Shown one piece after another: positions 1-64,000 of a stretch of 64,000 nt of DNA. The stretch comes from a candidate division TA06 bacterium 32_111 (lineage in GTDB: Bacteria > Hydrothermota > 32-111). Each line of letters starts with the position of its first letter. Within the stretch, counting starts at the first letter, position 1. Location: positions 18,225-82,224 of the forward strand of contig LGFX01000005.1 in the NCBI GenBank assembly GCA_001508335.1, given 5' to 3'. The notes under the pieces are model-generated. The model did no database searches, had not been told where the DNA came from, and worked only from the letters and a program-made list of their open reading frames with translations. The translations under genes were made by a program, and so were the position numbers.

Positions 1-1959
1 ATATTTAGAAAATTGGCTTTCCATTACTCAAAGAGTGAAGATCCACAAAAGGGGGCTTACTATCTTGAAAAGGTTGGTGATATAAACTCAAAATATTTTT
101 CCTACATTCAATCCGTTGAGAATTATCAGGAATCAATAAATTTCCTTGAAAAGGGAAAGATTATTGAAAAGATAATTCCAGTTGTTATTAAACTTGTAAA
201 CATATACATTAATCTTGGTTCTTTCAACAAAGCTTTGGAAATTTTGAATTCAAAGAGAGAACTCTTTTCTGAAGATGAAAATAGAGAGATAGATTATCTT
301 CTTCTTGAAGGTGTTATTTATGATAGGATGGGAGATTATTCAAAGTCTGAAGAGATATATACTGAAGCGTTAAGAAAATCTTTGGGAATTAAAAACAAAA
401 AAAGTTTAGCCAAAATTTATAACTCTTTGGGAATACTTAAATCTTTTGAAGGGAAATATGATCAATCTTTAGAATTCTACAATCTGTCATTGGATCTAAA
501 CATTAAGGAAAACAATAAAAAGGATACAGCTTCTATCTACTTAAACATAGGTAAAATATATCTTGAACAGAACAGGTTTGATGAAGCTAAAAAATATTTT
601 GAACTATCTTTCAATGTTTTCAAAGATATTGATGACAGAAGAGGGGAACTTTTTGCTCTTATAAATCTTGGAACAGTTTACGATTTAACAGGTAATTATG
701 AAAAAGCAGAAAAATTTTATAAGGATGCTCTTCAACTTGCAGGTCTTGTAAAGGATGAAATACTAAAAGCGAGAATCGAAAACAATTTAGGGAATATAAA
801 ATTTTTAACTGGTGATTATGATGATGCTATAAAAATTTATCAAAAAGCATCTTTCATATTAGAAAAGTATGAGGAATTTAAAGGTCTTTCAGAGATATAC
901 TCCAATATGGGTGAGATAAATTTTCTTTTAGGTGAATTTGACCTGTCAAGGGATTATTATGAAAAAAGTTTAAATCTTCTTGAAAAAATATCTTATAGAC
1001 ATCTTAAAACCTATACATCTTTAAACTACGCAAACCTTCTATCATTTTTAGGTTACCTCGAAGAGGCTGAAAAGATTGTTCTTGATAATAGAGATTACAT
1101 AGAAAGTAACAATCTGATTGATTTCAAAATAATTTCTTTGAATATCCTTGCTAAAATAAATGGATTAAAATCTTTTCTTGATAAGGAAACTGAACTTGTT
1201 ATTGAAGGAATAAACCTTGCGAAAAAATATGGTATAAGGGAACTTGAATACAACCTTAACTCAACCTACATAAAAACACTTATCCAATCCAATCAACTTA
1301 AAGAAGCTGAAGAGATCGCGAAAGAAGTTCTCGATTATGCTGAGAAAAATAACAACGAGATACTTGTCGCTGATATATTGGCATCACTTGCTGATATATA
1401 CATAAGAACACAAGATATGGAAAACATTTCAGAGATCTCTTCAAAATCTTTCGAGATATCTCAAAAAACTAAATCCAAACTTTCACTTTTAAGAACATAT
1501 ATTTCACTTTCAAGATTCTATCTTTTAACTGAAGATTTAACGAGTTGTGAGGATATATTAAAAGAAGCGGAAAAGATATCCGAAAAGATAGGTTCACTGG
1601 AACATATACTTATAGTGTATAAAATTTTTGATGATCTTTACTCAAAATTAAAAAATGATAAACTGAAATATATATCACTTCTAAAAGGAGTATCAAATGT
1701 TGAAAAATATATCTTGCGTGCTGGAGAAACAAATAGGGATAACCTTTTGTATAAAAGGGGCTTTATAAACTTCTATAAACATCTTTTTGATATTATGGAA
1801 AACCTGTTCGATGTTGATTTTATTAAGAATGTTTTAAAAGATTTTGATAAAAAAATTGTTGTTGAAATTTTAAAAGATTTTAATAAAATTGAAAACTATA
1901 AAGATTCTAAAACGAAAATACTTCTGAAAGAATTTGAAAAAGATGAAAAGGATATTTAA
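1..1959 (+). CDS. TPR-repeat protein, 5'-truncated (probably the C-terminal part of a cyclase/STAND ATPase-TPR protein)
   Basis: Frame 1 is open from base 1. Many TPR motifs (YNSLGIL, YLNIGKIY, LINLGTVY, ENNLGNI, YSNMGEI). The LAFHY start matches the ATPase-TPR junction of such proteins. Confidence 0.75.
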   Translation: MFRKLAFHYSKSEDPQKGAYYLEKVGDINSKYFSYIQSVENYQESINFLEKGKIIEKIIPVVIKLVNIYINLGSFNKALEILNSKRELFSEDENREIDYLLLEGVIYDRMGDYSKSEEIYTEALRKSLGIKNKKSLAKIYNSLGILKSFEGKYDQSLEFYNLSLDLNIKENNKKDTASIYLNIGKIYLEQNRFDEAKKYFELSFNVFKDIDDRRGELFALINLGTVYDLTGNYEKAEKFYKDALQLAGLVKDEILKARIENNLGNIKFLTGDYDDAIKIYQKASFILEKYEEFKGLSEIYSNMGEINFLLGEFDLSRDYYEKSLNLLEKISYRHLKTYTSLNYANLLSFLGYLEEAEKIVLDNRDYIESNNLIDFKIISLNILAKINGLKSFLDKETELVIEGINLAKKYGIRELEYNLNSTYIKTLIQSNQLKEAEEIAKEVLDYAEKNNNEILVADILASLADIYIRTQDMENISEISSKSFEISQKTKSKLSLLRTYISLSRFYLLTEDLTSCEDILKEAEKISEKIGSLEHILIVYKIFDDLYSKLKNDKLKYISLLKGVSNVEKYILRAGETNRDNLLYKRGFINFYKHLFDIMENLFDVDFIKNVLKDFDKKIVVEILKDFNKIENYKDSKTKILLKEFEKDEKDI

Positions 1960-4516
1960 TTCTAAAATAGTAAAAATCACAATTATAGTTTTAATAATTT
2001 TGTTAGTTTTATACTCTATAAGTTTTTTCCTTTTAAAAAAATTTTTAACAGAAGATAAGATAAAAAACCTTATATCTCAGAACCTTTCAAAAGCAGGTTT
2101 TCTCGTAAAGATAGAAAATCTTTCATACAACTTTGGAATTTTTAACACATCTGTTTCCTTGAATGATTTCTGGCTTGAAAATGAAATCTTTTCTTTAAAA
2201 TCTAAAAATGTTAGACTCAGTTTTAATCCTTATAGAATAATATTCAAAAAAGAGATAGATTTGAAAAGGGTTGATATTTCAGATTTTGAGATTTTTATAA
2301 AAAAGGAGAGAAAGGATAGTTTAAAAGAAATGAATGAAAAAGTTGATGAGAAAAAAGGTGGAATCGAGATATTCTCTAACATATATTTTAAAAATGGTAG
2401 TATAGTTTATGACACTTTCAATATAAAAAATCTGAAAGGTTTTTTTAAATTTTCTTACAACGAAAAGATAGATTTTGAAACCAATCTGAATTTCGATTTC
2501 TCATTCAAGGGGAACTATTTAAAAAACAATTCTATAATAGCGAAGGGTATTTTGGATTCCAATTTGAATATACAAAAGATAAATTTTAAAAACGAACTTC
2601 TTGAGGTTGATGGAAATCTTGAAAAGAAAGAAGAAGATTTAAAATACTCTTTTAGTTTTAAAACGATTTCACTTGAAAATATCGTTAACCTTTTTTATAA
2701 GAACGAAAAGTTTAAAATTCATGGTAACACTTCTGGTATTTTAAGAGGTAAACTCTCAACTAAAGATGATTTTAAAAAGCAAATCGATAGTATAATCCAA
2801 GAATTGGAATTACATTTTTCTTCTTTTGCTCTATCTTATGAAAAAGACATTCTGACTGTTTTTGAAAATTCAATTTTGAACAAACAGAGGGATAAACTTG
2901 TTTTCTTTGGAAACATTTCGTTTAATAAAGATACCATTGATGCCCAACTTACATTATCGCCACAGATGTTTTTAAACGATACACTTGATCTTGTTTTGAA
3001 TCTTGATGGAATGGACCTAAAAATCTCTGAAAGGTTTTTGAAGGATAAAAAGATTAAAATCTCAGGTAAATCTAAAATAAGTTTTAAAACTTTATGTGAT
3101 AAAAAATTTATAACAGATATAGACAGTTTGGTTTCAAAAAGTTATATAACATTCAATTCATCTACCGTTAGATTTTTTTATGATACTTTGAATTTAATTT
3201 TAAAACAGGCAGAAGTTAACTTGGATAAAGGTATTTTAAAAGGCTTTTCAAAAGTGGAGGAGGATGGAGTTACAGGTTCTGTAGCTATCTCAGGAGATTA
3301 TTTGAAAAAGATTTTTGAAATTTCAACTCTATCTACATTCCAAGTAAAAAAAATCTTGAAGAGGTATCAGGGAAGTGGGGAGTTGGATGGGAAGATCACG
3401 CTAAACCTTACAGATAAAAAAAATTCTGGGTTTTTCAGTTTAAGGTTAAAAAATCTTAAAGTTCCAAATTTGAACGATATTTTCACCCTGAACGTTCAGG
3501 ATGTTAAGTTTAAAAATTTTGCCAAGAATGTAGAGTTGAAAAATTTAAATATAGATGGGAAAAATCTTTCTGGAATTGTAAACTCTTTGAATTTTAGTTA
3601 TGGAAAAGAGATTATAAGTTTTTCAGGTGAAATTTATGCTGAATATTTGAACTATGATTCTCTTTTCGTTCAGCCAAAAAAAGTTGATCAAAAAGAAAAA
3701 TCGAAACCACCAAAGATAGATGAAAAACTTAAAGGTAATTTAAAGGTATCGGTTAAAAGATTATTTTTCAAGGATGAACTTCTTGAGAATATAATTTTGA
3801 ATGTAAAAGTTGAAAACGGTGTCTTAACCGTTGATCCACTCAATTCTAACTTTTTAAAAGGTAATCTTGGTGGTAAGTTTCTTTACGATTCTAAAAATAG
3901 TGGATACATCAACTCCAACTTTGAAGGTAAAAATGTTATTCTCGATGATTTTTTGAAAAGAAAAAAATACCTCCCATTCGATATAGGCGCAAAGGTTGAT
4001 TTGAAATCCAATTTAAATTTCTATCAGGATAAGGTGAAGGAAAGCATGAATGGGAAAATTGATGTAACAGCAAAAAACGGATGGATGCGTTTCACAGGTT
4101 TGATAGAGAAGATCTCTTCTGTTCTAAAATTGCCACTTGCAGACACCTTCTATTTCGATGATATGTATGGAGAGTTTGAGATAGATTCACAGCAGGTAAA
4201 ATTTGAAGATTTTGAAATGGAAAAAAATGGGCACAATCTACTCTATAGTGGTGTTGTTGATTTTAACAAGAATATGAATGTAAAAGGTAGATACACTATC
4301 GATATGAAAGTTGCGGATACTGGTCTTCTTGAAAAGATTTTAAAGTTAACGAACTATCCCTCTGATACCATCTATGTTGATTTTGAAATAACAGGCACAT
4401 ACTCAAAACCTAATATAAATATAAAATACAACTCTGTTGGAGATTATCTTAAAGATAGAACCAACGAATCTGTAAACCAGATGATCGAAGATTTGAAAAA
4501 TATTTTTAAAAGGTGA
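1943..4516 (+). CDS. AsmA-family protein
   Basis: N-terminal TM anchor, long beta-rich body, and an AsmA-like C-terminal region (FDDMYGEFEI...YSGVVDFNKNMNVKG...FEITGTYSKPNI). ATG 1943 preferred over TTG 1934. Confidence 0.7.
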   Translation: MKRIFNSKIVKITIIVLIILLVLYSISFFLLKKFLTEDKIKNLISQNLSKAGFLVKIENLSYNFGIFNTSVSLNDFWLENEIFSLKSKNVRLSFNPYRIIFKKEIDLKRVDISDFEIFIKKERKDSLKEMNEKVDEKKGGIEIFSNIYFKNGSIVYDTFNIKNLKGFFKFSYNEKIDFETNLNFDFSFKGNYLKNNSIIAKGILDSNLNIQKINFKNELLEVDGNLEKKEEDLKYSFSFKTISLENIVNLFYKNEKFKIHGNTSGILRGKLSTKDDFKKQIDSIIQELELHFSSFALSYEKDILTVFENSILNKQRDKLVFFGNISFNKDTIDAQLTLSPQMFLNDTLDLVLNLDGMDLKISERFLKDKKIKISGKSKISFKTLCDKKFITDIDSLVSKSYITFNSSTVRFFYDTLNLILKQAEVNLDKGILKGFSKVEEDGVTGSVAISGDYLKKIFEISTLSTFQVKKILKRYQGSGELDGKITLNLTDKKNSGFFSLRLKNLKVPNLNDIFTLNVQDVKFKNFAKNVELKNLNIDGKNLSGIVNSLNFSYGKEIISFSGEIYAEYLNYDSLFVQPKKVDQKEKSKPPKIDEKLKGNLKVSVKRLFFKDELLENIILNVKVENGVLTVDPLNSNFLKGNLGGKFLYDSKNSGYINSNFEGKNVILDDFLKRKKYLPFDIGAKVDLKSNLNFYQDKVKESMNGKIDVTAKNGWMRFTGLIEKISSVLKLPLADTFYFDDMYGEFEIDSQQVKFEDFEMEKNGHNLLYSGVVDFNKNMNVKGRYTIDMKVADTGLLEKILKLTNYPSDTIYVDFEITGTYSKPNINIKYNSVGDYLKDRTNESVNQMIEDLKNIFKR

Positions 4517-5314
4517 TCATTTTAAAAGTTTTATAGAACTGATTTTATCAAGAATGATCTCGTACCCGTACTTTTTATCATACTTCAAAAAACCCTTAAC
4601 CAAAATATTTTGATTCTTAAAATAAAGGATATTTATATTCTTTCTAAAAAATTCTTTACTTAAATTTTCAAAAATCACTATTGTAAAATTTTTATCACCT
4701 TTCAGTTTTATAAAGTAAGTATCACTCTTTTTCGATCTGTATACATCCTCTACGTAAGCTTTGAAAATTATCCACCCGTTCTCATACTTTTTATAATTTT
4801 TTACTATATCTTTGAAATCGAGAGTATCTGAGAAAGAATCTATAGAAAAAGAAGAACTTCTTATCTTTAAATATTTATTGTAGAGATATTCAAACATTGA
4901 AGAATCTGATAAATTTATATAAAAAAGACCCTTTGAATATTTTTGTGGTTGAATTGCCCTGTTACATATTATAAAACTTTTTGATGTAGAGAAAATAATA
5001 GAATAGTTTATAAGAGAATCGTCAGCAAAAAGTAAAGTATCGACGAATAAAGATAAACTATCTTTCAACGAGTATTTTTTTGATATAGAACTTTTTGAAA
5101 GTATAACAGTTATATTTAAATCATTTTTCTCTTTTAAAATATTGAGGAAATTTTTATCTGTGAAATCGGGTGAAACTATAGTTATCGCTTGTTTTGAAGA
5201 AGAAAGAAAACTTTTAAAACTATCAAAAAAATCTTTATGCTCAAAACCTATTTCGTTTGAATAAGTAAAAATGTTAATTAGAAATATGAAGAAAATAAAA
5301 AATTTTCTTTTCAT
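4517..5314 (-). CDS. Secreted protein with a degenerate PLD-like N-terminal domain and a C-terminal OB-fold
   Basis: Signal peptide; SKQAITIVSPDFTD/ITVILS resembles PLD_2 but no HKD motif is present; C-terminal VEDVY...FTIVIF...ILVKG...EIILD looks like an OB-fold. Confidence 0.45.
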   Translation of the reverse strand: MKRKFFIFFIFLINIFTYSNEIGFEHKDFFDSFKSFLSSSKQAITIVSPDFTDKNFLNILKEKNDLNITVILSKSSISKKYSLKDSLSLFVDTLLFADDSLINYSIIFSTSKSFIICNRAIQPQKYSKGLFYINLSDSSMFEYLYNKYLKIRSSSFSIDSFSDTLDFKDIVKNYKKYENGWIIFKAYVEDVYRSKKSDTYFIKLKGDKNFTIVIFENLSKEFFRKNINILYFKNQNILVKGFLKYDKKYGYEIILDKISSIKLLK

Positions 5315-6699
5315 AGAAAAATTTTATCAGGGTTAAAAATATTATCTGGGTCCAAAAGTTTTTTTATATTCCTTTGGATCTCTATCTCCTTTTCTGAAAA
5401 AACGAGTTTCATGTATTTTCTTTTATAAATACCTATACCGTGTTCACCTGATAGTTTTCCTCCGAGTTTAACAGAAATTTCCATAATTTCACTCAAAACA
5501 TTTTCTATGTTCTTTTCAAAATTTTTATCATCCTCTTTAAGTTTTAAAATGTTTATATGAACATTACCATCACCTGCATGACCAAAGGTTATTATAGGTA
5601 TTTTGTATTTTTCTTCTAAAAGGTGTAGATTTTTTATAAGTTCTGAAAGAGAGTTGATTGGAACGACCACATCCTCCCTTTCCCTTTTCACTGACATCAT
5701 AACCATAGCATCATGTAAAGATCTTCTCGCTTTCCATATCTTTTCTTGAAAGTTCTTATCCTCAGCTACAAGTATGTCAACACATCTTAGTTTTGATGAG
5801 ATAAAATCTATCTTTTCTATACTCTTATCAACTATCTCCCTATCGTACCCATCAATTCTCAAAAGTAGTTGTGCTTCCCCTTTCTGAGAAGCCATCTGGT
5901 TTCCAAGAAAATTTTTCGCAGCTTCCAAAGCCCTTTTCTCCATAAACTCTATCGTTTGTGGAAAAACTCCAGAATGGATGATCTTCACAACTGCGTTTGA
6001 AGCTTCATCTATTCTTTCGAAAGCGAGTAAAAGATCTATACTGTATTTTGGCAAAGGTAAAAGTGAAAAAGTTATCTCGGTTATAAAACCTAAAGTTCCC
6101 TCAGAACCTATAAAAATGTCCTTCATGTTGTAGCCAGTAGCATCCTTTCTAACCTTTCCACCGAATTTTAAAATTTCACCAATTGGAGTAACAATCTTTA
6201 AACCTTTAACATAATCTTTTGTTGTTCCGTATTTTACAGCAGATGGACCTCCAGAGTTTTCAGCTACATTGCCTCCTATAGAACACGAATCGAGAGATGC
6301 TGGATCAGGTGGATAAAAAAGTTCTAAACTCTCAACTTCCCTTTTAAGATCACCTGTTATTATTCCAGGTTGAGTTGTGACCATAAAATTTTCTCTATCT
6401 ACTTCGATTATTTTATCCATTAGTTCGGTTGAGATTATTATAGAAGGATAGAGAGGTATGGCTCCTCCTGAAAGGCCGGTTCCCCTTCCTCTTGGAATAA
6501 CTGGTATCTTTTCTTTGTTTGAAAATTTTATTAACTCAACTATTTCTTCTTCATTTTCTGGATGACAAACGAGTAATGGAAAGGAAAACCTATTACCTGA
6601 TTCATCTGAATAATATTTTTCAAGTAAACTTTCATCGAAAACAATTCTCTTTTCAGAAATTATATTTTTCAAACTGTTATAAATTTTTTTCCTTTCCAT
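5311..6699 (-). CDS. FAD-linked oxidase, GlcD/D-lactate dehydrogenase family
   Basis: PRGRGTGLSGGA, YPPDPAS, GGNVAENSGG, GSEGTLG, FGHAGDGNVH, SGEHGIG, NPDKIF motifs. Confidence 0.9.
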   Translation of the reverse strand: MERKKIYNSLKNIISEKRIVFDESLLEKYYSDESGNRFSFPLLVCHPENEEEIVELIKFSNKEKIPVIPRGRGTGLSGGAIPLYPSIIISTELMDKIIEVDRENFMVTTQPGIITGDLKREVESLELFYPPDPASLDSCSIGGNVAENSGGPSAVKYGTTKDYVKGLKIVTPIGEILKFGGKVRKDATGYNMKDIFIGSEGTLGFITEITFSLLPLPKYSIDLLLAFERIDEASNAVVKIIHSGVFPQTIEFMEKRALEAAKNFLGNQMASQKGEAQLLLRIDGYDREIVDKSIEKIDFISSKLRCVDILVAEDKNFQEKIWKARRSLHDAMVMMSVKREREDVVVPINSLSELIKNLHLLEEKYKIPIITFGHAGDGNVHINILKLKEDDKNFEKNIENVLSEIMEISVKLGGKLSGEHGIGIYKRKYMKLVFSEKEIEIQRNIKKLLDPDNIFNPDKIFL

Positions 6700-6705
6700 T
6701 CTTAA

Positions 6706-6733
6706 AATATATTGTCTTAAAAGTTTCTGTCAA
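6706..6733 (-). promoter_or_regulatory. sigma70-type promoter of the GlcD-like gene (leaderless)
   Basis: TTGACA-16-TATATT, then 6 nt to ATG 6699; no Shine-Dalgarno. Confidence 0.6.
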
Positions 6734-6747
6734 TAGAAGTTGTTTTG

Positions 6748-6775
6748 TTTACTTTTAAAAAAAATTATGTATAAT
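6748..6775 (+). promoter_or_regulatory. sigma70-type promoter of the receiver-dikinase gene
   Basis: TTTACT-16-TATAAT; SD GGAGGT at 6782-6787. Confidence 0.55.
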
Positions 6776-6790
6776 TTTTTCGGAGGTGTT

Positions 6791-9769
6791 ATGGAAAGGG
6801 AACCAATAGTTGAAAAGTTTATCCAATCTTACACATCCTACAAAAACAACATCGAAATCTTTCACGATCTCTCAACCTTCAAGGTAAAGGAGGTTCTTCT
6901 TGTCGCAACATTTTATGATGGTTTTATTCTTGAGGAGGAGGGAAGGTTAGCGGAAAGGATCTTTGGAGAGTACCATAAACTCTCTTTGCCTGATGCACCA
7001 AGGGTTACAAACGCAATAAACGGTGAAGAGGCATGTAACTGGCTTAAAAGGGAACATTTTGATATGGTCATTTTGACAATGAGGATAGATGGGATGTCTC
7101 CATATCAGTTAAAAGAAAAGATTAGAAGTATAAATAAAGATATCCCCATTGTGATACTTTTGAATGACAACGGAGATATACCCCTTATCAGGGAGCAGTT
7201 AAAAAAAGATAAAGATAAGGATCTCGTTTTTGTTTGGAATGGAGATTCTAAGGTTTTTCTTGCAATGATAAAATATGTTGAGGATAAAAAAAATATAGAA
7301 AGGGATACAACCATTGGTAATGTGAGGGTAATACTTCTTGTCGAGGATTCGATAAGGTATATTTCAAGGTATTTACCTATTCTTTACACTGAAATTTTAA
7401 AACAAACCCAGAGGCTGATAATACAGGAAAAACTCGATGATATGAAAAAACTTTTGCGTTTGAGGGCTCGACCGAAAATTATCATAGCAACAAATTTTGA
7501 GGATGCTGTTTTCTATTTTGAGAAGTATAAAGATAACCTTTTAACCGTAATTTCAGATATGAAATTCCCAAAAAACAATGCTACCAATTATAACGCTGGA
7601 TATGAGTTGATAAAATTTGTTAAGGAGTCGATGCCTGAATTACCATGTCTTTTACAATCTTTTGAAAAAGAGAATTTGAAAAAGGCTAAAGAGTTGAAAG
7701 TCTCTTTTATAAACAAAAACAGTGATAAATTGAGTCAGGAGTTGAGAAGTTTCATATTCAACAATCTAGGTTTCGGATCCTTCGTTTTTAAAGATAGAAA
7801 GGGAAAAGAGATAGTAAAAGCGATTAACATAGAATCTTTTAGAAAAATTCTATTAACTATTCCATCAGAGTCATTAGTTTTCCATGCCAACCTTAACCAA
7901 TTCTCTGCCTGGCTTATGGCAAGAGGTGAAATAAAAATTGCTAAAAAATTGCAAAAGTTGAAAATTTCGGATTTCAAATCTGTAGAGGATCTAAGGGAAT
8001 ATCTTATAGATATAACTTTGGATATTGATAAAGAGTCTATAAAGGGTAAGGTTGTAAAGTATTCTGAAAATTTGAAGAAGGATGAAGAGGTTATAACTCA
8101 GATTGCTGATGGAACTCTTGGAGGTAAGGGAAGGGGTATAGCTTTCGTTAACAATATTCTCCAGAATACGGACATATTTGAAACTTTTGAGAATGTTAAA
8201 GTGTCGATGCCCAAAACTATGCTTATAGGCTCTGAAGAGTTTTCAAATTTTATAGAAAGAAACAAACTCTCCCAATATATTCTTCACGAGAAAGATTATA
8301 CTAAATTAAGAAAAAAATTTTTGAAAGGGAAACTTTCAAATGAACTTATATACAAGTTGAGAAAGAAGTTGAAAAGTTTCACAAAACCAATTGCTGTTAG
8401 ATCTTCAAGTCTTTTTGAAGATTCCATATCACAATCTTTTTCAGGTGTTTTCGAAACATATATGCTTCCAAACAATGATGAAGATTTTGAAAAAAGGTTG
8501 AAAGATATTGAGGATACTATAAAACTCGTTTTTTCATCAGTTTTCTCTCCTTCAGCAAAAGCATATTTTAAGGCTATAAACTACAAGATTGAAGAAGAAA
8601 AGATGGCTGTGATTATTCAGGAAGTCGTCGGGCATACATATGGAAAATATTACTACCCTTCATTCTCTGGAGTAATGCAATCTGACAATTACTATCCCAT
8701 ATCCCATCTTAAAAGAGAGGATGGGATTTGTGAAGTAGCTGTTGGACTTGGGAAATATGTTATAGATGGTAACGATTCATTTAGATTCTGCCCCAAATAT
8801 CCTGATATAGATATAAACATAAACAACAAAACACAAAAATTCTTTTACGCTATAAATATTGAAGATAAAAAGAAGTTCAACCTTCTCGATGGTGATGGTT
8901 CAACACTTGAGAGCGTTGATATAGATTATGCAAGAAAAAATGAAAGTTTGAACTATATAGGTTCTGTTATAGAAACTTTCAGTGGAAATTTAACGGATGA
9001 TTTAAAAAAGAAAGGTCCTCTTGTTATAAACTTCAACTCTATAATAAAATATGAATATTTTCCCCTTTCAAAGATATTGAACAATATAAGTTCCATTATA
9101 AAATTCGCTATAGGTTCCCCTTGTGAAATAGAGTTCGCTGCTGATCTCAATCCTGATGAAAATGGGAAAATGAGGTTCTATATTTTGCAGATAAAACCTA
9201 TTATAAGGAAATACTCTGAAATAGATGTTGACATAGAAAGCATTCCAAGGGACAGGATAATCTTTTTCTCAGATAATGCTATGGGCAATGGGCTTTTGGA
9301 TAATATAAAGGATATAATACTTATCAATCCGGAAAAGTTCGATAGGTTAAAAAGTATCGAACTTGTTCCTAAGATAGAAGAGATAAACATAGAGTTTGGA
9401 AGGAAAGGTAAAAAATATATAATCGCTGGGCCAGGTAGATGGGGGACAAAAGATCCATTTTTAGGGATACCTGTTCTATGGTCATCAATATCCAATGTGA
9501 AAGTAATTGTTGAAATAGAGATGAAGGATATGCTAATAGAACCATCTTTAGGTTCACATTTCTTCCATAATGTTGTTACCATGAATGTTTTTTATCTTAC
9601 AATATTCAGCCAGAAGAAATCTGATTCTTTCATTGATTGGGATCTTTTATATAAGGAAAAGAATATAAAAGATCTGGGAAACAATGTATTACATATAGAA
9701 TTTGAGAAACCTCTAAAAATTTTGATAGATGGGAAAAGAGGTAAAGGTGCAATAGTTAAAAGTGATTAA
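6791..9769 (+). CDS. Receiver-domain / PPDK_N (PEP-synthase-like ATP-grasp) fusion protein
   Basis: Two REC-like domains (ILLVEDS...VISDMKFP); ATP-grasp motifs GGKGRG, AVRSSSLFEDS, MAVIIQEVVG, EIEFA, ILQIKP; C-terminal GPGRWG...GSHFFHN. No PEP-utiliser C-terminal barrel. ATG 6791 follows GGAGGT. Confidence 0.85.
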   Translation: MEREPIVEKFIQSYTSYKNNIEIFHDLSTFKVKEVLLVATFYDGFILEEEGRLAERIFGEYHKLSLPDAPRVTNAINGEEACNWLKREHFDMVILTMRIDGMSPYQLKEKIRSINKDIPIVILLNDNGDIPLIREQLKKDKDKDLVFVWNGDSKVFLAMIKYVEDKKNIERDTTIGNVRVILLVEDSIRYISRYLPILYTEILKQTQRLIIQEKLDDMKKLLRLRARPKIIIATNFEDAVFYFEKYKDNLLTVISDMKFPKNNATNYNAGYELIKFVKESMPELPCLLQSFEKENLKKAKELKVSFINKNSDKLSQELRSFIFNNLGFGSFVFKDRKGKEIVKAINIESFRKILLTIPSESLVFHANLNQFSAWLMARGEIKIAKKLQKLKISDFKSVEDLREYLIDITLDIDKESIKGKVVKYSENLKKDEEVITQIADGTLGGKGRGIAFVNNILQNTDIFETFENVKVSMPKTMLIGSEEFSNFIERNKLSQYILHEKDYTKLRKKFLKGKLSNELIYKLRKKLKSFTKPIAVRSSSLFEDSISQSFSGVFETYMLPNNDEDFEKRLKDIEDTIKLVFSSVFSPSAKAYFKAINYKIEEEKMAVIIQEVVGHTYGKYYYPSFSGVMQSDNYYPISHLKREDGICEVAVGLGKYVIDGNDSFRFCPKYPDIDININNKTQKFFYAINIEDKKKFNLLDGDGSTLESVDIDYARKNESLNYIGSVIETFSGNLTDDLKKKGPLVINFNSIIKYEYFPLSKILNNISSIIKFAIGSPCEIEFAADLNPDENGKMRFYILQIKPIIRKYSEIDVDIESIPRDRIIFFSDNAMGNGLLDNIKDIILINPEKFDRLKSIELVPKIEEINIEFGRKGKKYIIAGPGRWGTKDPFLGIPVLWSSISNVKVIVEIEMKDMLIEPSLGSHFFHNVVTMNVFYLTIFSQKKSDSFIDWDLLYKEKNIKDLGNNVLHIEFEKPLKILIDGKRGKGAIVKSD

Positions 9770-9773
9770 CCCC

Positions 9774-9801
9774 TTGACAAAAATTCCTCATATGTTTTAA
9801 T
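9774..9801 (+). promoter_or_regulatory. sigma70-type promoter of nfnAB
   Basis: TTGACA-16-TTTAAT with extended TG; SD AGGAGG before ATG 9823. Confidence 0.55.
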
Positions 9802-9822
9802 TTTTATAATTAAGGAGGAATT

Positions 9823-10650
9823 ATGTACCAAATACTTGAACATCAAAAAATTGGGCAAAATATCCACAAACTGGTGATAAAAGCACCATTGATAGCAAGA
9901 GAAGCAAAACCAGGTCAATTCGTAATACTCAGATCTTATGAAAATGGGGAGAGAATACCCATAACTATCTGTGATAAGGATAAAGAAAGGGGAAGTATTA
10001 CTCTCTATATACAAGAGGTGGGGAAATCTACCGCAAAGATTGGGAGTTTAAAAGAGAACGATTACATTGTTGATGTTGTTGGACCTCTTGGAAAAGCTGC
10101 AAACATTGAAAAGGTGGGAACAGTTGTTACGGTAGGTGGTGGAGTTGGTTGTGCGATCACATATCCTGAAACCAAAGCTTACAAAGAAGTTGGGAATTAT
10201 GTTATTTCTATTATGGGTTTTAGAAATGTTTCCTTCAAAATACTTGAAGACGAGATGAAAAGTATCAGTGATGAACTTTACATAACAACGGATGATGGTT
10301 CTTATGGTGAGAAAGGATTTGTATCCGATAAGTTGAAAGAACTAATAAATAAGGGTAAAAAAATAGATGAGGTTCTTGTGATCGGTCCTGCTATTATGAT
10401 GAAAGTAGTTTCAGATATTACAAAAGAGTATGGAATAAAAACTATAGCATCTTTAAACTCTATAATGGTTGATGGAACTGGAATGTGCGGTGCATGCAGA
10501 ATTGAAGTTGGTGGAAAGACAAAATTTGCATGTGTTGATGGTCCAGAGTTCGATGCTCATCAGGTAGATTTTTCACTTTTGATGAAGAGGTTATCCATGT
10601 ATAAGGATGAAGAAAAACTCTCATATGAAAAGTTTATAAACGAGAGGTGA
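9823..10650 (+). CDS. nfnA: NfnA/SudB-like FAD/[2Fe-2S] subunit of electron-bifurcating transhydrogenase
   Basis: KPGQFVILR, ERIPITI, VGPLG, GGGVG, and MVDGTGMCGACR...CVDGPEFD (Asp/Cys 2Fe-2S ligands); adjacent to a GltD-like gene. Confidence 0.85.
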   Translation: MYQILEHQKIGQNIHKLVIKAPLIAREAKPGQFVILRSYENGERIPITICDKDKERGSITLYIQEVGKSTAKIGSLKENDYIVDVVGPLGKAANIEKVGTVVTVGGGVGCAITYPETKAYKEVGNYVISIMGFRNVSFKILEDEMKSISDELYITTDDGSYGEKGFVSDKLKELINKGKKIDEVLVIGPAIMMKVVSDITKEYGIKTIASLNSIMVDGTGMCGACRIEVGGKTKFACVDGPEFDAHQVDFSLLMKRLSMYKDEEKLSYEKFINER

Positions 10651-13759
<3,109 letters not shown>

Positions 13760-13763
<4 letters not shown>

Positions 13764-15115
13764 TGGAGGAGAAAAGATATAAGATTCTTATAGTTGATGA
13801 TGTGAAAGATAGCATTGAACTTGTAAGTAGAAATTTAGAACAGGCTGGGTATATTACTTTCACCGCAACCTCACCTATAAAAGGTTCAGAGATACTCAAA
13901 AATAACGACATAGATCTTGTAATTACCGATTTAAGGATGCCTGATATAGATGGAATTGCATTCACAAGGTATATAAAAGAAAATTATAAAAATGTTGAAA
14001 TAATAATGATAACAGGTTATCCATCTATTGAAAGCGCTGTTGATGCTGTGAAAACAGGTGTTAGCGAATTTTTACCAAAGCCTTTCACAGATGATGAACT
14101 CTTTGCAACAGTTGAAAAGGTCCTTTTCAAATTGAAAGTAAAAAATGTTCTTAACAAAGAGGAGAAAAAGAGGAGTTCTGTTTTTCATGGAATAATTGGA
14201 AACAGTGACAAGATGAAAAAAATATTTGAACTTATAGATAAAGCATCACAGACAACTGCAACAGTTTTGATTACAGGAGAGAGTGGAACTGGAAAAGAGA
14301 TGGTTGCAAGAGCTATACATTACTCATCCTCAAGGGCAAGTCAGAGTTTTGTTCCAGTAAACTGTGGAGGGATTCCAGAAGAGTTACTTGAAAGTGAACT
14401 TTTCGGATACGTTAAAGGTTCTTTCACCGGAGCAAACGAGACGAGAGCGGGATTTTTCCAGACAGCTGATGGTGGAACAATATTTCTCGATGAGATAGGG
14501 GAGACGAGCCTTTCTATGCAGGTTAAACTTTTAAGGGTACTTCAGGATAAAACAGTTTATATGATAGGTTCAAGAAAACCTCAAAAAATAGATGTAAGGG
14601 TAATATGTGCTACAAACAAAAATCTTGAAGAACTTGTTAAGAAAGGTATTTTCAGAGAGGATCTATATTTCAGATTGAATGTGATAAATGTTGAACTTCC
14701 CCCTTTAAGGGAAAGGAGGGAGGATATCCCAATTCTCCTTGAGCATTTTGCAGCAAAGTACAGTAAAGAACTTGGAAAGGAAAAACCAAAATTTACTGAG
14801 AACGCTGTTAAAAGTTTGAGTGAATACTTTTGGCCAGGCAATGTTAGGGAACTTGAAAATATTGTTCAGAGGTTGATAATAATGAAAGAGGATAATGTTA
14901 TTGATGTTCCAGACCTCCCATCACTTATGAGATTCAACCTCCCTTATAAAACCGATCTTACAAGAAAACTTTCAGAAGTTGAATGTGATTATATAAAGGA
15001 TGTTTATGAGAGCCAAGGAAAAAATAAAAGTAAAACAAGTGAGATACTTGGAATCGATAGAAAAACTTTAAGGGAAAAGTTGAAAAGGTGTCAGATAGAA
15101 GTTGAAGAGGAGTAA
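13760..15115 (+). CDS. NtrC-family sigma54-dependent response regulator
   Basis: REC domain (IVDD, TDLRMP), Walker A GESGTGKE, GSFTGA loop, FLDEIG, WPGNVRELEN, C-terminal Fis-type HTH (LGIDRKTLREKL). Confidence 0.95.
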
Positions 15116-15144
15116 AATTCCCCCACTGAGTAAAAATTCCCCAC
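15110..15144 (+). promoter_or_regulatory. Tandem candidate enhancer (UAS) sites
   Basis: GAGTAAAATTCCCCCAC (15110-15126) and GAGTAAAAATTCCCCAC (15128-15144), 73-107 bp upstream of the sigma54 -24 box. Confidence 0.6.
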
Positions 15145-15151
15145 CCAGAAG

Positions 15152-15176
15152 AATTTAAAAAAATCTTTTTTAAATT
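15152..15176. repeat. AT-rich inverted repeat between the UAS and the sigma54 promoter
   Basis: AATTTAAAAAA-ATC-TTTTTTAAATT; could be a bend site or weak terminator. Confidence 0.35.
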
Positions 15177-15216
15177 TAACACCCCCTAAAATAGATAACT
15201 TAGCGGATTAAACTTT

Positions 15217-15232
15217 TGGCACGATTGTTGCT
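15217..15232 (+). promoter_or_regulatory. sigma54 (-24/-12) promoter
   Basis: TGGCACGATTGTTGCT matches TGGCACG-N4-TTGC; directly downstream of a bEBP gene and about 30 bp before ATG 15263. Confidence 0.9.
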
Positions 15233-15262
15233 TAATTATATGGAAAAGAAAAAGGAGGTCTT

Positions 15263-15574
15263 ATGATGACAGTAAAAGAAAGAATAGAAGAGAAAAAGGA
15301 AACAGGTTTAAAAAATTTTGAAGGGCTCTGCGTAACATGTAAGAACAACAAAACCTGCATTTTCCTTCAGAATGCAACAAAGCCGATAATAAGTTGTGAA
15401 GAGTTTGAAAATGTAGAAACTATTGAAACAACAAAAAAAGATTTGAAAGAGAATTTTGAAAAGAAAGAAAAAGTTTATGAACTCAAAGGACTTTGTGCAA
15501 ACTGTGAAAACAGATTTGATTGTAAATTTGAAAAACCTGAAAGTGGTGTTTGGCACTGTGAAGAGTACAGATAA
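15263..15574 (+). CDS. Small Cys-rich metal-binding protein with a duplicated CxxC-x5-C-x11/12-CEE motif
   Basis: GLCVTCKNNKTC...SCEEF and GLCANCENRFDC...HCEEY; SD AGGAGG. Confidence 0.75.
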   Translation: MMTVKERIEEKKETGLKNFEGLCVTCKNNKTCIFLQNATKPIISCEEFENVETIETTKKDLKENFEKKEKVYELKGLCANCENRFDCKFEKPESGVWHCEEYR

Positions 15575-15580
15575 TATTTT

Positions 15581-16810
15581 ATGGATATTTTAAATTATTC
15601 TTCTTATCAAAATGAAGGTGAACTTTTAAAAGTTAAGGAGTTTTCTGAGATTGCCAAAAAGAGTCTTCTTGATAAGGATATGCGCGCTATCCTTATCAAA
15701 CCTTCAAAAGTTATAAAAAACTCCGAAAACTTTTTATTTGAAGATAAAGTTGTTCAGTTAGGATCAATATTTGTAAAACACACTTTTCTTAACGAAACCG
15801 ATGTAACAACATTTCTTTTTGATGATGAAGAAAATTTTGAAGAATACTTTTTGAAATCTTTTTATTCCTCTCTGAAATACTCTTTTCTTGATATTCCCTT
15901 CGGTGGTTCAACTTTAGGTCTTATAGTTCCAAAGGATTTATCACTTTCAAACGAAAAGGTTAAAAGGAAATTGAGTTCATTACTTGTAAAAAATTTTTCA
16001 GATATTTTGAATGAGCAGAACTATTTGAAAATTAAAGAGGATGATCGTGAAAAAAAAGATTTCATAATAAAGTTGATCGAAAATATTGATAAACCAAGAA
16101 TTTCAAAAAAATTCAAATTTCTTCTTAAAAACCCTTTAAGAAAAAAGATAATCAAAGAAAAGTATGAGGCGTTATGGTTGAAAAGTTTTGTTAAATATTT
16201 TTATAAAAAAGATAGGGTAAGGGTTATTATAGATTCAATAAATCTTAGGTCTTTTAATTTTTTGAAAGAAATTTTAAATGATGGATATTTTGTAGTTATT
16301 GGTTTTGGAGAAAAGAACTACTCTTACTATTCACCAAAGGGAATTGATTGTAAAGATATAGCATTCATTGAAAATAGGGAAACAAACGAAAAATGTATAG
16401 ATTATGTTGACCTTTTGAAAAAAGAGACCGATCTATTTTTAGAATTTGGGGGAGAAAACAATTTTAACGAAACTATGGCTAAAATTGTAAAGTGTGGAAT
16501 ATATTGTGAATTTGAGGACCTTTCAACATCCTTTCAAAGTGTAAAATTTTTGAAAAACCGAAATATAATATATTTACCTTCTCTTCTTCTTGATTGTGTT
16601 GACGAGATATTTGATTATTTTGAAGTTATTGAAAGAAAGAGAGAAGAGGTGATGAGTGTTGATGAAATCGAACTAAGGATGGAAACATATGTAAATTTTG
16701 TTATTTCCTATTTTGATTCTTTTCTTGAAAACCAGTGGAAAGTTTTTGAATCTGTACTTTTGAGAAGTTTTGAAAATTACAGAAAAAAATTTTCACTTGT
16801 TTATGGGTGA
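15581..16810 (+). CDS. Degenerate Glu/Leu/Phe/Val-dehydrogenase-fold protein (probable pseudoenzyme) 1
   Basis: LKYSFLDIPFGGSTLGL corresponds to K..DIPFGGAKGG; ETDLFLEFGGENNF...CEFEDLSTS...YLPSLL...DYFE corresponds to the GDH C-domain. Catalytic Lys and GxGxxG are lost; ORF is intact. Confidence 0.7.
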   Translation: MDILNYSSYQNEGELLKVKEFSEIAKKSLLDKDMRAILIKPSKVIKNSENFLFEDKVVQLGSIFVKHTFLNETDVTTFLFDDEENFEEYFLKSFYSSLKYSFLDIPFGGSTLGLIVPKDLSLSNEKVKRKLSSLLVKNFSDILNEQNYLKIKEDDREKKDFIIKLIENIDKPRISKKFKFLLKNPLRKKIIKEKYEALWLKSFVKYFYKKDRVRVIIDSINLRSFNFLKEILNDGYFVVIGFGEKNYSYYSPKGIDCKDIAFIENRETNEKCIDYVDLLKKETDLFLEFGGENNFNETMAKIVKCGIYCEFEDLSTSFQSVKFLKNRNIIYLPSLLLDCVDEIFDYFEVIERKREEVMSVDEIELRMETYVNFVISYFDSFLENQWKVFESVLLRSFENYRKKFSLVYG

Positions 16811-16813
16811 TAT

Positions 16814-18022
16814 ATGGTTGATGAAAAAGTTATTTACAAAAAAAATGGAAGTTTTGGAAAAATAGATTTTTTCCTTGAAAATTTTAATGATAAGGAAAAG
16901 GAAACTATTTTGAACATTTATAACTTTAAGGAGATTTTTGTTAACATACCTTTGAAAAGTTCAGATGGTGAGATAAAGAACGTAACTGGGGTTAAGGTTG
17001 ACAATTTCTTATCATACAACAACACTTTTTCAAACCTAAGGATACACCCTTACTTTGATATTAACTATTTTAGAGATTTCGCTATACTAAACACTATAAC
17101 ATTTTCCCTTTTCGGTATACCTGTAAATGGAAGTTTTTCATCTATTCTTATAGATCCTTTCGAAATTTCTACTGAAGAGAAAGAAGAAGTTTTTAAGATG
17201 TTCTCTTCACTTTTAAAAAATGAAATTTTAGAGAAAGAGATATTTTTCTCTTCAGACGTAAATTCGAATTATAACGATATAAAAATATTTACAGATTCAT
17301 TCCATTTTGATGATTTGGAAAGAAAAAAGGTTATAAGTTTTCTTGATTATTACAACGATTTAAAAAAAGATATAGATATAGATAAATTGAATGAGTTTTC
17401 AGTTTTTTATTCTATACTCAAATACTGTGAATTGAAGAAAAAAAGTTTTGATGAACTTTCAGTTGTAATATATGGATTTGGAGAGAAACCTTATTTCCTT
17501 TCGAAGATTTTAAAAAAGGAAGGTTTTAACATTGTTGGAATATTGACTCACCTTGGTTCGTTTTATGACCCTTACGGTATTCAGATAGATGAGTTTTATA
17601 AAAATTATCTTTCGAACTTTTCAAGCAAAGAAGAAGCAAGGTATAAAAAAATAGATCTTTACACTTTTGAGAATGTGAGATCTGACATTTCAATTTTTTA
17701 TGTAGATATTTTCAAAAAGGATTTTTTGAAAAACCTCAACACCTCTTTGATAGTTGAAGGAAGAAAGATGCTTTTGGGAGAGATGGAGATTGAAACAATT
17801 GAAGAAAAAGGGATTGAACTTTTGCCATCGGAGTTGACTTGTTCAGGGGAGATACTACTTTACGACGAGTTAAGAAAAAACAGGATTCCAAAAAAGATTG
17901 CAACTATGATACAGAAGGAAATTTATGAAAAGATGGACGAAATATTTGAAACTGATGGGGAAGATTTAAGAACAAAAATTTTAAAAATCTCATTTAAAAA
18001 TATACTTGAAAATCTCTCATAA
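16814..18022 (+). CDS. Degenerate Glu/Leu/Phe/Val-dehydrogenase-fold protein (probable pseudoenzyme) 2
   Basis: EIFVNIPLKSSDGEIKNVTGVKV, LRIHP, GIPVNGSFSSILIDP...EKE, SSDVNS, VVIYGFGEK, YDPYGI, LIVEG, LLPSELTCSG all align to the GDH pattern; GPxKGG and GGxKGG are absent. Confidence 0.75.
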   Translation: MVDEKVIYKKNGSFGKIDFFLENFNDKEKETILNIYNFKEIFVNIPLKSSDGEIKNVTGVKVDNFLSYNNTFSNLRIHPYFDINYFRDFAILNTITFSLFGIPVNGSFSSILIDPFEISTEEKEEVFKMFSSLLKNEILEKEIFFSSDVNSNYNDIKIFTDSFHFDDLERKKVISFLDYYNDLKKDIDIDKLNEFSVFYSILKYCELKKKSFDELSVVIYGFGEKPYFLSKILKKEGFNIVGILTHLGSFYDPYGIQIDEFYKNYLSNFSSKEEARYKKIDLYTFENVRSDISIFYVDIFKKDFLKNLNTSLIVEGRKMLLGEMEIETIEEKGIELLPSELTCSGEILLYDELRKNRIPKKIATMIQKEIYEKMDEIFETDGEDLRTKILKISFKNILENLS

Positions 18023-18039
18023 ACGCTCATATACCTCAA

Positions 18040-18068
18040 AAAAGGAGAGAGTTAAACTCTCTCCTTTT
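18040..18068. terminator. Bidirectional intrinsic terminator
   Basis: AAAAGGAGAGAGTT-A-AACTCTCTCCTTTT between convergent genes. Confidence 0.8.
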
Positions 18069-18093
18069 CATAAGACAAAGAAAATTTTAACTA

Positions 18094-19500
<1,407 letters not shown>

Positions 19501-19530
19501 TAATTTAATTTAAATGGTTTGATATAGCTC

Positions 19531-19558
19531 TTGACTTTTAAACTTAAAGGTGTAAAAT
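19531..19558 (+). promoter_or_regulatory. sigma70-type promoter of the right gdhA
   Basis: TTGACT-16-TAAAAT; SD AGGAGG before ATG 19598. Confidence 0.6.
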
Positions 19559-19597
19559 ACGGCTGTTTTATAATAAAAATACATTCAGGAGGATTAA

Positions 19598-20938
19598 ATG
19601 AATAGTTATGTATCGCAAGTAATAGAAGAAGTAAAGCAGAGATACTTCTGGGAAAAAGAGTTCATACAGGCTGTTACAGAAGTTTTAGAATCTTTATCAC
19701 TCGTAATTGATAAAGAGCCAAAATACAAAAAATACAGAATACTTGAAAGAATAGTTGAACCTGAAAGAATAATATTCTTCAGAGTTCCATGGACAGATGA
19801 CAAGGGTGAGATACACATCAACAGAGGTTACAGAATAGAGTTCAACTCAGCACTTGGTCCATACAAGGGTGGAATAAGATTCCATTCTTCAGTAACATTG
19901 TCTATCTTAAAGTTCTTGGCTTTTGAGCAGATTTTTAAAAACTCTCTAACAGGTCTTCCAATGGGTGGTGGAAAAGGTGGAAGTGACTTTGATCTTAAAG
20001 GAAAATCTGAAGGTGAAGTTATGAGATTCTGCCAGTCATTCATGACAGAACTTTTCAGACACATCGGCCCTGATACGGATGTGCCAGCAGGAGACATTGG
20101 AGTTGGTGCAAGAGAGATAGGCTACATGTTTGGACAGTACAAAAGATTGAAAAACGAGTTCACAGGAGTTCTTACTGGGAAAGGGCTAAACTGGGGTGGT
20201 TCTTTGATACGACCTGAAGCAACTGGTTTTGGTGTTGTTTATTTTGCGGAAGAGATGTTGAAAACAAGAAAAGAATCACTTGAAGGGAAAAGGGTCGCTA
20301 TAAGTGGTTTTGGTAATGTCGCTTGGGGTGCTACGATTAAAGCTAACGAACTCGGTGCGAAGGTTGTTACATTATCAGGCCCTGATGGATACATCTACGA
20401 TGAGGATGGAGTAAAGGGTGAAAAGATAGATTATATGCTTGAAATGAGAGCAAGTGGAAGAGATTGTGTTAAAGATTACGCTGATAAGTTCAAAGTCAAA
20501 TTCGTTGCTAACAGGAGACCATGGGAAGTTAAAGTTGATGTCGCTTTACCATGTGCAACACAGAATGAGATAGATGAAAACGATGCAAAAAATTTGATAA
20601 AGAATGGATGCAAGTATGTAGTTGAGGGATCAAACATGTCATCAACACCGCAAGCTATTGAGGCATTCCTTAGCAACAATATACTTTATGCTCCAGGAAA
20701 AGCATCAAATGCAGGCGGGGTTGCTACAAGTGGACTTGAGATGTCTCAAAATTCTATGAGATTACAATGGCCAAGAGAAGAAGTTGACAAGAGGTTGAGA
20801 GAAATAATGGTTAAAATACATCAGTCATGTGTTGATGCTGCAAAAGATTATGGAACACCAGGCAACTATGTCAACGGTGCGAATATAGCAGGATTCAAGA
20901 AAGTTGCCGATGCTATGATAGATCAGGGACTTGTTTAA
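19598..20938 (+). CDS. gdhA: Glutamate dehydrogenase, NAD-type signature
   Basis: Same catalytic motifs, but GFGNVAWG and LSGPDG as in the NAD-specific Clostridium symbiosum GDH. Confidence 0.95.
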   Translation: MNSYVSQVIEEVKQRYFWEKEFIQAVTEVLESLSLVIDKEPKYKKYRILERIVEPERIIFFRVPWTDDKGEIHINRGYRIEFNSALGPYKGGIRFHSSVTLSILKFLAFEQIFKNSLTGLPMGGGKGGSDFDLKGKSEGEVMRFCQSFMTELFRHIGPDTDVPAGDIGVGAREIGYMFGQYKRLKNEFTGVLTGKGLNWGGSLIRPEATGFGVVYFAEEMLKTRKESLEGKRVAISGFGNVAWGATIKANELGAKVVTLSGPDGYIYDEDGVKGEKIDYMLEMRASGRDCVKDYADKFKVKFVANRRPWEVKVDVALPCATQNEIDENDAKNLIKNGCKYVVEGSNMSSTPQAIEAFLSNNILYAPGKASNAGGVATSGLEMSQNSMRLQWPREEVDKRLREIMVKIHQSCVDAAKDYGTPGNYVNGANIAGFKKVADAMIDQGLV

Positions 20939-20960
20939 TTTTTACAAATAAAAATATAAC

Positions 20961-20990
20961 AAAAAGGGTGGTTTTCAAACCACCCTTTTT
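20961..20990 (+). terminator. Intrinsic terminator
   Basis: AAAAAGGGTGGTTT-TC-AAACCACCCTTTTT followed by T. Confidence 0.85.
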
Positions 20991-21075
20991 TATTTCCCCC
21001 TTGACAAAAAGGTTTTGAAAATTAAATTATTGTTGACCAAAAAAAAAGAAATAAAATTAAAAGGAGGTGAGAATT

Positions 21076-21525
21076 ATGAAAAAGGAAATTCAAAAATTTT
21101 CACCATTCTCAGAACTTTTCGATTTAAGGAAAGAGATAGATGCATTGTTTGATGACAGATTCTTTGGTAAGATGTTACAGCCATACTATGAATCAAACTG
21201 GACTCCTTCTATGGATATATCAGAAACCGATAAAGAGTTTTTTGTTACCGTTGAACTACCTGGTTTGAAAAAAGAGGATATAACCCTCTCTATTGACAAC
21301 AATGTTTTAACCATAGAGGGTGAGAGAAAGAGTGAGAAAGAAGAGAAGGGAAAAACCTTCCATAGGATTGAAAGATCTTATGGAAAATTCTATAGGTCTG
21401 TAACATTACCTAAGAAAGTTGACGAGGATAATATAAAAGCATCATTCAAAGATGGTCTTTTAAATATAACTATTCCAAAAGTCGAAAAAGAAAAAGTGAA
21501 AAATATCGAGATATCAGATAAGTAA
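21076..21525 (+). CDS. Hsp20/alpha-crystallin small heat-shock protein
   Basis: P.MDISET, ELPGL, LTIEGER, ERSYGKFYRSVTLP, ASFKDGLLNITIPK; promoter TTGACA-16-TAAATT at 21001-21028. Confidence 0.95.
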   Translation: MKKEIQKFSPFSELFDLRKEIDALFDDRFFGKMLQPYYESNWTPSMDISETDKEFFVTVELPGLKKEDITLSIDNNVLTIEGERKSEKEEKGKTFHRIERSYGKFYRSVTLPKKVDEDNIKASFKDGLLNITIPKVEKEKVKNIEISDK

Positions 21526-21549
21526 GTGAGGTAACCCTCACTTACTTAT
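21518..21549. terminator. 14-bp inverted repeat spanning both convergent stop codons
   Basis: ATAAGTAAGTGAGG-TAAC-CCTCACTTACTTAT; no U-tract. Confidence 0.6.
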
Positions 21550-22514
21550 ATCTCGTAATCTATCCTTTTTAAATCTTTAAAGTTCTCTAAAAACCACTTA
21601 TATGTTTTTTCTATTCCCTCTTCAAATGAAACCTTTGGAGTATAACCTATAAGTTTTTTTGCAAAACTGTTATCCCCAATAAGTTTATCAACCTCACAAG
21701 ATTTTTTTCTTACCCTTTCCTTTTGAACAATTGGTTCAAGTTTTTTATTTGAAATATTCTCAACGGTTTTAATTATCTCTTTTATCGAATAAGATTTTTT
21801 AGAACAGATGTTGAAAATCTTGCCAAAAGTTTTTTCATTGTATATCACTTTTATGAAGGCATCTACAAGATCATCTATATAAGTGTAATCCCTCTCTGTG
21901 TGTAAGTTTCCAATATAAATTTTATTTGATTTTATAGATTGCAAAATTATCTGTGGTATAACAGATCTTAAAGATTGTCTTGGCCCAAAGGTGTTGAAAG
22001 GTCTAACTATTGTAACAGGTAAAGAGAATACTCTACTGTATGAAAGAGCAATCTGATCCTGAGCTATCTTTGTTGCTGCATAAGGGGAGTATGCATTTAG
22101 AGGATGTTTCTCATCCATAGGGATATACTGTGCACTTCCATAGACTTCTGATGTTGACATTATGATAGTATGTTTTATTTTCCTTTCTTTTGCTACATCG
22201 AGAATATTTTTTACACCCTTTATATTTGTTTCAATATAGGAATCAATTGCCTTGAAAGAATAAGGGATTGTTATAAGTGCTGCGAGATTTATTATACAAT
22301 CAACATCTTTTGTCATAGAGTATATAAGTTGGTAATCTCTTATATCCCCCTTTTCTATCTCAATATTTTTGTGGTTTTTCAGGTATTTCAGATTACCAAT
22401 ATCCCCAGAAGAGTTGTAATAAACGAGAGCTTTGACTTTGTAATATTTTGATAACCTCTCTACAATGTGACTGCCTATGAAACCACAACTACCTGTTACA
22501 AAGATTTTTTTCAT
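21546..22514 (-). CDS. NDP-sugar 4,6-dehydratase/epimerase (LegB-like SDR)
   Basis: GSCGFIG, LAALITIPYS, STSEVYG, YAATK, RPFNTFGPRQS. Confidence 0.85.
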   Translation of the reverse strand: MKKIFVTGSCGFIGSHIVERLSKYYKVKALVYYNSSGDIGNLKYLKNHKNIEIEKGDIRDYQLIYSMTKDVDCIINLAALITIPYSFKAIDSYIETNIKGVKNILDVAKERKIKHTIIMSTSEVYGSAQYIPMDEKHPLNAYSPYAATKIAQDQIALSYSRVFSLPVTIVRPFNTFGPRQSLRSVIPQIILQSIKSNKIYIGNLHTERDYTYIDDLVDAFIKVIYNEKTFGKIFNICSKKSYSIKEIIKTVENISNKKLEPIVQKERVRKKSCEVDKLIGDNSFAKKLIGYTPKVSFEEGIEKTYKWFLENFKDLKRIDYEI

Positions 22515-23546
22515 CTATCCTCCATAAACTCTACTTATCCTTTCGTAAGATTCTTTGTTACCAACATCATACCAGAAACCATCATGAACATAGTATCCAA
22601 CCTTTCTTCCCTCTTTAATTTTTTTGTTCAAGAGTTCGTCCATATCTTTAGATTCTTCTTTTAAATTTTTCAAAACATCCCTCTGGAAAAGATTTATCCC
22701 TGAGAGTATGAAGAATTCGAGAGTTGGTTTTTCGAAAATATCAAGTAAACTTTTTTTATCAACTGAAACAACTCCATAATCGATTTCAACTTTTTGAGGG
22801 ATTAAAACCGAAGTGATTTCATTTTTATTTTTTTTATGAAATTTTATCAGTGTAGAAAAATCTATATCGTTAATTATATCTGCGTTATGAACAATGATAG
22901 TCTCCTCTTCAATTTTTCTAAGGTAGAATAAAGCTCCAGCAGTTCCAAGAGGTCTCTTTTCCTTAATGAATGATGTATTGTCAAAAATGTCTGGATATTT
23001 TGATATCAATTTTTTCTCAATCATCTCCTTTTTATAGTTAAGAGAAACATAGATGTTCTTAAAACCTTCAAGTATAAAAGTATCTATAATCCTTTCTATT
23101 AGACTGGTATTTCCTATCTCAAGTAAAGGTTTAGGTTTTATTTCTGTGAAAGGTAGCAGTCTTTTCCCTTTCCCACCAGCCATAATAAGAACAGCTATTT
23201 TTGAAAAATCCTCTTTCTTTTTTTCGTACTGATAAATTTTCATTATTCTTCCTTTACTGTCTAACAGAGGGATATATTTGATTTTATACCTCTCCATGAG
23301 TTTTTTTGCTTCATGCTCAGAATCTTTACGAAGAAAAATAAAATCTTTTTTAGCTATGTTGTAAGCACTGTCCTTAAGTGTAATCCCTTTTATTAAAGAT
23401 CTTCTTATATCGCCATCAGTCAAAGAACCTTTTACTTTAAAATTTCTATCAACAAGAAAAAGTACCTTCCCCCCGATCTCATTCAGTTTTTTCAAGCATT
23501 CAAGTATTGAGGAGTTTTCATCTATCATAAACTGTTTAACATTCAT
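22515..23546 (-). CDS. CBS-domain sugar-phosphate nucleotidyltransferase (PtmE-like)
   Basis: N-terminal CBS pair (LTDGDIRR), MAGGKGKRLLP...PKPLL, PLGTAGAL, W.DVG; ATG 23546. Confidence 0.85.
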   Translation of the reverse strand: MNVKQFMIDENSSILECLKKLNEIGGKVLFLVDRNFKVKGSLTDGDIRRSLIKGITLKDSAYNIAKKDFIFLRKDSEHEAKKLMERYKIKYIPLLDSKGRIMKIYQYEKKKEDFSKIAVLIMAGGKGKRLLPFTEIKPKPLLEIGNTSLIERIIDTFILEGFKNIYVSLNYKKEMIEKKLISKYPDIFDNTSFIKEKRPLGTAGALFYLRKIEEETIIVHNADIINDIDFSTLIKFHKKNKNEITSVLIPQKVEIDYGVVSVDKKSLLDIFEKPTLEFFILSGINLFQRDVLKNLKEESKDMDELLNKKIKEGRKVGYYVHDGFWYDVGNKESYERISRVYGG

Positions 23547-24564
23547 CCTTATCTCCAGAAACTTTTTTAATTTTATCAACAGAATTTAAAAGGTCTTTTT
23601 TTGAATAGTCTTCATCTATCGGAATGTTTAAAATATTTTCAGAGATTTCATTTTTACATCTCCATAAAATTGGAATAAAAATTTTGTACTTCTGAAGTTC
23701 TTTTTTTATGAGATCTCTTTTTTCAATTTTTATTGGGAAAGATTGTGGCACAACCTCTTTTGGTAAACTTTTGAATATGGCTTTTTTAAGAATATAGGAG
23801 TTAGAAAGTAAGATATTGAAATTCTTTCTCCTTTTTATTCCAACTTTTTCAAAATCGTAAATTTTTAGTAAATTTAGAGAAAACTTTGAAATACTTTTAG
23901 GGAGGTAACCTATACCTTCCTCTCCTTTCAAAGAGTAGTTAAGGTACATTTTTTCAAAATGTTCACTTTTATACTTATACCTTTCATAAATTTCTCTATA
24001 AAGTTTTGCTAAAAGTTTGTCGATGTAGAAATCTTCTTTAGAATTGTTTTTTAAAATCTCAAAATTTTTAAGGTTTGTGAAAAGTATTCCACCATCAACA
24101 ACTGGAAACAATTTTCTTAAACTTCCTAAAACTATATCTGAAGATGAGAAATCAAAATTGGATAGTAAGGAATGTGTAACATCCCTTACAGACAAAAATC
24201 CAGATTCTTTTGAAAATTCTATCAGATTCTCATCCTGAAAGCCGAAATAGTCGACAATATACAACGCTGTTTTTTCTTTCTTTACTTTTTTTAAAAATTT
24301 TATGTCCGCTGTGAAGTCAGGTAAAATTCTATAAAATTCTATTTTTACATTTTCATCTTTTAAAGGTTTGAACATTTCGGCGCAGTAATAATCAGGGAAA
24401 AATATAGAATACCTGTTTTTCTTTAAGAAATAAGCCAAATTCTTTATGGCACCCCTTCCAGAAGAGTAAAAATATTTTCTACTGAATTTGAAGTTTTTAA
24501 AAGGTTTTTGGAACTCTTCTTTGAAGTAATCGTTTATTAACCTTTCACTTCCCAATATTCTCAT
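23536..24564 (-). CDS. DegT/DnrJ-like PLP-dependent aminotransferase family protein
   Basis: SSGRGAI, PDYYC, VDYFGF, DVTHS, GSLRK...DGG (Schiff-base Lys), RRKNF. Confidence 0.65.
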   Translation of the reverse strand: MRILGSERLINDYFKEEFQKPFKNFKFSRKYFYSSGRGAIKNLAYFLKKNRYSIFFPDYYCAEMFKPLKDENVKIEFYRILPDFTADIKFLKKVKKEKTALYIVDYFGFQDENLIEFSKESGFLSVRDVTHSLLSNFDFSSSDIVLGSLRKLFPVVDGGILFTNLKNFEILKNNSKEDFYIDKLLAKLYREIYERYKYKSEHFEKMYLNYSLKGEEGIGYLPKSISKFSLNLLKIYDFEKVGIKRRKNFNILLSNSYILKKAIFKSLPKEVVPQSFPIKIEKRDLIKKELQKYKIFIPILWRCKNEISENILNIPIDEDYSKKDLLNSVDKIKKVSGDKDEC

Positions 24565-25654
24565 CTTTAAATTTTACCTTAATGTTCATCTCTTTTAAAT
24601 ATGAAACTATTTTTTTAAAATTATTTTGATCGAAACCGATTATCTCTGGTGGAATTACACCTGATGGGAATCTATTTGTAAGAAGAATGTAAGAGAATAT
24701 TCCGAGAGAAAAACCTGTGGTTCTTTCCATTGCTGAGTGTTTATCATCTCCTCTGTCGACAATTTCATAGGTTAAAATTTTTTTCTTATTTTTTATCTTA
24801 CCTTCACCAACCACTCTTAAAAGTAGAACATCTTTGACATCAGGATACTTTATGCTTTTAAGTATCTCGATAGTTGTTTGGCGAGGTTTCATTCCGTTCA
24901 GTTCTTCCTTAAAATATCCAAGATCTTTTAAAAGTTTTATCTTTTCTACATGACCTTTGTACCTTAAAGTTTTCTCCTCAAGATTTTTTACATTCTTTAA
25001 AGTTTTTAAGAGTGTTCTCAAACCATCGGTGTAAAAACCTTCAATTTTATCAAAACCTTTGAACTTTACATCCTCTTTACCTGTTAAAGGTTCAACTGTT
25101 TTAAGTTTTCCATTTTTCCTAATTTTAACAACCCTTTCATATTCGGATATCAGATCCTCTGGAGACCATGTTACAGTGTATCCGAGAGGCGGTAGATTTT
25201 TTTCAGGCATCCCTCCAACGAGTATCTTTATCTTTTCACATCTGTCAAAACTTTTATAAATCCTTCCTGCCAATAGGTTACTCAAACCTGGAGCAACTCC
25301 AGCATCTGGTACAATCGTAACATTTTTTTTCTTCGCTTCTGAATCAAGTTCTAATGGGTCATCCTCAGAGTATGAAACATCGACAATATTCTTTTGTGAT
25401 TTTATAGCTCCAACTTGTGCTATTTTCCCCAGTTTTGCTGGTAGTGCTGAGATTATTAGATCGAATCCCTCTGAAAGTTTTTTAACCTTTTCTGGTGAAT
25501 CGATAGTGTCTTTAATAGTTTTGAAACCGAGTTTTGAAAGATAGTCCAGGTTATACGAATTTATATCAACGAAAGTCACATCAACATTTTTCTTGAAAAG
25601 AAATTCTCCACAGGCGATTCCCTGCCTTCCACTACCAAAAACTATACAGTTCAT
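24545..25654 (-). CDS. Saccharopine dehydrogenase / lysine 6-dehydrogenase family
   Basis: GSGRQG, SALP, VDVS, DAGVAPGLSN, VGGMP, TWSPEDL, TDGLRTL, EKTLRYKGH, AMERTTGF. ATG 25654 follows AGGAG; promoter TTGACA-16-TAGAAT at 25699-25672. Confidence 0.85.
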   Translation of the reverse strand: MNCIVFGSGRQGIACGEFLFKKNVDVTFVDINSYNLDYLSKLGFKTIKDTIDSPEKVKKLSEGFDLIISALPAKLGKIAQVGAIKSQKNIVDVSYSEDDPLELDSEAKKKNVTIVPDAGVAPGLSNLLAGRIYKSFDRCEKIKILVGGMPEKNLPPLGYTVTWSPEDLISEYERVVKIRKNGKLKTVEPLTGKEDVKFKGFDKIEGFYTDGLRTLLKTLKNVKNLEEKTLRYKGHVEKIKLLKDLGYFKEELNGMKPRQTTIEILKSIKYPDVKDVLLLRVVGEGKIKNKKKILTYEIVDRGDDKHSAMERTTGFSLGIFSYILLTNRFPSGVIPPEIIGFDQNNFKKIVSYLKEMNIKVKFKDENIGK

Positions 25655-25769
25655 AAAATCTCCTTTTTTTAATTCTATTTCATTAAAAGGTTTTGTCAAC
25701 AACACTTTTATTTTTATTGACATTTAAAACTATATTGATAACATTAAAATAAAATAACAAGGAGAAATT

Positions 25770-26261
25770 ATGAAAAATGATAGAGATTTTACAAAATTGG
25801 TCTTTGGTATAATTTTGATCCTTATAGGTAGTATGATTTTTCTTTCAACTTTTTTTAACATATCTATTCCTATTTTTAAAACAGTAATATCTTTTCTTCT
25901 GATATATTCAGGAGTTATGATACTTTTTGGGAAAAAAAACTTTTATACCGTTAACGAGAAGTTTGATGGAAAGAAAAAGGATTATCTTGTTCTATTTTCT
26001 TCCACCCATATTGATGCATCAGATGTGGAAGATAATAAAACTATAAATATCGATGTGATCTTTGGGGAAGGAACAGTTTACATAAAAAAGGGGATGAACT
26101 GTAAAATCTATTCTACTTCAGTAATTGGTCAAATTAGGACACCTGATGGAGAGAACATAACATTTGGAAGTAAAGATATGAAGATTGGAGAAAACCCTGA
26201 TGAAGGTTTAAAAATAATTGCAACTGTAATTCTTGGAACACTCAAGATAGTGGAAAAATAG
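25770..26261 (+). CDS. LiaF-like membrane protein
   Basis: Two N-terminal TM helices (FGIILILIG) plus a beta-solenoid C-terminus (IDVIFGEGTV...VILGTLKI); promoter TTGACA-16-TAACAT at 25717-25744. Confidence 0.6.
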   Translation: MKNDRDFTKLVFGIILILIGSMIFLSTFFNISIPIFKTVISFLLIYSGVMILFGKKNFYTVNEKFDGKKKDYLVLFSSTHIDASDVEDNKTINIDVIFGEGTVYIKKGMNCKIYSTSVIGQIRTPDGENITFGSKDMKIGENPDEGLKIIATVILGTLKIVEK

Positions 26262-26270
26262 GAGGGGTTT

Positions 26271-26777
26271 ATGGGACTTCTTATTATAACTTTTTTTTCG
26301 ATAGTAATTTTTTTAGGTGGACTTAAAATCATTCTTGATAGGAACGGTAATCTGGATAGATTTTTCGATAGTATAATCTTGATAATTTTAGGTATTTTCC
26401 TACTTTTATTCAACTATTCAAAAGGGTATGAAAATATAATTTCTTTCAAAAATGGTTCTGTAACTTTAAAAGGTGAAAACAAAAATTATCTTATAATCTT
26501 TTCAAAAACCCAAATCGATCTTTCTTATCTTGAACCTTTAAACGACACAACCGGTTATGAAGTTAAAACATTTTTTTCGGATGTGAAAATCAAAAGTAAC
26601 TCATACTCTCCTTTTGATTTTGATTTGAAAGGTTTTTTATACTCATCACAGTTAAATTCCGGAATAGGCTATCTAACAGGTCAGATAAATGAAAACTCAA
26701 TAGAGGATTCTTTGAACATTCCAATAAAGATGAAGTTTCAACTTTATTTTAGCAGTCTAAAAATTTTAAAAGAATAG
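26271..26777 (+). CDS. LiaF-like membrane protein, paralogue
   Basis: Same layout; YLIIFSKTQIDLS resembles the upstream YLVLFSSTHIDAS. Confidence 0.5.
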   Translation: MGLLIITFFSIVIFLGGLKIILDRNGNLDRFFDSIILIILGIFLLLFNYSKGYENIISFKNGSVTLKGENKNYLIIFSKTQIDLSYLEPLNDTTGYEVKTFFSDVKIKSNSYSPFDFDLKGFLYSSQLNSGIGYLTGQINENSIEDSLNIPIKMKFQLYFSSLKILKE

Positions 26778-27352
26778 TGTTTAAAAAATATATTTTATTT
26801 TTGTTTTTGCTTTCATTTACAATTATTCTATTTGGTCAAATCAAAGAAGGTCAATTTTTGTTTATCGAAAAAGATAGCCAAAAGGTTTTCAAAGTTTTAG
26901 TTGAAAAAACAGGTGATTCACTTTCTCTATCGATTAGGGGAGACAGACTCTCATATCTTGAAATCTATCTTATAAAAGGTGATTCAGCATTTCTTCTTAA
27001 AAGGAAATTCAAATTAGGTTTTTTAAACTACGTTTTGGCTTATTCTCCAAGGAGGTTAAGGTTTTTGCTTCCTTTTGAGAAAGATAAAAATTGGCAATAT
27101 GAAGGAACAGAAATCTCCCCCTTCCATAAATCTGAGATAAAATCTTTTGGCTTTGTTTCCGAGAATGATGATGGATATAAAATTTATAATATAACTTTCA
27201 GGGATGGCTCTGTGGACACATCTATAGTAGAGTTTGATAAAATGTATACTGTTAACAAAATTTTTATAGATTTACCAAAAATTTTTCTTTTAAGGGAGAT
27301 GTTAGGTTTTAAAACTACGAAACTCGTTTTTGAAAATTATGGAAAGGAATAG
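26777..27352 (+). CDS. Hypothetical exported protein
   Basis: Signal-peptide-like N-terminus; tightly packed in the operon. Confidence 0.5.
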   Translation: MFKKYILFLFLLSFTIILFGQIKEGQFLFIEKDSQKVFKVLVEKTGDSLSLSIRGDRLSYLEIYLIKGDSAFLLKRKFKLGFLNYVLAYSPRRLRFLLPFEKDKNWQYEGTEISPFHKSEIKSFGFVSENDDGYKIYNITFRDGSVDTSIVEFDKMYTVNKIFIDLPKIFLLREMLGFKTTKLVFENYGKE

Positions 27353-29396
27353 TATTTTTGATGATATAAAATATCAAAAGGGTGTTGGTCCTAAGATGGC
27401 TGAAATCTTAAACCAGATGGGGATATATACGAAGTATGATCTTCTAACATACCCACCATTCAGGTATATAGATAGAAATATTGTTGAAGAAGAAAATATA
27501 AGGGACGGTGAATATGTAACAATTTTTGCCCAAGTTGTGGACTGTGGAGAAATATTCACAAGAAAGGGGAAGTACATATTTCAGGCGGTTGCGAAAACGA
27601 AAAATGATAATTACATTTTTCTAACATGGTTCAACAACAGGTATATAAAAAATTATTTGAAGAAGGGGGATACAGCAATTTTCAGTGGCAAGGTAAGAGT
27701 GAAAAGATCAGTTTATGAAATTTTACATCCAGATTTTGAAATATTCAAGGACGATTTTTTTGAACTTATAAATACAGGAAAGATAGTACCCATATACCAT
27801 ACAAAATCGAAAATAACTCAGAAGTATTTGAGGAAATTGGTTTTCACTCTTATTAAAACTTTTGATAGGATTGAGGAGGATTTGCCTTATAAACTTGTTA
27901 TGAGAAAAGGGCTTATGAGTTTGACCGATGCGATAAAAAATTTACATTTTCCTGAAAATGAGGAGAAAAAGGAACAGAGTTTGAGAAGGTTGAAATATGG
28001 TGAACTATTTTATACTGGTCTTGTTGTTGCCAAAAGAAAGTTGGAAGTAAAAGAAAAGAAGGTTGAAAAAAACTACCTTTTGAAAAGTAAACTCGTTGAA
28101 AAATTTATTTCATCGCTGAACTTCAAATTGACTAAAGATCAGGAAAAATCGATAGAAGATATTCTAAAAGACCTTAGATCTGAAAGACCCATGAACAGAC
28201 TTCTTATGGGTGACGTTGGTGTTGGAAAAACTGTTGTGGCAACTGTAGCGATGCTTTATGCTGTTGAGAGTGGATATCAGGCTGCTCTTATGGCACCAAC
28301 TGAGATTTTAGCCCAGCAACATTATCTTAAAATAAAGGATTGGGTTGAAAATTTAGGAGTTGATGTTGAACTTTTAACTTCCTCAATAAATGAAAATAAG
28401 AGAAGATATACTCAGATCAGTGATGGGGTTATAAAAATAGTTATTGGTACCCATGCTCTTATAAGGGAAGATGTTGTTTTTAAAAATCTTAAACTTGTTA
28501 TCGTTGATGAACAGCATCGTTTTGGAGTTATCCATAGGTCATCCCTGAAGGAAAAGGGGATTGATGTGGATTATCTTGTAATGACGGCAACTCCAATTCC
28601 AAGATCCCTTTCCCTTGCTATATATGGTGATATGGATCTTTCAGAGATCAGGGAAAGACCTTCGATGCAGAAGGAGATAAAAACTAAATGGGTTTCACCG
28701 AACGGAATAGAGAAGATGTACGATTTTATTAAAAAAAGGATTGATAATGGAGAGAGAGTTTTTATAGTTTGTCCAGCGATAGAAGGTGGAGAGGAAGCCG
28801 AATACGAATCTGTAAAGAAAGTCTACGAAAACCTTTCAAAAACTTATTTGAAAGGATATAAACTTGGAATAATCCACTCAAGGTTGAGTCCTAAGGATAG
28901 AGAGAAAGTTATGATGAAACTCAAAGAGGGAACAATAGATGTTCTTGTTGGAACAACTATAATTGAAGTTGGAATAGATGTTAAGGAAGCAACAGTTATG
29001 GTTATTCTTTCTGCTGAGAGGTTTGGATTATCACAACTACACCAACTTAGAGGAAGGGTTGGCAGGGGTGAAAAACAGTCTTTCTGTTTTGTGGTATCAT
29101 CAAAAGATATAACCGATGATGCAAAAAAAAGGTTGCAGGTTTTTTGTAAATATAATGATGGTTTTAAAATATCAGAATACGATCTTAAACTTAGAGGACC
29201 GGGCGAAATATGGGGAAAAAGACAGAGTGGAATCCCTGTTTTCAAGTTTGCAAACTTTTTTGAAGATTTTGATCTTATGAAAGAGGCTTTTAGGGATGCT
29301 GAAAATCTTTTGTATTCTGATATTAATCTGTTGAAAAAGGAGAACAGAATTGTTAGAATAAATTTTGAGAGGAGTTTGAATGAAAAGATCGATTAA
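27339..29396 (+). CDS. recG: ATP-dependent DNA helicase RecG
   Basis: KGVGPK, MNRLLMGDVGVGKT, MAPTEILAQQH, DEQHRFG, MTATPIPRSL, LHQLRGRVGRG, DLKLRGPGE. Confidence 0.97.
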   Translation: MERNSIFDDIKYQKGVGPKMAEILNQMGIYTKYDLLTYPPFRYIDRNIVEEENIRDGEYVTIFAQVVDCGEIFTRKGKYIFQAVAKTKNDNYIFLTWFNNRYIKNYLKKGDTAIFSGKVRVKRSVYEILHPDFEIFKDDFFELINTGKIVPIYHTKSKITQKYLRKLVFTLIKTFDRIEEDLPYKLVMRKGLMSLTDAIKNLHFPENEEKKEQSLRRLKYGELFYTGLVVAKRKLEVKEKKVEKNYLLKSKLVEKFISSLNFKLTKDQEKSIEDILKDLRSERPMNRLLMGDVGVGKTVVATVAMLYAVESGYQAALMAPTEILAQQHYLKIKDWVENLGVDVELLTSSINENKRRYTQISDGVIKIVIGTHALIREDVVFKNLKLVIVDEQHRFGVIHRSSLKEKGIDVDYLVMTATPIPRSLSLAIYGDMDLSEIRERPSMQKEIKTKWVSPNGIEKMYDFIKKRIDNGERVFIVCPAIEGGEEAEYESVKKVYENLSKTYLKGYKLGIIHSRLSPKDREKVMMKLKEGTIDVLVGTTIIEVGIDVKEATVMVILSAERFGLSQLHQLRGRVGRGEKQSFCFVVSSKDITDDAKKRLQVFCKYNDGFKISEYDLKLRGPGEIWGKRQSGIPVFKFANFFEDFDLMKEAFRDAENLLYSDINLLKKENRIVRINFERSLNEKID

Positions 29397-30399
29397 AATT
29401 ACTTTTCTAATTTTTTTATCAATCCTATCTTTCTTAATAGGTTCTTGTGAGAGGAAGAAGAGGATAAAAGATTTCGCTATAGGTAAGGTTGAAGAGATTG
29501 TAATAGCTGCAAATGAAACTGTATATGCAAATGTTGAAAAGGAACTGCTCGATGCTTTATACATCCAGATGGATCTTCCTGTGAAAGAATCCGTATTCTA
29601 TACGATTTATTCACCACTTGAAAAGTTACATATACATAAGAGGAATAAGAATATAGTTTTTGTTACTAACATAAATAGAAACGATGAGTATTCAAAGATA
29701 ATAAACGAATTTTTAAACAGTGAAGATATAGAACTGATAAAAAAAGAGAAGGTCGCATTTTTTAAAGTTTTTGATGGTTTTGTAGAAGGACAGAATATAC
29801 TTATAATAGCTGGAACAGATGAGGAGAGTATAAAAGAGTCCATAAAAAAGAATAAAGAAAAGATCCAGCAATTTTTTCTTGAAAACTCTTACAGAAGTGT
29901 TGAGATGATGGTTTATTTTACAGGTGAAAACAACAGGGTATCATCCTTAATAAACAAAAGACTTGGAATAAAGATAAAAGTACCATCAGATTTCGAGACA
30001 TCATTCTATGATAAAAATCTTAACTGTTATGCTATAGTTGGAAGGTATCCTGATAGGTTCATAACCATTCTAAAGAATCCTGATATGAAAAATTTCAACT
30101 ACGATTTTATGATTAAAACAAGGAATAGGATCGGAAAAGAAAAATATTATGGTGATTTTGTAGATACCTCTTTTGTCCCGTTGAAAAGGGAAGAGGTTGA
30201 TTTTAAAGGTTATAAAGCACTTTACATTATGGGTGTGTACTCTAACGATAAAGAAAATTTAGGTGGACCATTCTTCACCTATCTTGTAAACACGGGTAAA
30301 GAACTTGTCTACATAGATGGACATATTTTTTATCCCGGGGAGAGAAAGTATTTTAAACTTATGGAACTTAAAGCCATAGTAAACAGTATGGAGTTTTGA
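29380..30399 (+). CDS. Lipoprotein, DUF4837-like
   Basis: Lipobox LIGSC; AIG..EEI, GGPF.TY and DG.IFYPG..K motifs. Confidence 0.6.
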   Translation: MKRSIKITFLIFLSILSFLIGSCERKKRIKDFAIGKVEEIVIAANETVYANVEKELLDALYIQMDLPVKESVFYTIYSPLEKLHIHKRNKNIVFVTNINRNDEYSKIINEFLNSEDIELIKKEKVAFFKVFDGFVEGQNILIIAGTDEESIKESIKKNKEKIQQFFLENSYRSVEMMVYFTGENNRVSSLINKRLGIKIKVPSDFETSFYDKNLNCYAIVGRYPDRFITILKNPDMKNFNYDFMIKTRNRIGKEKYYGDFVDTSFVPLKREEVDFKGYKALYIMGVYSNDKENLGGPFFTYLVNTGKELVYIDGHIFYPGERKYFKLMELKAIVNSMEF

Positions 30400-30650
30400 T
30401 GAAAAATATCATTCTTCTTGTTGGGAACTGGTCAAAAGAGTCACAGGAAGTTAAAGAATTCTGGTTGAAGTTGAAGAAAACGAAAAAGTTTGATTTGAAG
30501 ATTTTTGATGTTTCCACAAAAGAAGGAGCAGAACTTATGGATAGATATGAGGTATCGGTCATCCCTGTTACTATAGTAGACGGAGAAATAAAGTTTATAG
30601 GTATACCTGATATAAAAAGTGTTGAGGAGATTTTTGATGAGGAAGATTAG
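30399..30650 (+). CDS. Thioredoxin/glutaredoxin-fold protein lacking CxxC
   Basis: WSKES at the WCxxC position; V.VIPVTIVDGEIKFIGIP cis-Pro loop. Confidence 0.6.
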   Translation: MKNIILLVGNWSKESQEVKEFWLKLKKTKKFDLKIFDVSTKEGAELMDRYEVSVIPVTIVDGEIKFIGIPDIKSVEEIFDEED

Positions 30651-32214
30651 TTTTATTGCAATATTCTTCTTTTTTTTATCTGTATTTTCAAACGAAAAAT
30701 CTATAATAGAATCTTTATCATACCTTTCTTTAAAAACTGAAAATCTGTCTATTCCAATAGAAAATGTGAAAAGGGGTAACTATTCTTTTTATCTCAACGA
30801 TTATCTTTTAAAGTATCCCCAGAAGAGTGAAGAGTGTTCAGAGAATCTGAAATTCTTGATTGAGAATAAAATGTTTTTTAACCTTTTTAAATATATAAAT
30901 TTTGGTAAATTTTCTAAAAAAAATTCAAAGATTGAAAAAAACTTTTCATATATGAAACCTTTCGTTAACTATGATTATCCATCATTTTTGATAGATACAT
31001 TGATAAACGACTCTATTTTTTTTCTTGAGGCTGAAAAGTTTCTTTCAGGTTGTGATGAGTTTTTTTCAAGTAGATCTCTTGAAAATCTTTTAAAAGAGGT
31101 TGAAAGGTTATTTTCTTTTGATAAAGATCAACTTTTAAATTATCTAAAAAATAATTTCGAAACTTACAGTAAATCTGGTATAGAAGTTATTATAGATAGT
31201 TTAGGCGAAGATAACCAATATTCTTTGGATAGGCCAAATGTTTTAATAGTAGATATAGGTGGTAACGATTCATATTTTGCAAGAAAGGAAGGTTCTCTTG
31301 CGACAGGTTTAAAAGGTTTTGGAGGAGTAGTAGATTTTGAAGGTGATGATAGATATTTTGGGAAAAATTTTGATCTGGGCTGTGGTATCTTTGGAATTGG
31401 ATTTATTTATGATGTTAAAGGAAACGATATATACCAATCAGATTTTGCAACCGTTGGAAGTGGTTTTTCAGGTTTAGGATTTATCATCGATAACGATGGA
31501 AACGATAGTTACATTTCAAAAGGTTACTCTCAAGGTTTTGGTTTCACAAAAGGTATCGGTTTCATCTATGACAAGAATGGTAACGACTTTTACCTTGTTC
31601 AAAATGGGATTATAGATCACAGGGAAGTTGATTACCATTCACACCTATCACAGGGTTTTGGCTTTGGAATTAGGGATATAGCATCAGGTGGAGTTGGAAT
31701 AATTCTTGATTTGAAGGGAAACGACATTTATAAAGGGGAGTATTTTGTTCAGGGTTCCTCGTACTGGTTCTCTTTTGGACTTCTGTATGATAGTACAGGT
31801 AACGATACCTATTCTAGTAGAAGATACAGTCAGGGAGCTGGGACGCATTTTACTACAGGTGTTTTAATCGATAGGGAAGGTGATGATTCACATTATTCGT
31901 GGGGAGTTTCTATGGGATGTGGACATGATTTCTCCTCCGGTTTCCTTTTCGACTATAAAGGAAATGACCTTTATCTTTCGGATTGGCTCAGCATTGGTTC
32001 TGGTAACGCTAACGGGAACGGAATTCTTATAGATTTCGAAGGTGATGATTTTTACAGTGCCCAAAATAAAGATTGTATGGGGTACGGTAATTTTTATAGG
32101 AACACTTTTTCCATAGGGATACTTTTCGACAAGGATGGTAAAGATCTTTACAATGGTAAAAATCTAAAAACGAATGTAAGGTCAGATTTGGGAGTTTTAA
32201 TAGATGAAAAGTAA
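30637..32214 (+). CDS. Exported protein with about 11 tandem Gly-rich D-x-x-G-[ND]-D-x-Y repeats
   Basis: Signal peptide; repeats such as IVDIGGNDSY, IYDVKGNDIY, LYDSTGNDTY, LFDYKGNDLY. Confidence 0.7.
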   Translation: MRKISFIAIFFFFLSVFSNEKSIIESLSYLSLKTENLSIPIENVKRGNYSFYLNDYLLKYPQKSEECSENLKFLIENKMFFNLFKYINFGKFSKKNSKIEKNFSYMKPFVNYDYPSFLIDTLINDSIFFLEAEKFLSGCDEFFSSRSLENLLKEVERLFSFDKDQLLNYLKNNFETYSKSGIEVIIDSLGEDNQYSLDRPNVLIVDIGGNDSYFARKEGSLATGLKGFGGVVDFEGDDRYFGKNFDLGCGIFGIGFIYDVKGNDIYQSDFATVGSGFSGLGFIIDNDGNDSYISKGYSQGFGFTKGIGFIYDKNGNDFYLVQNGIIDHREVDYHSHLSQGFGFGIRDIASGGVGIILDLKGNDIYKGEYFVQGSSYWFSFGLLYDSTGNDTYSSRRYSQGAGTHFTTGVLIDREGDDSHYSWGVSMGCGHDFSSGFLFDYKGNDLYLSDWLSIGSGNANGNGILIDFEGDDFYSAQNKDCMGYGNFYRNTFSIGILFDKDGKDLYNGKNLKTNVRSDLGVLIDEK

Positions 32215-33094
32215 AATATTTTTTTTATCCTTATTTTTCCTCTCAATCAAAGTTTTTCCTTCATTTGAAGATCTTTTAAATAAACTCGATTTTTATGAGG
32301 ACACTTTGCAAACAAGGATAGACTCAACCTTACTGTCAGATTACTACGAAAAAACAGTTGATTATATGGTTAAAACTCTAAAATCCTCTAACTGGTATTT
32401 CAAAACTATTTCATTAAGAATTCTTAAAAAGGTTGAAGACAAAGAATCTCTCATATCAAAACTTTTTGAAGAGGATGTTGAAAGGATCTATATAATGAGG
32501 ATTTTTGAAGATGATACACTTGACCCTTATAAGGATTTAGATTTTTATTCTATGGAACCTTATGAATACCAGACTTACATATCTTACATAGGTAAGAAAA
32601 ATAAGTTTGAAACACTCGTAAAAATTCTCTCAAAGGAAAATGATGACTATCTTATCGTTAAAATCTTACAATCTTTAAATGGGATATGTTTGAAAGATAC
32701 CTCTTATGCGAAAAGCTTATACAGTTATAAAGACATTTTTGCAAAACTCATTGGAAAAAAGAATATCAGATTGAATAAGAGTATATCTTTAATTTTTGCA
32801 AACTTTTTTTCAGATTCTTTGGATGTGATTTTTAATGGAAAAATTTTAAATGATATTCCAACCTTCTCTCTGTATGTTGAAAGTGCCACACTTTCCGGCA
32901 AAAGGGTGGAATTGGAAAAGATAGAAAAATTCTATAATGGGTTCAGGACAAAAGATTTTTACTATCTTGATTACATTTTAAAAAGTTATTTTGAAAAATT
33001 TTCAATTGATGAGTTGAAAGAAATAAAAGAAAATCTTGAAAATAAAAGTTTAAAGGATATAATTAAAGTAACATTGGAGGAAAAGGATGGATAG
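32204..33094 (+). CDS. Hypothetical exported alpha-helical (HEAT-like) protein
   Basis: Signal peptide, helical pattern; overlaps both neighbours. Confidence 0.45.
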
Positions 33095-33554
33095 AAGACC
33101 CTCCTGGGATGAATACTTTATGGAGATAACTAAACTGGTTGCTACAAGAGCTACCTGTCTTAGAAGGAAAGTAGGTGCTATAATTGTTAAGGATAGACAT
33201 ATACTCTCAACCGGATACAATGGACCTCCAAAAGGGGTAAAACATTGTGATGAACTTGGTGGTTGTTTAAGGGAGAAATTGAATATTCCTTCCGGGGAGA
33301 GAATGGAACTATCAAGGGCTGTTCATGCAGAGCAGAATGCAATTATTCAAGCGGCTAAACTCGGTATCAACATTGAAGGGGCGGATATGTATGTAACAAA
33401 TCAGCCATGTTTCATATGTGCAAAGATGATAATAAACGCTGGAGTAAAACGGGTTATAATAAATGAAGGTTATCCAGATAAATATGCTGAAGAGATTTTG
33501 AAGGAAGCAAACGTAAAACTTATCGTTTTTAATAAAAAAAAGGAGGATGAATGA
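33087..33554 (+). CDS. dCMP/cytidine deaminase (ComEB family)
   Basis: [28 protein letters not shown]. Confidence 0.92.
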
Positions 33555-34597
33555 AAAGGGTTTTATATTTCATGTCGTTGATTTTTTTGTTGTTTGCCGT
33601 TGGGTGTTCCCTTTTTGCAATAAAGCCTGTAAAGGATGTTAAAGTAGTCGGAACTCCATACGTTCTATCAACATTCTATGAGGATGGTAAATTCGTTTTG
33701 AACATCCTTGCACTTGATGCTGACTCAAATCCTGTTGAATTGAATTCATCCAATGTAAAAATAATAATCGATTCAGTTGTTGATTATTATGGAACAAAGA
33801 CAACAGAGTATAGTGTGAAGGTAACAGATTTCGAAAAGATAACATTTAAAGATGGAGATATGGGACTTGCCATGCTTTTTGACGGAAGTGGAAGTATGTC
33901 ATCTTCTGATCCGTATTGGCTCAGAAAAGATGCAGCGACAAAGATGATAGATTACCTTGCAAACGATAGACCAAACTCAATGGTTGGTATATTCGATTTT
34001 GCGGTTGGTTACGACACCGCATACTATTTTAGGGTTTTACAGGATTTCGTTCAGGTTGGAACGAACAAAACACTTCTTATCACTGCTTTAGACTCCCTGT
34101 CAAATTCTGGAGCAACCCCATTGTATGATGCAATGGTTTTAGGTTGCAGAAAACTTGAAAGGGATATAGATGATTCAGATTATAACAGAGTTTTAATGAC
34201 TTTAACCGATGGTGGTGATAACGATTCCTATTATTTGAATTCGACAGCACAGAGCGTTCTAACAGAAGCAAAGGCTAAAAATGTTACACTTATAAATATA
34301 GCTTTTGGTGATTATGCTTATACACCTGACCTTTTGATGCTTGCAGATTCAACAGGAGGTATTTTTGTTAAAGCACAGGAGGCAACGGATCTTGAGGATC
34401 TTTTCTATCAGTTGGGAGTTGGTACAAAAGGAACTATACAGAAAGTCACTGCACAGTTTACAGATACAATCCCATCATACTATTCTGTTGTTTATGGAAG
34501 AGTTGAAATATACAAAGGTGTGTTGCCAACGTTAAACGCTGTTTCCGCAACATTTATTATGAACATCTCTTCCTATAAGGGAAAACTTGAAGATTAA
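33551..34597 (+). CDS. vWA-domain lipoprotein
   Basis: Lipobox FAVGC; [25 protein letters not shown]. Confidence 0.85.
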
Positions 34598-34608
34598 ATG
34601 AGGTAAAA

Positions 34609-35046
34609 ATGGCAAAGATGAAGAAAGTTTCGGTTAAGTGTGATTTGAAGGAGAAGTTCACTATAGAGAGTGATATCAGAGGGCACAAAATTTATGTTGA
34701 CCAGCCTGAAGGTATGGGTGGAGTTGATAAAGGACCAACTCCACTCGAATACCTTTTCGTTTCTTTAGGAGGATGTATAGCCTCCATCGCAAGAATTGTT
34801 GCTAACCAGAGAGGTTTGAAGATTGAAAATTTTAAAGTTGATGTGAATGGTGATGTTGATCTGGATACACTTCTTGGGAAGTCGAAAGAGAATAGGCCTG
34901 GATTTTTGAAAATAATAGTTAAAGTTTCTTTCGACGCTGATATGACGAAAGAGGAGAAGGAGAAATTTTTGGAGGAAGTTGATAGTAGGTGTCCTATATC
35001 TGACAACATCTCCAACTTAACTCCGGTTGAGATAATTTTAGAATAA
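34609..35046 (+). CDS. OsmC/Ohr family protein
   Basis: DQP..MGG.DKGPTPLE...LGGC and RCPIS. Confidence 0.88.
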   Translation: MAKMKKVSVKCDLKEKFTIESDIRGHKIYVDQPEGMGGVDKGPTPLEYLFVSLGGCIASIARIVANQRGLKIENFKVDVNGDVDLDTLLGKSKENRPGFLKIIVKVSFDADMTKEEKEKFLEEVDSRCPISDNISNLTPVEIILE

Positions 35047-35050
35047 TAGT

Positions 35051-35977
35051 TTGAAAAGTAAAATTTTTTTCATTTCAACTTTTCTTCTACTTTTAATCTC
35101 TTGCAATGGAGAAAAGATTGTGAAAAATGATGAGAATTTTAGGAAATTGACATCCGAAGAGGAGTTTGTGATAATCCATAAAGGGACTGAAAGACCCTTT
35201 TCAGGCAAGTACAATGATTTTTTTGAAAAGGGGACATACCATTGTAAAAGATGTAATGCTCCCCTTTTCAGATCCGATTCTAAGTTTAAATCCACATGTG
35301 GATGGCCAAGTTTTGATGATGAGTTACCAGGTGCTGTAAAAAAAATACCTGATAGTGATGGGATAAGGGTTGAAATTCAATGTGCCAACTGTGGTGCTCA
35401 TCTGGGTCACATTTTTAAAGGTGAAGGTTTTACGAAGAAGAATGTTAGATACTGTGTAAACTCTATTTCTCTCATTTTCGTTCCGGATAAGGAAGAGTTG
35501 AAAAAAGCTTATTTTGCTGGAGGGTGTTTTTGGGGAGTAGAGTATCTTTTCGAAAAAAAGGAGGGTGTTAATGATGTTGTTTCAGGATATATGGGTGGTA
35601 ATGTAAAAAACCCCTCATACGAACAGGTCTGTTCGGGGAAAACTGGTCATTATGAAACAGTAGAGGTAACATACTATCCGTCTAAAATAAGTTATGAGGA
35701 ACTGGTAAAATATTTTTTCGAGATACATGATTTCTCTCAGGAAAATGGACAGGGACCAGATATAGGGGAGCAGTACAAATCTGTTATTTTTTATAACGAT
35801 GATGATGAGAAAGAAACAGTTTTAAAACTTATAGAAATTTTAAAATCCAAAGGATACAAAGTTGCTACGAAACTCTTGAAATCTTCCGAATTCTACAAGG
35901 CTGAAGATTACCATCAGGATTATTACAAAAAACATAAGAAAACTCCATACTGTCATTTCCACAGAAATATATTTTAA
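35051..35977 (+). CDS. msrAB: Bifunctional methionine sulfoxide reductase MsrB-MsrA with lipoprotein signal
   Basis: Lipobox LLISC; GTERPF, GWPSF, HLGH, RYCVNS (MsrB); GGCFWG, GHYE, AEDYHQDY (MsrA). Confidence 0.93.
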   Translation: MKSKIFFISTFLLLLISCNGEKIVKNDENFRKLTSEEEFVIIHKGTERPFSGKYNDFFEKGTYHCKRCNAPLFRSDSKFKSTCGWPSFDDELPGAVKKIPDSDGIRVEIQCANCGAHLGHIFKGEGFTKKNVRYCVNSISLIFVPDKEELKKAYFAGGCFWGVEYLFEKKEGVNDVVSGYMGGNVKNPSYEQVCSGKTGHYETVEVTYYPSKISYEELVKYFFEIHDFSQENGQGPDIGEQYKSVIFYNDDDEKETVLKLIEILKSKGYKVATKLLKSSEFYKAEDYHQDYYKKHKKTPYCHFHRNIF

Positions 35978-36048
35978 TTTAACCTTCAAAATCTTGCTAA
36001 AAATTTATTTTATGTTATTATTTAATGTTTTAAGATTGAGGAGGTTTA

Positions 36049-37866
36049 ATGTATATTTTAGGTCTGAACATAGGTCATGATGCTACAGCTTCACTTTTGA
36101 AAGATGGAAGGGTAGTATCTGCAATTGCAGAGGAACGAGTTTCAAGAGTGAAATTCCATTTTGGTTTCCCGTACAAAGCCATTAGAGAGTGTATAAGGGT
36201 AGCGAATGTTGATGGAAAAGATATTTCAAAAGTTGTTCTATCTTTCGAAAATGATCTTAAAAGGAGTCCTTTCCATTACACTGACCTTATAGTTAAAAGG
36301 AGTGGAACTATAGATCCATCCAACGAGATAGATAACAGAAAAAAGTTCGATACTGCAAAAGAGATTATATACAGAAAGATGATAGGAGAAAAAAGATATT
36401 GGGAAAAAGCTTCGAATTATGCAAAAACTCAGATAACTGAAGCTTTGAAAAAATGTGGTCTTGAACATTTCTCACTTGAAACTGCTGAGCATCATCTGTG
36501 TCATGCAGCTTCATGTTACTATGAGGGGGGGAAAAATAAAGTTTTGATAGTTACGATGGATGGTGCTGGTGATGGACTTTCAGCGACCGTTTCTATTGGT
36601 GAAGATGGTAAAATAAAAAGGATAGTTGAAGTTGAGGATATATACTCTGTTGGAAGATTCTATTCTGCTATAACCAAATTTTTAGGGTTCAAAAGAAATA
36701 GACATGAGGGAAAGATTACAGGTCTTGCAGCTTACGGTGACCCTGATAAACTATACAACCTTTTTAGAAAGATGATAGATATTACCGATGATGGAAAAAG
36801 TTTCTATTCTCCTCTTGCAGGGGATCTTAAAGGTGACAGGTTGAGATTAAAGCAGTTGAAAGATTTTATGAAAGGTAAATATTATGGCCACAACTATACA
36901 AACCTCTACTTGGATTTTTTGAAAAAGAATTGTTCAAAAGAAACGAAAGAGGATATAGCTGCTGCGGCACAAAAATTGACTGAAGATCTTGTAGTTAAAT
37001 TCATCCAACCACATGTTAAAAGGACAGGGATAAAAGATATAGTTCTTGCAGGCGGTTTGTTTTCGAATGTTAAAGTTAATCAGAGAGTCCTTGAAATCGA
37101 TGGTGTTGAAAGTGTTTTTATACATCCAAATATGGGTGACGGTGGAACTTCAACTGGAGCATGTTATGTGAAATGGGCTGAAGAGGTTGAAAAGAGAGGA
37201 GAGAGATTCCTACCTTTTACCATAGATAATGTTTACTATGGACCGGAATATTCGGATGAGGAGATTTTGAAAGTTCTTAAAGATTTTTTAGATAAGATAG
37301 AATTCAGAAAAAGTGGAAATATAGTTGAAGAAACAGCACAGATGATAAAAGATAAAATAGTTGTTGGCTGGTTTCAGGGTAGAATGGAGTATGGGCCAAG
37401 GGCTCTTGGAAACAGATCCATTCTTTTCGACCCTACAGATAGAAAGATAAACGACTGGTTGAATAAGAGGCTGAAAAGAACAGAGTTTATGCCTTTCGCT
37501 CCATCATGTTTATATGAGGATGCAACTTTGGTCTTTGAAAATTTTGAAAAGGGAAGTTATCCTTCATATTTTATGACAATCACCTTCAATGTTAAGGAAG
37601 AGTGGAGAGAAAGGATAGGTGCTGTCAACCATGTTGATAATACAGCAAGACCACAAACCGTGAAAGAGGAACAGAATCCTTTGTACTATAAACTTCTAAA
37701 AAGGTATAAAGAGTTAACAGGACTTCCACTTTTCGTTAACACGAGTTTCAACATGCATGAGGAACCGATCCTCTGTTCACCCTTAGATGCTGTTCGCTCT
37801 CTTCTCAACAACTGTGTTGATGTTCTTGTTATAGGAAACTTTATAGTTAAACAGAAAAAACAATGA
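36049..37866 (+). CDS. O-carbamoyltransferase (NodU/CmcH family)
   Basis: HDATA, EERVSRVK, HHLCHA, DGAGD, EGKITGLAAYG, GPRALGNRS, RTEFMPFAP, NTSFN; promoter TTGCTA-16-TATTAT at 35994-36021. Confidence 0.92.
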   Translation: MYILGLNIGHDATASLLKDGRVVSAIAEERVSRVKFHFGFPYKAIRECIRVANVDGKDISKVVLSFENDLKRSPFHYTDLIVKRSGTIDPSNEIDNRKKFDTAKEIIYRKMIGEKRYWEKASNYAKTQITEALKKCGLEHFSLETAEHHLCHAASCYYEGGKNKVLIVTMDGAGDGLSATVSIGEDGKIKRIVEVEDIYSVGRFYSAITKFLGFKRNRHEGKITGLAAYGDPDKLYNLFRKMIDITDDGKSFYSPLAGDLKGDRLRLKQLKDFMKGKYYGHNYTNLYLDFLKKNCSKETKEDIAAAAQKLTEDLVVKFIQPHVKRTGIKDIVLAGGLFSNVKVNQRVLEIDGVESVFIHPNMGDGGTSTGACYVKWAEEVEKRGERFLPFTIDNVYYGPEYSDEEILKVLKDFLDKIEFRKSGNIVEETAQMIKDKIVVGWFQGRMEYGPRALGNRSILFDPTDRKINDWLNKRLKRTEFMPFAPSCLYEDATLVFENFEKGSYPSYFMTITFNVKEEWRERIGAVNHVDNTARPQTVKEEQNPLYYKLLKRYKELTGLPLFVNTSFNMHEEPILCSPLDAVRSLLNNCVDVLVIGNFIVKQKKQ

Positions 37867-39011
37867 AATTCTCTTCTATAGTATGTTTCGCTGGTGGTGA
37901 TTGGTGGTATCATCATCCTCATTCCTATAACCATCTCATGGTAGAGTTTTCAAAGGAGAGGAAAGTTTTGTATGTTAACTCTCTACCTGTTGGAATCGGT
38001 GTTGGTGGTGGAAAGAAAGGCTTTTTCAGGAAGGTGAAGAATAAACTTTTTAGTATCTTAAGGTTTTTAAAAAAGGAAAGTAAAAACCTTTACATTTTCA
38101 CTCCATTTTTTATCCCATTTAAGAAAAACTTTATAATTCTCAACATTAACACCTTTCTTTTACTTTTCCAGATAAAACTTATTGAAAAAATTTTAAAATT
38201 TGAAGATACACTCTACTGGATAACTAACCCTAACGGTTATATCTTTGTTAGAGGAACAAGGTCGAAAAGGATTCTCTACCAGATAGTTGATAAGGTTCAG
38301 GAATATAAGTACGCAGGGAGTTTAGTTGAAGATTTTGATAAAAATTTGTGTGAAAGAGCTTCCATTATTTTGACACCTGGTAAGGTGATATATGAAGAGA
38401 AGAGAAAAGAATATGGTGAAAAAGTTTACAGGTTGAAACATGGAGTTGATATAAAACATTTCAATAAAAATGTTGACACCATCCCTTACGATTTCCCTAA
38501 AAGTGATAAACCTGTCTTTACCTATTGGGGTTCTATAGATTACAAGAAAGTTGATTATAAACTTTTGAAGTTTTTAGAAAAAAAATCTGAAGAGTTCATT
38601 TTTCTTTTCATAGGAAAAATATTCGATTTCAAATATGAGGATTTCAAGGATAGCAGAAATATATTTTTTGTTGGAGAGAAGAGTTATTCTCAACTTCCCT
38701 CCTATGCAACTTTTTCTTATGGTTTTATTATTCCCTGGGATAGTGAAGATCCGATGAACAGGCATGCTTCACCTATAAAGTTGAGAGAATATCTCGCAAC
38801 AGGGAAACCGGTTGTTACAACATATATCCCTGAGTTTGATGAGTTTAAAGATGTAATTTATATATCCAGAGATTACGAAGATTTTTATAATAACCTTAAA
38901 AGAACACTTTTAGATGATGATATTAAAAGGGAAGAAAGGAAGAGAAAAATTTTTAAGGATGGTTGGGAAAATGTTTATAAAGAGGTTAACTCTCTTATTA
39001 GGAATATTTAG
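37863..39011 (+). CDS. GT-B glycosyltransferase (GT4-like)
   Basis: HGVD..HF, YWGSI, PIKLREYLATGKPVVTT. Confidence 0.85.
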   Translation: MKFSSIVCFAGGDWWYHHPHSYNHLMVEFSKERKVLYVNSLPVGIGVGGGKKGFFRKVKNKLFSILRFLKKESKNLYIFTPFFIPFKKNFIILNINTFLLLFQIKLIEKILKFEDTLYWITNPNGYIFVRGTRSKRILYQIVDKVQEYKYAGSLVEDFDKNLCERASIILTPGKVIYEEKRKEYGEKVYRLKHGVDIKHFNKNVDTIPYDFPKSDKPVFTYWGSIDYKKVDYKLLKFLEKKSEEFIFLFIGKIFDFKYEDFKDSRNIFFVGEKSYSQLPSYATFSYGFIIPWDSEDPMNRHASPIKLREYLATGKPVVTTYIPEFDEFKDVIYISRDYEDFYNNLKRTLLDDDIKREERKRKIFKDGWENVYKEVNSLIRNI

Positions 39012-40296
39012 TTTATTCATAGTTGTTTTTTCAGAAGAAACCACACTAATTATACCACCATTCAAACATTCTATGGGTTACTATAAGGCTAATTCAACTA
39101 TTGCAAAGATAATATTGAAAAAGAATGTTAGTTTTGAAAGAGTTTCAGGTATATGTGCTTTGAAGTTAAAACAACTCGATGATAGAACAACCGATAAAGA
39201 TGATGCCATACTTTCACTTTTTGGAATAAACAACCATCAGATAGTTTACAATGTTGGTTTAAACAGGATTAAAACTTATGGTTCCAAGGGAAGGGGAGAA
39301 GCGCCAGAGTCCTTATACTATCCAACCGATATAGTTGTTACACCTGATGGTGAACTCTACATCTCAGATACATACAATTTCAGGGTTTTAAAATTCTTGT
39401 ATGATGAAGACTCACTTCTCTATGAAAATTCTTTTGGATCCTTTGGAATGGATTCCTTTTCTTTGAATCTTCCTGAAGGTATAGATTACGATGGAGTTGG
39501 AAACCTTTTTATTTGTGATAGCAGAAACAACAGGATAGTTGTTTTAAACAGATCATTTTATCCTTTCATGATATTGGATAATATACAGAGACCCCACTCT
39601 ATATCTATAGTTGACTCAAAAAAAGGTTATCTAAACTTGAAGGATAGATTGTTTCTCGTTGTTTCATCTGATAGAAGAAGACTTTTGAAACTCGATTTCT
39701 ACGGTAACCTTATAAAAGAGTTTTTCTCTTTCGATATAACTGGTTACAAGGATGTTGATTTCAATTTTATCGATTACGATCAGAATGGAAACATATATGT
39801 TACTGATACTATAAACAGTTGCATCCATAAATTCGACAGTGACCTAAGATATATAACAAGTTTTGGAAGAGAGGGAAGTGGTAAAAATCAGTTTTACAAA
39901 CCTGAGGGTATTTCAATCTACAGAAAATATGGACAGGTTTTCATATCGGAAAGGACCGGTTTTCAATATTACTGGATAGGTGTGGATGGGTACATTAAAG
40001 AGTTTACCCCACCAACAATTTCAGATACAACAGAAGGCTTAACTATATCTCTTTTCACTACCGAGCAATGCAGGGTAACGATTCAGATAACAAAGGATGG
40101 GAAATTCGTTAGGGAGTTGACTTCAGATCTCAGAAGGAATATTGGTCTCAACTATATTGTATGGGATCTTAAAGATGAAAAAGGTAACAGGATAGTTGAA
40201 AATGGTAAATATAGATTGAAAGTCACGCTTGAACCTCTATACTCCTCGAGAGGTTATTTTAAGAAGGTTTTTTATGGGGAAATTGAAAAATTTTAG
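38971..40296 (+). CDS. Exported NHL-repeat beta-propeller with a C-terminal FlgD-Ig-like domain
   Basis: NHL repeats (YPTDI...YISDTYN, PEGI...CDSRNNRI, YVTDTIN, FYKPEGI); C-terminal WDLKDEKGNRIVENGKY. Confidence 0.8.
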   Translation: MFIKRLTLLLGIFSLFIVVFSEETTLIIPPFKHSMGYYKANSTIAKIILKKNVSFERVSGICALKLKQLDDRTTDKDDAILSLFGINNHQIVYNVGLNRIKTYGSKGRGEAPESLYYPTDIVVTPDGELYISDTYNFRVLKFLYDEDSLLYENSFGSFGMDSFSLNLPEGIDYDGVGNLFICDSRNNRIVVLNRSFYPFMILDNIQRPHSISIVDSKKGYLNLKDRLFLVVSSDRRRLLKLDFYGNLIKEFFSFDITGYKDVDFNFIDYDQNGNIYVTDTINSCIHKFDSDLRYITSFGREGSGKNQFYKPEGISIYRKYGQVFISERTGFQYYWIGVDGYIKEFTPPTISDTTEGLTISLFTTEQCRVTIQITKDGKFVRELTSDLRRNIGLNYIVWDLKDEKGNRIVENGKYRLKVTLEPLYSSRGYFKKVFYGEIEKF

Positions 40297-41059
40297 TTTT
40301 CTTTTTCTTTTTTTTATCTCAATTTTTTTAAAGGGACAAAGGATAATCTCTTTTGCACCAAACATAACTGAAACACTATTTTATCTTTCCTATGATAGAT
40401 ACCTTGTTGGAAGAACATCTTTCTGTAACTACCCGCCAAACACTGATAAGATTGAAATCGTTGGCTCTTTTATAGATATGGATTTTGAGAAGGTTATATC
40501 CTTAAAACCTGATATCGTATTCTTTTCAGGCAACCTTACAGATAAATCTGAAAAATTTTTTAAGGAGAAAAATATAAACTATTTCGACATAAAAATGGAA
40601 AAAATCGATGATGTAACAAAAGGTATGGATAGTATTACAAAAATTGTTGGAAAAGATTACGATACATCCAAAGTTGAGAAGGTTAAAAATAAAATTACAG
40701 GTATTAAAAAGGTTAAAAAGAATGAAAAAGTTTTAATAGAAGTTAGTGAAAAGCCTTTCATAATAGCAACCTCATCGAGTTATATAGGTTCGATTTTAAA
40801 ACTTTTTGGTTTTGAAATTTTTGAAGATGAAAAGCCTTATATAAACTTTTCTTATGAAAATATCCTATCCTTCAAACCTGATATAGTTATATTTATGCAT
40901 AGTTTCAAAGATGGTAAGGTGAAATACTCGATCTTAAAAAATTTTAGTAAAGTTAGATTTGTTTTTCTTGATGATGAAAAAATTGATATATTCTCAAGGC
41001 CGGGGCCCAGGGTAATAGATGCTATAGATATAATAGAGAGGGATTTTTGTGAAAGGTAA
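40274..41059 (+). CDS. Helical-backbone ABC substrate-binding protein (BtuF-like)
   Basis: RIISFAPNITETL, VGRTSFCNYP, EKVISLKPD, RPGPR. Confidence 0.85.
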   Translation: MGKLKNFSFLFLFFISIFLKGQRIISFAPNITETLFYLSYDRYLVGRTSFCNYPPNTDKIEIVGSFIDMDFEKVISLKPDIVFFSGNLTDKSEKFFKEKNINYFDIKMEKIDDVTKGMDSITKIVGKDYDTSKVEKVKNKITGIKKVKKNEKVLIEVSEKPFIIATSSSYIGSILKLFGFEIFEDEKPYINFSYENILSFKPDIVIFMHSFKDGKVKYSILKNFSKVRFVFLDDEKIDIFSRPGPRVIDAIDIIERDFCER

Positions 41060-41990
41060 AAAACTCTTAATATTTTTAACTTTTTTCTTATTGACCTCTT
41101 TTATTTATATTGATTTTAAACTTTCCAGTTTCGAAAATGATGTAAAAATCGAAATCATAAAATTAAGAATTTTCCGATACCTTCTTGTTATTCTATCCGG
41201 CATGGTTTTAACTTCATCTGGTGCTGTGATGCAAGTTCTTTTCAAAAATCCTTTACTGGACCCTTATGTTTTAGGTATATCAGGAGGTGGACTTTTCGGT
41301 TTTTTACTTTCATCAATTCTTTTTAAAGGTAATCTTCTTATCTCAATTTTTTTCTCATTCTTCTTTTCAGTTCTCTCAGCTCTTCTATCCCTTTCATTCT
41401 CTTCAAATATAAAAAGTGATAGAAAAGTTTCTATACTTATCTCTGGGCTACTTGTTAATATACTATTCTCTTCCTTTGTTATATTATTATCAATGTTTTC
41501 TAAAAGGGATATAACATTTCTTTTCTATGCTCTGATGGGCTCTTTCAACCATGTATTCATCTCAAAAAATCTTTTTCTTTACATATCATTTTTTGTAACA
41601 GTTATTTTATCAACAGTTTTCATAATTTTCAAATCTAAAGAACTAGATATAATGTCTATAGATGAAGATATTGCGAGTACAAGTGGAGTTAATGTAAAGA
41701 GCAATTTCTTTTTGATACTTTTGATTATAATTTACCAAACATCGGTAATAGTTTCTTTTGTTGGAATGGTTGGGTTTGTTGGAATAATTATACCAAACAT
41801 TTTAAGGATGGCAGGAATTCTAAAAAATAGGGATTTGATTTTGGGATCTTTTTTGGGTGGTGCTTCTTTGATACTTGTTGCAGATTTTATAAGTAAGTAC
41901 TCTTTCTCCTTTGAGATCCCTATAGGTGTTGTCCTATCGATTTTTTCTTTACCTTTTATCTTCTGGATAGTTAAAAACAATTTTGAATGA
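41049..41990 (+). CDS. FecCD/BtuC-family ABC permease
   Basis: Multiple TM helices; NPLLDPYVLGISGG, VGFVGIIIP, EIPIGV. Confidence 0.88.
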   Translation: MKGKKLLIFLTFFLLTSFIYIDFKLSSFENDVKIEIIKLRIFRYLLVILSGMVLTSSGAVMQVLFKNPLLDPYVLGISGGGLFGFLLSSILFKGNLLISIFFSFFFSVLSALLSLSFSSNIKSDRKVSILISGLLVNILFSSFVILLSMFSKRDITFLFYALMGSFNHVFISKNLFLYISFFVTVILSTVFIIFKSKELDIMSIDEDIASTSGVNVKSNFFLILLIIIYQTSVIVSFVGMVGFVGIIIPNILRMAGILKNRDLILGSFLGGASLILVADFISKYSFSFEIPIGVVLSIFSLPFIFWIVKNNFE

Positions 41991-42747
41991 TATGGTAAAT
42001 ATAGAGAATTTAAAATTTTCATACACAAAAGGAAAAGAGTTTTTAAAGATAGAATCTCTTTCGATAAAAGAAAATGGAATATACTCTATCGTTGGAGAAA
42101 ATGGTTCAGGTAAAACAACCTTTTTGAAGTTAATCTGTAAACTTATTGGAGGATATGAAGGGAAGATATACCTTTTTGGAAAGGATCTTAGGATGATAAA
42201 AGAAATTGAACTTGCGGGCATAATCTCTTACATACCCCAAAAGATTTATCTTCACTACGATTTCCCTGTTTACGATTTTATAAAGTATGGAAGGTATTCG
42301 AAGATGGACCTTTTTGGAAATTTGACTTTCAAAGATCATGAGGATATTAACTTTTTGATGGAAAAACTTGAAATAGAACATCTTAAAAAAAGGAACTGTT
42401 TTTCATTAAGTGGTGGGGAAATGCAACTGGTTCAACTTGCGAGATCCATTTTTCAAGGTGGTAAAATCCTTATAATGGACGAACCTTTCTCGAATATAGA
42501 TTTTAGACATAGAAAAAAAATAATCGAAATTATTCAGGAGTTAAAAGGTGAAAAAACAGTTTTAATTTCAAGCCATGACCTTGGAATATGCTTAAATATT
42601 TCAGACATCGTTATCGGTTTGAAAAAGGGGAATATTGTTGGAATAGGTAATAAAGACTATATGAAAAATGAACTTCAGAGAATATTCGATACTGAAATAA
42701 ATTTTTTAGAGGATAACGGAAAAATCTATTTTTATGAAGGAGTTTAA
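41983..42747 (+). CDS. ABC ATPase (BtuD/FecE-like)
   Basis: GENGSGKT, LSGGE, MDEP, SH. Confidence 0.9.
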   Translation: MNDMVNIENLKFSYTKGKEFLKIESLSIKENGIYSIVGENGSGKTTFLKLICKLIGGYEGKIYLFGKDLRMIKEIELAGIISYIPQKIYLHYDFPVYDFIKYGRYSKMDLFGNLTFKDHEDINFLMEKLEIEHLKKRNCFSLSGGEMQLVQLARSIFQGGKILIMDEPFSNIDFRHRKKIIEIIQELKGEKTVLISSHDLGICLNISDIVIGLKKGNIVGIGNKDYMKNELQRIFDTEINFLEDNGKIYFYEGV

Positions 42748-44065
42748 AATGTTAAAAAAATTTTTAATTCTCTCTTCTCTAATTTTTTCACTTCTGGTAA
42801 AGGGAGAATATGTAAAAAGTATAACTCTTGAAAATAAAACTTACACCAAAGAGGATTTTATAAAAAAACAGTTAACATTCAATATTTTTAACTCCGTTGA
42901 TAGTTCTGATATAGAAAAAAGTAAACTCAACATTTTAAAAACTGAACTTTTTGGAGAAGTTAGGATAGATGTTTTTAAGGTTGATAGTGGTTTCAAAGAA
43001 AAGATTTCTCCAAGCATTTTAAGGAAAGAGAATAAGGATGATTCCGTTGAAGTTAGCATAACTGCAAAAGAGATGCTCGTATTTCTTCCATCTTTAGGGT
43101 TTTCAACAACAAAACCTTACTCAATAACTTTAGGGGCATCATATGGTAACCTTTTCAGAGAAAGGCATAAGATAGAGTTGGCTTTCACATTTTTAGATGT
43201 TAAGGGTGTTTACCTCCTTTACACTCTTCCAACAGTTTATTCAAGAAAATATACTGGAGAATATAAAATTTTTTATACACAGAACGACAGGGACATTTTA
43301 AACATTGTCGAGTATCATAAAGGAGTCTATCTTTCAACAGGTTATTCTTTTATATCGGATCTCTCAACACAGTTTATTTTAGGTTTCGATAGGGTTAGTT
43401 TTAAAGATGATACATTTTCCATTTCCTATAAAAGTAACGATTTGAAAGGTTACGATGAATTTTTACAATCAGGAATAAAATTTACTTTAAACAAAAAGAA
43501 CGATCCGTTTTTCCCAACATCGGGAAATTTTGATGAATTGACTTTTCTATATGAAAGGAATTTTTGGGGAACCGAAATCAACAGGTTAAAATTAAGTTTC
43601 AACAATGTTAACTATTTTAAATTCTTCAAAGGAACATTTGCTTTTAGAAACAAATTTCTATTGCAGAATGGGAGTTTAACCTATTATAATCTTGCTGAAC
43701 CTGATCCATTCGAGAATAGGACAGTTTCGGAAAAGGATGTAACGAATTTTAACAGGTATTCTGGAAGTTTGGAGTTAAGGTATCCTATTTTAAAGATACC
43801 TTTCGAGTATCCTATAATAGGTAAAATATCTTTCAACTACATTGTTACCCTTTTTGCTGATTGGACAACTGTTGCATCAGATTATAAAGATTTTCAATTC
43901 TTTGAAAAAGGGAGTTATCTTTACGGTTACGGTTTAGGGTTTATGTTCTTTACTGAAATTTTCGACCCTATAGGAGTTCAGATTGGATTTTCACCTGTTA
44001 ACGGTTACAACGATATACTTAAAAAGTTGAAATACAATATTTTTCTTCTCTGCTGGAACTTTTGA
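42734..44065 (+). CDS. Omp85 (BamA/TamA)-family outer-membrane protein with a single POTRA domain
   Basis: Signal peptide; POTRA-like TKEDFIK...ELFGEV; NLF, P.SG, ELRYP, YGYGLG; C-terminal aromatic residue (WNF). Confidence 0.7.
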   Translation: MKEFKMLKKFLILSSLIFSLLVKGEYVKSITLENKTYTKEDFIKKQLTFNIFNSVDSSDIEKSKLNILKTELFGEVRIDVFKVDSGFKEKISPSILRKENKDDSVEVSITAKEMLVFLPSLGFSTTKPYSITLGASYGNLFRERHKIELAFTFLDVKGVYLLYTLPTVYSRKYTGEYKIFYTQNDRDILNIVEYHKGVYLSTGYSFISDLSTQFILGFDRVSFKDDTFSISYKSNDLKGYDEFLQSGIKFTLNKKNDPFFPTSGNFDELTFLYERNFWGTEINRLKLSFNNVNYFKFFKGTFAFRNKFLLQNGSLTYYNLAEPDPFENRTVSEKDVTNFNRYSGSLELRYPILKIPFEYPIIGKISFNYIVTLFADWTTVASDYKDFQFFEKGSYLYGYGLGFMFFTEIFDPIGVQIGFSPVNGYNDILKKLKYNIFLLCWNF

Positions 44066-46432
44066 TCAATTCCTTAAAGTGTAACCTTTATCTTTAATGA
44101 AAGAGATGAAAAGTTTTTGGAAATCTTCTATCTCCTCACCTGTTAGAGTTTTTTGATCACTTCCAATAGTATATCTGAGAGTGACTGATTCGAAACCTTC
44201 TGGAATGTTTTCACCTGAATATATATCGTATATTTTGAAGTCTTTTACAAGGTCATTTTTGAACTCTTTCAATTTGCTTTCGAAATCTTTGAAAATCTCC
44301 TTTTTACTTTTCAATATTGAAAAATCAAGGGAAGTTTGGGGGAATGTTGAAAACTGCTTGAATAAAATATTCTTTTCGAATCCATACAATCTCTCTATTT
44401 CAACTTCACAGAAACAGATAACCACTTTCTTATCGAGTAGGGAGTTTATTTTTGGATGAATGATACCTATGTACCCAATGTATTCAAAATTTTGCCCATC
44501 TTGTGAAAAATATATATCTGAAGATATCGAGGGGTTTATAAGTTGATGCTCCGTTGGTGTTCTATAATCTAGTTCCTTACCTGTTAGTCTTTCAAAAATA
44601 TCATTCAATATAAGTTTCATTCTAAAGAAAGACTTTTCCTCTTGATTTTTGGTTTTTCTATCTACGGATAATATTCCGAGTTTTTTTATTTCGCTATCTT
44701 TATGGAAGATTTTTCCAATTTCATAAAGAGAGAACTCATCAAAATATTTAAGATTTTCAAATGAGAATTTTAGAAGAATTGGAAGAAGTGATGATCTCAA
44801 AAATTTGTTATCGTTCGTTATGGGGTTTTTTATCTCTATCTCATCTCCAGTTTTGTATCCAACTTTTTTGTTGAACTTTTCATCGAACCAAGGATGGGAA
44901 TCAACTTCGTTAAGATCATATTTGTATGTCAAAAGATCTTTTATAATGTTATCTTTTTCATTTTCATAATTTCGAAGAGGTGCTTTTATTTGAAGTTTTG
45001 GTAGTTCAGGTTTCACATTATCAAAACCGTAAATCCTTACAACCTCTTCAACTATATCCTCTTTTATAGAGATATCTTTTGTACTCCTATGTGTTGGTGC
45101 TGTTATTTTTATTTTATCTTTTTCCTCTTCAACTTCAAATTCGAGTGATTCTAAGATATTTTTGATAATCTTATCCTCTATATCTATTCCAATAGTTTTC
45201 TTTATATATTTGTAATCTGTGAATATAACATTTTTTTTGAATGGATTGTAATTTTTATCTGTAATACAACTCGCCATCTTTATTTCTTTTTGATTTTCTT
45301 TCAAAAGTTGAACATACCTTAAACAACCTATCAATGCGTTTTCTGGATCGAGTGACTTTTCGAATCTTGCACTCGAGTCTGTCCTTAAAGCGATTCTTGT
45401 GCTCATCTTTCTTATGTGTGTTGCGTTAAAGTTGGCACTTTCGAGGAAAAGTGATTTTGAATCATCTCTTATTTCAGAATTTCCACCACCCATTATACCT
45501 GCTATAGCAACGGGAGTATCTTCATTTTTTATCAAAAGTATCCCTTCCGGTAGTTTTCTTTCAACTTGGTCGAGAGTTGTAAAAACGAAATCCTTTTTTG
45601 CACTATCGACTACTATTTTTTTTATACTGTTCCCATCAAAAGCATGTAAAGGTTGACCTATTTCAACCATAACATAGTTTGTAAGGTCGACGATCAGGTT
45701 TCTTGGAACATGTCCTGTGTTTGATAACCTTATCTGTAAGTTTAAAGGGGAAGGTTCAATTTTTATGTTATCTATCTTTACCCCAACATATCTAAAGCAT
45801 TTTTCCCTATCAATTATCTCAACAGGAAATTCAGGCAAATTTTTTATTTCATCCTTTTCAAAAATTTTTGGTTCTCTCTTTTCTCTACCGAGTATTGCTT
45901 TTACCTCTCTTGAGAATCCAAAAATTCCCCAGAGGTCAGGTCTATGTGTTAAAGATTTGTTATCGATCTCAATAACATCATCATAAAAATCAGTAAATTC
46001 TCCTATCTCTATTCCTATTTTGGTTTCATCAGGTAACTGAAAAAGGCCTGAGTGATCATTGTTTATTCCAAGTTCTTTCCCGGATAGAAGCATACCTTCG
46101 GAAACTTCCCCGGAAAAGGATTTTGTTGAAATAGTTTCCCCATCAAGTTTCCCACCAGGTTTTATATGAAAAGTTTTCAAGCCTTTTTTAGTATTTGGTG
46201 CACCACTTATAACTTCATATATCTTGTCTGATTTTATTTTACACTTGAAATGTTTTTCATCTATTTTTACAGTTTCAAGGATTTCGCATGTGTATATATT
46301 CGAATAATATTCACTTTTTGAATATATACCCTCAGTTTCCGCAGTTTTCATAGTTAAAAGTTGTGAAAGTTCTTTTGGAGAGATATCATCAACTTTTACA
46401 AAATCGTTCAACCATTTTAAAGATATTTTCAT
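44066..46432 (-). CDS. pheT: Phenylalanine-tRNA ligase beta subunit
   Basis: MKISLKWL, SEGML.S..ELG, HRPDLWG, GQPLHAFD, RFEKSLD, EEVVRIYG. Confidence 0.96.
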   Translation of the reverse strand: MKISLKWLNDFVKVDDISPKELSQLLTMKTAETEGIYSKSEYYSNIYTCEILETVKIDEKHFKCKIKSDKIYEVISGAPNTKKGLKTFHIKPGGKLDGETISTKSFSGEVSEGMLLSGKELGINNDHSGLFQLPDETKIGIEIGEFTDFYDDVIEIDNKSLTHRPDLWGIFGFSREVKAILGREKREPKIFEKDEIKNLPEFPVEIIDREKCFRYVGVKIDNIKIEPSPLNLQIRLSNTGHVPRNLIVDLTNYVMVEIGQPLHAFDGNSIKKIVVDSAKKDFVFTTLDQVERKLPEGILLIKNEDTPVAIAGIMGGGNSEIRDDSKSLFLESANFNATHIRKMSTRIALRTDSSARFEKSLDPENALIGCLRYVQLLKENQKEIKMASCITDKNYNPFKKNVIFTDYKYIKKTIGIDIEDKIIKNILESLEFEVEEEKDKIKITAPTHRSTKDISIKEDIVEEVVRIYGFDNVKPELPKLQIKAPLRNYENEKDNIIKDLLTYKYDLNEVDSHPWFDEKFNKKVGYKTGDEIEIKNPITNDNKFLRSSLLPILLKFSFENLKYFDEFSLYEIGKIFHKDSEIKKLGILSVDRKTKNQEEKSFFRMKLILNDIFERLTGKELDYRTPTEHQLINPSISSDIYFSQDGQNFEYIGYIGIIHPKINSLLDKKVVICFCEVEIERLYGFEKNILFKQFSTFPQTSLDFSILKSKKEIFKDFESKLKEFKNDLVKDFKIYDIYSGENIPEGFESVTLRYTIGSDQKTLTGEEIEDFQKLFISFIKDKGYTLRN

Positions 46433-46435
46433 GTT

Positions 46436-47473
46436 TTACCTGAACTGTTTTAAAATTCTTAGATCACCACTGTTTAAAAGCCTTATATCGTTTATTTTAT
46501 ACCTCATCATTGCAAGTCTTGTTAACCCAAGACCGAAAGCGAAACCGTTATACTTTTCTGGGTCGATTCCGCCATATTTCAAAACATTCGGATGAACCAT
46601 TCCACATGGAACTAGTTCAAGCCATCCACTATGTTTACATGTTGAGCAACCTTTTCCGTTGCATATAATACATTTTATATCAAGTTCAAAACCAGGCTCA
46701 ACGAATGGGAAATATCCGGGTCTCAATCTGACATCTATATCCTCTCTTTGAAAAATTTCAGAAAGCAGTGTTTTCATAGTTCCTATAAGATTTGCTATAG
46801 TTATGTTCTGGTCAACTACAAGCCCTTCAACCTGATAGAATGCGGTTTCATGTGATGCATCAATAGATTCGTACCTAAAACATTTTCCTGGTGCAAAAAT
46901 CCTTAAAGGGGGTTTGTGTTTTTCTAAAGTTCTCGATTGACAACTTGAAGTGTGTGTTCTAAGTATCATTCCGTTGAGAAGGAAAAAGGTGTCCTGCATA
47001 TCTCTTGCTGGATGTGTTGGGGGGATATTCAAAGCTTCAAAGTTGTAGTATTCGGTTTCCATTTCTGGACCGGTTACAAGGGAGAAACTCATACCTGTCA
47101 GTATCCTTTCAACATCCCTTTTTATGAAAGTAATGGGATGCAGGGAACCTTTATTTTCAGAGAACACAGGTTTTGTAAAATCTATACTTTGCTGTTTTAA
47201 TCTTTTTTCAATTTCCTTCTTCTCACAACTCTCTTTTAATACTTTCAGTTTCTTTTCGATCTCAGATTTTGTTCTGTTGATCAAAAAACCTGCTTCTTTT
47301 TTTTCTTCAGGTTTTTTTAAATCACCTATCAATTTTAAAAAGGAATGCAGTTTACTCCTTTTACCAGAATATTTTATCTCTACATCTTTTAATTTTTCTA
47401 AAGAATCTACATTTTTAATATCATCTTCAAATTCTTTAAAAAAAAGTTCAAGTTCTTCTTTTAATTTTTTCAT
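46436..47473 (-). CDS. pheS: Phenylalanine-tRNA ligase alpha subunit
   Basis: HPARDMQDTF, LRTHTS, FYQVEG, YFPFVEP, GFAFGLG. Confidence 0.97.
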   Translation of the reverse strand: MKKLKEELELFFKEFEDDIKNVDSLEKLKDVEIKYSGKRSKLHSFLKLIGDLKKPEEKKEAGFLINRTKSEIEKKLKVLKESCEKKEIEKRLKQQSIDFTKPVFSENKGSLHPITFIKRDVERILTGMSFSLVTGPEMETEYYNFEALNIPPTHPARDMQDTFFLLNGMILRTHTSSCQSRTLEKHKPPLRIFAPGKCFRYESIDASHETAFYQVEGLVVDQNITIANLIGTMKTLLSEIFQREDIDVRLRPGYFPFVEPGFELDIKCIICNGKGCSTCKHSGWLELVPCGMVHPNVLKYGGIDPEKYNGFAFGLGLTRLAMMRYKINDIRLLNSGDLRILKQFR

Positions 47474-47515
47474 AACTTTTCAATTGTATATAAGTAAGAA
47501 ATTTTTTCAAGTGGA

Positions 47516-47539
47516 AACCCCCTTTTTTAAAAGGGGGTT
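47516..47539 (-). terminator. Hairpin terminator after the AsnC-domain gene
   Basis: AACCCCCTTTT-TT-AAAAGGGGGTT. Confidence 0.6.
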
Positions 47540-47544
47540 AATTT

Positions 47545-47784
47545 TTAATCTCCGTTAACAACTATACAGGTAACAGTTCTTTGAATGCCATCTATTTTTT
47601 GAATTTTGTTAACTATCTCATCTGCAAGGTGTTTAGTAGAATCAGCGTTCACGAGAGCGATAATATCATGTAAACCTGTTACCACATGTGCATTCTCTAC
47701 TTCCTTGAATTTTTTTAACTCTTTTAAAACCGTTAAAGCCTTTCCTGCCTCCGTGTTGATGAGAAGATAGGATAAAATTTTCAT
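47545..47784 (-). CDS. Stand-alone Lrp/AsnC ligand-binding (RAM) domain protein
   Basis: YLLINTEAGK, VTG.HDIIA.V, IQKIDGI.RT.T; no HTH; SD GGAGGT. Confidence 0.85.
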   Translation of the reverse strand: MKILSYLLINTEAGKALTVLKELKKFKEVENAHVVTGLHDIIALVNADSTKHLADEIVNKIQKIDGIQRTVTCIVVNGD

Positions 47785-47793
47785 AATACCTCC

Positions 47794-49347
47794 TTATAAC
47801 AGAATTGTTACCTTGGTTCCTTTTGGTTCTCTATCTTTTATTTCAATATATCCACCAACCGTATCGAGTATCTCTTTAACAATTGTAAGTCCAAGCCCTG
47901 TGCCTATTTTTGAATGTACCTTTTCATCATCTCTCTGGAATGGTTCAAATATTTCTGATTTAATCTCATTAGGGATACCCGGTCCCTCATCCTCAATGCT
48001 TATTATTTTTTTCCATTTGTTTTCAACCAACTTTGTGCCTTCGTAGATTATCTCAACCTTTCCACCTTCAGGCGAAAATTTAATAGCGTTATCTATCAAC
48101 TGATGGAATATGTGCTTTATAGCGTTTGAATCGGCTCTGATGAAAAGTTCTGAATCGAAGTTTGATAATTTAAAGAATATATCCTTTTTTAGAATCTTCA
48201 TTGTGAAAACGTTTCCAACCTCGATAAGGAGTTTGGAAAGATCTATCTCTTCCTCTTTTAATCCAAGCAGATCGGATGATTCTTTGTAATCGAGAATTGT
48301 TGAAAAGATTGTAGAAAATCTTTCAGTTTCATTTTTCAATATGGTCAAGAACTCTTTTTGAGTTGGTGTTAACTCTGTCCCATCAAAATCTGAAAGTAAT
48401 ATCTGAACGGAGCCCAAAATTGCCGTCATTGGTGTTCTCAACTCATGTGAAAGGTTTGTTACAATCTTTTGTTTTTCCTCATTTATATCTTCAGTGTTTA
48501 TAAAATAAAAGAGAATATTATGTATCATCCTATCAGGATTAATGTATTTTATGGTAAGGTTATAGATCTCTTCAAAATTGTTATTAATCCTAACATTTTT
48601 CAAAATTCTTTCAGTTGTTTTTGTTGCCACCTCTTCGAGAACTGCCTTTAAATCTACTTCCTCACCATTATTTTTGGTAATCTTTATGACTTCAAAAATA
48701 TCTTTCCCAAGTATGTCAACCCTTTTTAGAACACTTTTAGTTTTTTCAGAGAAATTTTCTACTTTACCTGTGGTGTTTGTAAGAAGGAATGGAAATGGGA
48801 AACTCTCAATTATAGTTTTGTTTATCAGGAAGAGTTTTTTTTCAAAGAGTTGGAATTTGTTTCTGTTTTGCTCAACAAACTCTCCAATCTTTAAAGATAT
48901 AGATTTTAAAATTTTCAAATCATCTGATGTGAAAAGAGTGTTCTTTTCTCTGTTGAAAGCAATTATTCCACCAATAGTTTTGTTTACTGATGTTATAGGG
49001 GTTCCAACTATGGTTATTGGCATAACCGATGTTGCTGAAGATGAGTTAGGTTTAAAATATTCAAACTCAAGTGATTTTGGAATCAAAACATCATTGTTTT
49101 TGAAAATGTATCCCTCAACTGATTCTTCTTCAAGTAGAGATTGAAAAAGTAAAAGATGATCGTTTTTACCATATGTTGCTACATATACAAGTCTGTTTTC
49201 AATATTTATGAATATTCCCGATGTTTGGGCTTTTATTATTCTGTTTAAAGCAGCAAGTATATATGTTAAATCAAAGGGACTGACGAGAGGGAGGTTTTCA
49301 ATTTTTGGAAGAAGATTTTTGGGGTCACTTTCCTGTTCAAAAATCAT
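47794..49347 (-). CDS. GAF-PAS sensor histidine kinase
   Basis: GAF (FTSDDLKIL), PAS-like segment, SHELRTP, DNAIKFS, DEGPGI, GTGLGL. Confidence 0.9.
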   Translation of the reverse strand: MIFEQESDPKNLLPKIENLPLVSPFDLTYILAALNRIIKAQTSGIFINIENRLVYVATYGKNDHLLLFQSLLEEESVEGYIFKNNDVLIPKSLEFEYFKPNSSSATSVMPITIVGTPITSVNKTIGGIIAFNREKNTLFTSDDLKILKSISLKIGEFVEQNRNKFQLFEKKLFLINKTIIESFPFPFLLTNTTGKVENFSEKTKSVLKRVDILGKDIFEVIKITKNNGEEVDLKAVLEEVATKTTERILKNVRINNNFEEIYNLTIKYINPDRMIHNILFYFINTEDINEEKQKIVTNLSHELRTPMTAILGSVQILLSDFDGTELTPTQKEFLTILKNETERFSTIFSTILDYKESSDLLGLKEEEIDLSKLLIEVGNVFTMKILKKDIFFKLSNFDSELFIRADSNAIKHIFHQLIDNAIKFSPEGGKVEIIYEGTKLVENKWKKIISIEDEGPGIPNEIKSEIFEPFQRDDEKVHSKIGTGLGLTIVKEILDTVGGYIEIKDREPKGTKVTILL

Positions 49348-49730
49348 TTTTGCTCAGGATTTAATGCTTTGTTTATTCTCGAAACGAGATCTTTCAGGTT
49401 AAAAGGTTTTACAACATAATCGTTTATTCCTATATCGAACCCTTTATTCTTATCTTCAACATTAGATTTTGCTGTTAAAAAAATTATCGGAATATTTTTT
49501 GTGTTCTCATTCTGTCTCAAATTCGCCGCCAGTTCGAAACCATCCATTACAGGCATCATTATATCGGTCAGTACAAGATCAACATGTTCTTTGTTTAAAA
49601 TATTTATCGCTTCCTGACCGTTATGTGCTTTGATTATATCGAAACCGTTCTGTTTCAATGTGAAAGCCATTATGTCAACCAAAAAGAGATCATCATCAAC
49701 TATCAAAAGGGTTTTCTTTCTTTCTTCCAT
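49344..49730 (-). CDS. Single-domain response regulator
   Basis: IVDDD, TDIMMP, FLTA, KPF; promoter TTGACA-16-TATAAT at 49779-49752. Confidence 0.92.
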   Translation of the reverse strand: MEERKKTLLIVDDDLFLVDIMAFTLKQNGFDIIKAHNGQEAINILNKEHVDLVLTDIMMPVMDGFELAANLRQNENTKNIPIIFLTAKSNVEDKNKGFDIGINDYVVKPFNLKDLVSRINKALNPEQK

Positions 49731-49866
49731 TTAAACTCCCACTTTTTTTTAATTATAAAAATAGTTTAACATTTGTCAACATGTTTATTATAGGTTTATT
49801 GGTAAAAAAAATCAATAGTATTTTATCCCTTTACAATAACAAAAAAAATGATAATATATAAAACCT

Positions 49867-51657
49867 ATGAAGATAATAAGAAATTTTTCAATAATAGCGC
49901 ATATAGATCATGGTAAAAGTACTCTATCTGATAGGTTTTTAGAGTTATCCGAGAATTTTGATAAAAGAGAGTTCAGGGAGCAAACACTCGATTCGATGAG
50001 TGTTGAGCGGGAGCATGGAATAACCGTAAAAGCACACCATGTAAGAATAAACTTCAAATGGAAGGGGAATGAAGTTCAGTTTAACCTTATAGATACTCCA
50101 GGCCATGTTGATTTCTCCTATGAGGTTTCGAGGTCTCTGGCTGCATGTGAGGGTGCAGTTTTACTCGTTGATGCTACACAGGGTGTTGAGGCACAATCCA
50201 TTTCACATCTACATGAAGCACTTGCAAACAATCTTCCTATAATTCCTGTTTTGAATAAAATAGATCTCCCGGCTGCCGATATTGAACTTTCAGGGAAAGA
50301 AATCATGGAACTTTTAGGATGTGAAGAGAACGATATAATACTTGTTTCAGCAAAGGATGGAACCGGTGTTGACCAGTTGATAGATGCTATAATAGAGAAG
50401 TTCCCTCAACCCAAAATGGATGTCGATAAACCTTTAAAAGCTTTGATATTCGATTCAACATATGATAACTATAGAGGCGCTATTCCTTATATAAGAATTT
50501 TTGATGGTGAAGTTAAAAAGGGAGATACTATAACATTTCTTTCAACAAAGAGTTTTTATGAAGTTGGTGAGGTTGGAGTCTTCCTTCCTAAAATGAAAAG
50601 TGTTGAAAAACTTATCTCTGGTGATGTTGGTTATGTAATATGTAATATAAAGAATATAGATGAAATACATATAGGTGATACTATAACACTAAAAGGTATG
50701 GATATTCCTCCACTAAAAGGTTACAGGGAAGTTAAACCTATGGTTTTTTCTGGGTTTTATCCTTCTAACGGGGAGGATTATGAAAAGTTGAAGGATGCTT
50801 TGAAAAAATTAAAGTTGAATGATGCAGCTTTTACATTTATGCAGGAAAATTCAGAAGCCCTCGGTTTTGGATTCAGATGCGGTTTCTTAGGAATGCTCCA
50901 TATGAAGATAGTTCAGGAAAGACTTGAGAGTGAGTTTGGTTTAGATCTTATAGCAACCATTCCAAATGTGATTTATAAACTGATTGATGTTAAAGGGGAA
51001 GAAAAGTTGATAGATAATCCAGCAAGGATGCCAGATATAACAAGAAATGAGAGAATTCTTGAACCTTTTCTTTTGGTAGATATATTCACTCCACCAGATT
51101 ACATTGGGCCAATAATGCAACTCGTTATGGATCGAAGAGGTGTTGGGAGGAGTATGGAGTACATAACTGATAAAAGAGCTCTTTTGAAATATGAAATGCC
51201 GATGGCGGAAGTTATATTTGACTTTTTTAATAAGTTGAAAACCATAACGAGAGGGTATGGGTCTATGGATTACCAGTTCCTCGAATATAGAGAATCGGAT
51301 CTCGTTAGACTCGACATCCTAATCAATGGTGAAAAAGTGGATGCCTTATCTAGTATAGTGCCAAGAGAAAAAGCCTACAATGTTGGCAACAAGTTAACAC
51401 ATAAGTTGAAAGAGGTTATACATAGACAACAGTTTGAAGTTTCAATTCAAGCAGCAATAGGAAGTAAAGTGATAGCAAAATCTGTTGTGAAGGCTGTGAG
51501 AAAAGATGTTCTGGCAAAATGTTATGGTGGAGATATTACGAGAAAAAGAAAATTGCTTGAAAAACAGAAGGAAGGAAAGAAGAGGATGAAAATGTTGGGA
51601 AGAGTTGAAATTCCTCAGGAAGCTTTTCTGGCTGCTTTGAAAATAGATGAAGAGTGA
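49867..51657 (+). CDS. lepA: Elongation factor 4
   Basis: IRNFSIIAHIDHGKSTL, DTPGHVDF, GFRCGFLG, KCYGGDITRKRKLL. Confidence 0.98.
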   Translation: MKIIRNFSIIAHIDHGKSTLSDRFLELSENFDKREFREQTLDSMSVEREHGITVKAHHVRINFKWKGNEVQFNLIDTPGHVDFSYEVSRSLAACEGAVLLVDATQGVEAQSISHLHEALANNLPIIPVLNKIDLPAADIELSGKEIMELLGCEENDIILVSAKDGTGVDQLIDAIIEKFPQPKMDVDKPLKALIFDSTYDNYRGAIPYIRIFDGEVKKGDTITFLSTKSFYEVGEVGVFLPKMKSVEKLISGDVGYVICNIKNIDEIHIGDTITLKGMDIPPLKGYREVKPMVFSGFYPSNGEDYEKLKDALKKLKLNDAAFTFMQENSEALGFGFRCGFLGMLHMKIVQERLESEFGLDLIATIPNVIYKLIDVKGEEKLIDNPARMPDITRNERILEPFLLVDIFTPPDYIGPIMQLVMDRRGVGRSMEYITDKRALLKYEMPMAEVIFDFFNKLKTITRGYGSMDYQFLEYRESDLVRLDILINGEKVDALSSIVPREKAYNVGNKLTHKLKEVIHRQQFEVSIQAAIGSKVIAKSVVKAVRKDVLAKCYGGDITRKRKLLEKQKEGKKRMKMLGRVEIPQEAFLAALKIDEE

Positions 51658-52084
51658 AGATATACTTTTTTCACTTATAGTTTCAATAGTTTTAATCATA
51701 CTTATAAAAATTTTTTTTCTTTCCCCAATTATTGTTAAGGGTGAGTCTATGTCATCAACTTTTAATGATGGAGATATTTCATTTTTTCTCCCATTGAAAA
51801 CATACAAAATTTTTAAAAATTTTTTTAAAGATGAAAACTATTCTTTTTTAAAAGACAAAAATGTTATAGTGGAAGTTGCGAGTAAAAAACTTATCAAAAG
51901 GTGCATTGGAATACCACACGATACTATAATCCTTGTAGAAAGTTCAGGAAATGAAAGAAAAATTATAGTTCCAGAAGATTCTTTCTTCGTTATAGGTGAT
52001 AATTTTAGAGATTCTTACGATTCAAGGTGCTTTGGTTTTGTTGGTTTTAAAGATATAAAAGGTATAATCCTTTTTGAAAAATAA
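51647..52084 (+). CDS. lepB: Signal peptidase I (short form)
   Basis: GESM (catalytic Ser), IKRCIG (catalytic Lys), GDN...S.DSR.FG; follows lepA. Confidence 0.85.
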   Translation: MKSEDILFSLIVSIVLIILIKIFFLSPIIVKGESMSSTFNDGDISFFLPLKTYKIFKNFFKDENYSFLKDKNVIVEVASKKLIKRCIGIPHDTIILVESSGNERKIIVPEDSFFVIGDNFRDSYDSRCFGFVGFKDIKGIILFEK

Positions 52085-52086
52085 TT

Positions 52087-52623
52087 ATGAAATTGATTCT
52101 GGATTGTGAAAGTGTTGATGTTAAAAGAAGAGTTGAACAGTTTATAAAACACAAAAAGAGTGGTAAGATATATCTTGAAGGTGACCCTAATTCCTTTATA
52201 ATCTTCGATTTTGGAAAAATTGTTGATAGTTCATTTAAAGGGAAAAAAGATTTAGATTTTTGTTTAAACTCGTTCAACACTCTAAAAAAAGGTAAAATAG
52301 TTTTTATAGTGGATAACACAAGAAATGATGATATTTTTAAAAATCTTCTCAAAAGATTGGAAGGATTGAAGGATTACCTTTTTATTGAAAAGGAAGAGGT
52401 AAAAACAAGTTTAAATGAAAAGGATTTAAAATTTTTCACCATACAGATTGATACTATTTTAAAATCTGACATCTTGAAACCAGAACTGATATTTTTAAAT
52501 TTTAAAAAATCCTCCCTTGTTTTAATTTTTAAAAATGAGTTAAAAATACTTCTGATTTTTGAAAGCATGGTCTACAACAAAATGTTTTTAAACAGGATCA
52601 AAAAAATTTTTTACAATGAATAG
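52087..52623 (+). CDS. Hypothetical protein, possible PATAN/DUF4388-like N-terminus
   Basis: KKSGKIYL...IIFDFGKIVDS pattern. Confidence 0.4.
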   Translation: MKLILDCESVDVKRRVEQFIKHKKSGKIYLEGDPNSFIIFDFGKIVDSSFKGKKDLDFCLNSFNTLKKGKIVFIVDNTRNDDIFKNLLKRLEGLKDYLFIEKEEVKTSLNEKDLKFFTIQIDTILKSDILKPELIFLNFKKSSLVLIFKNELKILLIFESMVYNKMFLNRIKKIFYNE

Positions 52624-53668
52624 AGGTATCTATATACATATCCCTTTTTGTTCTAGTAAATGTTTTTACTGCAATTTTGTGTCTGGGAAATATGATGATA
52701 GTCTAATTAAAAAGTATTTTGATACTTTGATCTTTGAGATATATGATAGAAAAAAAATTTTTGAAGAGGTTGATACAATCTATTTCGGTGGTGGGACTCC
52801 TTCATCGGTAGATAAGAAATATATAAAGAATATTATGGAGGTTTTAAACCAAAAATATGATTTGAAAAATTTGCGAGAGGTTACCATCGAGATGAACCCT
52901 GAATCTATAGATAAAGAGAAGTTGAATTTCTATAAAGAGTTAGGTTTCAACAGATTCTCTTTAGGAGTTCAATCTTTCAATGATGAACTTTTAAAAATTC
53001 TTGGCAGGGTTTCAGATTCTAAAAGGATTTTTAAAGCTCTCTCCAGTTTTGAAAAAGATGATAACCTTTCAGTTGATTTCATATATGGAATAAGAGGTTA
53101 CTTTATAGATATCTTTCCTGTTAAAGAGTTTCCGATAAAACATATCTCATCATATCTTTTAACACTCGAAGAGGGTTCACAACTTTACAAATCCGATCTT
53201 GAAAATGAAGATGTCTGGGATGAGTATTTTTATCTGATCGAAAAGTTGAAAGAATTTGGTTTTTTCAGGTATGAGGTTTCAAATTTTTCAAAGGAAGGGT
53301 ACAGGTCCTTGCACAATCTTTCCTACTGGGATGTTTCATCGTTTTATATAGGTTATGGAGTTTCAGCAGCATCCTATGATGGAAAGGAGAGGATTAAAAA
53401 TACTGATGACATAAGACTTTATATGAAAGGTTACGCTGAATTCATACAGAGAGAGTTTATAGACGAAGGTAAAAGGAATTTGGAATATCTGATGCTTGGT
53501 CTTAGAAAGAGTGAAGGAGTACTTTACGATGAAAAATTTTTAAGTCTTGTAGATGAAGGGAAGGTTAACTATTTTATAGATGAAGGTTATCTTAAAATAG
53601 AAAATGGAAGGATATCCTGCACGGACAAAGGTTTTCTAATCTTAAACAGAATATTGAGGGAAATTTAG
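52616..53668 (+). CDS. hemW: Radical SAM heme chaperone HemW (HemN-like)
   Basis: YIHIPFCSSKCFYCNF, YFGGGTPS, EMNP, SLGVQS, YEVSNF, HN..YW. Confidence 0.88.
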   Translation: MNRGIYIHIPFCSSKCFYCNFVSGKYDDSLIKKYFDTLIFEIYDRKKIFEEVDTIYFGGGTPSSVDKKYIKNIMEVLNQKYDLKNLREVTIEMNPESIDKEKLNFYKELGFNRFSLGVQSFNDELLKILGRVSDSKRIFKALSSFEKDDNLSVDFIYGIRGYFIDIFPVKEFPIKHISSYLLTLEEGSQLYKSDLENEDVWDEYFYLIEKLKEFGFFRYEVSNFSKEGYRSLHNLSYWDVSSFYIGYGVSAASYDGKERIKNTDDIRLYMKGYAEFIQREFIDEGKRNLEYLMLGLRKSEGVLYDEKFLSLVDEGKVNYFIDEGYLKIENGRISCTDKGFLILNRILREI

Positions 53669-53671
53669 AAG

Positions 53672-54421
53672 TTAAAATTTTATAATAAGGGATCTTATTA
53701 TCTCCAATATCTCGTTATCCTTTCTTTCGTTGTAAAGTAGTGGAATGTTGTTGAAAAATATCCCTGAAGATAGAGTTTTATCCAGGGAGTGAACCTCTTC
53801 AACATCTACCTCATCGAACTCTTTTTTTACAAGATCTTTCAGGTGTTCGAGTTTTGCATTTTCAAGCGGACATAGAGGGTTGTATATTATTAAGAGTTGG
53901 TTAGTTTTCGTCTGGACTCTATTCTTTTCATTCGAAACTATCCTGAAACTTATCTCTTTATCGAAAGATTTATAGAGTATTTTCAGAAGGTCATCTTCGG
54001 TTGGTGCTTCGACAAAGCCATTTTTTAGAAAGAAATTTTTATTCATCCATTCATTTTCACCTATAGAATGTGTAAAAATTATTTTTTTGCCCTCTTCTTT
54101 TATCTGGTTTTCTATATGTTTTAATATCATTGAGCCAAGTTTTTGATTCCTAAAACTTTCAAGAATATATATACAGTTTAAAAATACACCATCCTTACTT
54201 TCAATCAGAGATAGAGGCTTCTTTGTATCAAAAAGAATAACATGACCAGCTAAATTCCCATCGATAGTTATTCCGTAAGCATAGATTTTATAATCTAAAT
54301 TCTTTAAAAGAAAATCAACACTTTTCTGATGTGAAAAAGAACCCCAAAGGTTTTTTTCCTTTGTGCAAGAGTACGCGAGTCCAAGGTTATCCCTATTGAG
54401 TTTGAATATTTTAATTTCCAT
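53672..54421 (-). CDS. GNAT-family acetyltransferase (YoaP-like)
   Basis: LNCIYI...FRNQKLGSMIL, FFLKNGF, C-terminal CP motif; leaderless promoter TTGACA-16-TAAATT at 54455-54428. Confidence 0.7.
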   Translation of the reverse strand: MEIKIFKLNRDNLGLAYSCTKEKNLWGSFSHQKSVDFLLKNLDYKIYAYGITIDGNLAGHVILFDTKKPLSLIESKDGVFLNCIYILESFRNQKLGSMILKHIENQIKEEGKKIIFTHSIGENEWMNKNFFLKNGFVEAPTEDDLLKILYKSFDKEISFRIVSNEKNRVQTKTNQLLIIYNPLCPLENAKLEHLKDLVKKEFDEVDVEEVHSLDKTLSSGIFFNNIPLLYNERKDNEILEIIRSLIIKF

Positions 54422-54457
54422 AACTATAATTTAACTTTTTATTTCAAAATGTCAATA

Positions 54458-55258
54458 TTAGAGATACTGCAAAAGTTCCTCTCCAATAACTCCGGCGAAA
54501 AGTTCTATGTAAGGTTTTACCGGACTCGAACTTATTTTGGGGAAGAGAACCTCTTCTATCTGAAAGAATCCAACAGATTCGCGCATTAGAACAGTTATTT
54601 TTATAGGTTTTTTGATTCCTTTTTTAATACTAACAGTTTGGATTGCTGATGCTGAGTACTTATGGATATCACCAACCCTTGGTTTTCTTTGAATCATAGA
54701 TGTAATTCTTGCTCTACCCTTTTCCATATCGCAACCATCACCTATCAGGACAAGTCCAGCTTCAAGTGAGTTTATAATTTTTGTTGCCATGTGTCCTATT
54801 ATCCCTTCTATCACCATAGATCTTACGATAATCTGTTTTTCGAATTCATGCTGGTAAATTTTCTCAAGTATCCTATTTATTATATTTAATCCGATAATGG
54901 AAGAATAGATCTCATGGTTCTCTCTGCTAACACTCATTCCTATATCATGCAAAAGTGATGCTATTATTACGGCTACTTTGCTATCAATCACATTGCCAAC
55001 CCCTTCATTCTCAAGGTTGAATTTCACTCCAGCGTTTTGTAAAAGATCAAACATCAAAAGAGAGTTAAGACATGCTCTTTTCATATGAACAGGCCCATGA
55101 TCGTTGAATCCTAACCTTTTTATAGAAACGTTATTTGAGTAGTTCATCAGGTATTCGACCTCTTTATCCTGAAAAATTAACTTCGCTGTTTCAAGACATT
55201 TTCCATCCAGTTTTGAGATAATAGTTTTTTCGAGTTCTAACTCTTTTTTTGATTTCAT
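54458..55258 (-). CDS. HD-domain phosphohydrolase
   Basis: NDHGPVH, LLHDIG, GH, DGCD...GRAR. Confidence 0.85.
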   Translation of the reverse strand: MKSKKELELEKTIISKLDGKCLETAKLIFQDKEVEYLMNYSNNVSIKRLGFNDHGPVHMKRACLNSLLMFDLLQNAGVKFNLENEGVGNVIDSKVAVIIASLLHDIGMSVSRENHEIYSSIIGLNIINRILEKIYQHEFEKQIIVRSMVIEGIIGHMATKIINSLEAGLVLIGDGCDMEKGRARITSMIQRKPRVGDIHKYSASAIQTVSIKKGIKKPIKITVLMRESVGFFQIEEVLFPKISSSPVKPYIELFAGVIGEELLQYL

Positions 55259-55265
55259 ATCCACC

Positions 55266-55910
55266 TCAACTTAAAGATTTTATGTAAAGAAAAATTGAAA
55301 AGAAATGTGTTATCGACCCAATTAAAACGAATATGTGCCAGACTATATGGAAAAAGAAGAGTCTATCAAGAATATAAAAAATTGTTCCGAGTGTATAAGA
55401 TATACCTCCTATTACGAGAAAGATGAAGGATAATTTCGGTATGGACAGGAAAACCTGTTTTATCGCTATGATGATCATCCATCCCATCATTATATATATT
55501 ATGGTTGAAATCAAATCTGTTCTGTTTATAAAAAAGATTTTAAAAATTATTCCCAAAAGAGCGAGTCCCCAGATGACACCAAAAATCGACCAACCGAGAG
55601 GCCCTCTGAGAGGTAAAAGAGCGAAAGGAGTGTAGGTTCCAGCGATAAGAATGTATATTGATGTATGGTCGAAAAATTTAAAGATTTTTTTAACCTTACC
55701 TTCAGGAAAGGAATGATAAAGTGTTGAACTTATATAAAGGAGGATCAACGAAGCACCATAGATTGAAGATGAAACTATCGCGTAAAAATTTTTTACTTTA
55801 ACCGAGAATACAACGCATAGAACAAGTCCAGCTATGCTGAGCAAAAATCCTGTACCATGTGTAACAGAGTTAAAAATCTCTTCAATCAAACTCATTTTTC
55901 TTCTTTTCAT
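55266..55910 (-). CDS. Hemolysin III / PAQR (TrhA-like) membrane protein
   Basis: EEIFNSVTHG, STLYH, DHTSIYILIAGTYTP, H.VWH.FV...H. Confidence 0.92.
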   Translation of the reverse strand: MKRRKMSLIEEIFNSVTHGTGFLLSIAGLVLCVVFSVKVKNFYAIVSSSIYGASLILLYISSTLYHSFPEGKVKKIFKFFDHTSIYILIAGTYTPFALLPLRGPLGWSIFGVIWGLALLGIIFKIFFINRTDLISTIIYIMMGWMIIIAIKQVFLSIPKLSFIFLVIGGISYTLGTIFYILDRLFFFHIVWHIFVLIGSITHFFSIFLYIKSLS

Positions 55911-57270
55911 TTTTAACCATCCCGTAAATGTGTAGAATAGATGAGAATATAAGACCTGCGAACATCGGTTCAACAAGGTATAGAGTTGAATTTTGATCCA
56001 ACCTTCTCCTTATAAAAATCCAGATTATTGGAACAAAGAACCCAAAAATAATTTCAAAAAAGGTAATGTTTTTAGAGACCTTAACTTTTTTGTAATAAGC
56101 TCCAAGTAAAGGAAAAATTAGACCTGGTATGCATACTGAACCTATAAGGTACCAGAGGTTAACAACGGATGGGACAAAAATAGCGAGTATAAAGCCTACA
56201 ATGGTTGAAATAACTATTCCCCATGCTGTGGCTTTCTTCTGGTCTATACCATCTTTCAATTTTTTAACTATATCTAAAGAGAAGGTGGTTCCACTTATAA
56301 CGAGAAGAGAGTTTAAAGTTGAAATAACAGTAGCGAATATTGCAGCATAGAATAAACCTTTCAACCCTGAAGGCATTATTCTATCAGCAAGGAAAAGGTA
56401 TGACCATTGAGGGAGTTGAAGTGATGGGAATATTGTCCTTGAGTAGAGGGCTGTAGTTGTTGTTAAAAAATCAAAAAGTATCCAGAAAAGTATCGATATT
56501 AAGATTCCGTTTCTTGCTGTATTACCATTTTTTGCACTGTAGCACCTCTGATGGAAGCCAGGATCAACGAAAGTCCAGGATGCTATAAAAAACCACACGA
56601 TAACATAAAAGAAGGGAAGTCCTCCGGTAAAGGATAGATGCTCTTTAGGTAAACTTTCTCTAAGTATGTTGAGGTCACCAATATTTTTATAGGAAAACAA
56701 AAAGAGTAAGATGAATCCAGAAAACATAACGAAAAATTGGAAAAGGTCTGTTTTTATATCGGTTACGAACCCTCCTTTAAGAATAAATGGAAGGATTAAA
56801 ACAAGTGAAATTATCATCGAAAGTGTAAGGTTAATAGAAAATATTTTTGAAAAGATTATACCTAACATTAGAATGTATGGTGCTGGAGAGGAAAGTATAA
56901 GAACGATTACAGCGGATAGAATTGAAACTTTTTTCCCATACTCTTTTTCCATCTTTTGCGATATAGTTACAAGTGAAGTTTCTCTTATCCTTTTTGCGAA
57001 AAGAATAGCGAAAAGAAATCCAAAAAAATAGTAAGGGACTCCCTGTGTCACCCAGTTGACGATACCATAATTATAGGTGAACTCTCCTACACCGAGTATT
57101 CCACCATACCATGTTGATACATTTGTTGCTATGAAAAGGAATAGTCCGGTTTTCCTGCTGTTGATCAAAAAAGAATCTTTCCCTTTCACATTTTTTGATG
57201 CAAAATAGGAAATCATTAACAGAAAAAAGAAAAATAAAAAAATCACAAAAATATCTAAACTCTGGATCAT
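55882..57270 (-). CDS. Sodium:solute symporter family protein
   Basis: About 13 TM helices; STWYGG, GG...DIKTD..Q, DPGFHQRCYSAK, A..IST.NS. Confidence 0.88.
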   Translation of the reverse strand: MIQSLDIFVIFLFFFFLLMISYFASKNVKGKDSFLINSRKTGLFLFIATNVSTWYGGILGVGEFTYNYGIVNWVTQGVPYYFFGFLFAILFAKRIRETSLVTISQKMEKEYGKKVSILSAVIVLILSSPAPYILMLGIIFSKIFSINLTLSMIISLVLILPFILKGGFVTDIKTDLFQFFVMFSGFILLFLFSYKNIGDLNILRESLPKEHLSFTGGLPFFYVIVWFFIASWTFVDPGFHQRCYSAKNGNTARNGILISILFWILFDFLTTTTALYSRTIFPSLQLPQWSYLFLADRIMPSGLKGLFYAAIFATVISTLNSLLVISGTTFSLDIVKKLKDGIDQKKATAWGIVISTIVGFILAIFVPSVVNLWYLIGSVCIPGLIFPLLGAYYKKVKVSKNITFFEIIFGFFVPIIWIFIRRRLDQNSTLYLVEPMFAGLIFSSILHIYGMVKNEKKKNEFD

Positions 57271-57374
57271 AATTTTAAATTATAGTAATTTAGAAGGATT
57301 ATTCAAGGGAAGAAAAATTTTTTGTTAAACTCACAACAAATTTTAATTTTTCATAAGAACAATACATACAACTA

Positions 57375-57402
57375 TTGACTTTTTAAAAAGGTCATTTAAA
57401 AT
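57375..57402 (+). promoter_or_regulatory. sigma70-type promoter with an overlapping near-palindrome
   Basis: TTGACT-16-TAAAAT; TGACTTTTTAAAAAGGTCA dyad at 57376-57394; SD AGGAGG just before ATG 57425. Confidence 0.55.
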
Positions 57403-57424
57403 TTAAATCATAAAAGGAGGTATT

Positions 57425-60400
57425 ATGAAGAGTATTTCAAAAATTCTAACTATCGCCCCCCCCGATACTTACAGATAGTTTTTGTTTTCATTTTAGGTTT
57501 TGCATTAATTTTTTGTTTTGGAGATAACTTGAGTATTGAAGACATCAATTGTTGGGATTATAGTGATTTAAGTTTTGAATTAAATTTAGATAATATTCAA
57601 CAAGATGGTAATGATTATGGAGAAATTTCATGGAGTTTTTGCTATGGAATTGAAAAATCAATCTATAAATTAAAACATAAATATGATTTTGAAATCGCTA
57701 ATTCTATAGCGAATAATATAAATTTAATCTTATCTTTAAGGGATGATCGAAGAGGAGTCCATAGTTATATAGATAGCAGTGGAACAGAAAGAACATTAAA
57801 AACATGGAGAGGGTTAAAATATTCATTGATTGAAAGAAATGATTCATTGTTTACCTATAATATCCATATATGTGGTTATGACTCTTCCTTGGATCGTTTT
57901 ATTTATTATGGACCTTCTCATGGAATTCCTGCAAAATATTTTGCTTACCCAGATCTGGTTTTAACAGGAAGAATTTTACAAACAATTTTAAGATTTGTAA
58001 TTGCAATGGACACTATTGGCAAATGGGATGAAATTGGAGGTTGGTCTTACAGGTCAAAATTGATATATGATTGTAAAGAGAGTTATAATGAATATATTCA
58101 ATGGTTTCAGGATACAACAATAAATAACGATTCATATTGTGGGGCGTGGAAACACATATTTGATGTAATTGATATTAACTTTATAAATGATGAAGTTAAA
58201 ATTGACACTTTTTACCCACAATATCCTTTTAGAGCAAAGATGAGGCACCCTTTTAATAAAAATTCAACTATGGCAGATGCGGGACTATTTCTTTATGAGC
58301 TCACAAAAGAAAATATATATTTAGAACAGACGAAAAAATTTGCTCATTATTTCAGAAATAACATTGATGACTCTACTTTTGTTTTTGGAAATGGCACTGA
58401 TTCCACCTTTCTCTGGGCATATTCTGTCAATTATGTTAAAGGAAAAGCGGATGATATCTCTCATGGTGGACTTTCATTTATTTTTATGAACGATTATCAC
58501 AAAAAATTCCCTGATGATGTTTTTGGAAAAGATGATATGATTAAAATGTTCAATACAATAAAATATTTAATGGTTATTCCTGGTTCAGAAACTACAGGAA
58601 ATTATAGTTATTATCCATATCTTGACGGTTCTTATCATGATAGTTTAAAATATTTTCCTTTTTCCTCAGATCTTAAATATCAAATGTTTAAATTTTATGG
58701 GTTGACTGAATATAAACCCCAAACATTTGAGTTTATTACAGGTATTATTGATAGTTTCAATCCTGAAGACGGTTATTTTCAATATTATAAGAGATTTTAT
58801 ACTCCTTTTTCTGTAAAAATAGGAATTTTACCGGTGTCTGTTTTGCCTGTAGATAGTCAACAAATTGAAACTTTTGTAAATGGTGACAGGGTGTATGTTG
58901 AACTTAATTCGTTGTATAATTATACAGGATATAGAGATACCATTGTTATTGAATTATATGATCCAGATAAAAATGCTGAATATCATCTAAAGGATACTCT
59001 TTACAATGTTTTGAAAGGAATAACATATAAAATTCCCTTTGGTAATTTAGTATTTGATGGAGAAACACTTAAAACAGACACTTTAGTTGTAAAGGCTTAT
59101 GCATTAAGAGGTGGAGCGTTAAAATGTCCATTTTTTTCAGATACTTTACCTCTGGTAGCAAGAGATACAATATATTTGTTTTCTCCAACTGAAATTTCTG
59201 TTCTTAAAAATAATACTTTTAATGTTTATGCTTGTTATCGAAACAAGAATATCGATCTTTTTGGAATAGATAGTGTGAAAATAACAATCACTTATGATAC
59301 GGTAAATGATGATGGGTCAATTGAAAAAGCAACACTAATCAAATACACAGATAGCAATGGAAAAGCATACTTCAATTTAAGAACAAATACAACCTATCCA
59401 GTAATAATAAGAGCAGATAAATTAGGATATTTTACAGCGGTTGATACCTTGAAACCATTTATGTGGTCAACAACAAATGTTGCCCTGGGCCCTAGCAGTA
59501 GCACCCATCTGGTTAAACAAAATGGGTTACTTCATCTGGCTTATTCTGATGGTGATAGTATTGTATATGGTAGGAGCAAGGATTTTGGAAACAATTGGGA
59601 ACTTAAAAAAATTGGTAGTGGTAGAGATGTTAGTATAACGACAATTTCAGGTGGAATAGCTGCTGTCTGGAAAGATGGAGAAACATGGCAATATGCATAT
59701 TCAACATCCCCATGGACAGTTCCTTTAATACCGACTGTTATGGGATATCGAAGCCCTTCAATATTAGCGAATCCTGCTAATTTGTCACAATTATGGTTTG
59801 CAGGTATAACAACGGATCATCTGACAATTGATAATCAATGGACATTGCAATATACTTCATTTATGTATAATAATTTAACAATCCCTGAATTTATTCAACT
59901 AATAGGTGAAGAAGGTGAACTGGATAAAAACAATTATCTTGTGAAACCTTATGATTTTTCGTGTATAGGTGTTACCACAACAAATAATAAATTAGGACCT
60001 GAAATTGTCTTTCAAGATGCAAATGGAGAGATTATTAGAAAAAAGTTTGATGCTACAAAAAATATTTGGCTTATTTCAGAAAAGGTTTCAAATTCAACTT
60101 TTTATTCCTTTAATCCAGATGTTAACCTGAAATCATTTAATGATACCAACAAAATAATTTGGCAGGAATATAATGATTTACATTTTAGAAATGAAATATA
60201 TCTTGATAATTCATTTAAAAAAATTGTTGATAATGTTGTTAATGATATGAAATATCCACGTATTTACAATTCAATTATTACATATGTTGGAGATGACAAA
60301 TTGGTCAGAATAAATACTCAAGAATTTTCAAATGAAGTTGAGAATGTAACTTTAAATAAAGGATTGGATAGTTGTTTCTATCCTGTGTTAGTTGATTCTA

Positions 60401-61257
60401 TATCCCTTTCAATAGGACTTAACCCATCAACTGGGCAGGATGTATATATAAAAAATACTAAAATAAGAGCTTTATGGGTCGAAGGGCATAATAACCACTA
60501 TAAAATAGAATGTGGTGGAACAAATTTTAGGATTTATACTGATTCGATCTATCCAATACTGGAAAATCCAAGGAGTATTACTTTAACTGATACATTAACC
60601 AGTATTTCTGAAAGTGTACTGAGAAATTTTTTACCTTCGCCACAGAGTAGACAACCTATTGAAAGATTGAGTGCTCAAATAGAATGTCTGAATCCTGCGA
60701 TGGATTATCTACTTGAAATTATTACGACAAATAATAACAAAAATCAACCTTATGCATTAAGTATAGAAGAAGAATTTGTGAAGCTTATAGAAGGTAAAGA
60801 AAACAGAACATTCTTTGTTCTTGATAAATCAGATTATCAGGATGGAGATATAAAATTAAACATCGATAGGATAAGAGGTAATCCAAATAGAACCATAAAT
60901 ATTCATCTTTACGAATATGATAAAATAATTAAAGATTTCAGTGCTACTAAAAATAGTTATTTGCAATTTGGAAAAATTAATGAAAGTGTTGGCGAATTTA
61001 AATATAAATGGAGAGGAGCAGGATTTTCAGACAAAAAGATAGAATTTAATTTTTTGCTTCCTGAAAGTGGGTTGATTGAGTTAAAAATTTTTAATATAAT
61101 GGGTAGAGAGATTTACTCAAAAAAAATGAATGGTCAGAAAGGAGAAAATATCATAAGAGTTGATGGAAAAACAACTGGTTTGTCAAGCGGCATTTATTTT
61201 TATATATTTGAAAGCAAATATGGAAAGGAGAGTGGTAAGATTGGTTTTATTAAATAG
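57425..61257 (+). CDS. Large secreted T9SS-CTD-like protein, frameshifted at a C8 tract in its signal peptide
   Basis: ATG 57425 frame stops at TAG 57476-57478; adding one C joins it to ORF 57529-61257. Putative alpha-toroid N-domain (W.Y...DDISHG), Asp-box SKDFGNNW, CTD LKIFNIMGREI...LSSGIYF...GKIGFIK. Confidence 0.75.
57456..57463 (+). repeat. Poly-C tract (C8), candidate phase-variation site
   Basis: ATCGCCCCCCCCGATAC in very AT-rich DNA, exactly at the frame break. Confidence 0.8.
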
Positions 61258-61275
61258 AATTAAGCTAAAAAAACT

Positions 61276-61302
61276 ATTGGAGGGAATAAAATTCCCTCCA
61301 AT
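61276..61302 (+). promoter_or_regulatory. Perfect 12-bp hairpin covering the SD-like sequence and start codon
   Basis: ATTGGAGGGAAT-AAA-ATTCCCTCCAAT; ATG at 61301. Confidence 0.65.
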
Positions 61303-63400
61303 GAAATGGATGATACTATTGGTATTGATTTTGGGATCAATGGCATTATTTTCTGTAATAGAGATAAAGCAAGAAATACCATTTGGAAGTTTTGAGCCTA
61401 ATATTTATTCTCCCATTATTATAAATAGAGAAACGGATACTTTACTGTCAATACTTTGTTATACAGGAGACTATAATAATGCTATTTATAAATGGAGTAA
61501 ATATCAATTTGAATTTTTGGATTTTATTAAAGGCGGTTGGATAAGAGGAATTGGTGATTTTGATAGTGATGGATTTTTGGATTTAATGGGAATAAATCCT
61601 TCAGACAGTAATATGATATTTATAATTGAACAGCTATATAAAGATAGTATAAGTAAAGAGTGGACTTGGAAATTGAAAATGAATGAAAATGGGGAATATC
61701 ATTGTTTTGGGGTTACCTCATTGTTGAAAGGAGATGGGAAAAACAGGATATTTGGAGCGCCGAACCCTAATACAACTTATAATGACCCTTATGGCTGGTT
61801 TTATATGGATAGCGATAGTGATGATAGTTATTATTTCGCTTACAAAGATACATTTAAAAGAAAAGTTTATGCGATGGATATCGGATATATGGACAATGAT
61901 TCACTTTTAGATATTGTTACAATGACTCATTTAGGACACAAAGTGTATGAATCAAAGAATATGAATCAGGATTCATTTGTTTCGGTTTTTGACACAACTC
62001 TTGCTGGTACTTATTATGTTAAATTAATAGGGGATATTGACAAAGATGGCTATAATGATTATGTATTTGGTGGAAAAGCGTATGATCAATCTCCTGCCGA
62101 ATGGTTACATGACTTGTTTGAATGTGATGGTGACAATCACTATTTTAAAAAATGGAGTCGCTGGCAAAGAAAAGATTATGGACCATCAGGTTCAGTGGGA
62201 AGTGGTTGTGGGGGAACAGCAGGTGATATGGATGGCGATGGATACGATGAACTGGTTCTTTGTGCTGGATCTATTTTAGAGATATTCAAGGTAATGGGAA
62301 ATGATAGTTTTGAATTGATATGGAGTATGGATAATGATACATTTTCCGGAAGCAGTGTGATAATGGCTGATATGAATGGAAATTGCAGAAAAGAGATAAT
62401 ATGGAGTGGGGAATCAGACCCTCTTCTCCCATATACATATGGAATAGATATGATGAAGACATATATAATTGAGTGGAGAATGTTAAATTCTCCGGATACA
62501 ATAATCTATGGTAATACTATGGTTCCAGATTCTTTAACAAGTGATAGTTTTTTTATTTTCAACGAAGGGAGAGATACAATTTTAGTTGATTCAATAAGGT
62601 TTAAAAATCAGGAGTTTTTTGTCGATACTGAACTAACTTATCCATTAAAAATATATCCTGATGATAGTATGAAAATCAAAACAGGTTTTTATGCAGAAAG
62701 TACGGGATACTATCAGAGCGAAATGTATGTATATGGAGATAAAAACAAATATATAACAACATTGAAGGGAGGATTAGGAGTTGAATGCAGGATAGACAGC
62801 ATTAAAGCATCAGATGGTTTTGTAGCACAAAGTGGAGTTGATGGTGATGATTATGTAATAATATATTTCCATGGTCTAACCAATCAACCAAAAATAGATA
62901 GCAGTAATATAGATAAAATATTACAATTAAACAATGAACATTCATGGTTAAATATAGATAGTGCTTACTGGCTTCCTCGACTAATTCAGAAGGATAGGTT
63001 AAGGATAGAATTCAGAGATACATCTTCCACAGTATTGGTTGGAGATACAGTCTATCCAGATAGTTTAACAATACAGGAAACTTTATTGAAGGTTCCATGC
63101 TTTAATCCAACAGTAATAAATGGTAATTTTAGTCCGGCGGGAAATAATGAAAAAAAACTTTTAATTGAAGTTGAAAATAATGATTTAAAAATCGAAATAT
63201 CTGAACAATACATAATATGGAATACCCTTACTGAAGGAATGTTGATGTTATACGATATAACGGGAAGAGAAGTAATAAGAGAAGAATCTAAAGGGGGTAA
63301 ACATAAAACGAATGTAAAAAATTTAAAAAAAGGAATTTATTTTATAAAATTGAAAACACCTTCACATACAATTGTAAAAAAGTTATTGAAATTTGAATAA
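61301..63400 (+). CDS. Secreted FG-GAP/VCBS-repeat protein with an Ig-like (ASH) domain and T9SS-type CTD
   Basis: Signal MKWMILLVLILG...; GDFDSDGFLD, GDIDKDGYND, GDMDGDGYDE, ADMNGN; IFNEGRDTILVDSI; CTD LYDITGREV...LKKGIYFIK...KKLLK. Confidence 0.85.
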   Translation: MKWMILLVLILGSMALFSVIEIKQEIPFGSFEPNIYSPIIINRETDTLLSILCYTGDYNNAIYKWSKYQFEFLDFIKGGWIRGIGDFDSDGFLDLMGINPSDSNMIFIIEQLYKDSISKEWTWKLKMNENGEYHCFGVTSLLKGDGKNRIFGAPNPNTTYNDPYGWFYMDSDSDDSYYFAYKDTFKRKVYAMDIGYMDNDSLLDIVTMTHLGHKVYESKNMNQDSFVSVFDTTLAGTYYVKLIGDIDKDGYNDYVFGGKAYDQSPAEWLHDLFECDGDNHYFKKWSRWQRKDYGPSGSVGSGCGGTAGDMDGDGYDELVLCAGSILEIFKVMGNDSFELIWSMDNDTFSGSSVIMADMNGNCRKEIIWSGESDPLLPYTYGIDMMKTYIIEWRMLNSPDTIIYGNTMVPDSLTSDSFFIFNEGRDTILVDSIRFKNQEFFVDTELTYPLKIYPDDSMKIKTGFYAESTGYYQSEMYVYGDKNKYITTLKGGLGVECRIDSIKASDGFVAQSGVDGDDYVIIYFHGLTNQPKIDSSNIDKILQLNNEHSWLNIDSAYWLPRLIQKDRLRIEFRDTSSTVLVGDTVYPDSLTIQETLLKVPCFNPTVINGNFSPAGNNEKKLLIEVENNDLKIEISEQYIIWNTLTEGMLMLYDITGREVIREESKGGKHKTNVKNLKKGIYFIKLKTPSHTIVKKLLKFE

Positions 63401-63504
63401 AAAAAAACCCTGGGGACGGTGCTTGACTTTTTGACATTTTTGTTTTGAAAAGTTTTAAAAAAATATTAAAAGATTAGAATACTCAATCAGTAGTGGGAGG
63501 ATGA

Positions 63505-64000
63505 ATGAAAAAGATATTCTTTATTTCCTCATTGATTTTTTTGAGTTTGTTTATTTTTGCATCGAAGAGTTCATATAATTGGGATAAGATAAAAACATCA
63601 GAATTTAAAAATTTATTTGATCAAAAAAATTTAGAATGGGCAACAGATAGTTTAAATGTTGCAGGAATCGGCAGAGTGCCATATTTTGGAAGTGCTTACG
63701 ATGTTTTCAGAGTTGATAGTTTTGCTTATGTTTCTATGGGATACAGTTTTGTAATTTTAAATGTGAAAGATCCCCAAAATCCAGTTCTTGTAGGATTTCT
63801 CGACATGAGTGTTATTTTAAATAAAATTTTTGTTTTGGGAAATTATGCTTATGTGGTCGATTCCAGTTCTAAAATATGGGTTATAGATGTTTCAAATCCT
63901 TCTAATCCAGTTGAAGTGACTTCTTTTGATACACCTGGTGATGCTGAAGGAATTTTTGTGTATAAAGTATATCTTTTTGTTGCTGATGGTGATTCTGGAT
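63505..64000 (+). CDS. Secreted LVIVD-repeat protein, 3'-truncated (not in the ORF track)
   Basis: SD GGGAGG; MKKIFFISSLIFLSLFIFA signal; repeats FAYVS..FVILNVKDPQNP.LVG, YAYVVD...WVIDVSNPSNP.EV, FDTPGDAEGI..YLFVADG; open to the window end. Confidence 0.85.
   Translation, partial: MKKIFFISSLIFLSLFIFASKSSYNWDKIKTSEFKNLFDQKNLEWATDSLNVAGIGRVPYFGSAYDVFRVDSFAYVSMGYSFVILNVKDPQNPVLVGFLDMSVILNKIFVLGNYAYVVDSSSKIWVIDVSNPSNPVEVTSFDTPGDAEGIFVYKVYLFVADGDSG

What the first reader, a model, noticed from the sequence alone, without database searches (positions are those of the whole stretch)
6791..20938. Integrated glutamate/redox control cluster: receiver-dikinase, NfnAB, two-component sigma54 system, two dead and two live GDHs
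Seen: within 14 kb lie a receiver-dikinase, nfnAB, a sensor kinase with an NtrC-family activator, a sigma54 operon (Cys mini-protein plus two eroded GDH folds) and divergent NADP-type and NAD-type gdhA genes. Known: NfnAB links ferredoxin, NADH and NADPH; GDHs link NAD(P)H to glutamate. Inference: this is one module that switches between glutamate catabolism (NAD) and ammonia assimilation (NADPH) through several layers of control. I do not know of this combination being described as a system.
Basis: partly seen in the sequence, partly recalled or inferred. Interest (0 to 1): 0.8.

Follow-up and report, generated by a model that had tools for sequence, protein, structure and literature searches.

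The report
Conserved glutamate dehydrogenase and redox control cluster
This gene cluster from an uncultured anaerobe is real, and its parts (a sigma-54 switch with a small cysteine-rich protein, an NADPH/ferredoxin enzyme, a receiver-kinase-like protein and glutamate dehydrogenases) also sit together in distant phyla, while here two of the dehydrogenase genes have lost their catalytic residues yet are still kept by selection.

Summary
All ten genes and an exact sigma-54 promoter are present at the stated coordinates. The host is a WOR-3 bacterium. The core is a cassette: a cytoplasmic tandem-GAF histidine kinase, an NtrC-type activator, upstream repeats, a -24/-12 promoter, and an 8-Cys mini-protein as the first gene. 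The cassette was found in 378 species genomes from many phyla. Of the 80 best loci, 66 have the activator directly upstream of the mini-protein. The genes after the mini-protein are a short-type GDH (24 loci) or NuoE/NuoF(-GltD) Bfu/Stn-like oxidoreductases (49 loci). The Cys4 module occurs fused to GDH (30 of 34 longer proteins) or to NuoE-like proteins (4 of 34). Related WOR-3 genera carry one intact GDH plus one paralog without the catalytic lysine. In the window's genus both copies lack it. Both are nevertheless under purifying selection (dN/dS 0.09-0.12). nfnAB is co-transcribed with the kinase; in another genus a Bfu-type enzyme sits there instead. The REC-PPDK_N protein lies next to GDH genes in 16 of 20 Bacteroidota loci. 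The two live gdhA genes look NADP-type and NAD-type and have sigma-70-like promoters. That the genes form one module is well supported. How it works remains inferred.

The parts
6791..9769 (+). REC-PPDK_N protein (992 aa from the ATG). Domains: a pseudo-receiver, a true receiver, a DUF5752-like middle part, an ATP-grasp (PPDK_N) domain, and a conserved C-terminal domain with an invariant His.
   Evidence: Pfam PPDK_N 4.2e-37, Response_reg 1.6e-8. Alignment A2: REC1 lacks the phospho-acceptor Asp; REC2 keeps E185, D186, D256, S290 and K309. C-terminal invariants include H923. No PEP-utilizers or PEP-binding domains were found.
9823..10650 (+). nfnA, small subunit of the NADH-dependent ferredoxin:NADP oxidoreductase
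   Evidence: NCBIfam NF004862 1.5e-124, above its cut-off.
10654..12054 (+). nfnB, large subunit. Its end overlaps the kinase start by 10 nt.
   Evidence: PDB 4ylf_B 1.1e-172, 5jca_L (NfnI) 3.5e-171. Coordinates.
12045..13763 (+). Cytoplasmic sensor histidine kinase with an N-terminal tandem-GAF-like sensor
   Evidence: HisKA + HATPase_c. AF2 model of residues 1-345 has pLDDT 86.5. Foldseek top hits are GAF-PHY and GAF-GAF tandems, E 4e-9. Invariant residues E219, R220, K222, E223, C226 and G297 across 29 orthologues.
13760..15115 (+). NtrC-type sigma-54 activator (REC + AAA+ + HTH_8)
   Evidence: Sigma54_activat 4.5e-72, Response_reg 4.9e-27, HTH_8 4.2e-9. Orthologues are 55-60% identical across phyla.
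15107..15146 (.). Two direct copies of a GAGTAAAA(A)TTCCCC element straddling the bEBP stop codon; a likely activator binding site
   Evidence: Sequence read. Related paired GGGGA..TCCCC-type elements stand at the same place in the other WOR-3 loci (judged by eye).
15217..15232 (+). Sigma-54 promoter, TGGCAC-N5-TTGCT
   Evidence: A -24/-12-like element stands before the mini-ORF or fused GDH in 14 of 15 WOR-3 loci.
15263..15574 (+). 103-aa mini-protein with two Cys4 modules (G-L-C-x2-C-x5-C-x11-C-E-E-Y/F)
   Evidence: Alignment A1: invariant G76, L77, C78, C81, C87, G95, W97, C99. 2294 relatives, none with a Pfam family. dN/dS 0.090.
15581..16810 (+). dGDH1, a GDH-fold protein without the catalytic Lys and without the Rossmann glycine motif
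   Evidence: dN/dS 0.124.
16814..18022 (+). dGDH2, a GDH-fold protein without K113 and K125. It keeps G-x-G and the D165 equivalent.
   Evidence: dN/dS 0.088.
18044..18064 (.). Bidirectional terminator-like hairpin between dGDH2 and gdhA1
18094..19467 (-). gdhA1, long-type GDH with NADP-type coenzyme motifs. The true start may be the ATG 9 codons further in.
   Evidence: NF006929 1e-232. GSGNVAQYA and SDSNG motifs as in the NADP-specific 5ijz and in 4fcc. Orthologues start at residue 10. Sigma-70-like promoter at 19500-19472.
19598..20938 (+). gdhA2, long-type GDH with NAD-type coenzyme motifs
   Evidence: Best PDB hit 1bgv, 1.9e-181, with identical GFGNVAWGA and SGPDGYIYD stretches. Sigma-70-like promoter at 19531-19558.

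Best explanation
The region is a lineage-specific version of a widespread, apparently undescribed control module for glutamate dehydrogenase and NAD(P)H/ferredoxin balance. SHOWN: (1) The core cassette is a cytoplasmic tandem-GAF histidine kinase, an NtrC-type activator, upstream repeats, a sigma-54 promoter, and an 8-Cys mini-protein as first gene. It occurs in many phyla. The genes after the mini-protein are either a short-type GDH or NuoE/NuoF(-GltD) Bfu/Stn-like oxidoreductases. (2) The Cys4 module is found fused to exactly these two enzyme types. (3) In this genus nfnAB is joined to the kinase-activator genes by overlapping ends. (4) The cargo GDHs have both lost the catalytic lysine but remain under purifying selection. 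(5) The REC-PPDK_N gene is a recurrent neighbour of GDH genes in at least three phyla. INFERRED: The kinase senses a cytoplasmic metabolite or redox cue; 2-oxoglutarate, glutamate or NAD(P)H are candidates. It phosphorylates the activator, which switches on mini-dGDH1-dGDH2. These three form a non-catalytic GDH-like assembly that binds ligand and acts as a regulatory or sensing partner, as the inactive GdhA subunit does in Thermus. It may act on the neighbouring NADP- and NAD-type GDHs or feed back on the kinase. NfnAB, made together with the regulators, couples NADPH from or for GDH to NADH and ferredoxin. The REC-PPDK_N protein is a phosphorylation-controlled, ATP-using factor acting on GDH.
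For: Gene content and promoter. rpoN is present. Synteny in the genus: every gene found on L021-L024, at 40-96% identity. HK-bEBP-mini-GDH in WOR-3 families f1, f4, f5 and f7. -24/-12 elements in 14 of 15 WOR-3 loci, plus conserved upstream repeats. Wider spread: 378 loci in genome contigs. Of the 80 kept, 66 have the bEBP directly upstream (6 lack upstream DNA, 8 have no bEBP hit). Cargo: GDH in 24, NuoE-like with or without NuoF(-GltD) in 49 (3 of them also counted under GDH), REC-PPDK_N in 2, other or none in 8. Fusions: 30 GDH and 4 NuoE-like among 34 longer proteins; three WOR-3 genomes; NuoE-like fusions at either end. Erosion series against the GdhA_Arch model: x 474, y 380, G006 d2 171, G006 d1 57.5, window d2 53.5, window d1 27 bits. 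Catalytic residues. dN/dS against an 89%-identical relative: d1 0.124, d2 0.088, with neighbours at 0.022-0.049 and dS 0.27-0.66. No other short-type GDH in the genome. G006 carries a Bfu-type NfnA/StnA-like, NuoF-like and NuoE-like set where NfnAB stands here. REC-PPDK_N beside GDH genes: family f2, L063, 16 of 20 Bacteroidota loci, and L143 with gdhA + REC-PPDK_N + nfnBA + NuoEF-like. Thermus precedent of an inactive regulatory GDH subunit: passages of PMC9570180.
Against: No binding, signal or regulation was measured. The live gdhA genes have their own sigma-70-like promoters, so sigma-54 control of them is not shown. G009 and G010, in the same genus as G006, gave no match for mini, dGDH2 or REC-PPDK_N, so these parts can be lost. 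The dead GDHs change about 5 times faster at the protein level than their neighbours and sit on very long stem branches. This also fits decay after replacement. REC-PPDK_N is not near the cassette or a gdhA gene in G007, nor in the 10 kb held for G004. Four of 20 Bacteroidota loci show no GDH next to it. The orthology d1=x and d2=y rests on gene order and motifs; the tree left it unresolved. The RNA evidence is weak: short low-depth contigs from one metatranscriptome library, in which DNA carry-over cannot be excluded.
Confidence: 0.55

Rival explanations
1. The two dead GDH genes are decaying relics. After the lineage gained a second long-type gdhA, the sigma-54-driven short GDH pair became redundant and is drifting towards loss. 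It has no present function.
For: Both lack catalytic residues. Protein identity to G001 is 68-70% where neighbours are 89-95%, and 28-30% to G006 where gdhA is 83-86%. GC is lower over 16-18 kb. Stem branches are long. G009 and G010 have no match. The genomes with dead copies (g1, G006) have two long-type gdhA genes, while those with a live x copy (G003, G005, G007, G008) have one.
Against: dN/dS is 0.09-0.12 at unsaturated dS. Both 400-codon frames are open in G000, L056, G001 and G006; in G002 the dGDH1 frame is open and dGDH2 is split over two contig ends. This is in DNA of about 27% GC, where stop codons arise easily. The promoter, upstream repeats and mini-protein are retained. RNA-library contigs with 0 differences lie on both genes, which is weak evidence.
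Confidence: 0.15
2. dGDH1 and dGDH2 are neo-functionalised enzymes that use the GDH fold for a different reaction or substrate, with new catalytic residues.
For: A burst of change (stem branches of 1.8-2.2 substitutions per site) was followed by constraint. dGDH2 keeps G-x-G, the D165 equivalent and the E-G and S-G motifs shared with y copies.
Against: The lysine that was lost is, from recalled knowledge, required by all Glu/Leu/Phe/Val dehydrogenases. dGDH1 has also lost the dinucleotide-binding glycine motif. No new conserved polar cluster was identified.
Confidence: 0.1
3. The cluster is only inherited gene order. NfnAB, the REC-PPDK_N protein and the live gdhA genes are unrelated neighbours of a sigma-54 operon.
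For: Full collinearity is seen only within one genus. The flanking genes (Hsp20, sugar-nucleotide enzymes, a FAD-linked oxidase) are unrelated. REC-PPDK_N lies elsewhere in G007.
Against: The same partners recur in different orders, on different strands and in different phyla. A non-homologous transhydrogenase occupies the NfnAB position in G006. nfnB and the kinase gene overlap.
Confidence: 0.1

Closest known systems
Thermus thermophilus heterohexameric GDH (inactive regulatory GdhA plus catalytic GdhB, with an AMP-sensing accessory subunit)
   Same: Two adjacent short-type GDH paralogs, one without catalytic activity, plus a small accessory protein. The x/y pairs in G003, G005, G007 and G008 match this pattern. 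The Thermus description comes from passages of PMC9570180.
   Different: Here both copies are dead and no catalytic short-type partner exists in the genome. The accessory is a Cys-rich mini-protein, not an APRT-like protein. Expression is sigma-54-dependent. Hetero-oligomer formation was not shown.
Sigma-54-dependent GDH expression (Bacillota COG0334 regulons; Geobacter GSU1305; B. subtilis RocR-rocG, the last recalled from memory)
   Same: A GDH gene behind a -24/-12 promoter with a dedicated bEBP. Sources: PMC12316311 passage and PMC2725144 passages.
   Different: The activator here is a two-component response regulator paired with a tandem-GAF kinase. The first gene is a Cys8 mini-protein. 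The same cassette drives Bfu/Stn-like oxidoreductases in other phyla.
NfnAB (NfnSL) and the Bfu-family transhydrogenases NfnABC/Stn
   Same: nfnB is 1e-172 to a solved NfnAB large subunit. The alternative cargo (a NuoE-like protein plus a NuoF-GltD fusion) has the domain set of Stn/NfnABC (abstracts of PMC7483475, PMC10482914 and PMC11829005 seen in the listing).
   Different: I found no paper linking these enzymes to a sigma-54 two-component cassette or to GDH operons. The Bfu family paper shows no hit for 'glutamate', 'sigma' or 'histidine kinase'.
PEP synthase / pyruvate phosphate dikinase family
   Same: The ATP-grasp nucleotide-binding domain (PPDK_N, 4.2e-37).
   Different: No phosphohistidine swivel domain and no PEP/pyruvate-binding domain were detected. 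It has two N-terminal receiver-like domains and an unrelated conserved C-terminal domain. Its genomic partner is GDH.

Membership tests
Glu/Leu/Phe/Val dehydrogenase (active GDH), for dGDH1 and dGDH2 | Sequence homology to the GDH fold | tested here: met
   dGDH2: Pfam ELFV_dehydrog_N 1.9e-11 and PDB 1gtm 2.1e-13. dGDH1: NCBIfam GdhB_Halo 3.8e-8 and PDB 3k8z 6.7e-10.
Glu/Leu/Phe/Val dehydrogenase (active GDH), for dGDH1 and dGDH2 | Catalytic lysine in the G-G-x-K-G-G motif (K125 of 1bgv) | tested here: not met
   dGDH1 has G-G-S-T-L-G and dGDH2 has N-G-S-F-S-S. Numbering checked on the 1bgv alignment. The role of the residue is recalled knowledge.
Glu/Leu/Phe/Val dehydrogenase (active GDH), for dGDH1 and dGDH2 | Dinucleotide-binding G-x-G-x-x-G/A | tested here: inconclusive
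   dGDH1 reads D-S-I-N-L-R (lost). dGDH2 reads G-F-G-E-K-P (partly kept).
Thermus-type heteromeric GDH | One catalytic and one inactive paralog encoded side by side | tested here: not met
   Met in relatives: the x copy is intact and the y copy has K89Y and K125A. Not met in the window, where both are inactive and no other short-type GDH is present.
Thermus-type heteromeric GDH | The subunits form one oligomer | not testable with these tools
   The single complex job gave no verdict (see Tried and rejected).
NtrC-type two-component sigma-54 system | REC + AAA+ sigma-54 interaction domain + HTH_8; a cognate HisKA/HATPase kinase; rpoN; a -24/-12 promoter | tested here: met
   No NCBIfam equivalog model reaches its cut-off (the best are ntrC, AtoC and AtoS, all below cut-off), so it is not a named system.
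NfnAB (NfnSL) | Small FAD/[2Fe-2S] subunit and large GltD-like subunit homologous to the solved enzymes | tested here: met
   NF004862 is above its cut-off. 4ylf_B 1.1e-172 and 5jca_L 3.5e-171. Activity was not testable.
PEP synthase / PPDK dikinase, for the REC-PPDK_N protein | Three-domain set: ATP-grasp, phosphohistidine swivel domain, PEP/pyruvate-binding barrel | tested here: not met
   Only PPDK_N was found. The C-terminal 182 aa give no Pfam hit at E up to 1. All PEP synthase equivalog models score far below their cut-offs.
Response regulator receiver, for the REC-PPDK_N protein | Acidic pair, phospho-acceptor Asp, Thr/Ser and Lys | tested here: met
   REC2 has E185, D186, D256, S290 and K309 invariant in 8 sequences. 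REC1 has Thr, Met or Val at the acceptor position.
NADP- versus NAD-specific long-type GDH | Coenzyme-loop residues (positions 238, 262 and 263 of 1bgv) | tested here: met
   gdhA2 has F, P and D as in 1bgv. gdhA1 has S and S-D-S-N-G as in the NADP-specific 5ijz and in 4fcc. That these positions set coenzyme specificity is recalled knowledge. Activity was not tested.

The most novel reading that the evidence does not exclude
Two undescribed regulatory devices meet here. (1) The tandem-GAF kinase, the activator and the Cys8 mini-protein form a pan-bacterial sensor-regulator of NAD(P)H/ferredoxin poise. The mini-protein would be a metal- or Fe-S-based redox module that docks onto GDH or NuoE-type enzymes. 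In this lineage the GDH cargo would have become a pure ligand sensor or regulator. (2) The REC-PPDK_N protein would be a signal-controlled, ATP-dependent modifier of GDH. That would explain an old report, known to me only by its title, that genes downstream of gdhA affect GDH activity in Bacteroides thetaiotaomicron (reference list seen).
Probability: 0.2. Interest if true: 0.85.

Novelty: new variant of a known kind. Interest (0 to 1): 0.7.

Why it matters
GDH and the Nfn/Bfu transhydrogenases set the NADPH, NADH, ferredoxin and nitrogen balance of fermenting anaerobes. Little is known about how they are regulated outside model organisms.

This window points to three testable things:
- A sigma-54 two-component cassette with a conserved Cys8 mini-protein that precedes GDH or Bfu-type genes in hundreds of species.
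- A receiver-controlled ATP-grasp protein that is paired gene-for-gene with GDH genes in Bacteroidota, a phylum with culturable, genetically tractable members.
- A natural series from active GDH, to one dead subunit, to two dead subunits. This is a clean case for studying how pseudoenzymes arise and what keeps them.

Tried and rejected
- AF2 model of the mini-protein from a 15-row alignment: pLDDT 50.9 with no secondary structure, so it was unusable and no fold search was run.
- Complex prediction on dGDH1 + dGDH2 + mini, with mini as the scored partner: the verdict was 'no answer'. Median score 0.67. Replacing mini with unrelated proteins gave 0.00 and 0.00. Replacing chain 1 gave 0.55, so the score is not specific to dGDH1. 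I count it neither for nor against binding. No second job was available.
- ML tree of short-type GDHs: the d1 and d2 clades are each well supported, but the backbone is unresolved and long branches meet. Orthology to x and y could not be shown this way.
- Metatranscriptome: one RNA library (X15) holds short contigs with 0-1 differences on the REC-PPDK_N gene, nfnA, nfnB, the nfnB/kinase junction, the bEBP 3' end, dGDH1, the dGDH2 3' end and gdhA2. Depth is 2-5. Contigs cannot rank genes or exclude DNA carry-over. Parts without cover say nothing.
- Pfam at E up to 1 on the mini-protein, the kinase N-terminus, the REC-PPDK_N C-terminus and the fused N-terminal extensions gave nothing usable. The mini-protein gave only NADH_4Fe-4S at E 0.025.
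- The ESM Atlas gave only 'hypothetical protein' clusters for mini, and PPDK_N/Response_reg clusters for the REC-PPDK_N protein.
- In family f2 I looked for a sigma-54 promoter before gdhA2. I found a sigma-70-like one instead.
- Literature: searches, and passage look-ups, found no description of the cassette, the mini-protein family or the REC-PPDK_N/GDH pairing.
- Locus tags I recalled for B. thetaiotaomicron were wrong: BT1971 is called a catalase in PMC12596196. I dropped that lead.
- The 1996 paper on genes downstream of gdhA is not held; I saw only its title.
- Reversible inactivation of B. fragilis GDH is recalled from memory only. It was not found.
- Supplementary tables of PMC12316311, PMC4641369 and PMC9304861 might list such operons. 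Supplements were closed and I did not see them.

Full report
WHAT IS THERE. The window is DNA of about 30% GC. It comes from a genome whose proteins public sources label candidate division WOR-3.
- a REC + PPDK_N protein (6791-9769);
- nfnA and nfnB (9823-12054);
- a HisKA/HATPase kinase (12045-13763);
- an NtrC-type activator (13760-15115);
- a 103-aa ORF with eight cysteines (15263-15574);
- two ORFs of 409 and 402 aa that barely score as GDH (15581-18022);
- two divergently transcribed canonical long-type gdhA genes (18094-20938).
nfnB matches solved Nfn large subunits at 1e-172. An exact TGGCAC-N5-TTGCT lies about 30 nt before the mini-ORF. Two direct repeats straddle the activator's stop codon. 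A hairpin follows dGDH2. The genome encodes rpoN and 7 strong bEBP matches. nfnB overlaps the kinase start by 10 nt, and the kinase overlaps the activator by 4 nt. nfnA-nfnB-kinase-activator is therefore most simply read as one transcription unit.

THE DEAD GDHs. The alignment with canonical enzymes (numbering checked on the 1bgv alignment) shows the following.
- dGDH1 has Thr in place of K125, no K89, no D165 equivalent and no G-x-G-x-x-G motif.
- dGDH2 has Phe in place of K125 and Thr in place of K113. It keeps G-F-G and the D165 equivalent.
Their nearest solved relatives are short-type GDHs, at E 1e-10 to 1e-13. A live short-type query finds no other short-type GDH in the genome.

These genes are not pseudogenes. 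Against a relative that is 89% identical (L056), dN/dS is 0.124 for dGDH1 and 0.088 for dGDH2, at dS 0.44-0.59. Neighbouring genes give 0.022-0.049. The frames are open in G000, L056, G001 and G006, down to 28% identity. In G002 the dGDH1 frame is open, and dGDH2 is split across two contig ends. The two genes do evolve about five times faster at the protein level than their neighbours. They also sit on stem branches of about 2 substitutions per site.

WHERE THEY CAME FROM. In four other genomes of the same family (G003, G005, G007, G008) the same kinase-activator-mini unit is followed by two short-type GDHs. The first copy ('x') has every catalytic residue. The second ('y') already has K89Y, K125A and a broken glycine motif. 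In families f4, f5 and f7 the unit carries a single intact GDH about 70% identical to x. In three genomes a single Cys4 module is fused to the N-terminus of that GDH.

Scores against one GDH model fall in steps: x 474, y 380, G006 d2 171, G006 d1 57.5, window d2 53.5, window d1 27 bits. The dead pair is therefore the end of a series: one GDH, then a catalytic plus an inactive paralog, then two inactive paralogs. The middle stage resembles the Thermus heterohexamer, in which one subunit type is inactive and regulatory (passages of PMC9570180).

The genomes with two dead copies (the window's genus and G006) have two long-type gdhA genes. Those with a live x copy have one. This is few lineages, possibly a single event.

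THE CASSETTE IS WIDESPREAD. The mini-protein has two copies of a G-L-C-x2-C-x5-C-x11-C-E-E-Y/F module with invariant Cys, Gly and Trp. Its family has 2294 members at E<=1e-3, all unnamed and without a Pfam family. A scan of one genome per species found 378 loci. The 80 best come from records labelled Planctomycetota, Verrucomicrobiota, Zixibacteria, Spirochaetota, Thermodesulfobacteriota, Bacteroidales, Cloacimonadota, Ignavibacteria and others.

In 66 of the 80, an activator 51-64% identical to the window's (mostly 55-60%) lies directly upstream, usually preceded by the kinase. Six loci lack upstream DNA and 8 show no activator hit. A -24/-12 element lies within 330 nt upstream in 38 loci by a strict pattern and 27 more by a loose one; 15 have none.

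The genes after the mini-protein are:
- a short-type GDH in 24 loci;
- a NuoE-like protein with a NuoF-GltD fusion in 25;
- a NuoE-like protein with NuoF-like and Fer2/Fer4 proteins in 11;
- a NuoE-like protein alone or at a contig end in 10;
- three further NuoE-like cases that are among the 24 GDH loci;
- a convergent REC-PPDK_N gene in 2;
- nothing recognised in 8, four of them with under 900 nt of downstream DNA.
The NuoE/NuoF/GltD set has the domain content of the Bfu-family transhydrogenases Stn and NfnABC (listing).

Among 34 longer proteins that carry the Cys4 module, 30 are GDHs and 4 are NuoE-like. NuoE-like fusions occur at either end of the protein. The module is thus tied to exactly the two cargo types. 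That argues it works on or with those enzymes, although it is also the constant first gene of the regulated operon.

THE KINASE. It has no membrane segments that I could see (by eye). An AF2 model of residues 1-345 (pLDDT 86.5) shows two alpha/beta domains joined by a long helix. Its best structural matches are GAF-PHY and GAF-GAF tandems (E 4e-9). Six positions are invariant in 29 orthologues, including a cysteine in the linker helix. This points to a cytoplasmic small-molecule or redox sensor. The ligand is unknown.

NfnAB AND THE REC-PPDK_N PROTEIN.
- In G007, nfnBA lies next to the GDH pair in another orientation.
- In G006 the position between the REC-PPDK_N gene and the kinase holds a Bfu-type set: a 1134-aa NfnA/StnA-like protein, a NuoF-like protein and a NuoE-like protein. 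This is replacement by a non-homologous enzyme with the same kind of function.

The REC-PPDK_N protein has four notable features. Its first receiver-like domain lacks the acceptor Asp. Its second has all five canonical residues. It has an ATP-grasp domain. It has a conserved C-terminal domain with an invariant His. The other two domains of true dikinases were not detected.

It was found in 15 of 58 WOR-3 genomes. In family f2 it abuts the gdhA pair. In L063 it lies between the cassette and a long-type gdhA. In the phylum of G058 (a record titled Bacteroidales), 35 of 201 sampled genomes have a full-length homologue. Of 20 such loci fetched, 16 have a GDH gene within 1 kb. Six of these show arrays in which two successive GDH genes are each followed by their own REC-PPDK_N paralog; the four complete arrays (L147, L149, L155, L159) read gdhA2, REC-PPDK_N, gdhA1, REC-PPDK_N, short GDH. 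Four loci (L144, L146, L154, L158) show no GDH nearby. L143 combines gdhA, REC-PPDK_N, nfnBA and NuoEF-like genes, and L142 combines gdhA, REC-PPDK_N and a bEBP.

A 1996 paper, of which I saw only the title in a reference list, reports that genes downstream of gdhA affect GDH activity in Bacteroides thetaiotaomicron. Whether that gene is a REC-PPDK_N homologue I could not check.

THE LIVE GDHs. gdhA2 is closest to 1bgv, which I recall to be the NAD-specific Clostridium symbiosum enzyme (the near-identical chain 1aup is labelled NAD-specific), and shares its G-F-G and S-G-P-D-G stretches. gdhA1 is closest to NADP-specific enzymes and shares G-S-G and S-D-S-x-G. Both have sigma-70-like promoters in their shared intergenic region, as does the f2 homologue. 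Direct sigma-54 control of them is not indicated.

HOW IT MOST LIKELY WORKS.
Shown: the parts, their conservation, the promoter, the loss of catalytic residues, the purifying selection, and the recurrent partnerships.
Inferred:
- The kinase reads a cytoplasmic metabolic or redox cue and activates sigma-54 transcription of mini-dGDH1-dGDH2.
- These form a non-catalytic, ligand-binding GDH-like assembly with a regulatory role.
- NfnAB, co-expressed with the regulators, links the NADPH side of GDH to NADH and ferredoxin.
- The REC-PPDK_N protein is a phosphorylation-gated, ATP-using factor acting on GDH.
I put about 0.55 on this overall picture. I put about 0.75 on the narrower claims that the cluster is a functional module and that the dead GDHs are functional non-enzymes. 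The rivals are decay (0.15), new enzymology (0.1) and mere inherited gene order (0.1).

NOVELTY. Sigma-54 control of GDH, inactive GDH subunits, NfnAB and Bfu enzymes are each known. In eight literature searches and nine passage look-ups (listed under Tried and rejected) I found no description of the following: the kinase-activator-mini cassette with its two cargo classes, the Cys4 module family, the REC-PPDK_N/GDH pairing, or a pair of dead GDHs kept under selection.

Noticed in passing
L076:4851-7919: In a record titled Desulfatiglandaceae, the gene after the mini-protein is a 1022-aa protein with the Bac_GDH_CD domain (large NAD-GDH class). This is a third GDH class as cargo of the same cassette.
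   Followed up: partly
window 21067-21525; L046:8962-9408; L048:12112-12558: An Hsp20 gene lies next to the cluster in the window. Its 53-54% identical homologue lies near the kinase or mini unit in G005 and G003. This may be old synteny or a real link.
   Followed up: no
window 4517-6699 (- strand): A FAD-linked oxidase (FAD_binding_4 + FAD-oxidase_C) and a 265-aa protein with no family lie divergent from the REC-PPDK_N gene. They are syntenic within the genus.
   Followed up: no
P0014-P0034 and others; L098, L123, L131: Many relatives of the mini-protein are about 205-230 aa, twice its length. In L098, L123 and L131 such long forms sit next to a GDH gene on the opposite strand.
   Followed up: no
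L044:210-6141; L147, L149, L152, L155, L159: REC-PPDK_N genes are often duplicated in tandem or interleaved with GDH genes. G012 has two in a row next to gdhA.
   Followed up: partly
L048:6496-7533: The y-type GDH of G003 contains a masked stretch (translated as X), so its state could not be judged.
   Followed up: no
window 54948-54963 (-) and 61990-62005 (+): Two one-mismatch matches to the sigma-54 consensus elsewhere in the window. This is within the number expected by chance.
   Followed up: no
window 12000-20900: Near-identical DNA (share of words 0.8-0.99) is held by runs labelled terrestrial, oil field, crude oil and wastewater metagenomes, from 5 studies. Several of these may be the source of the assembly.
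   Followed up: no
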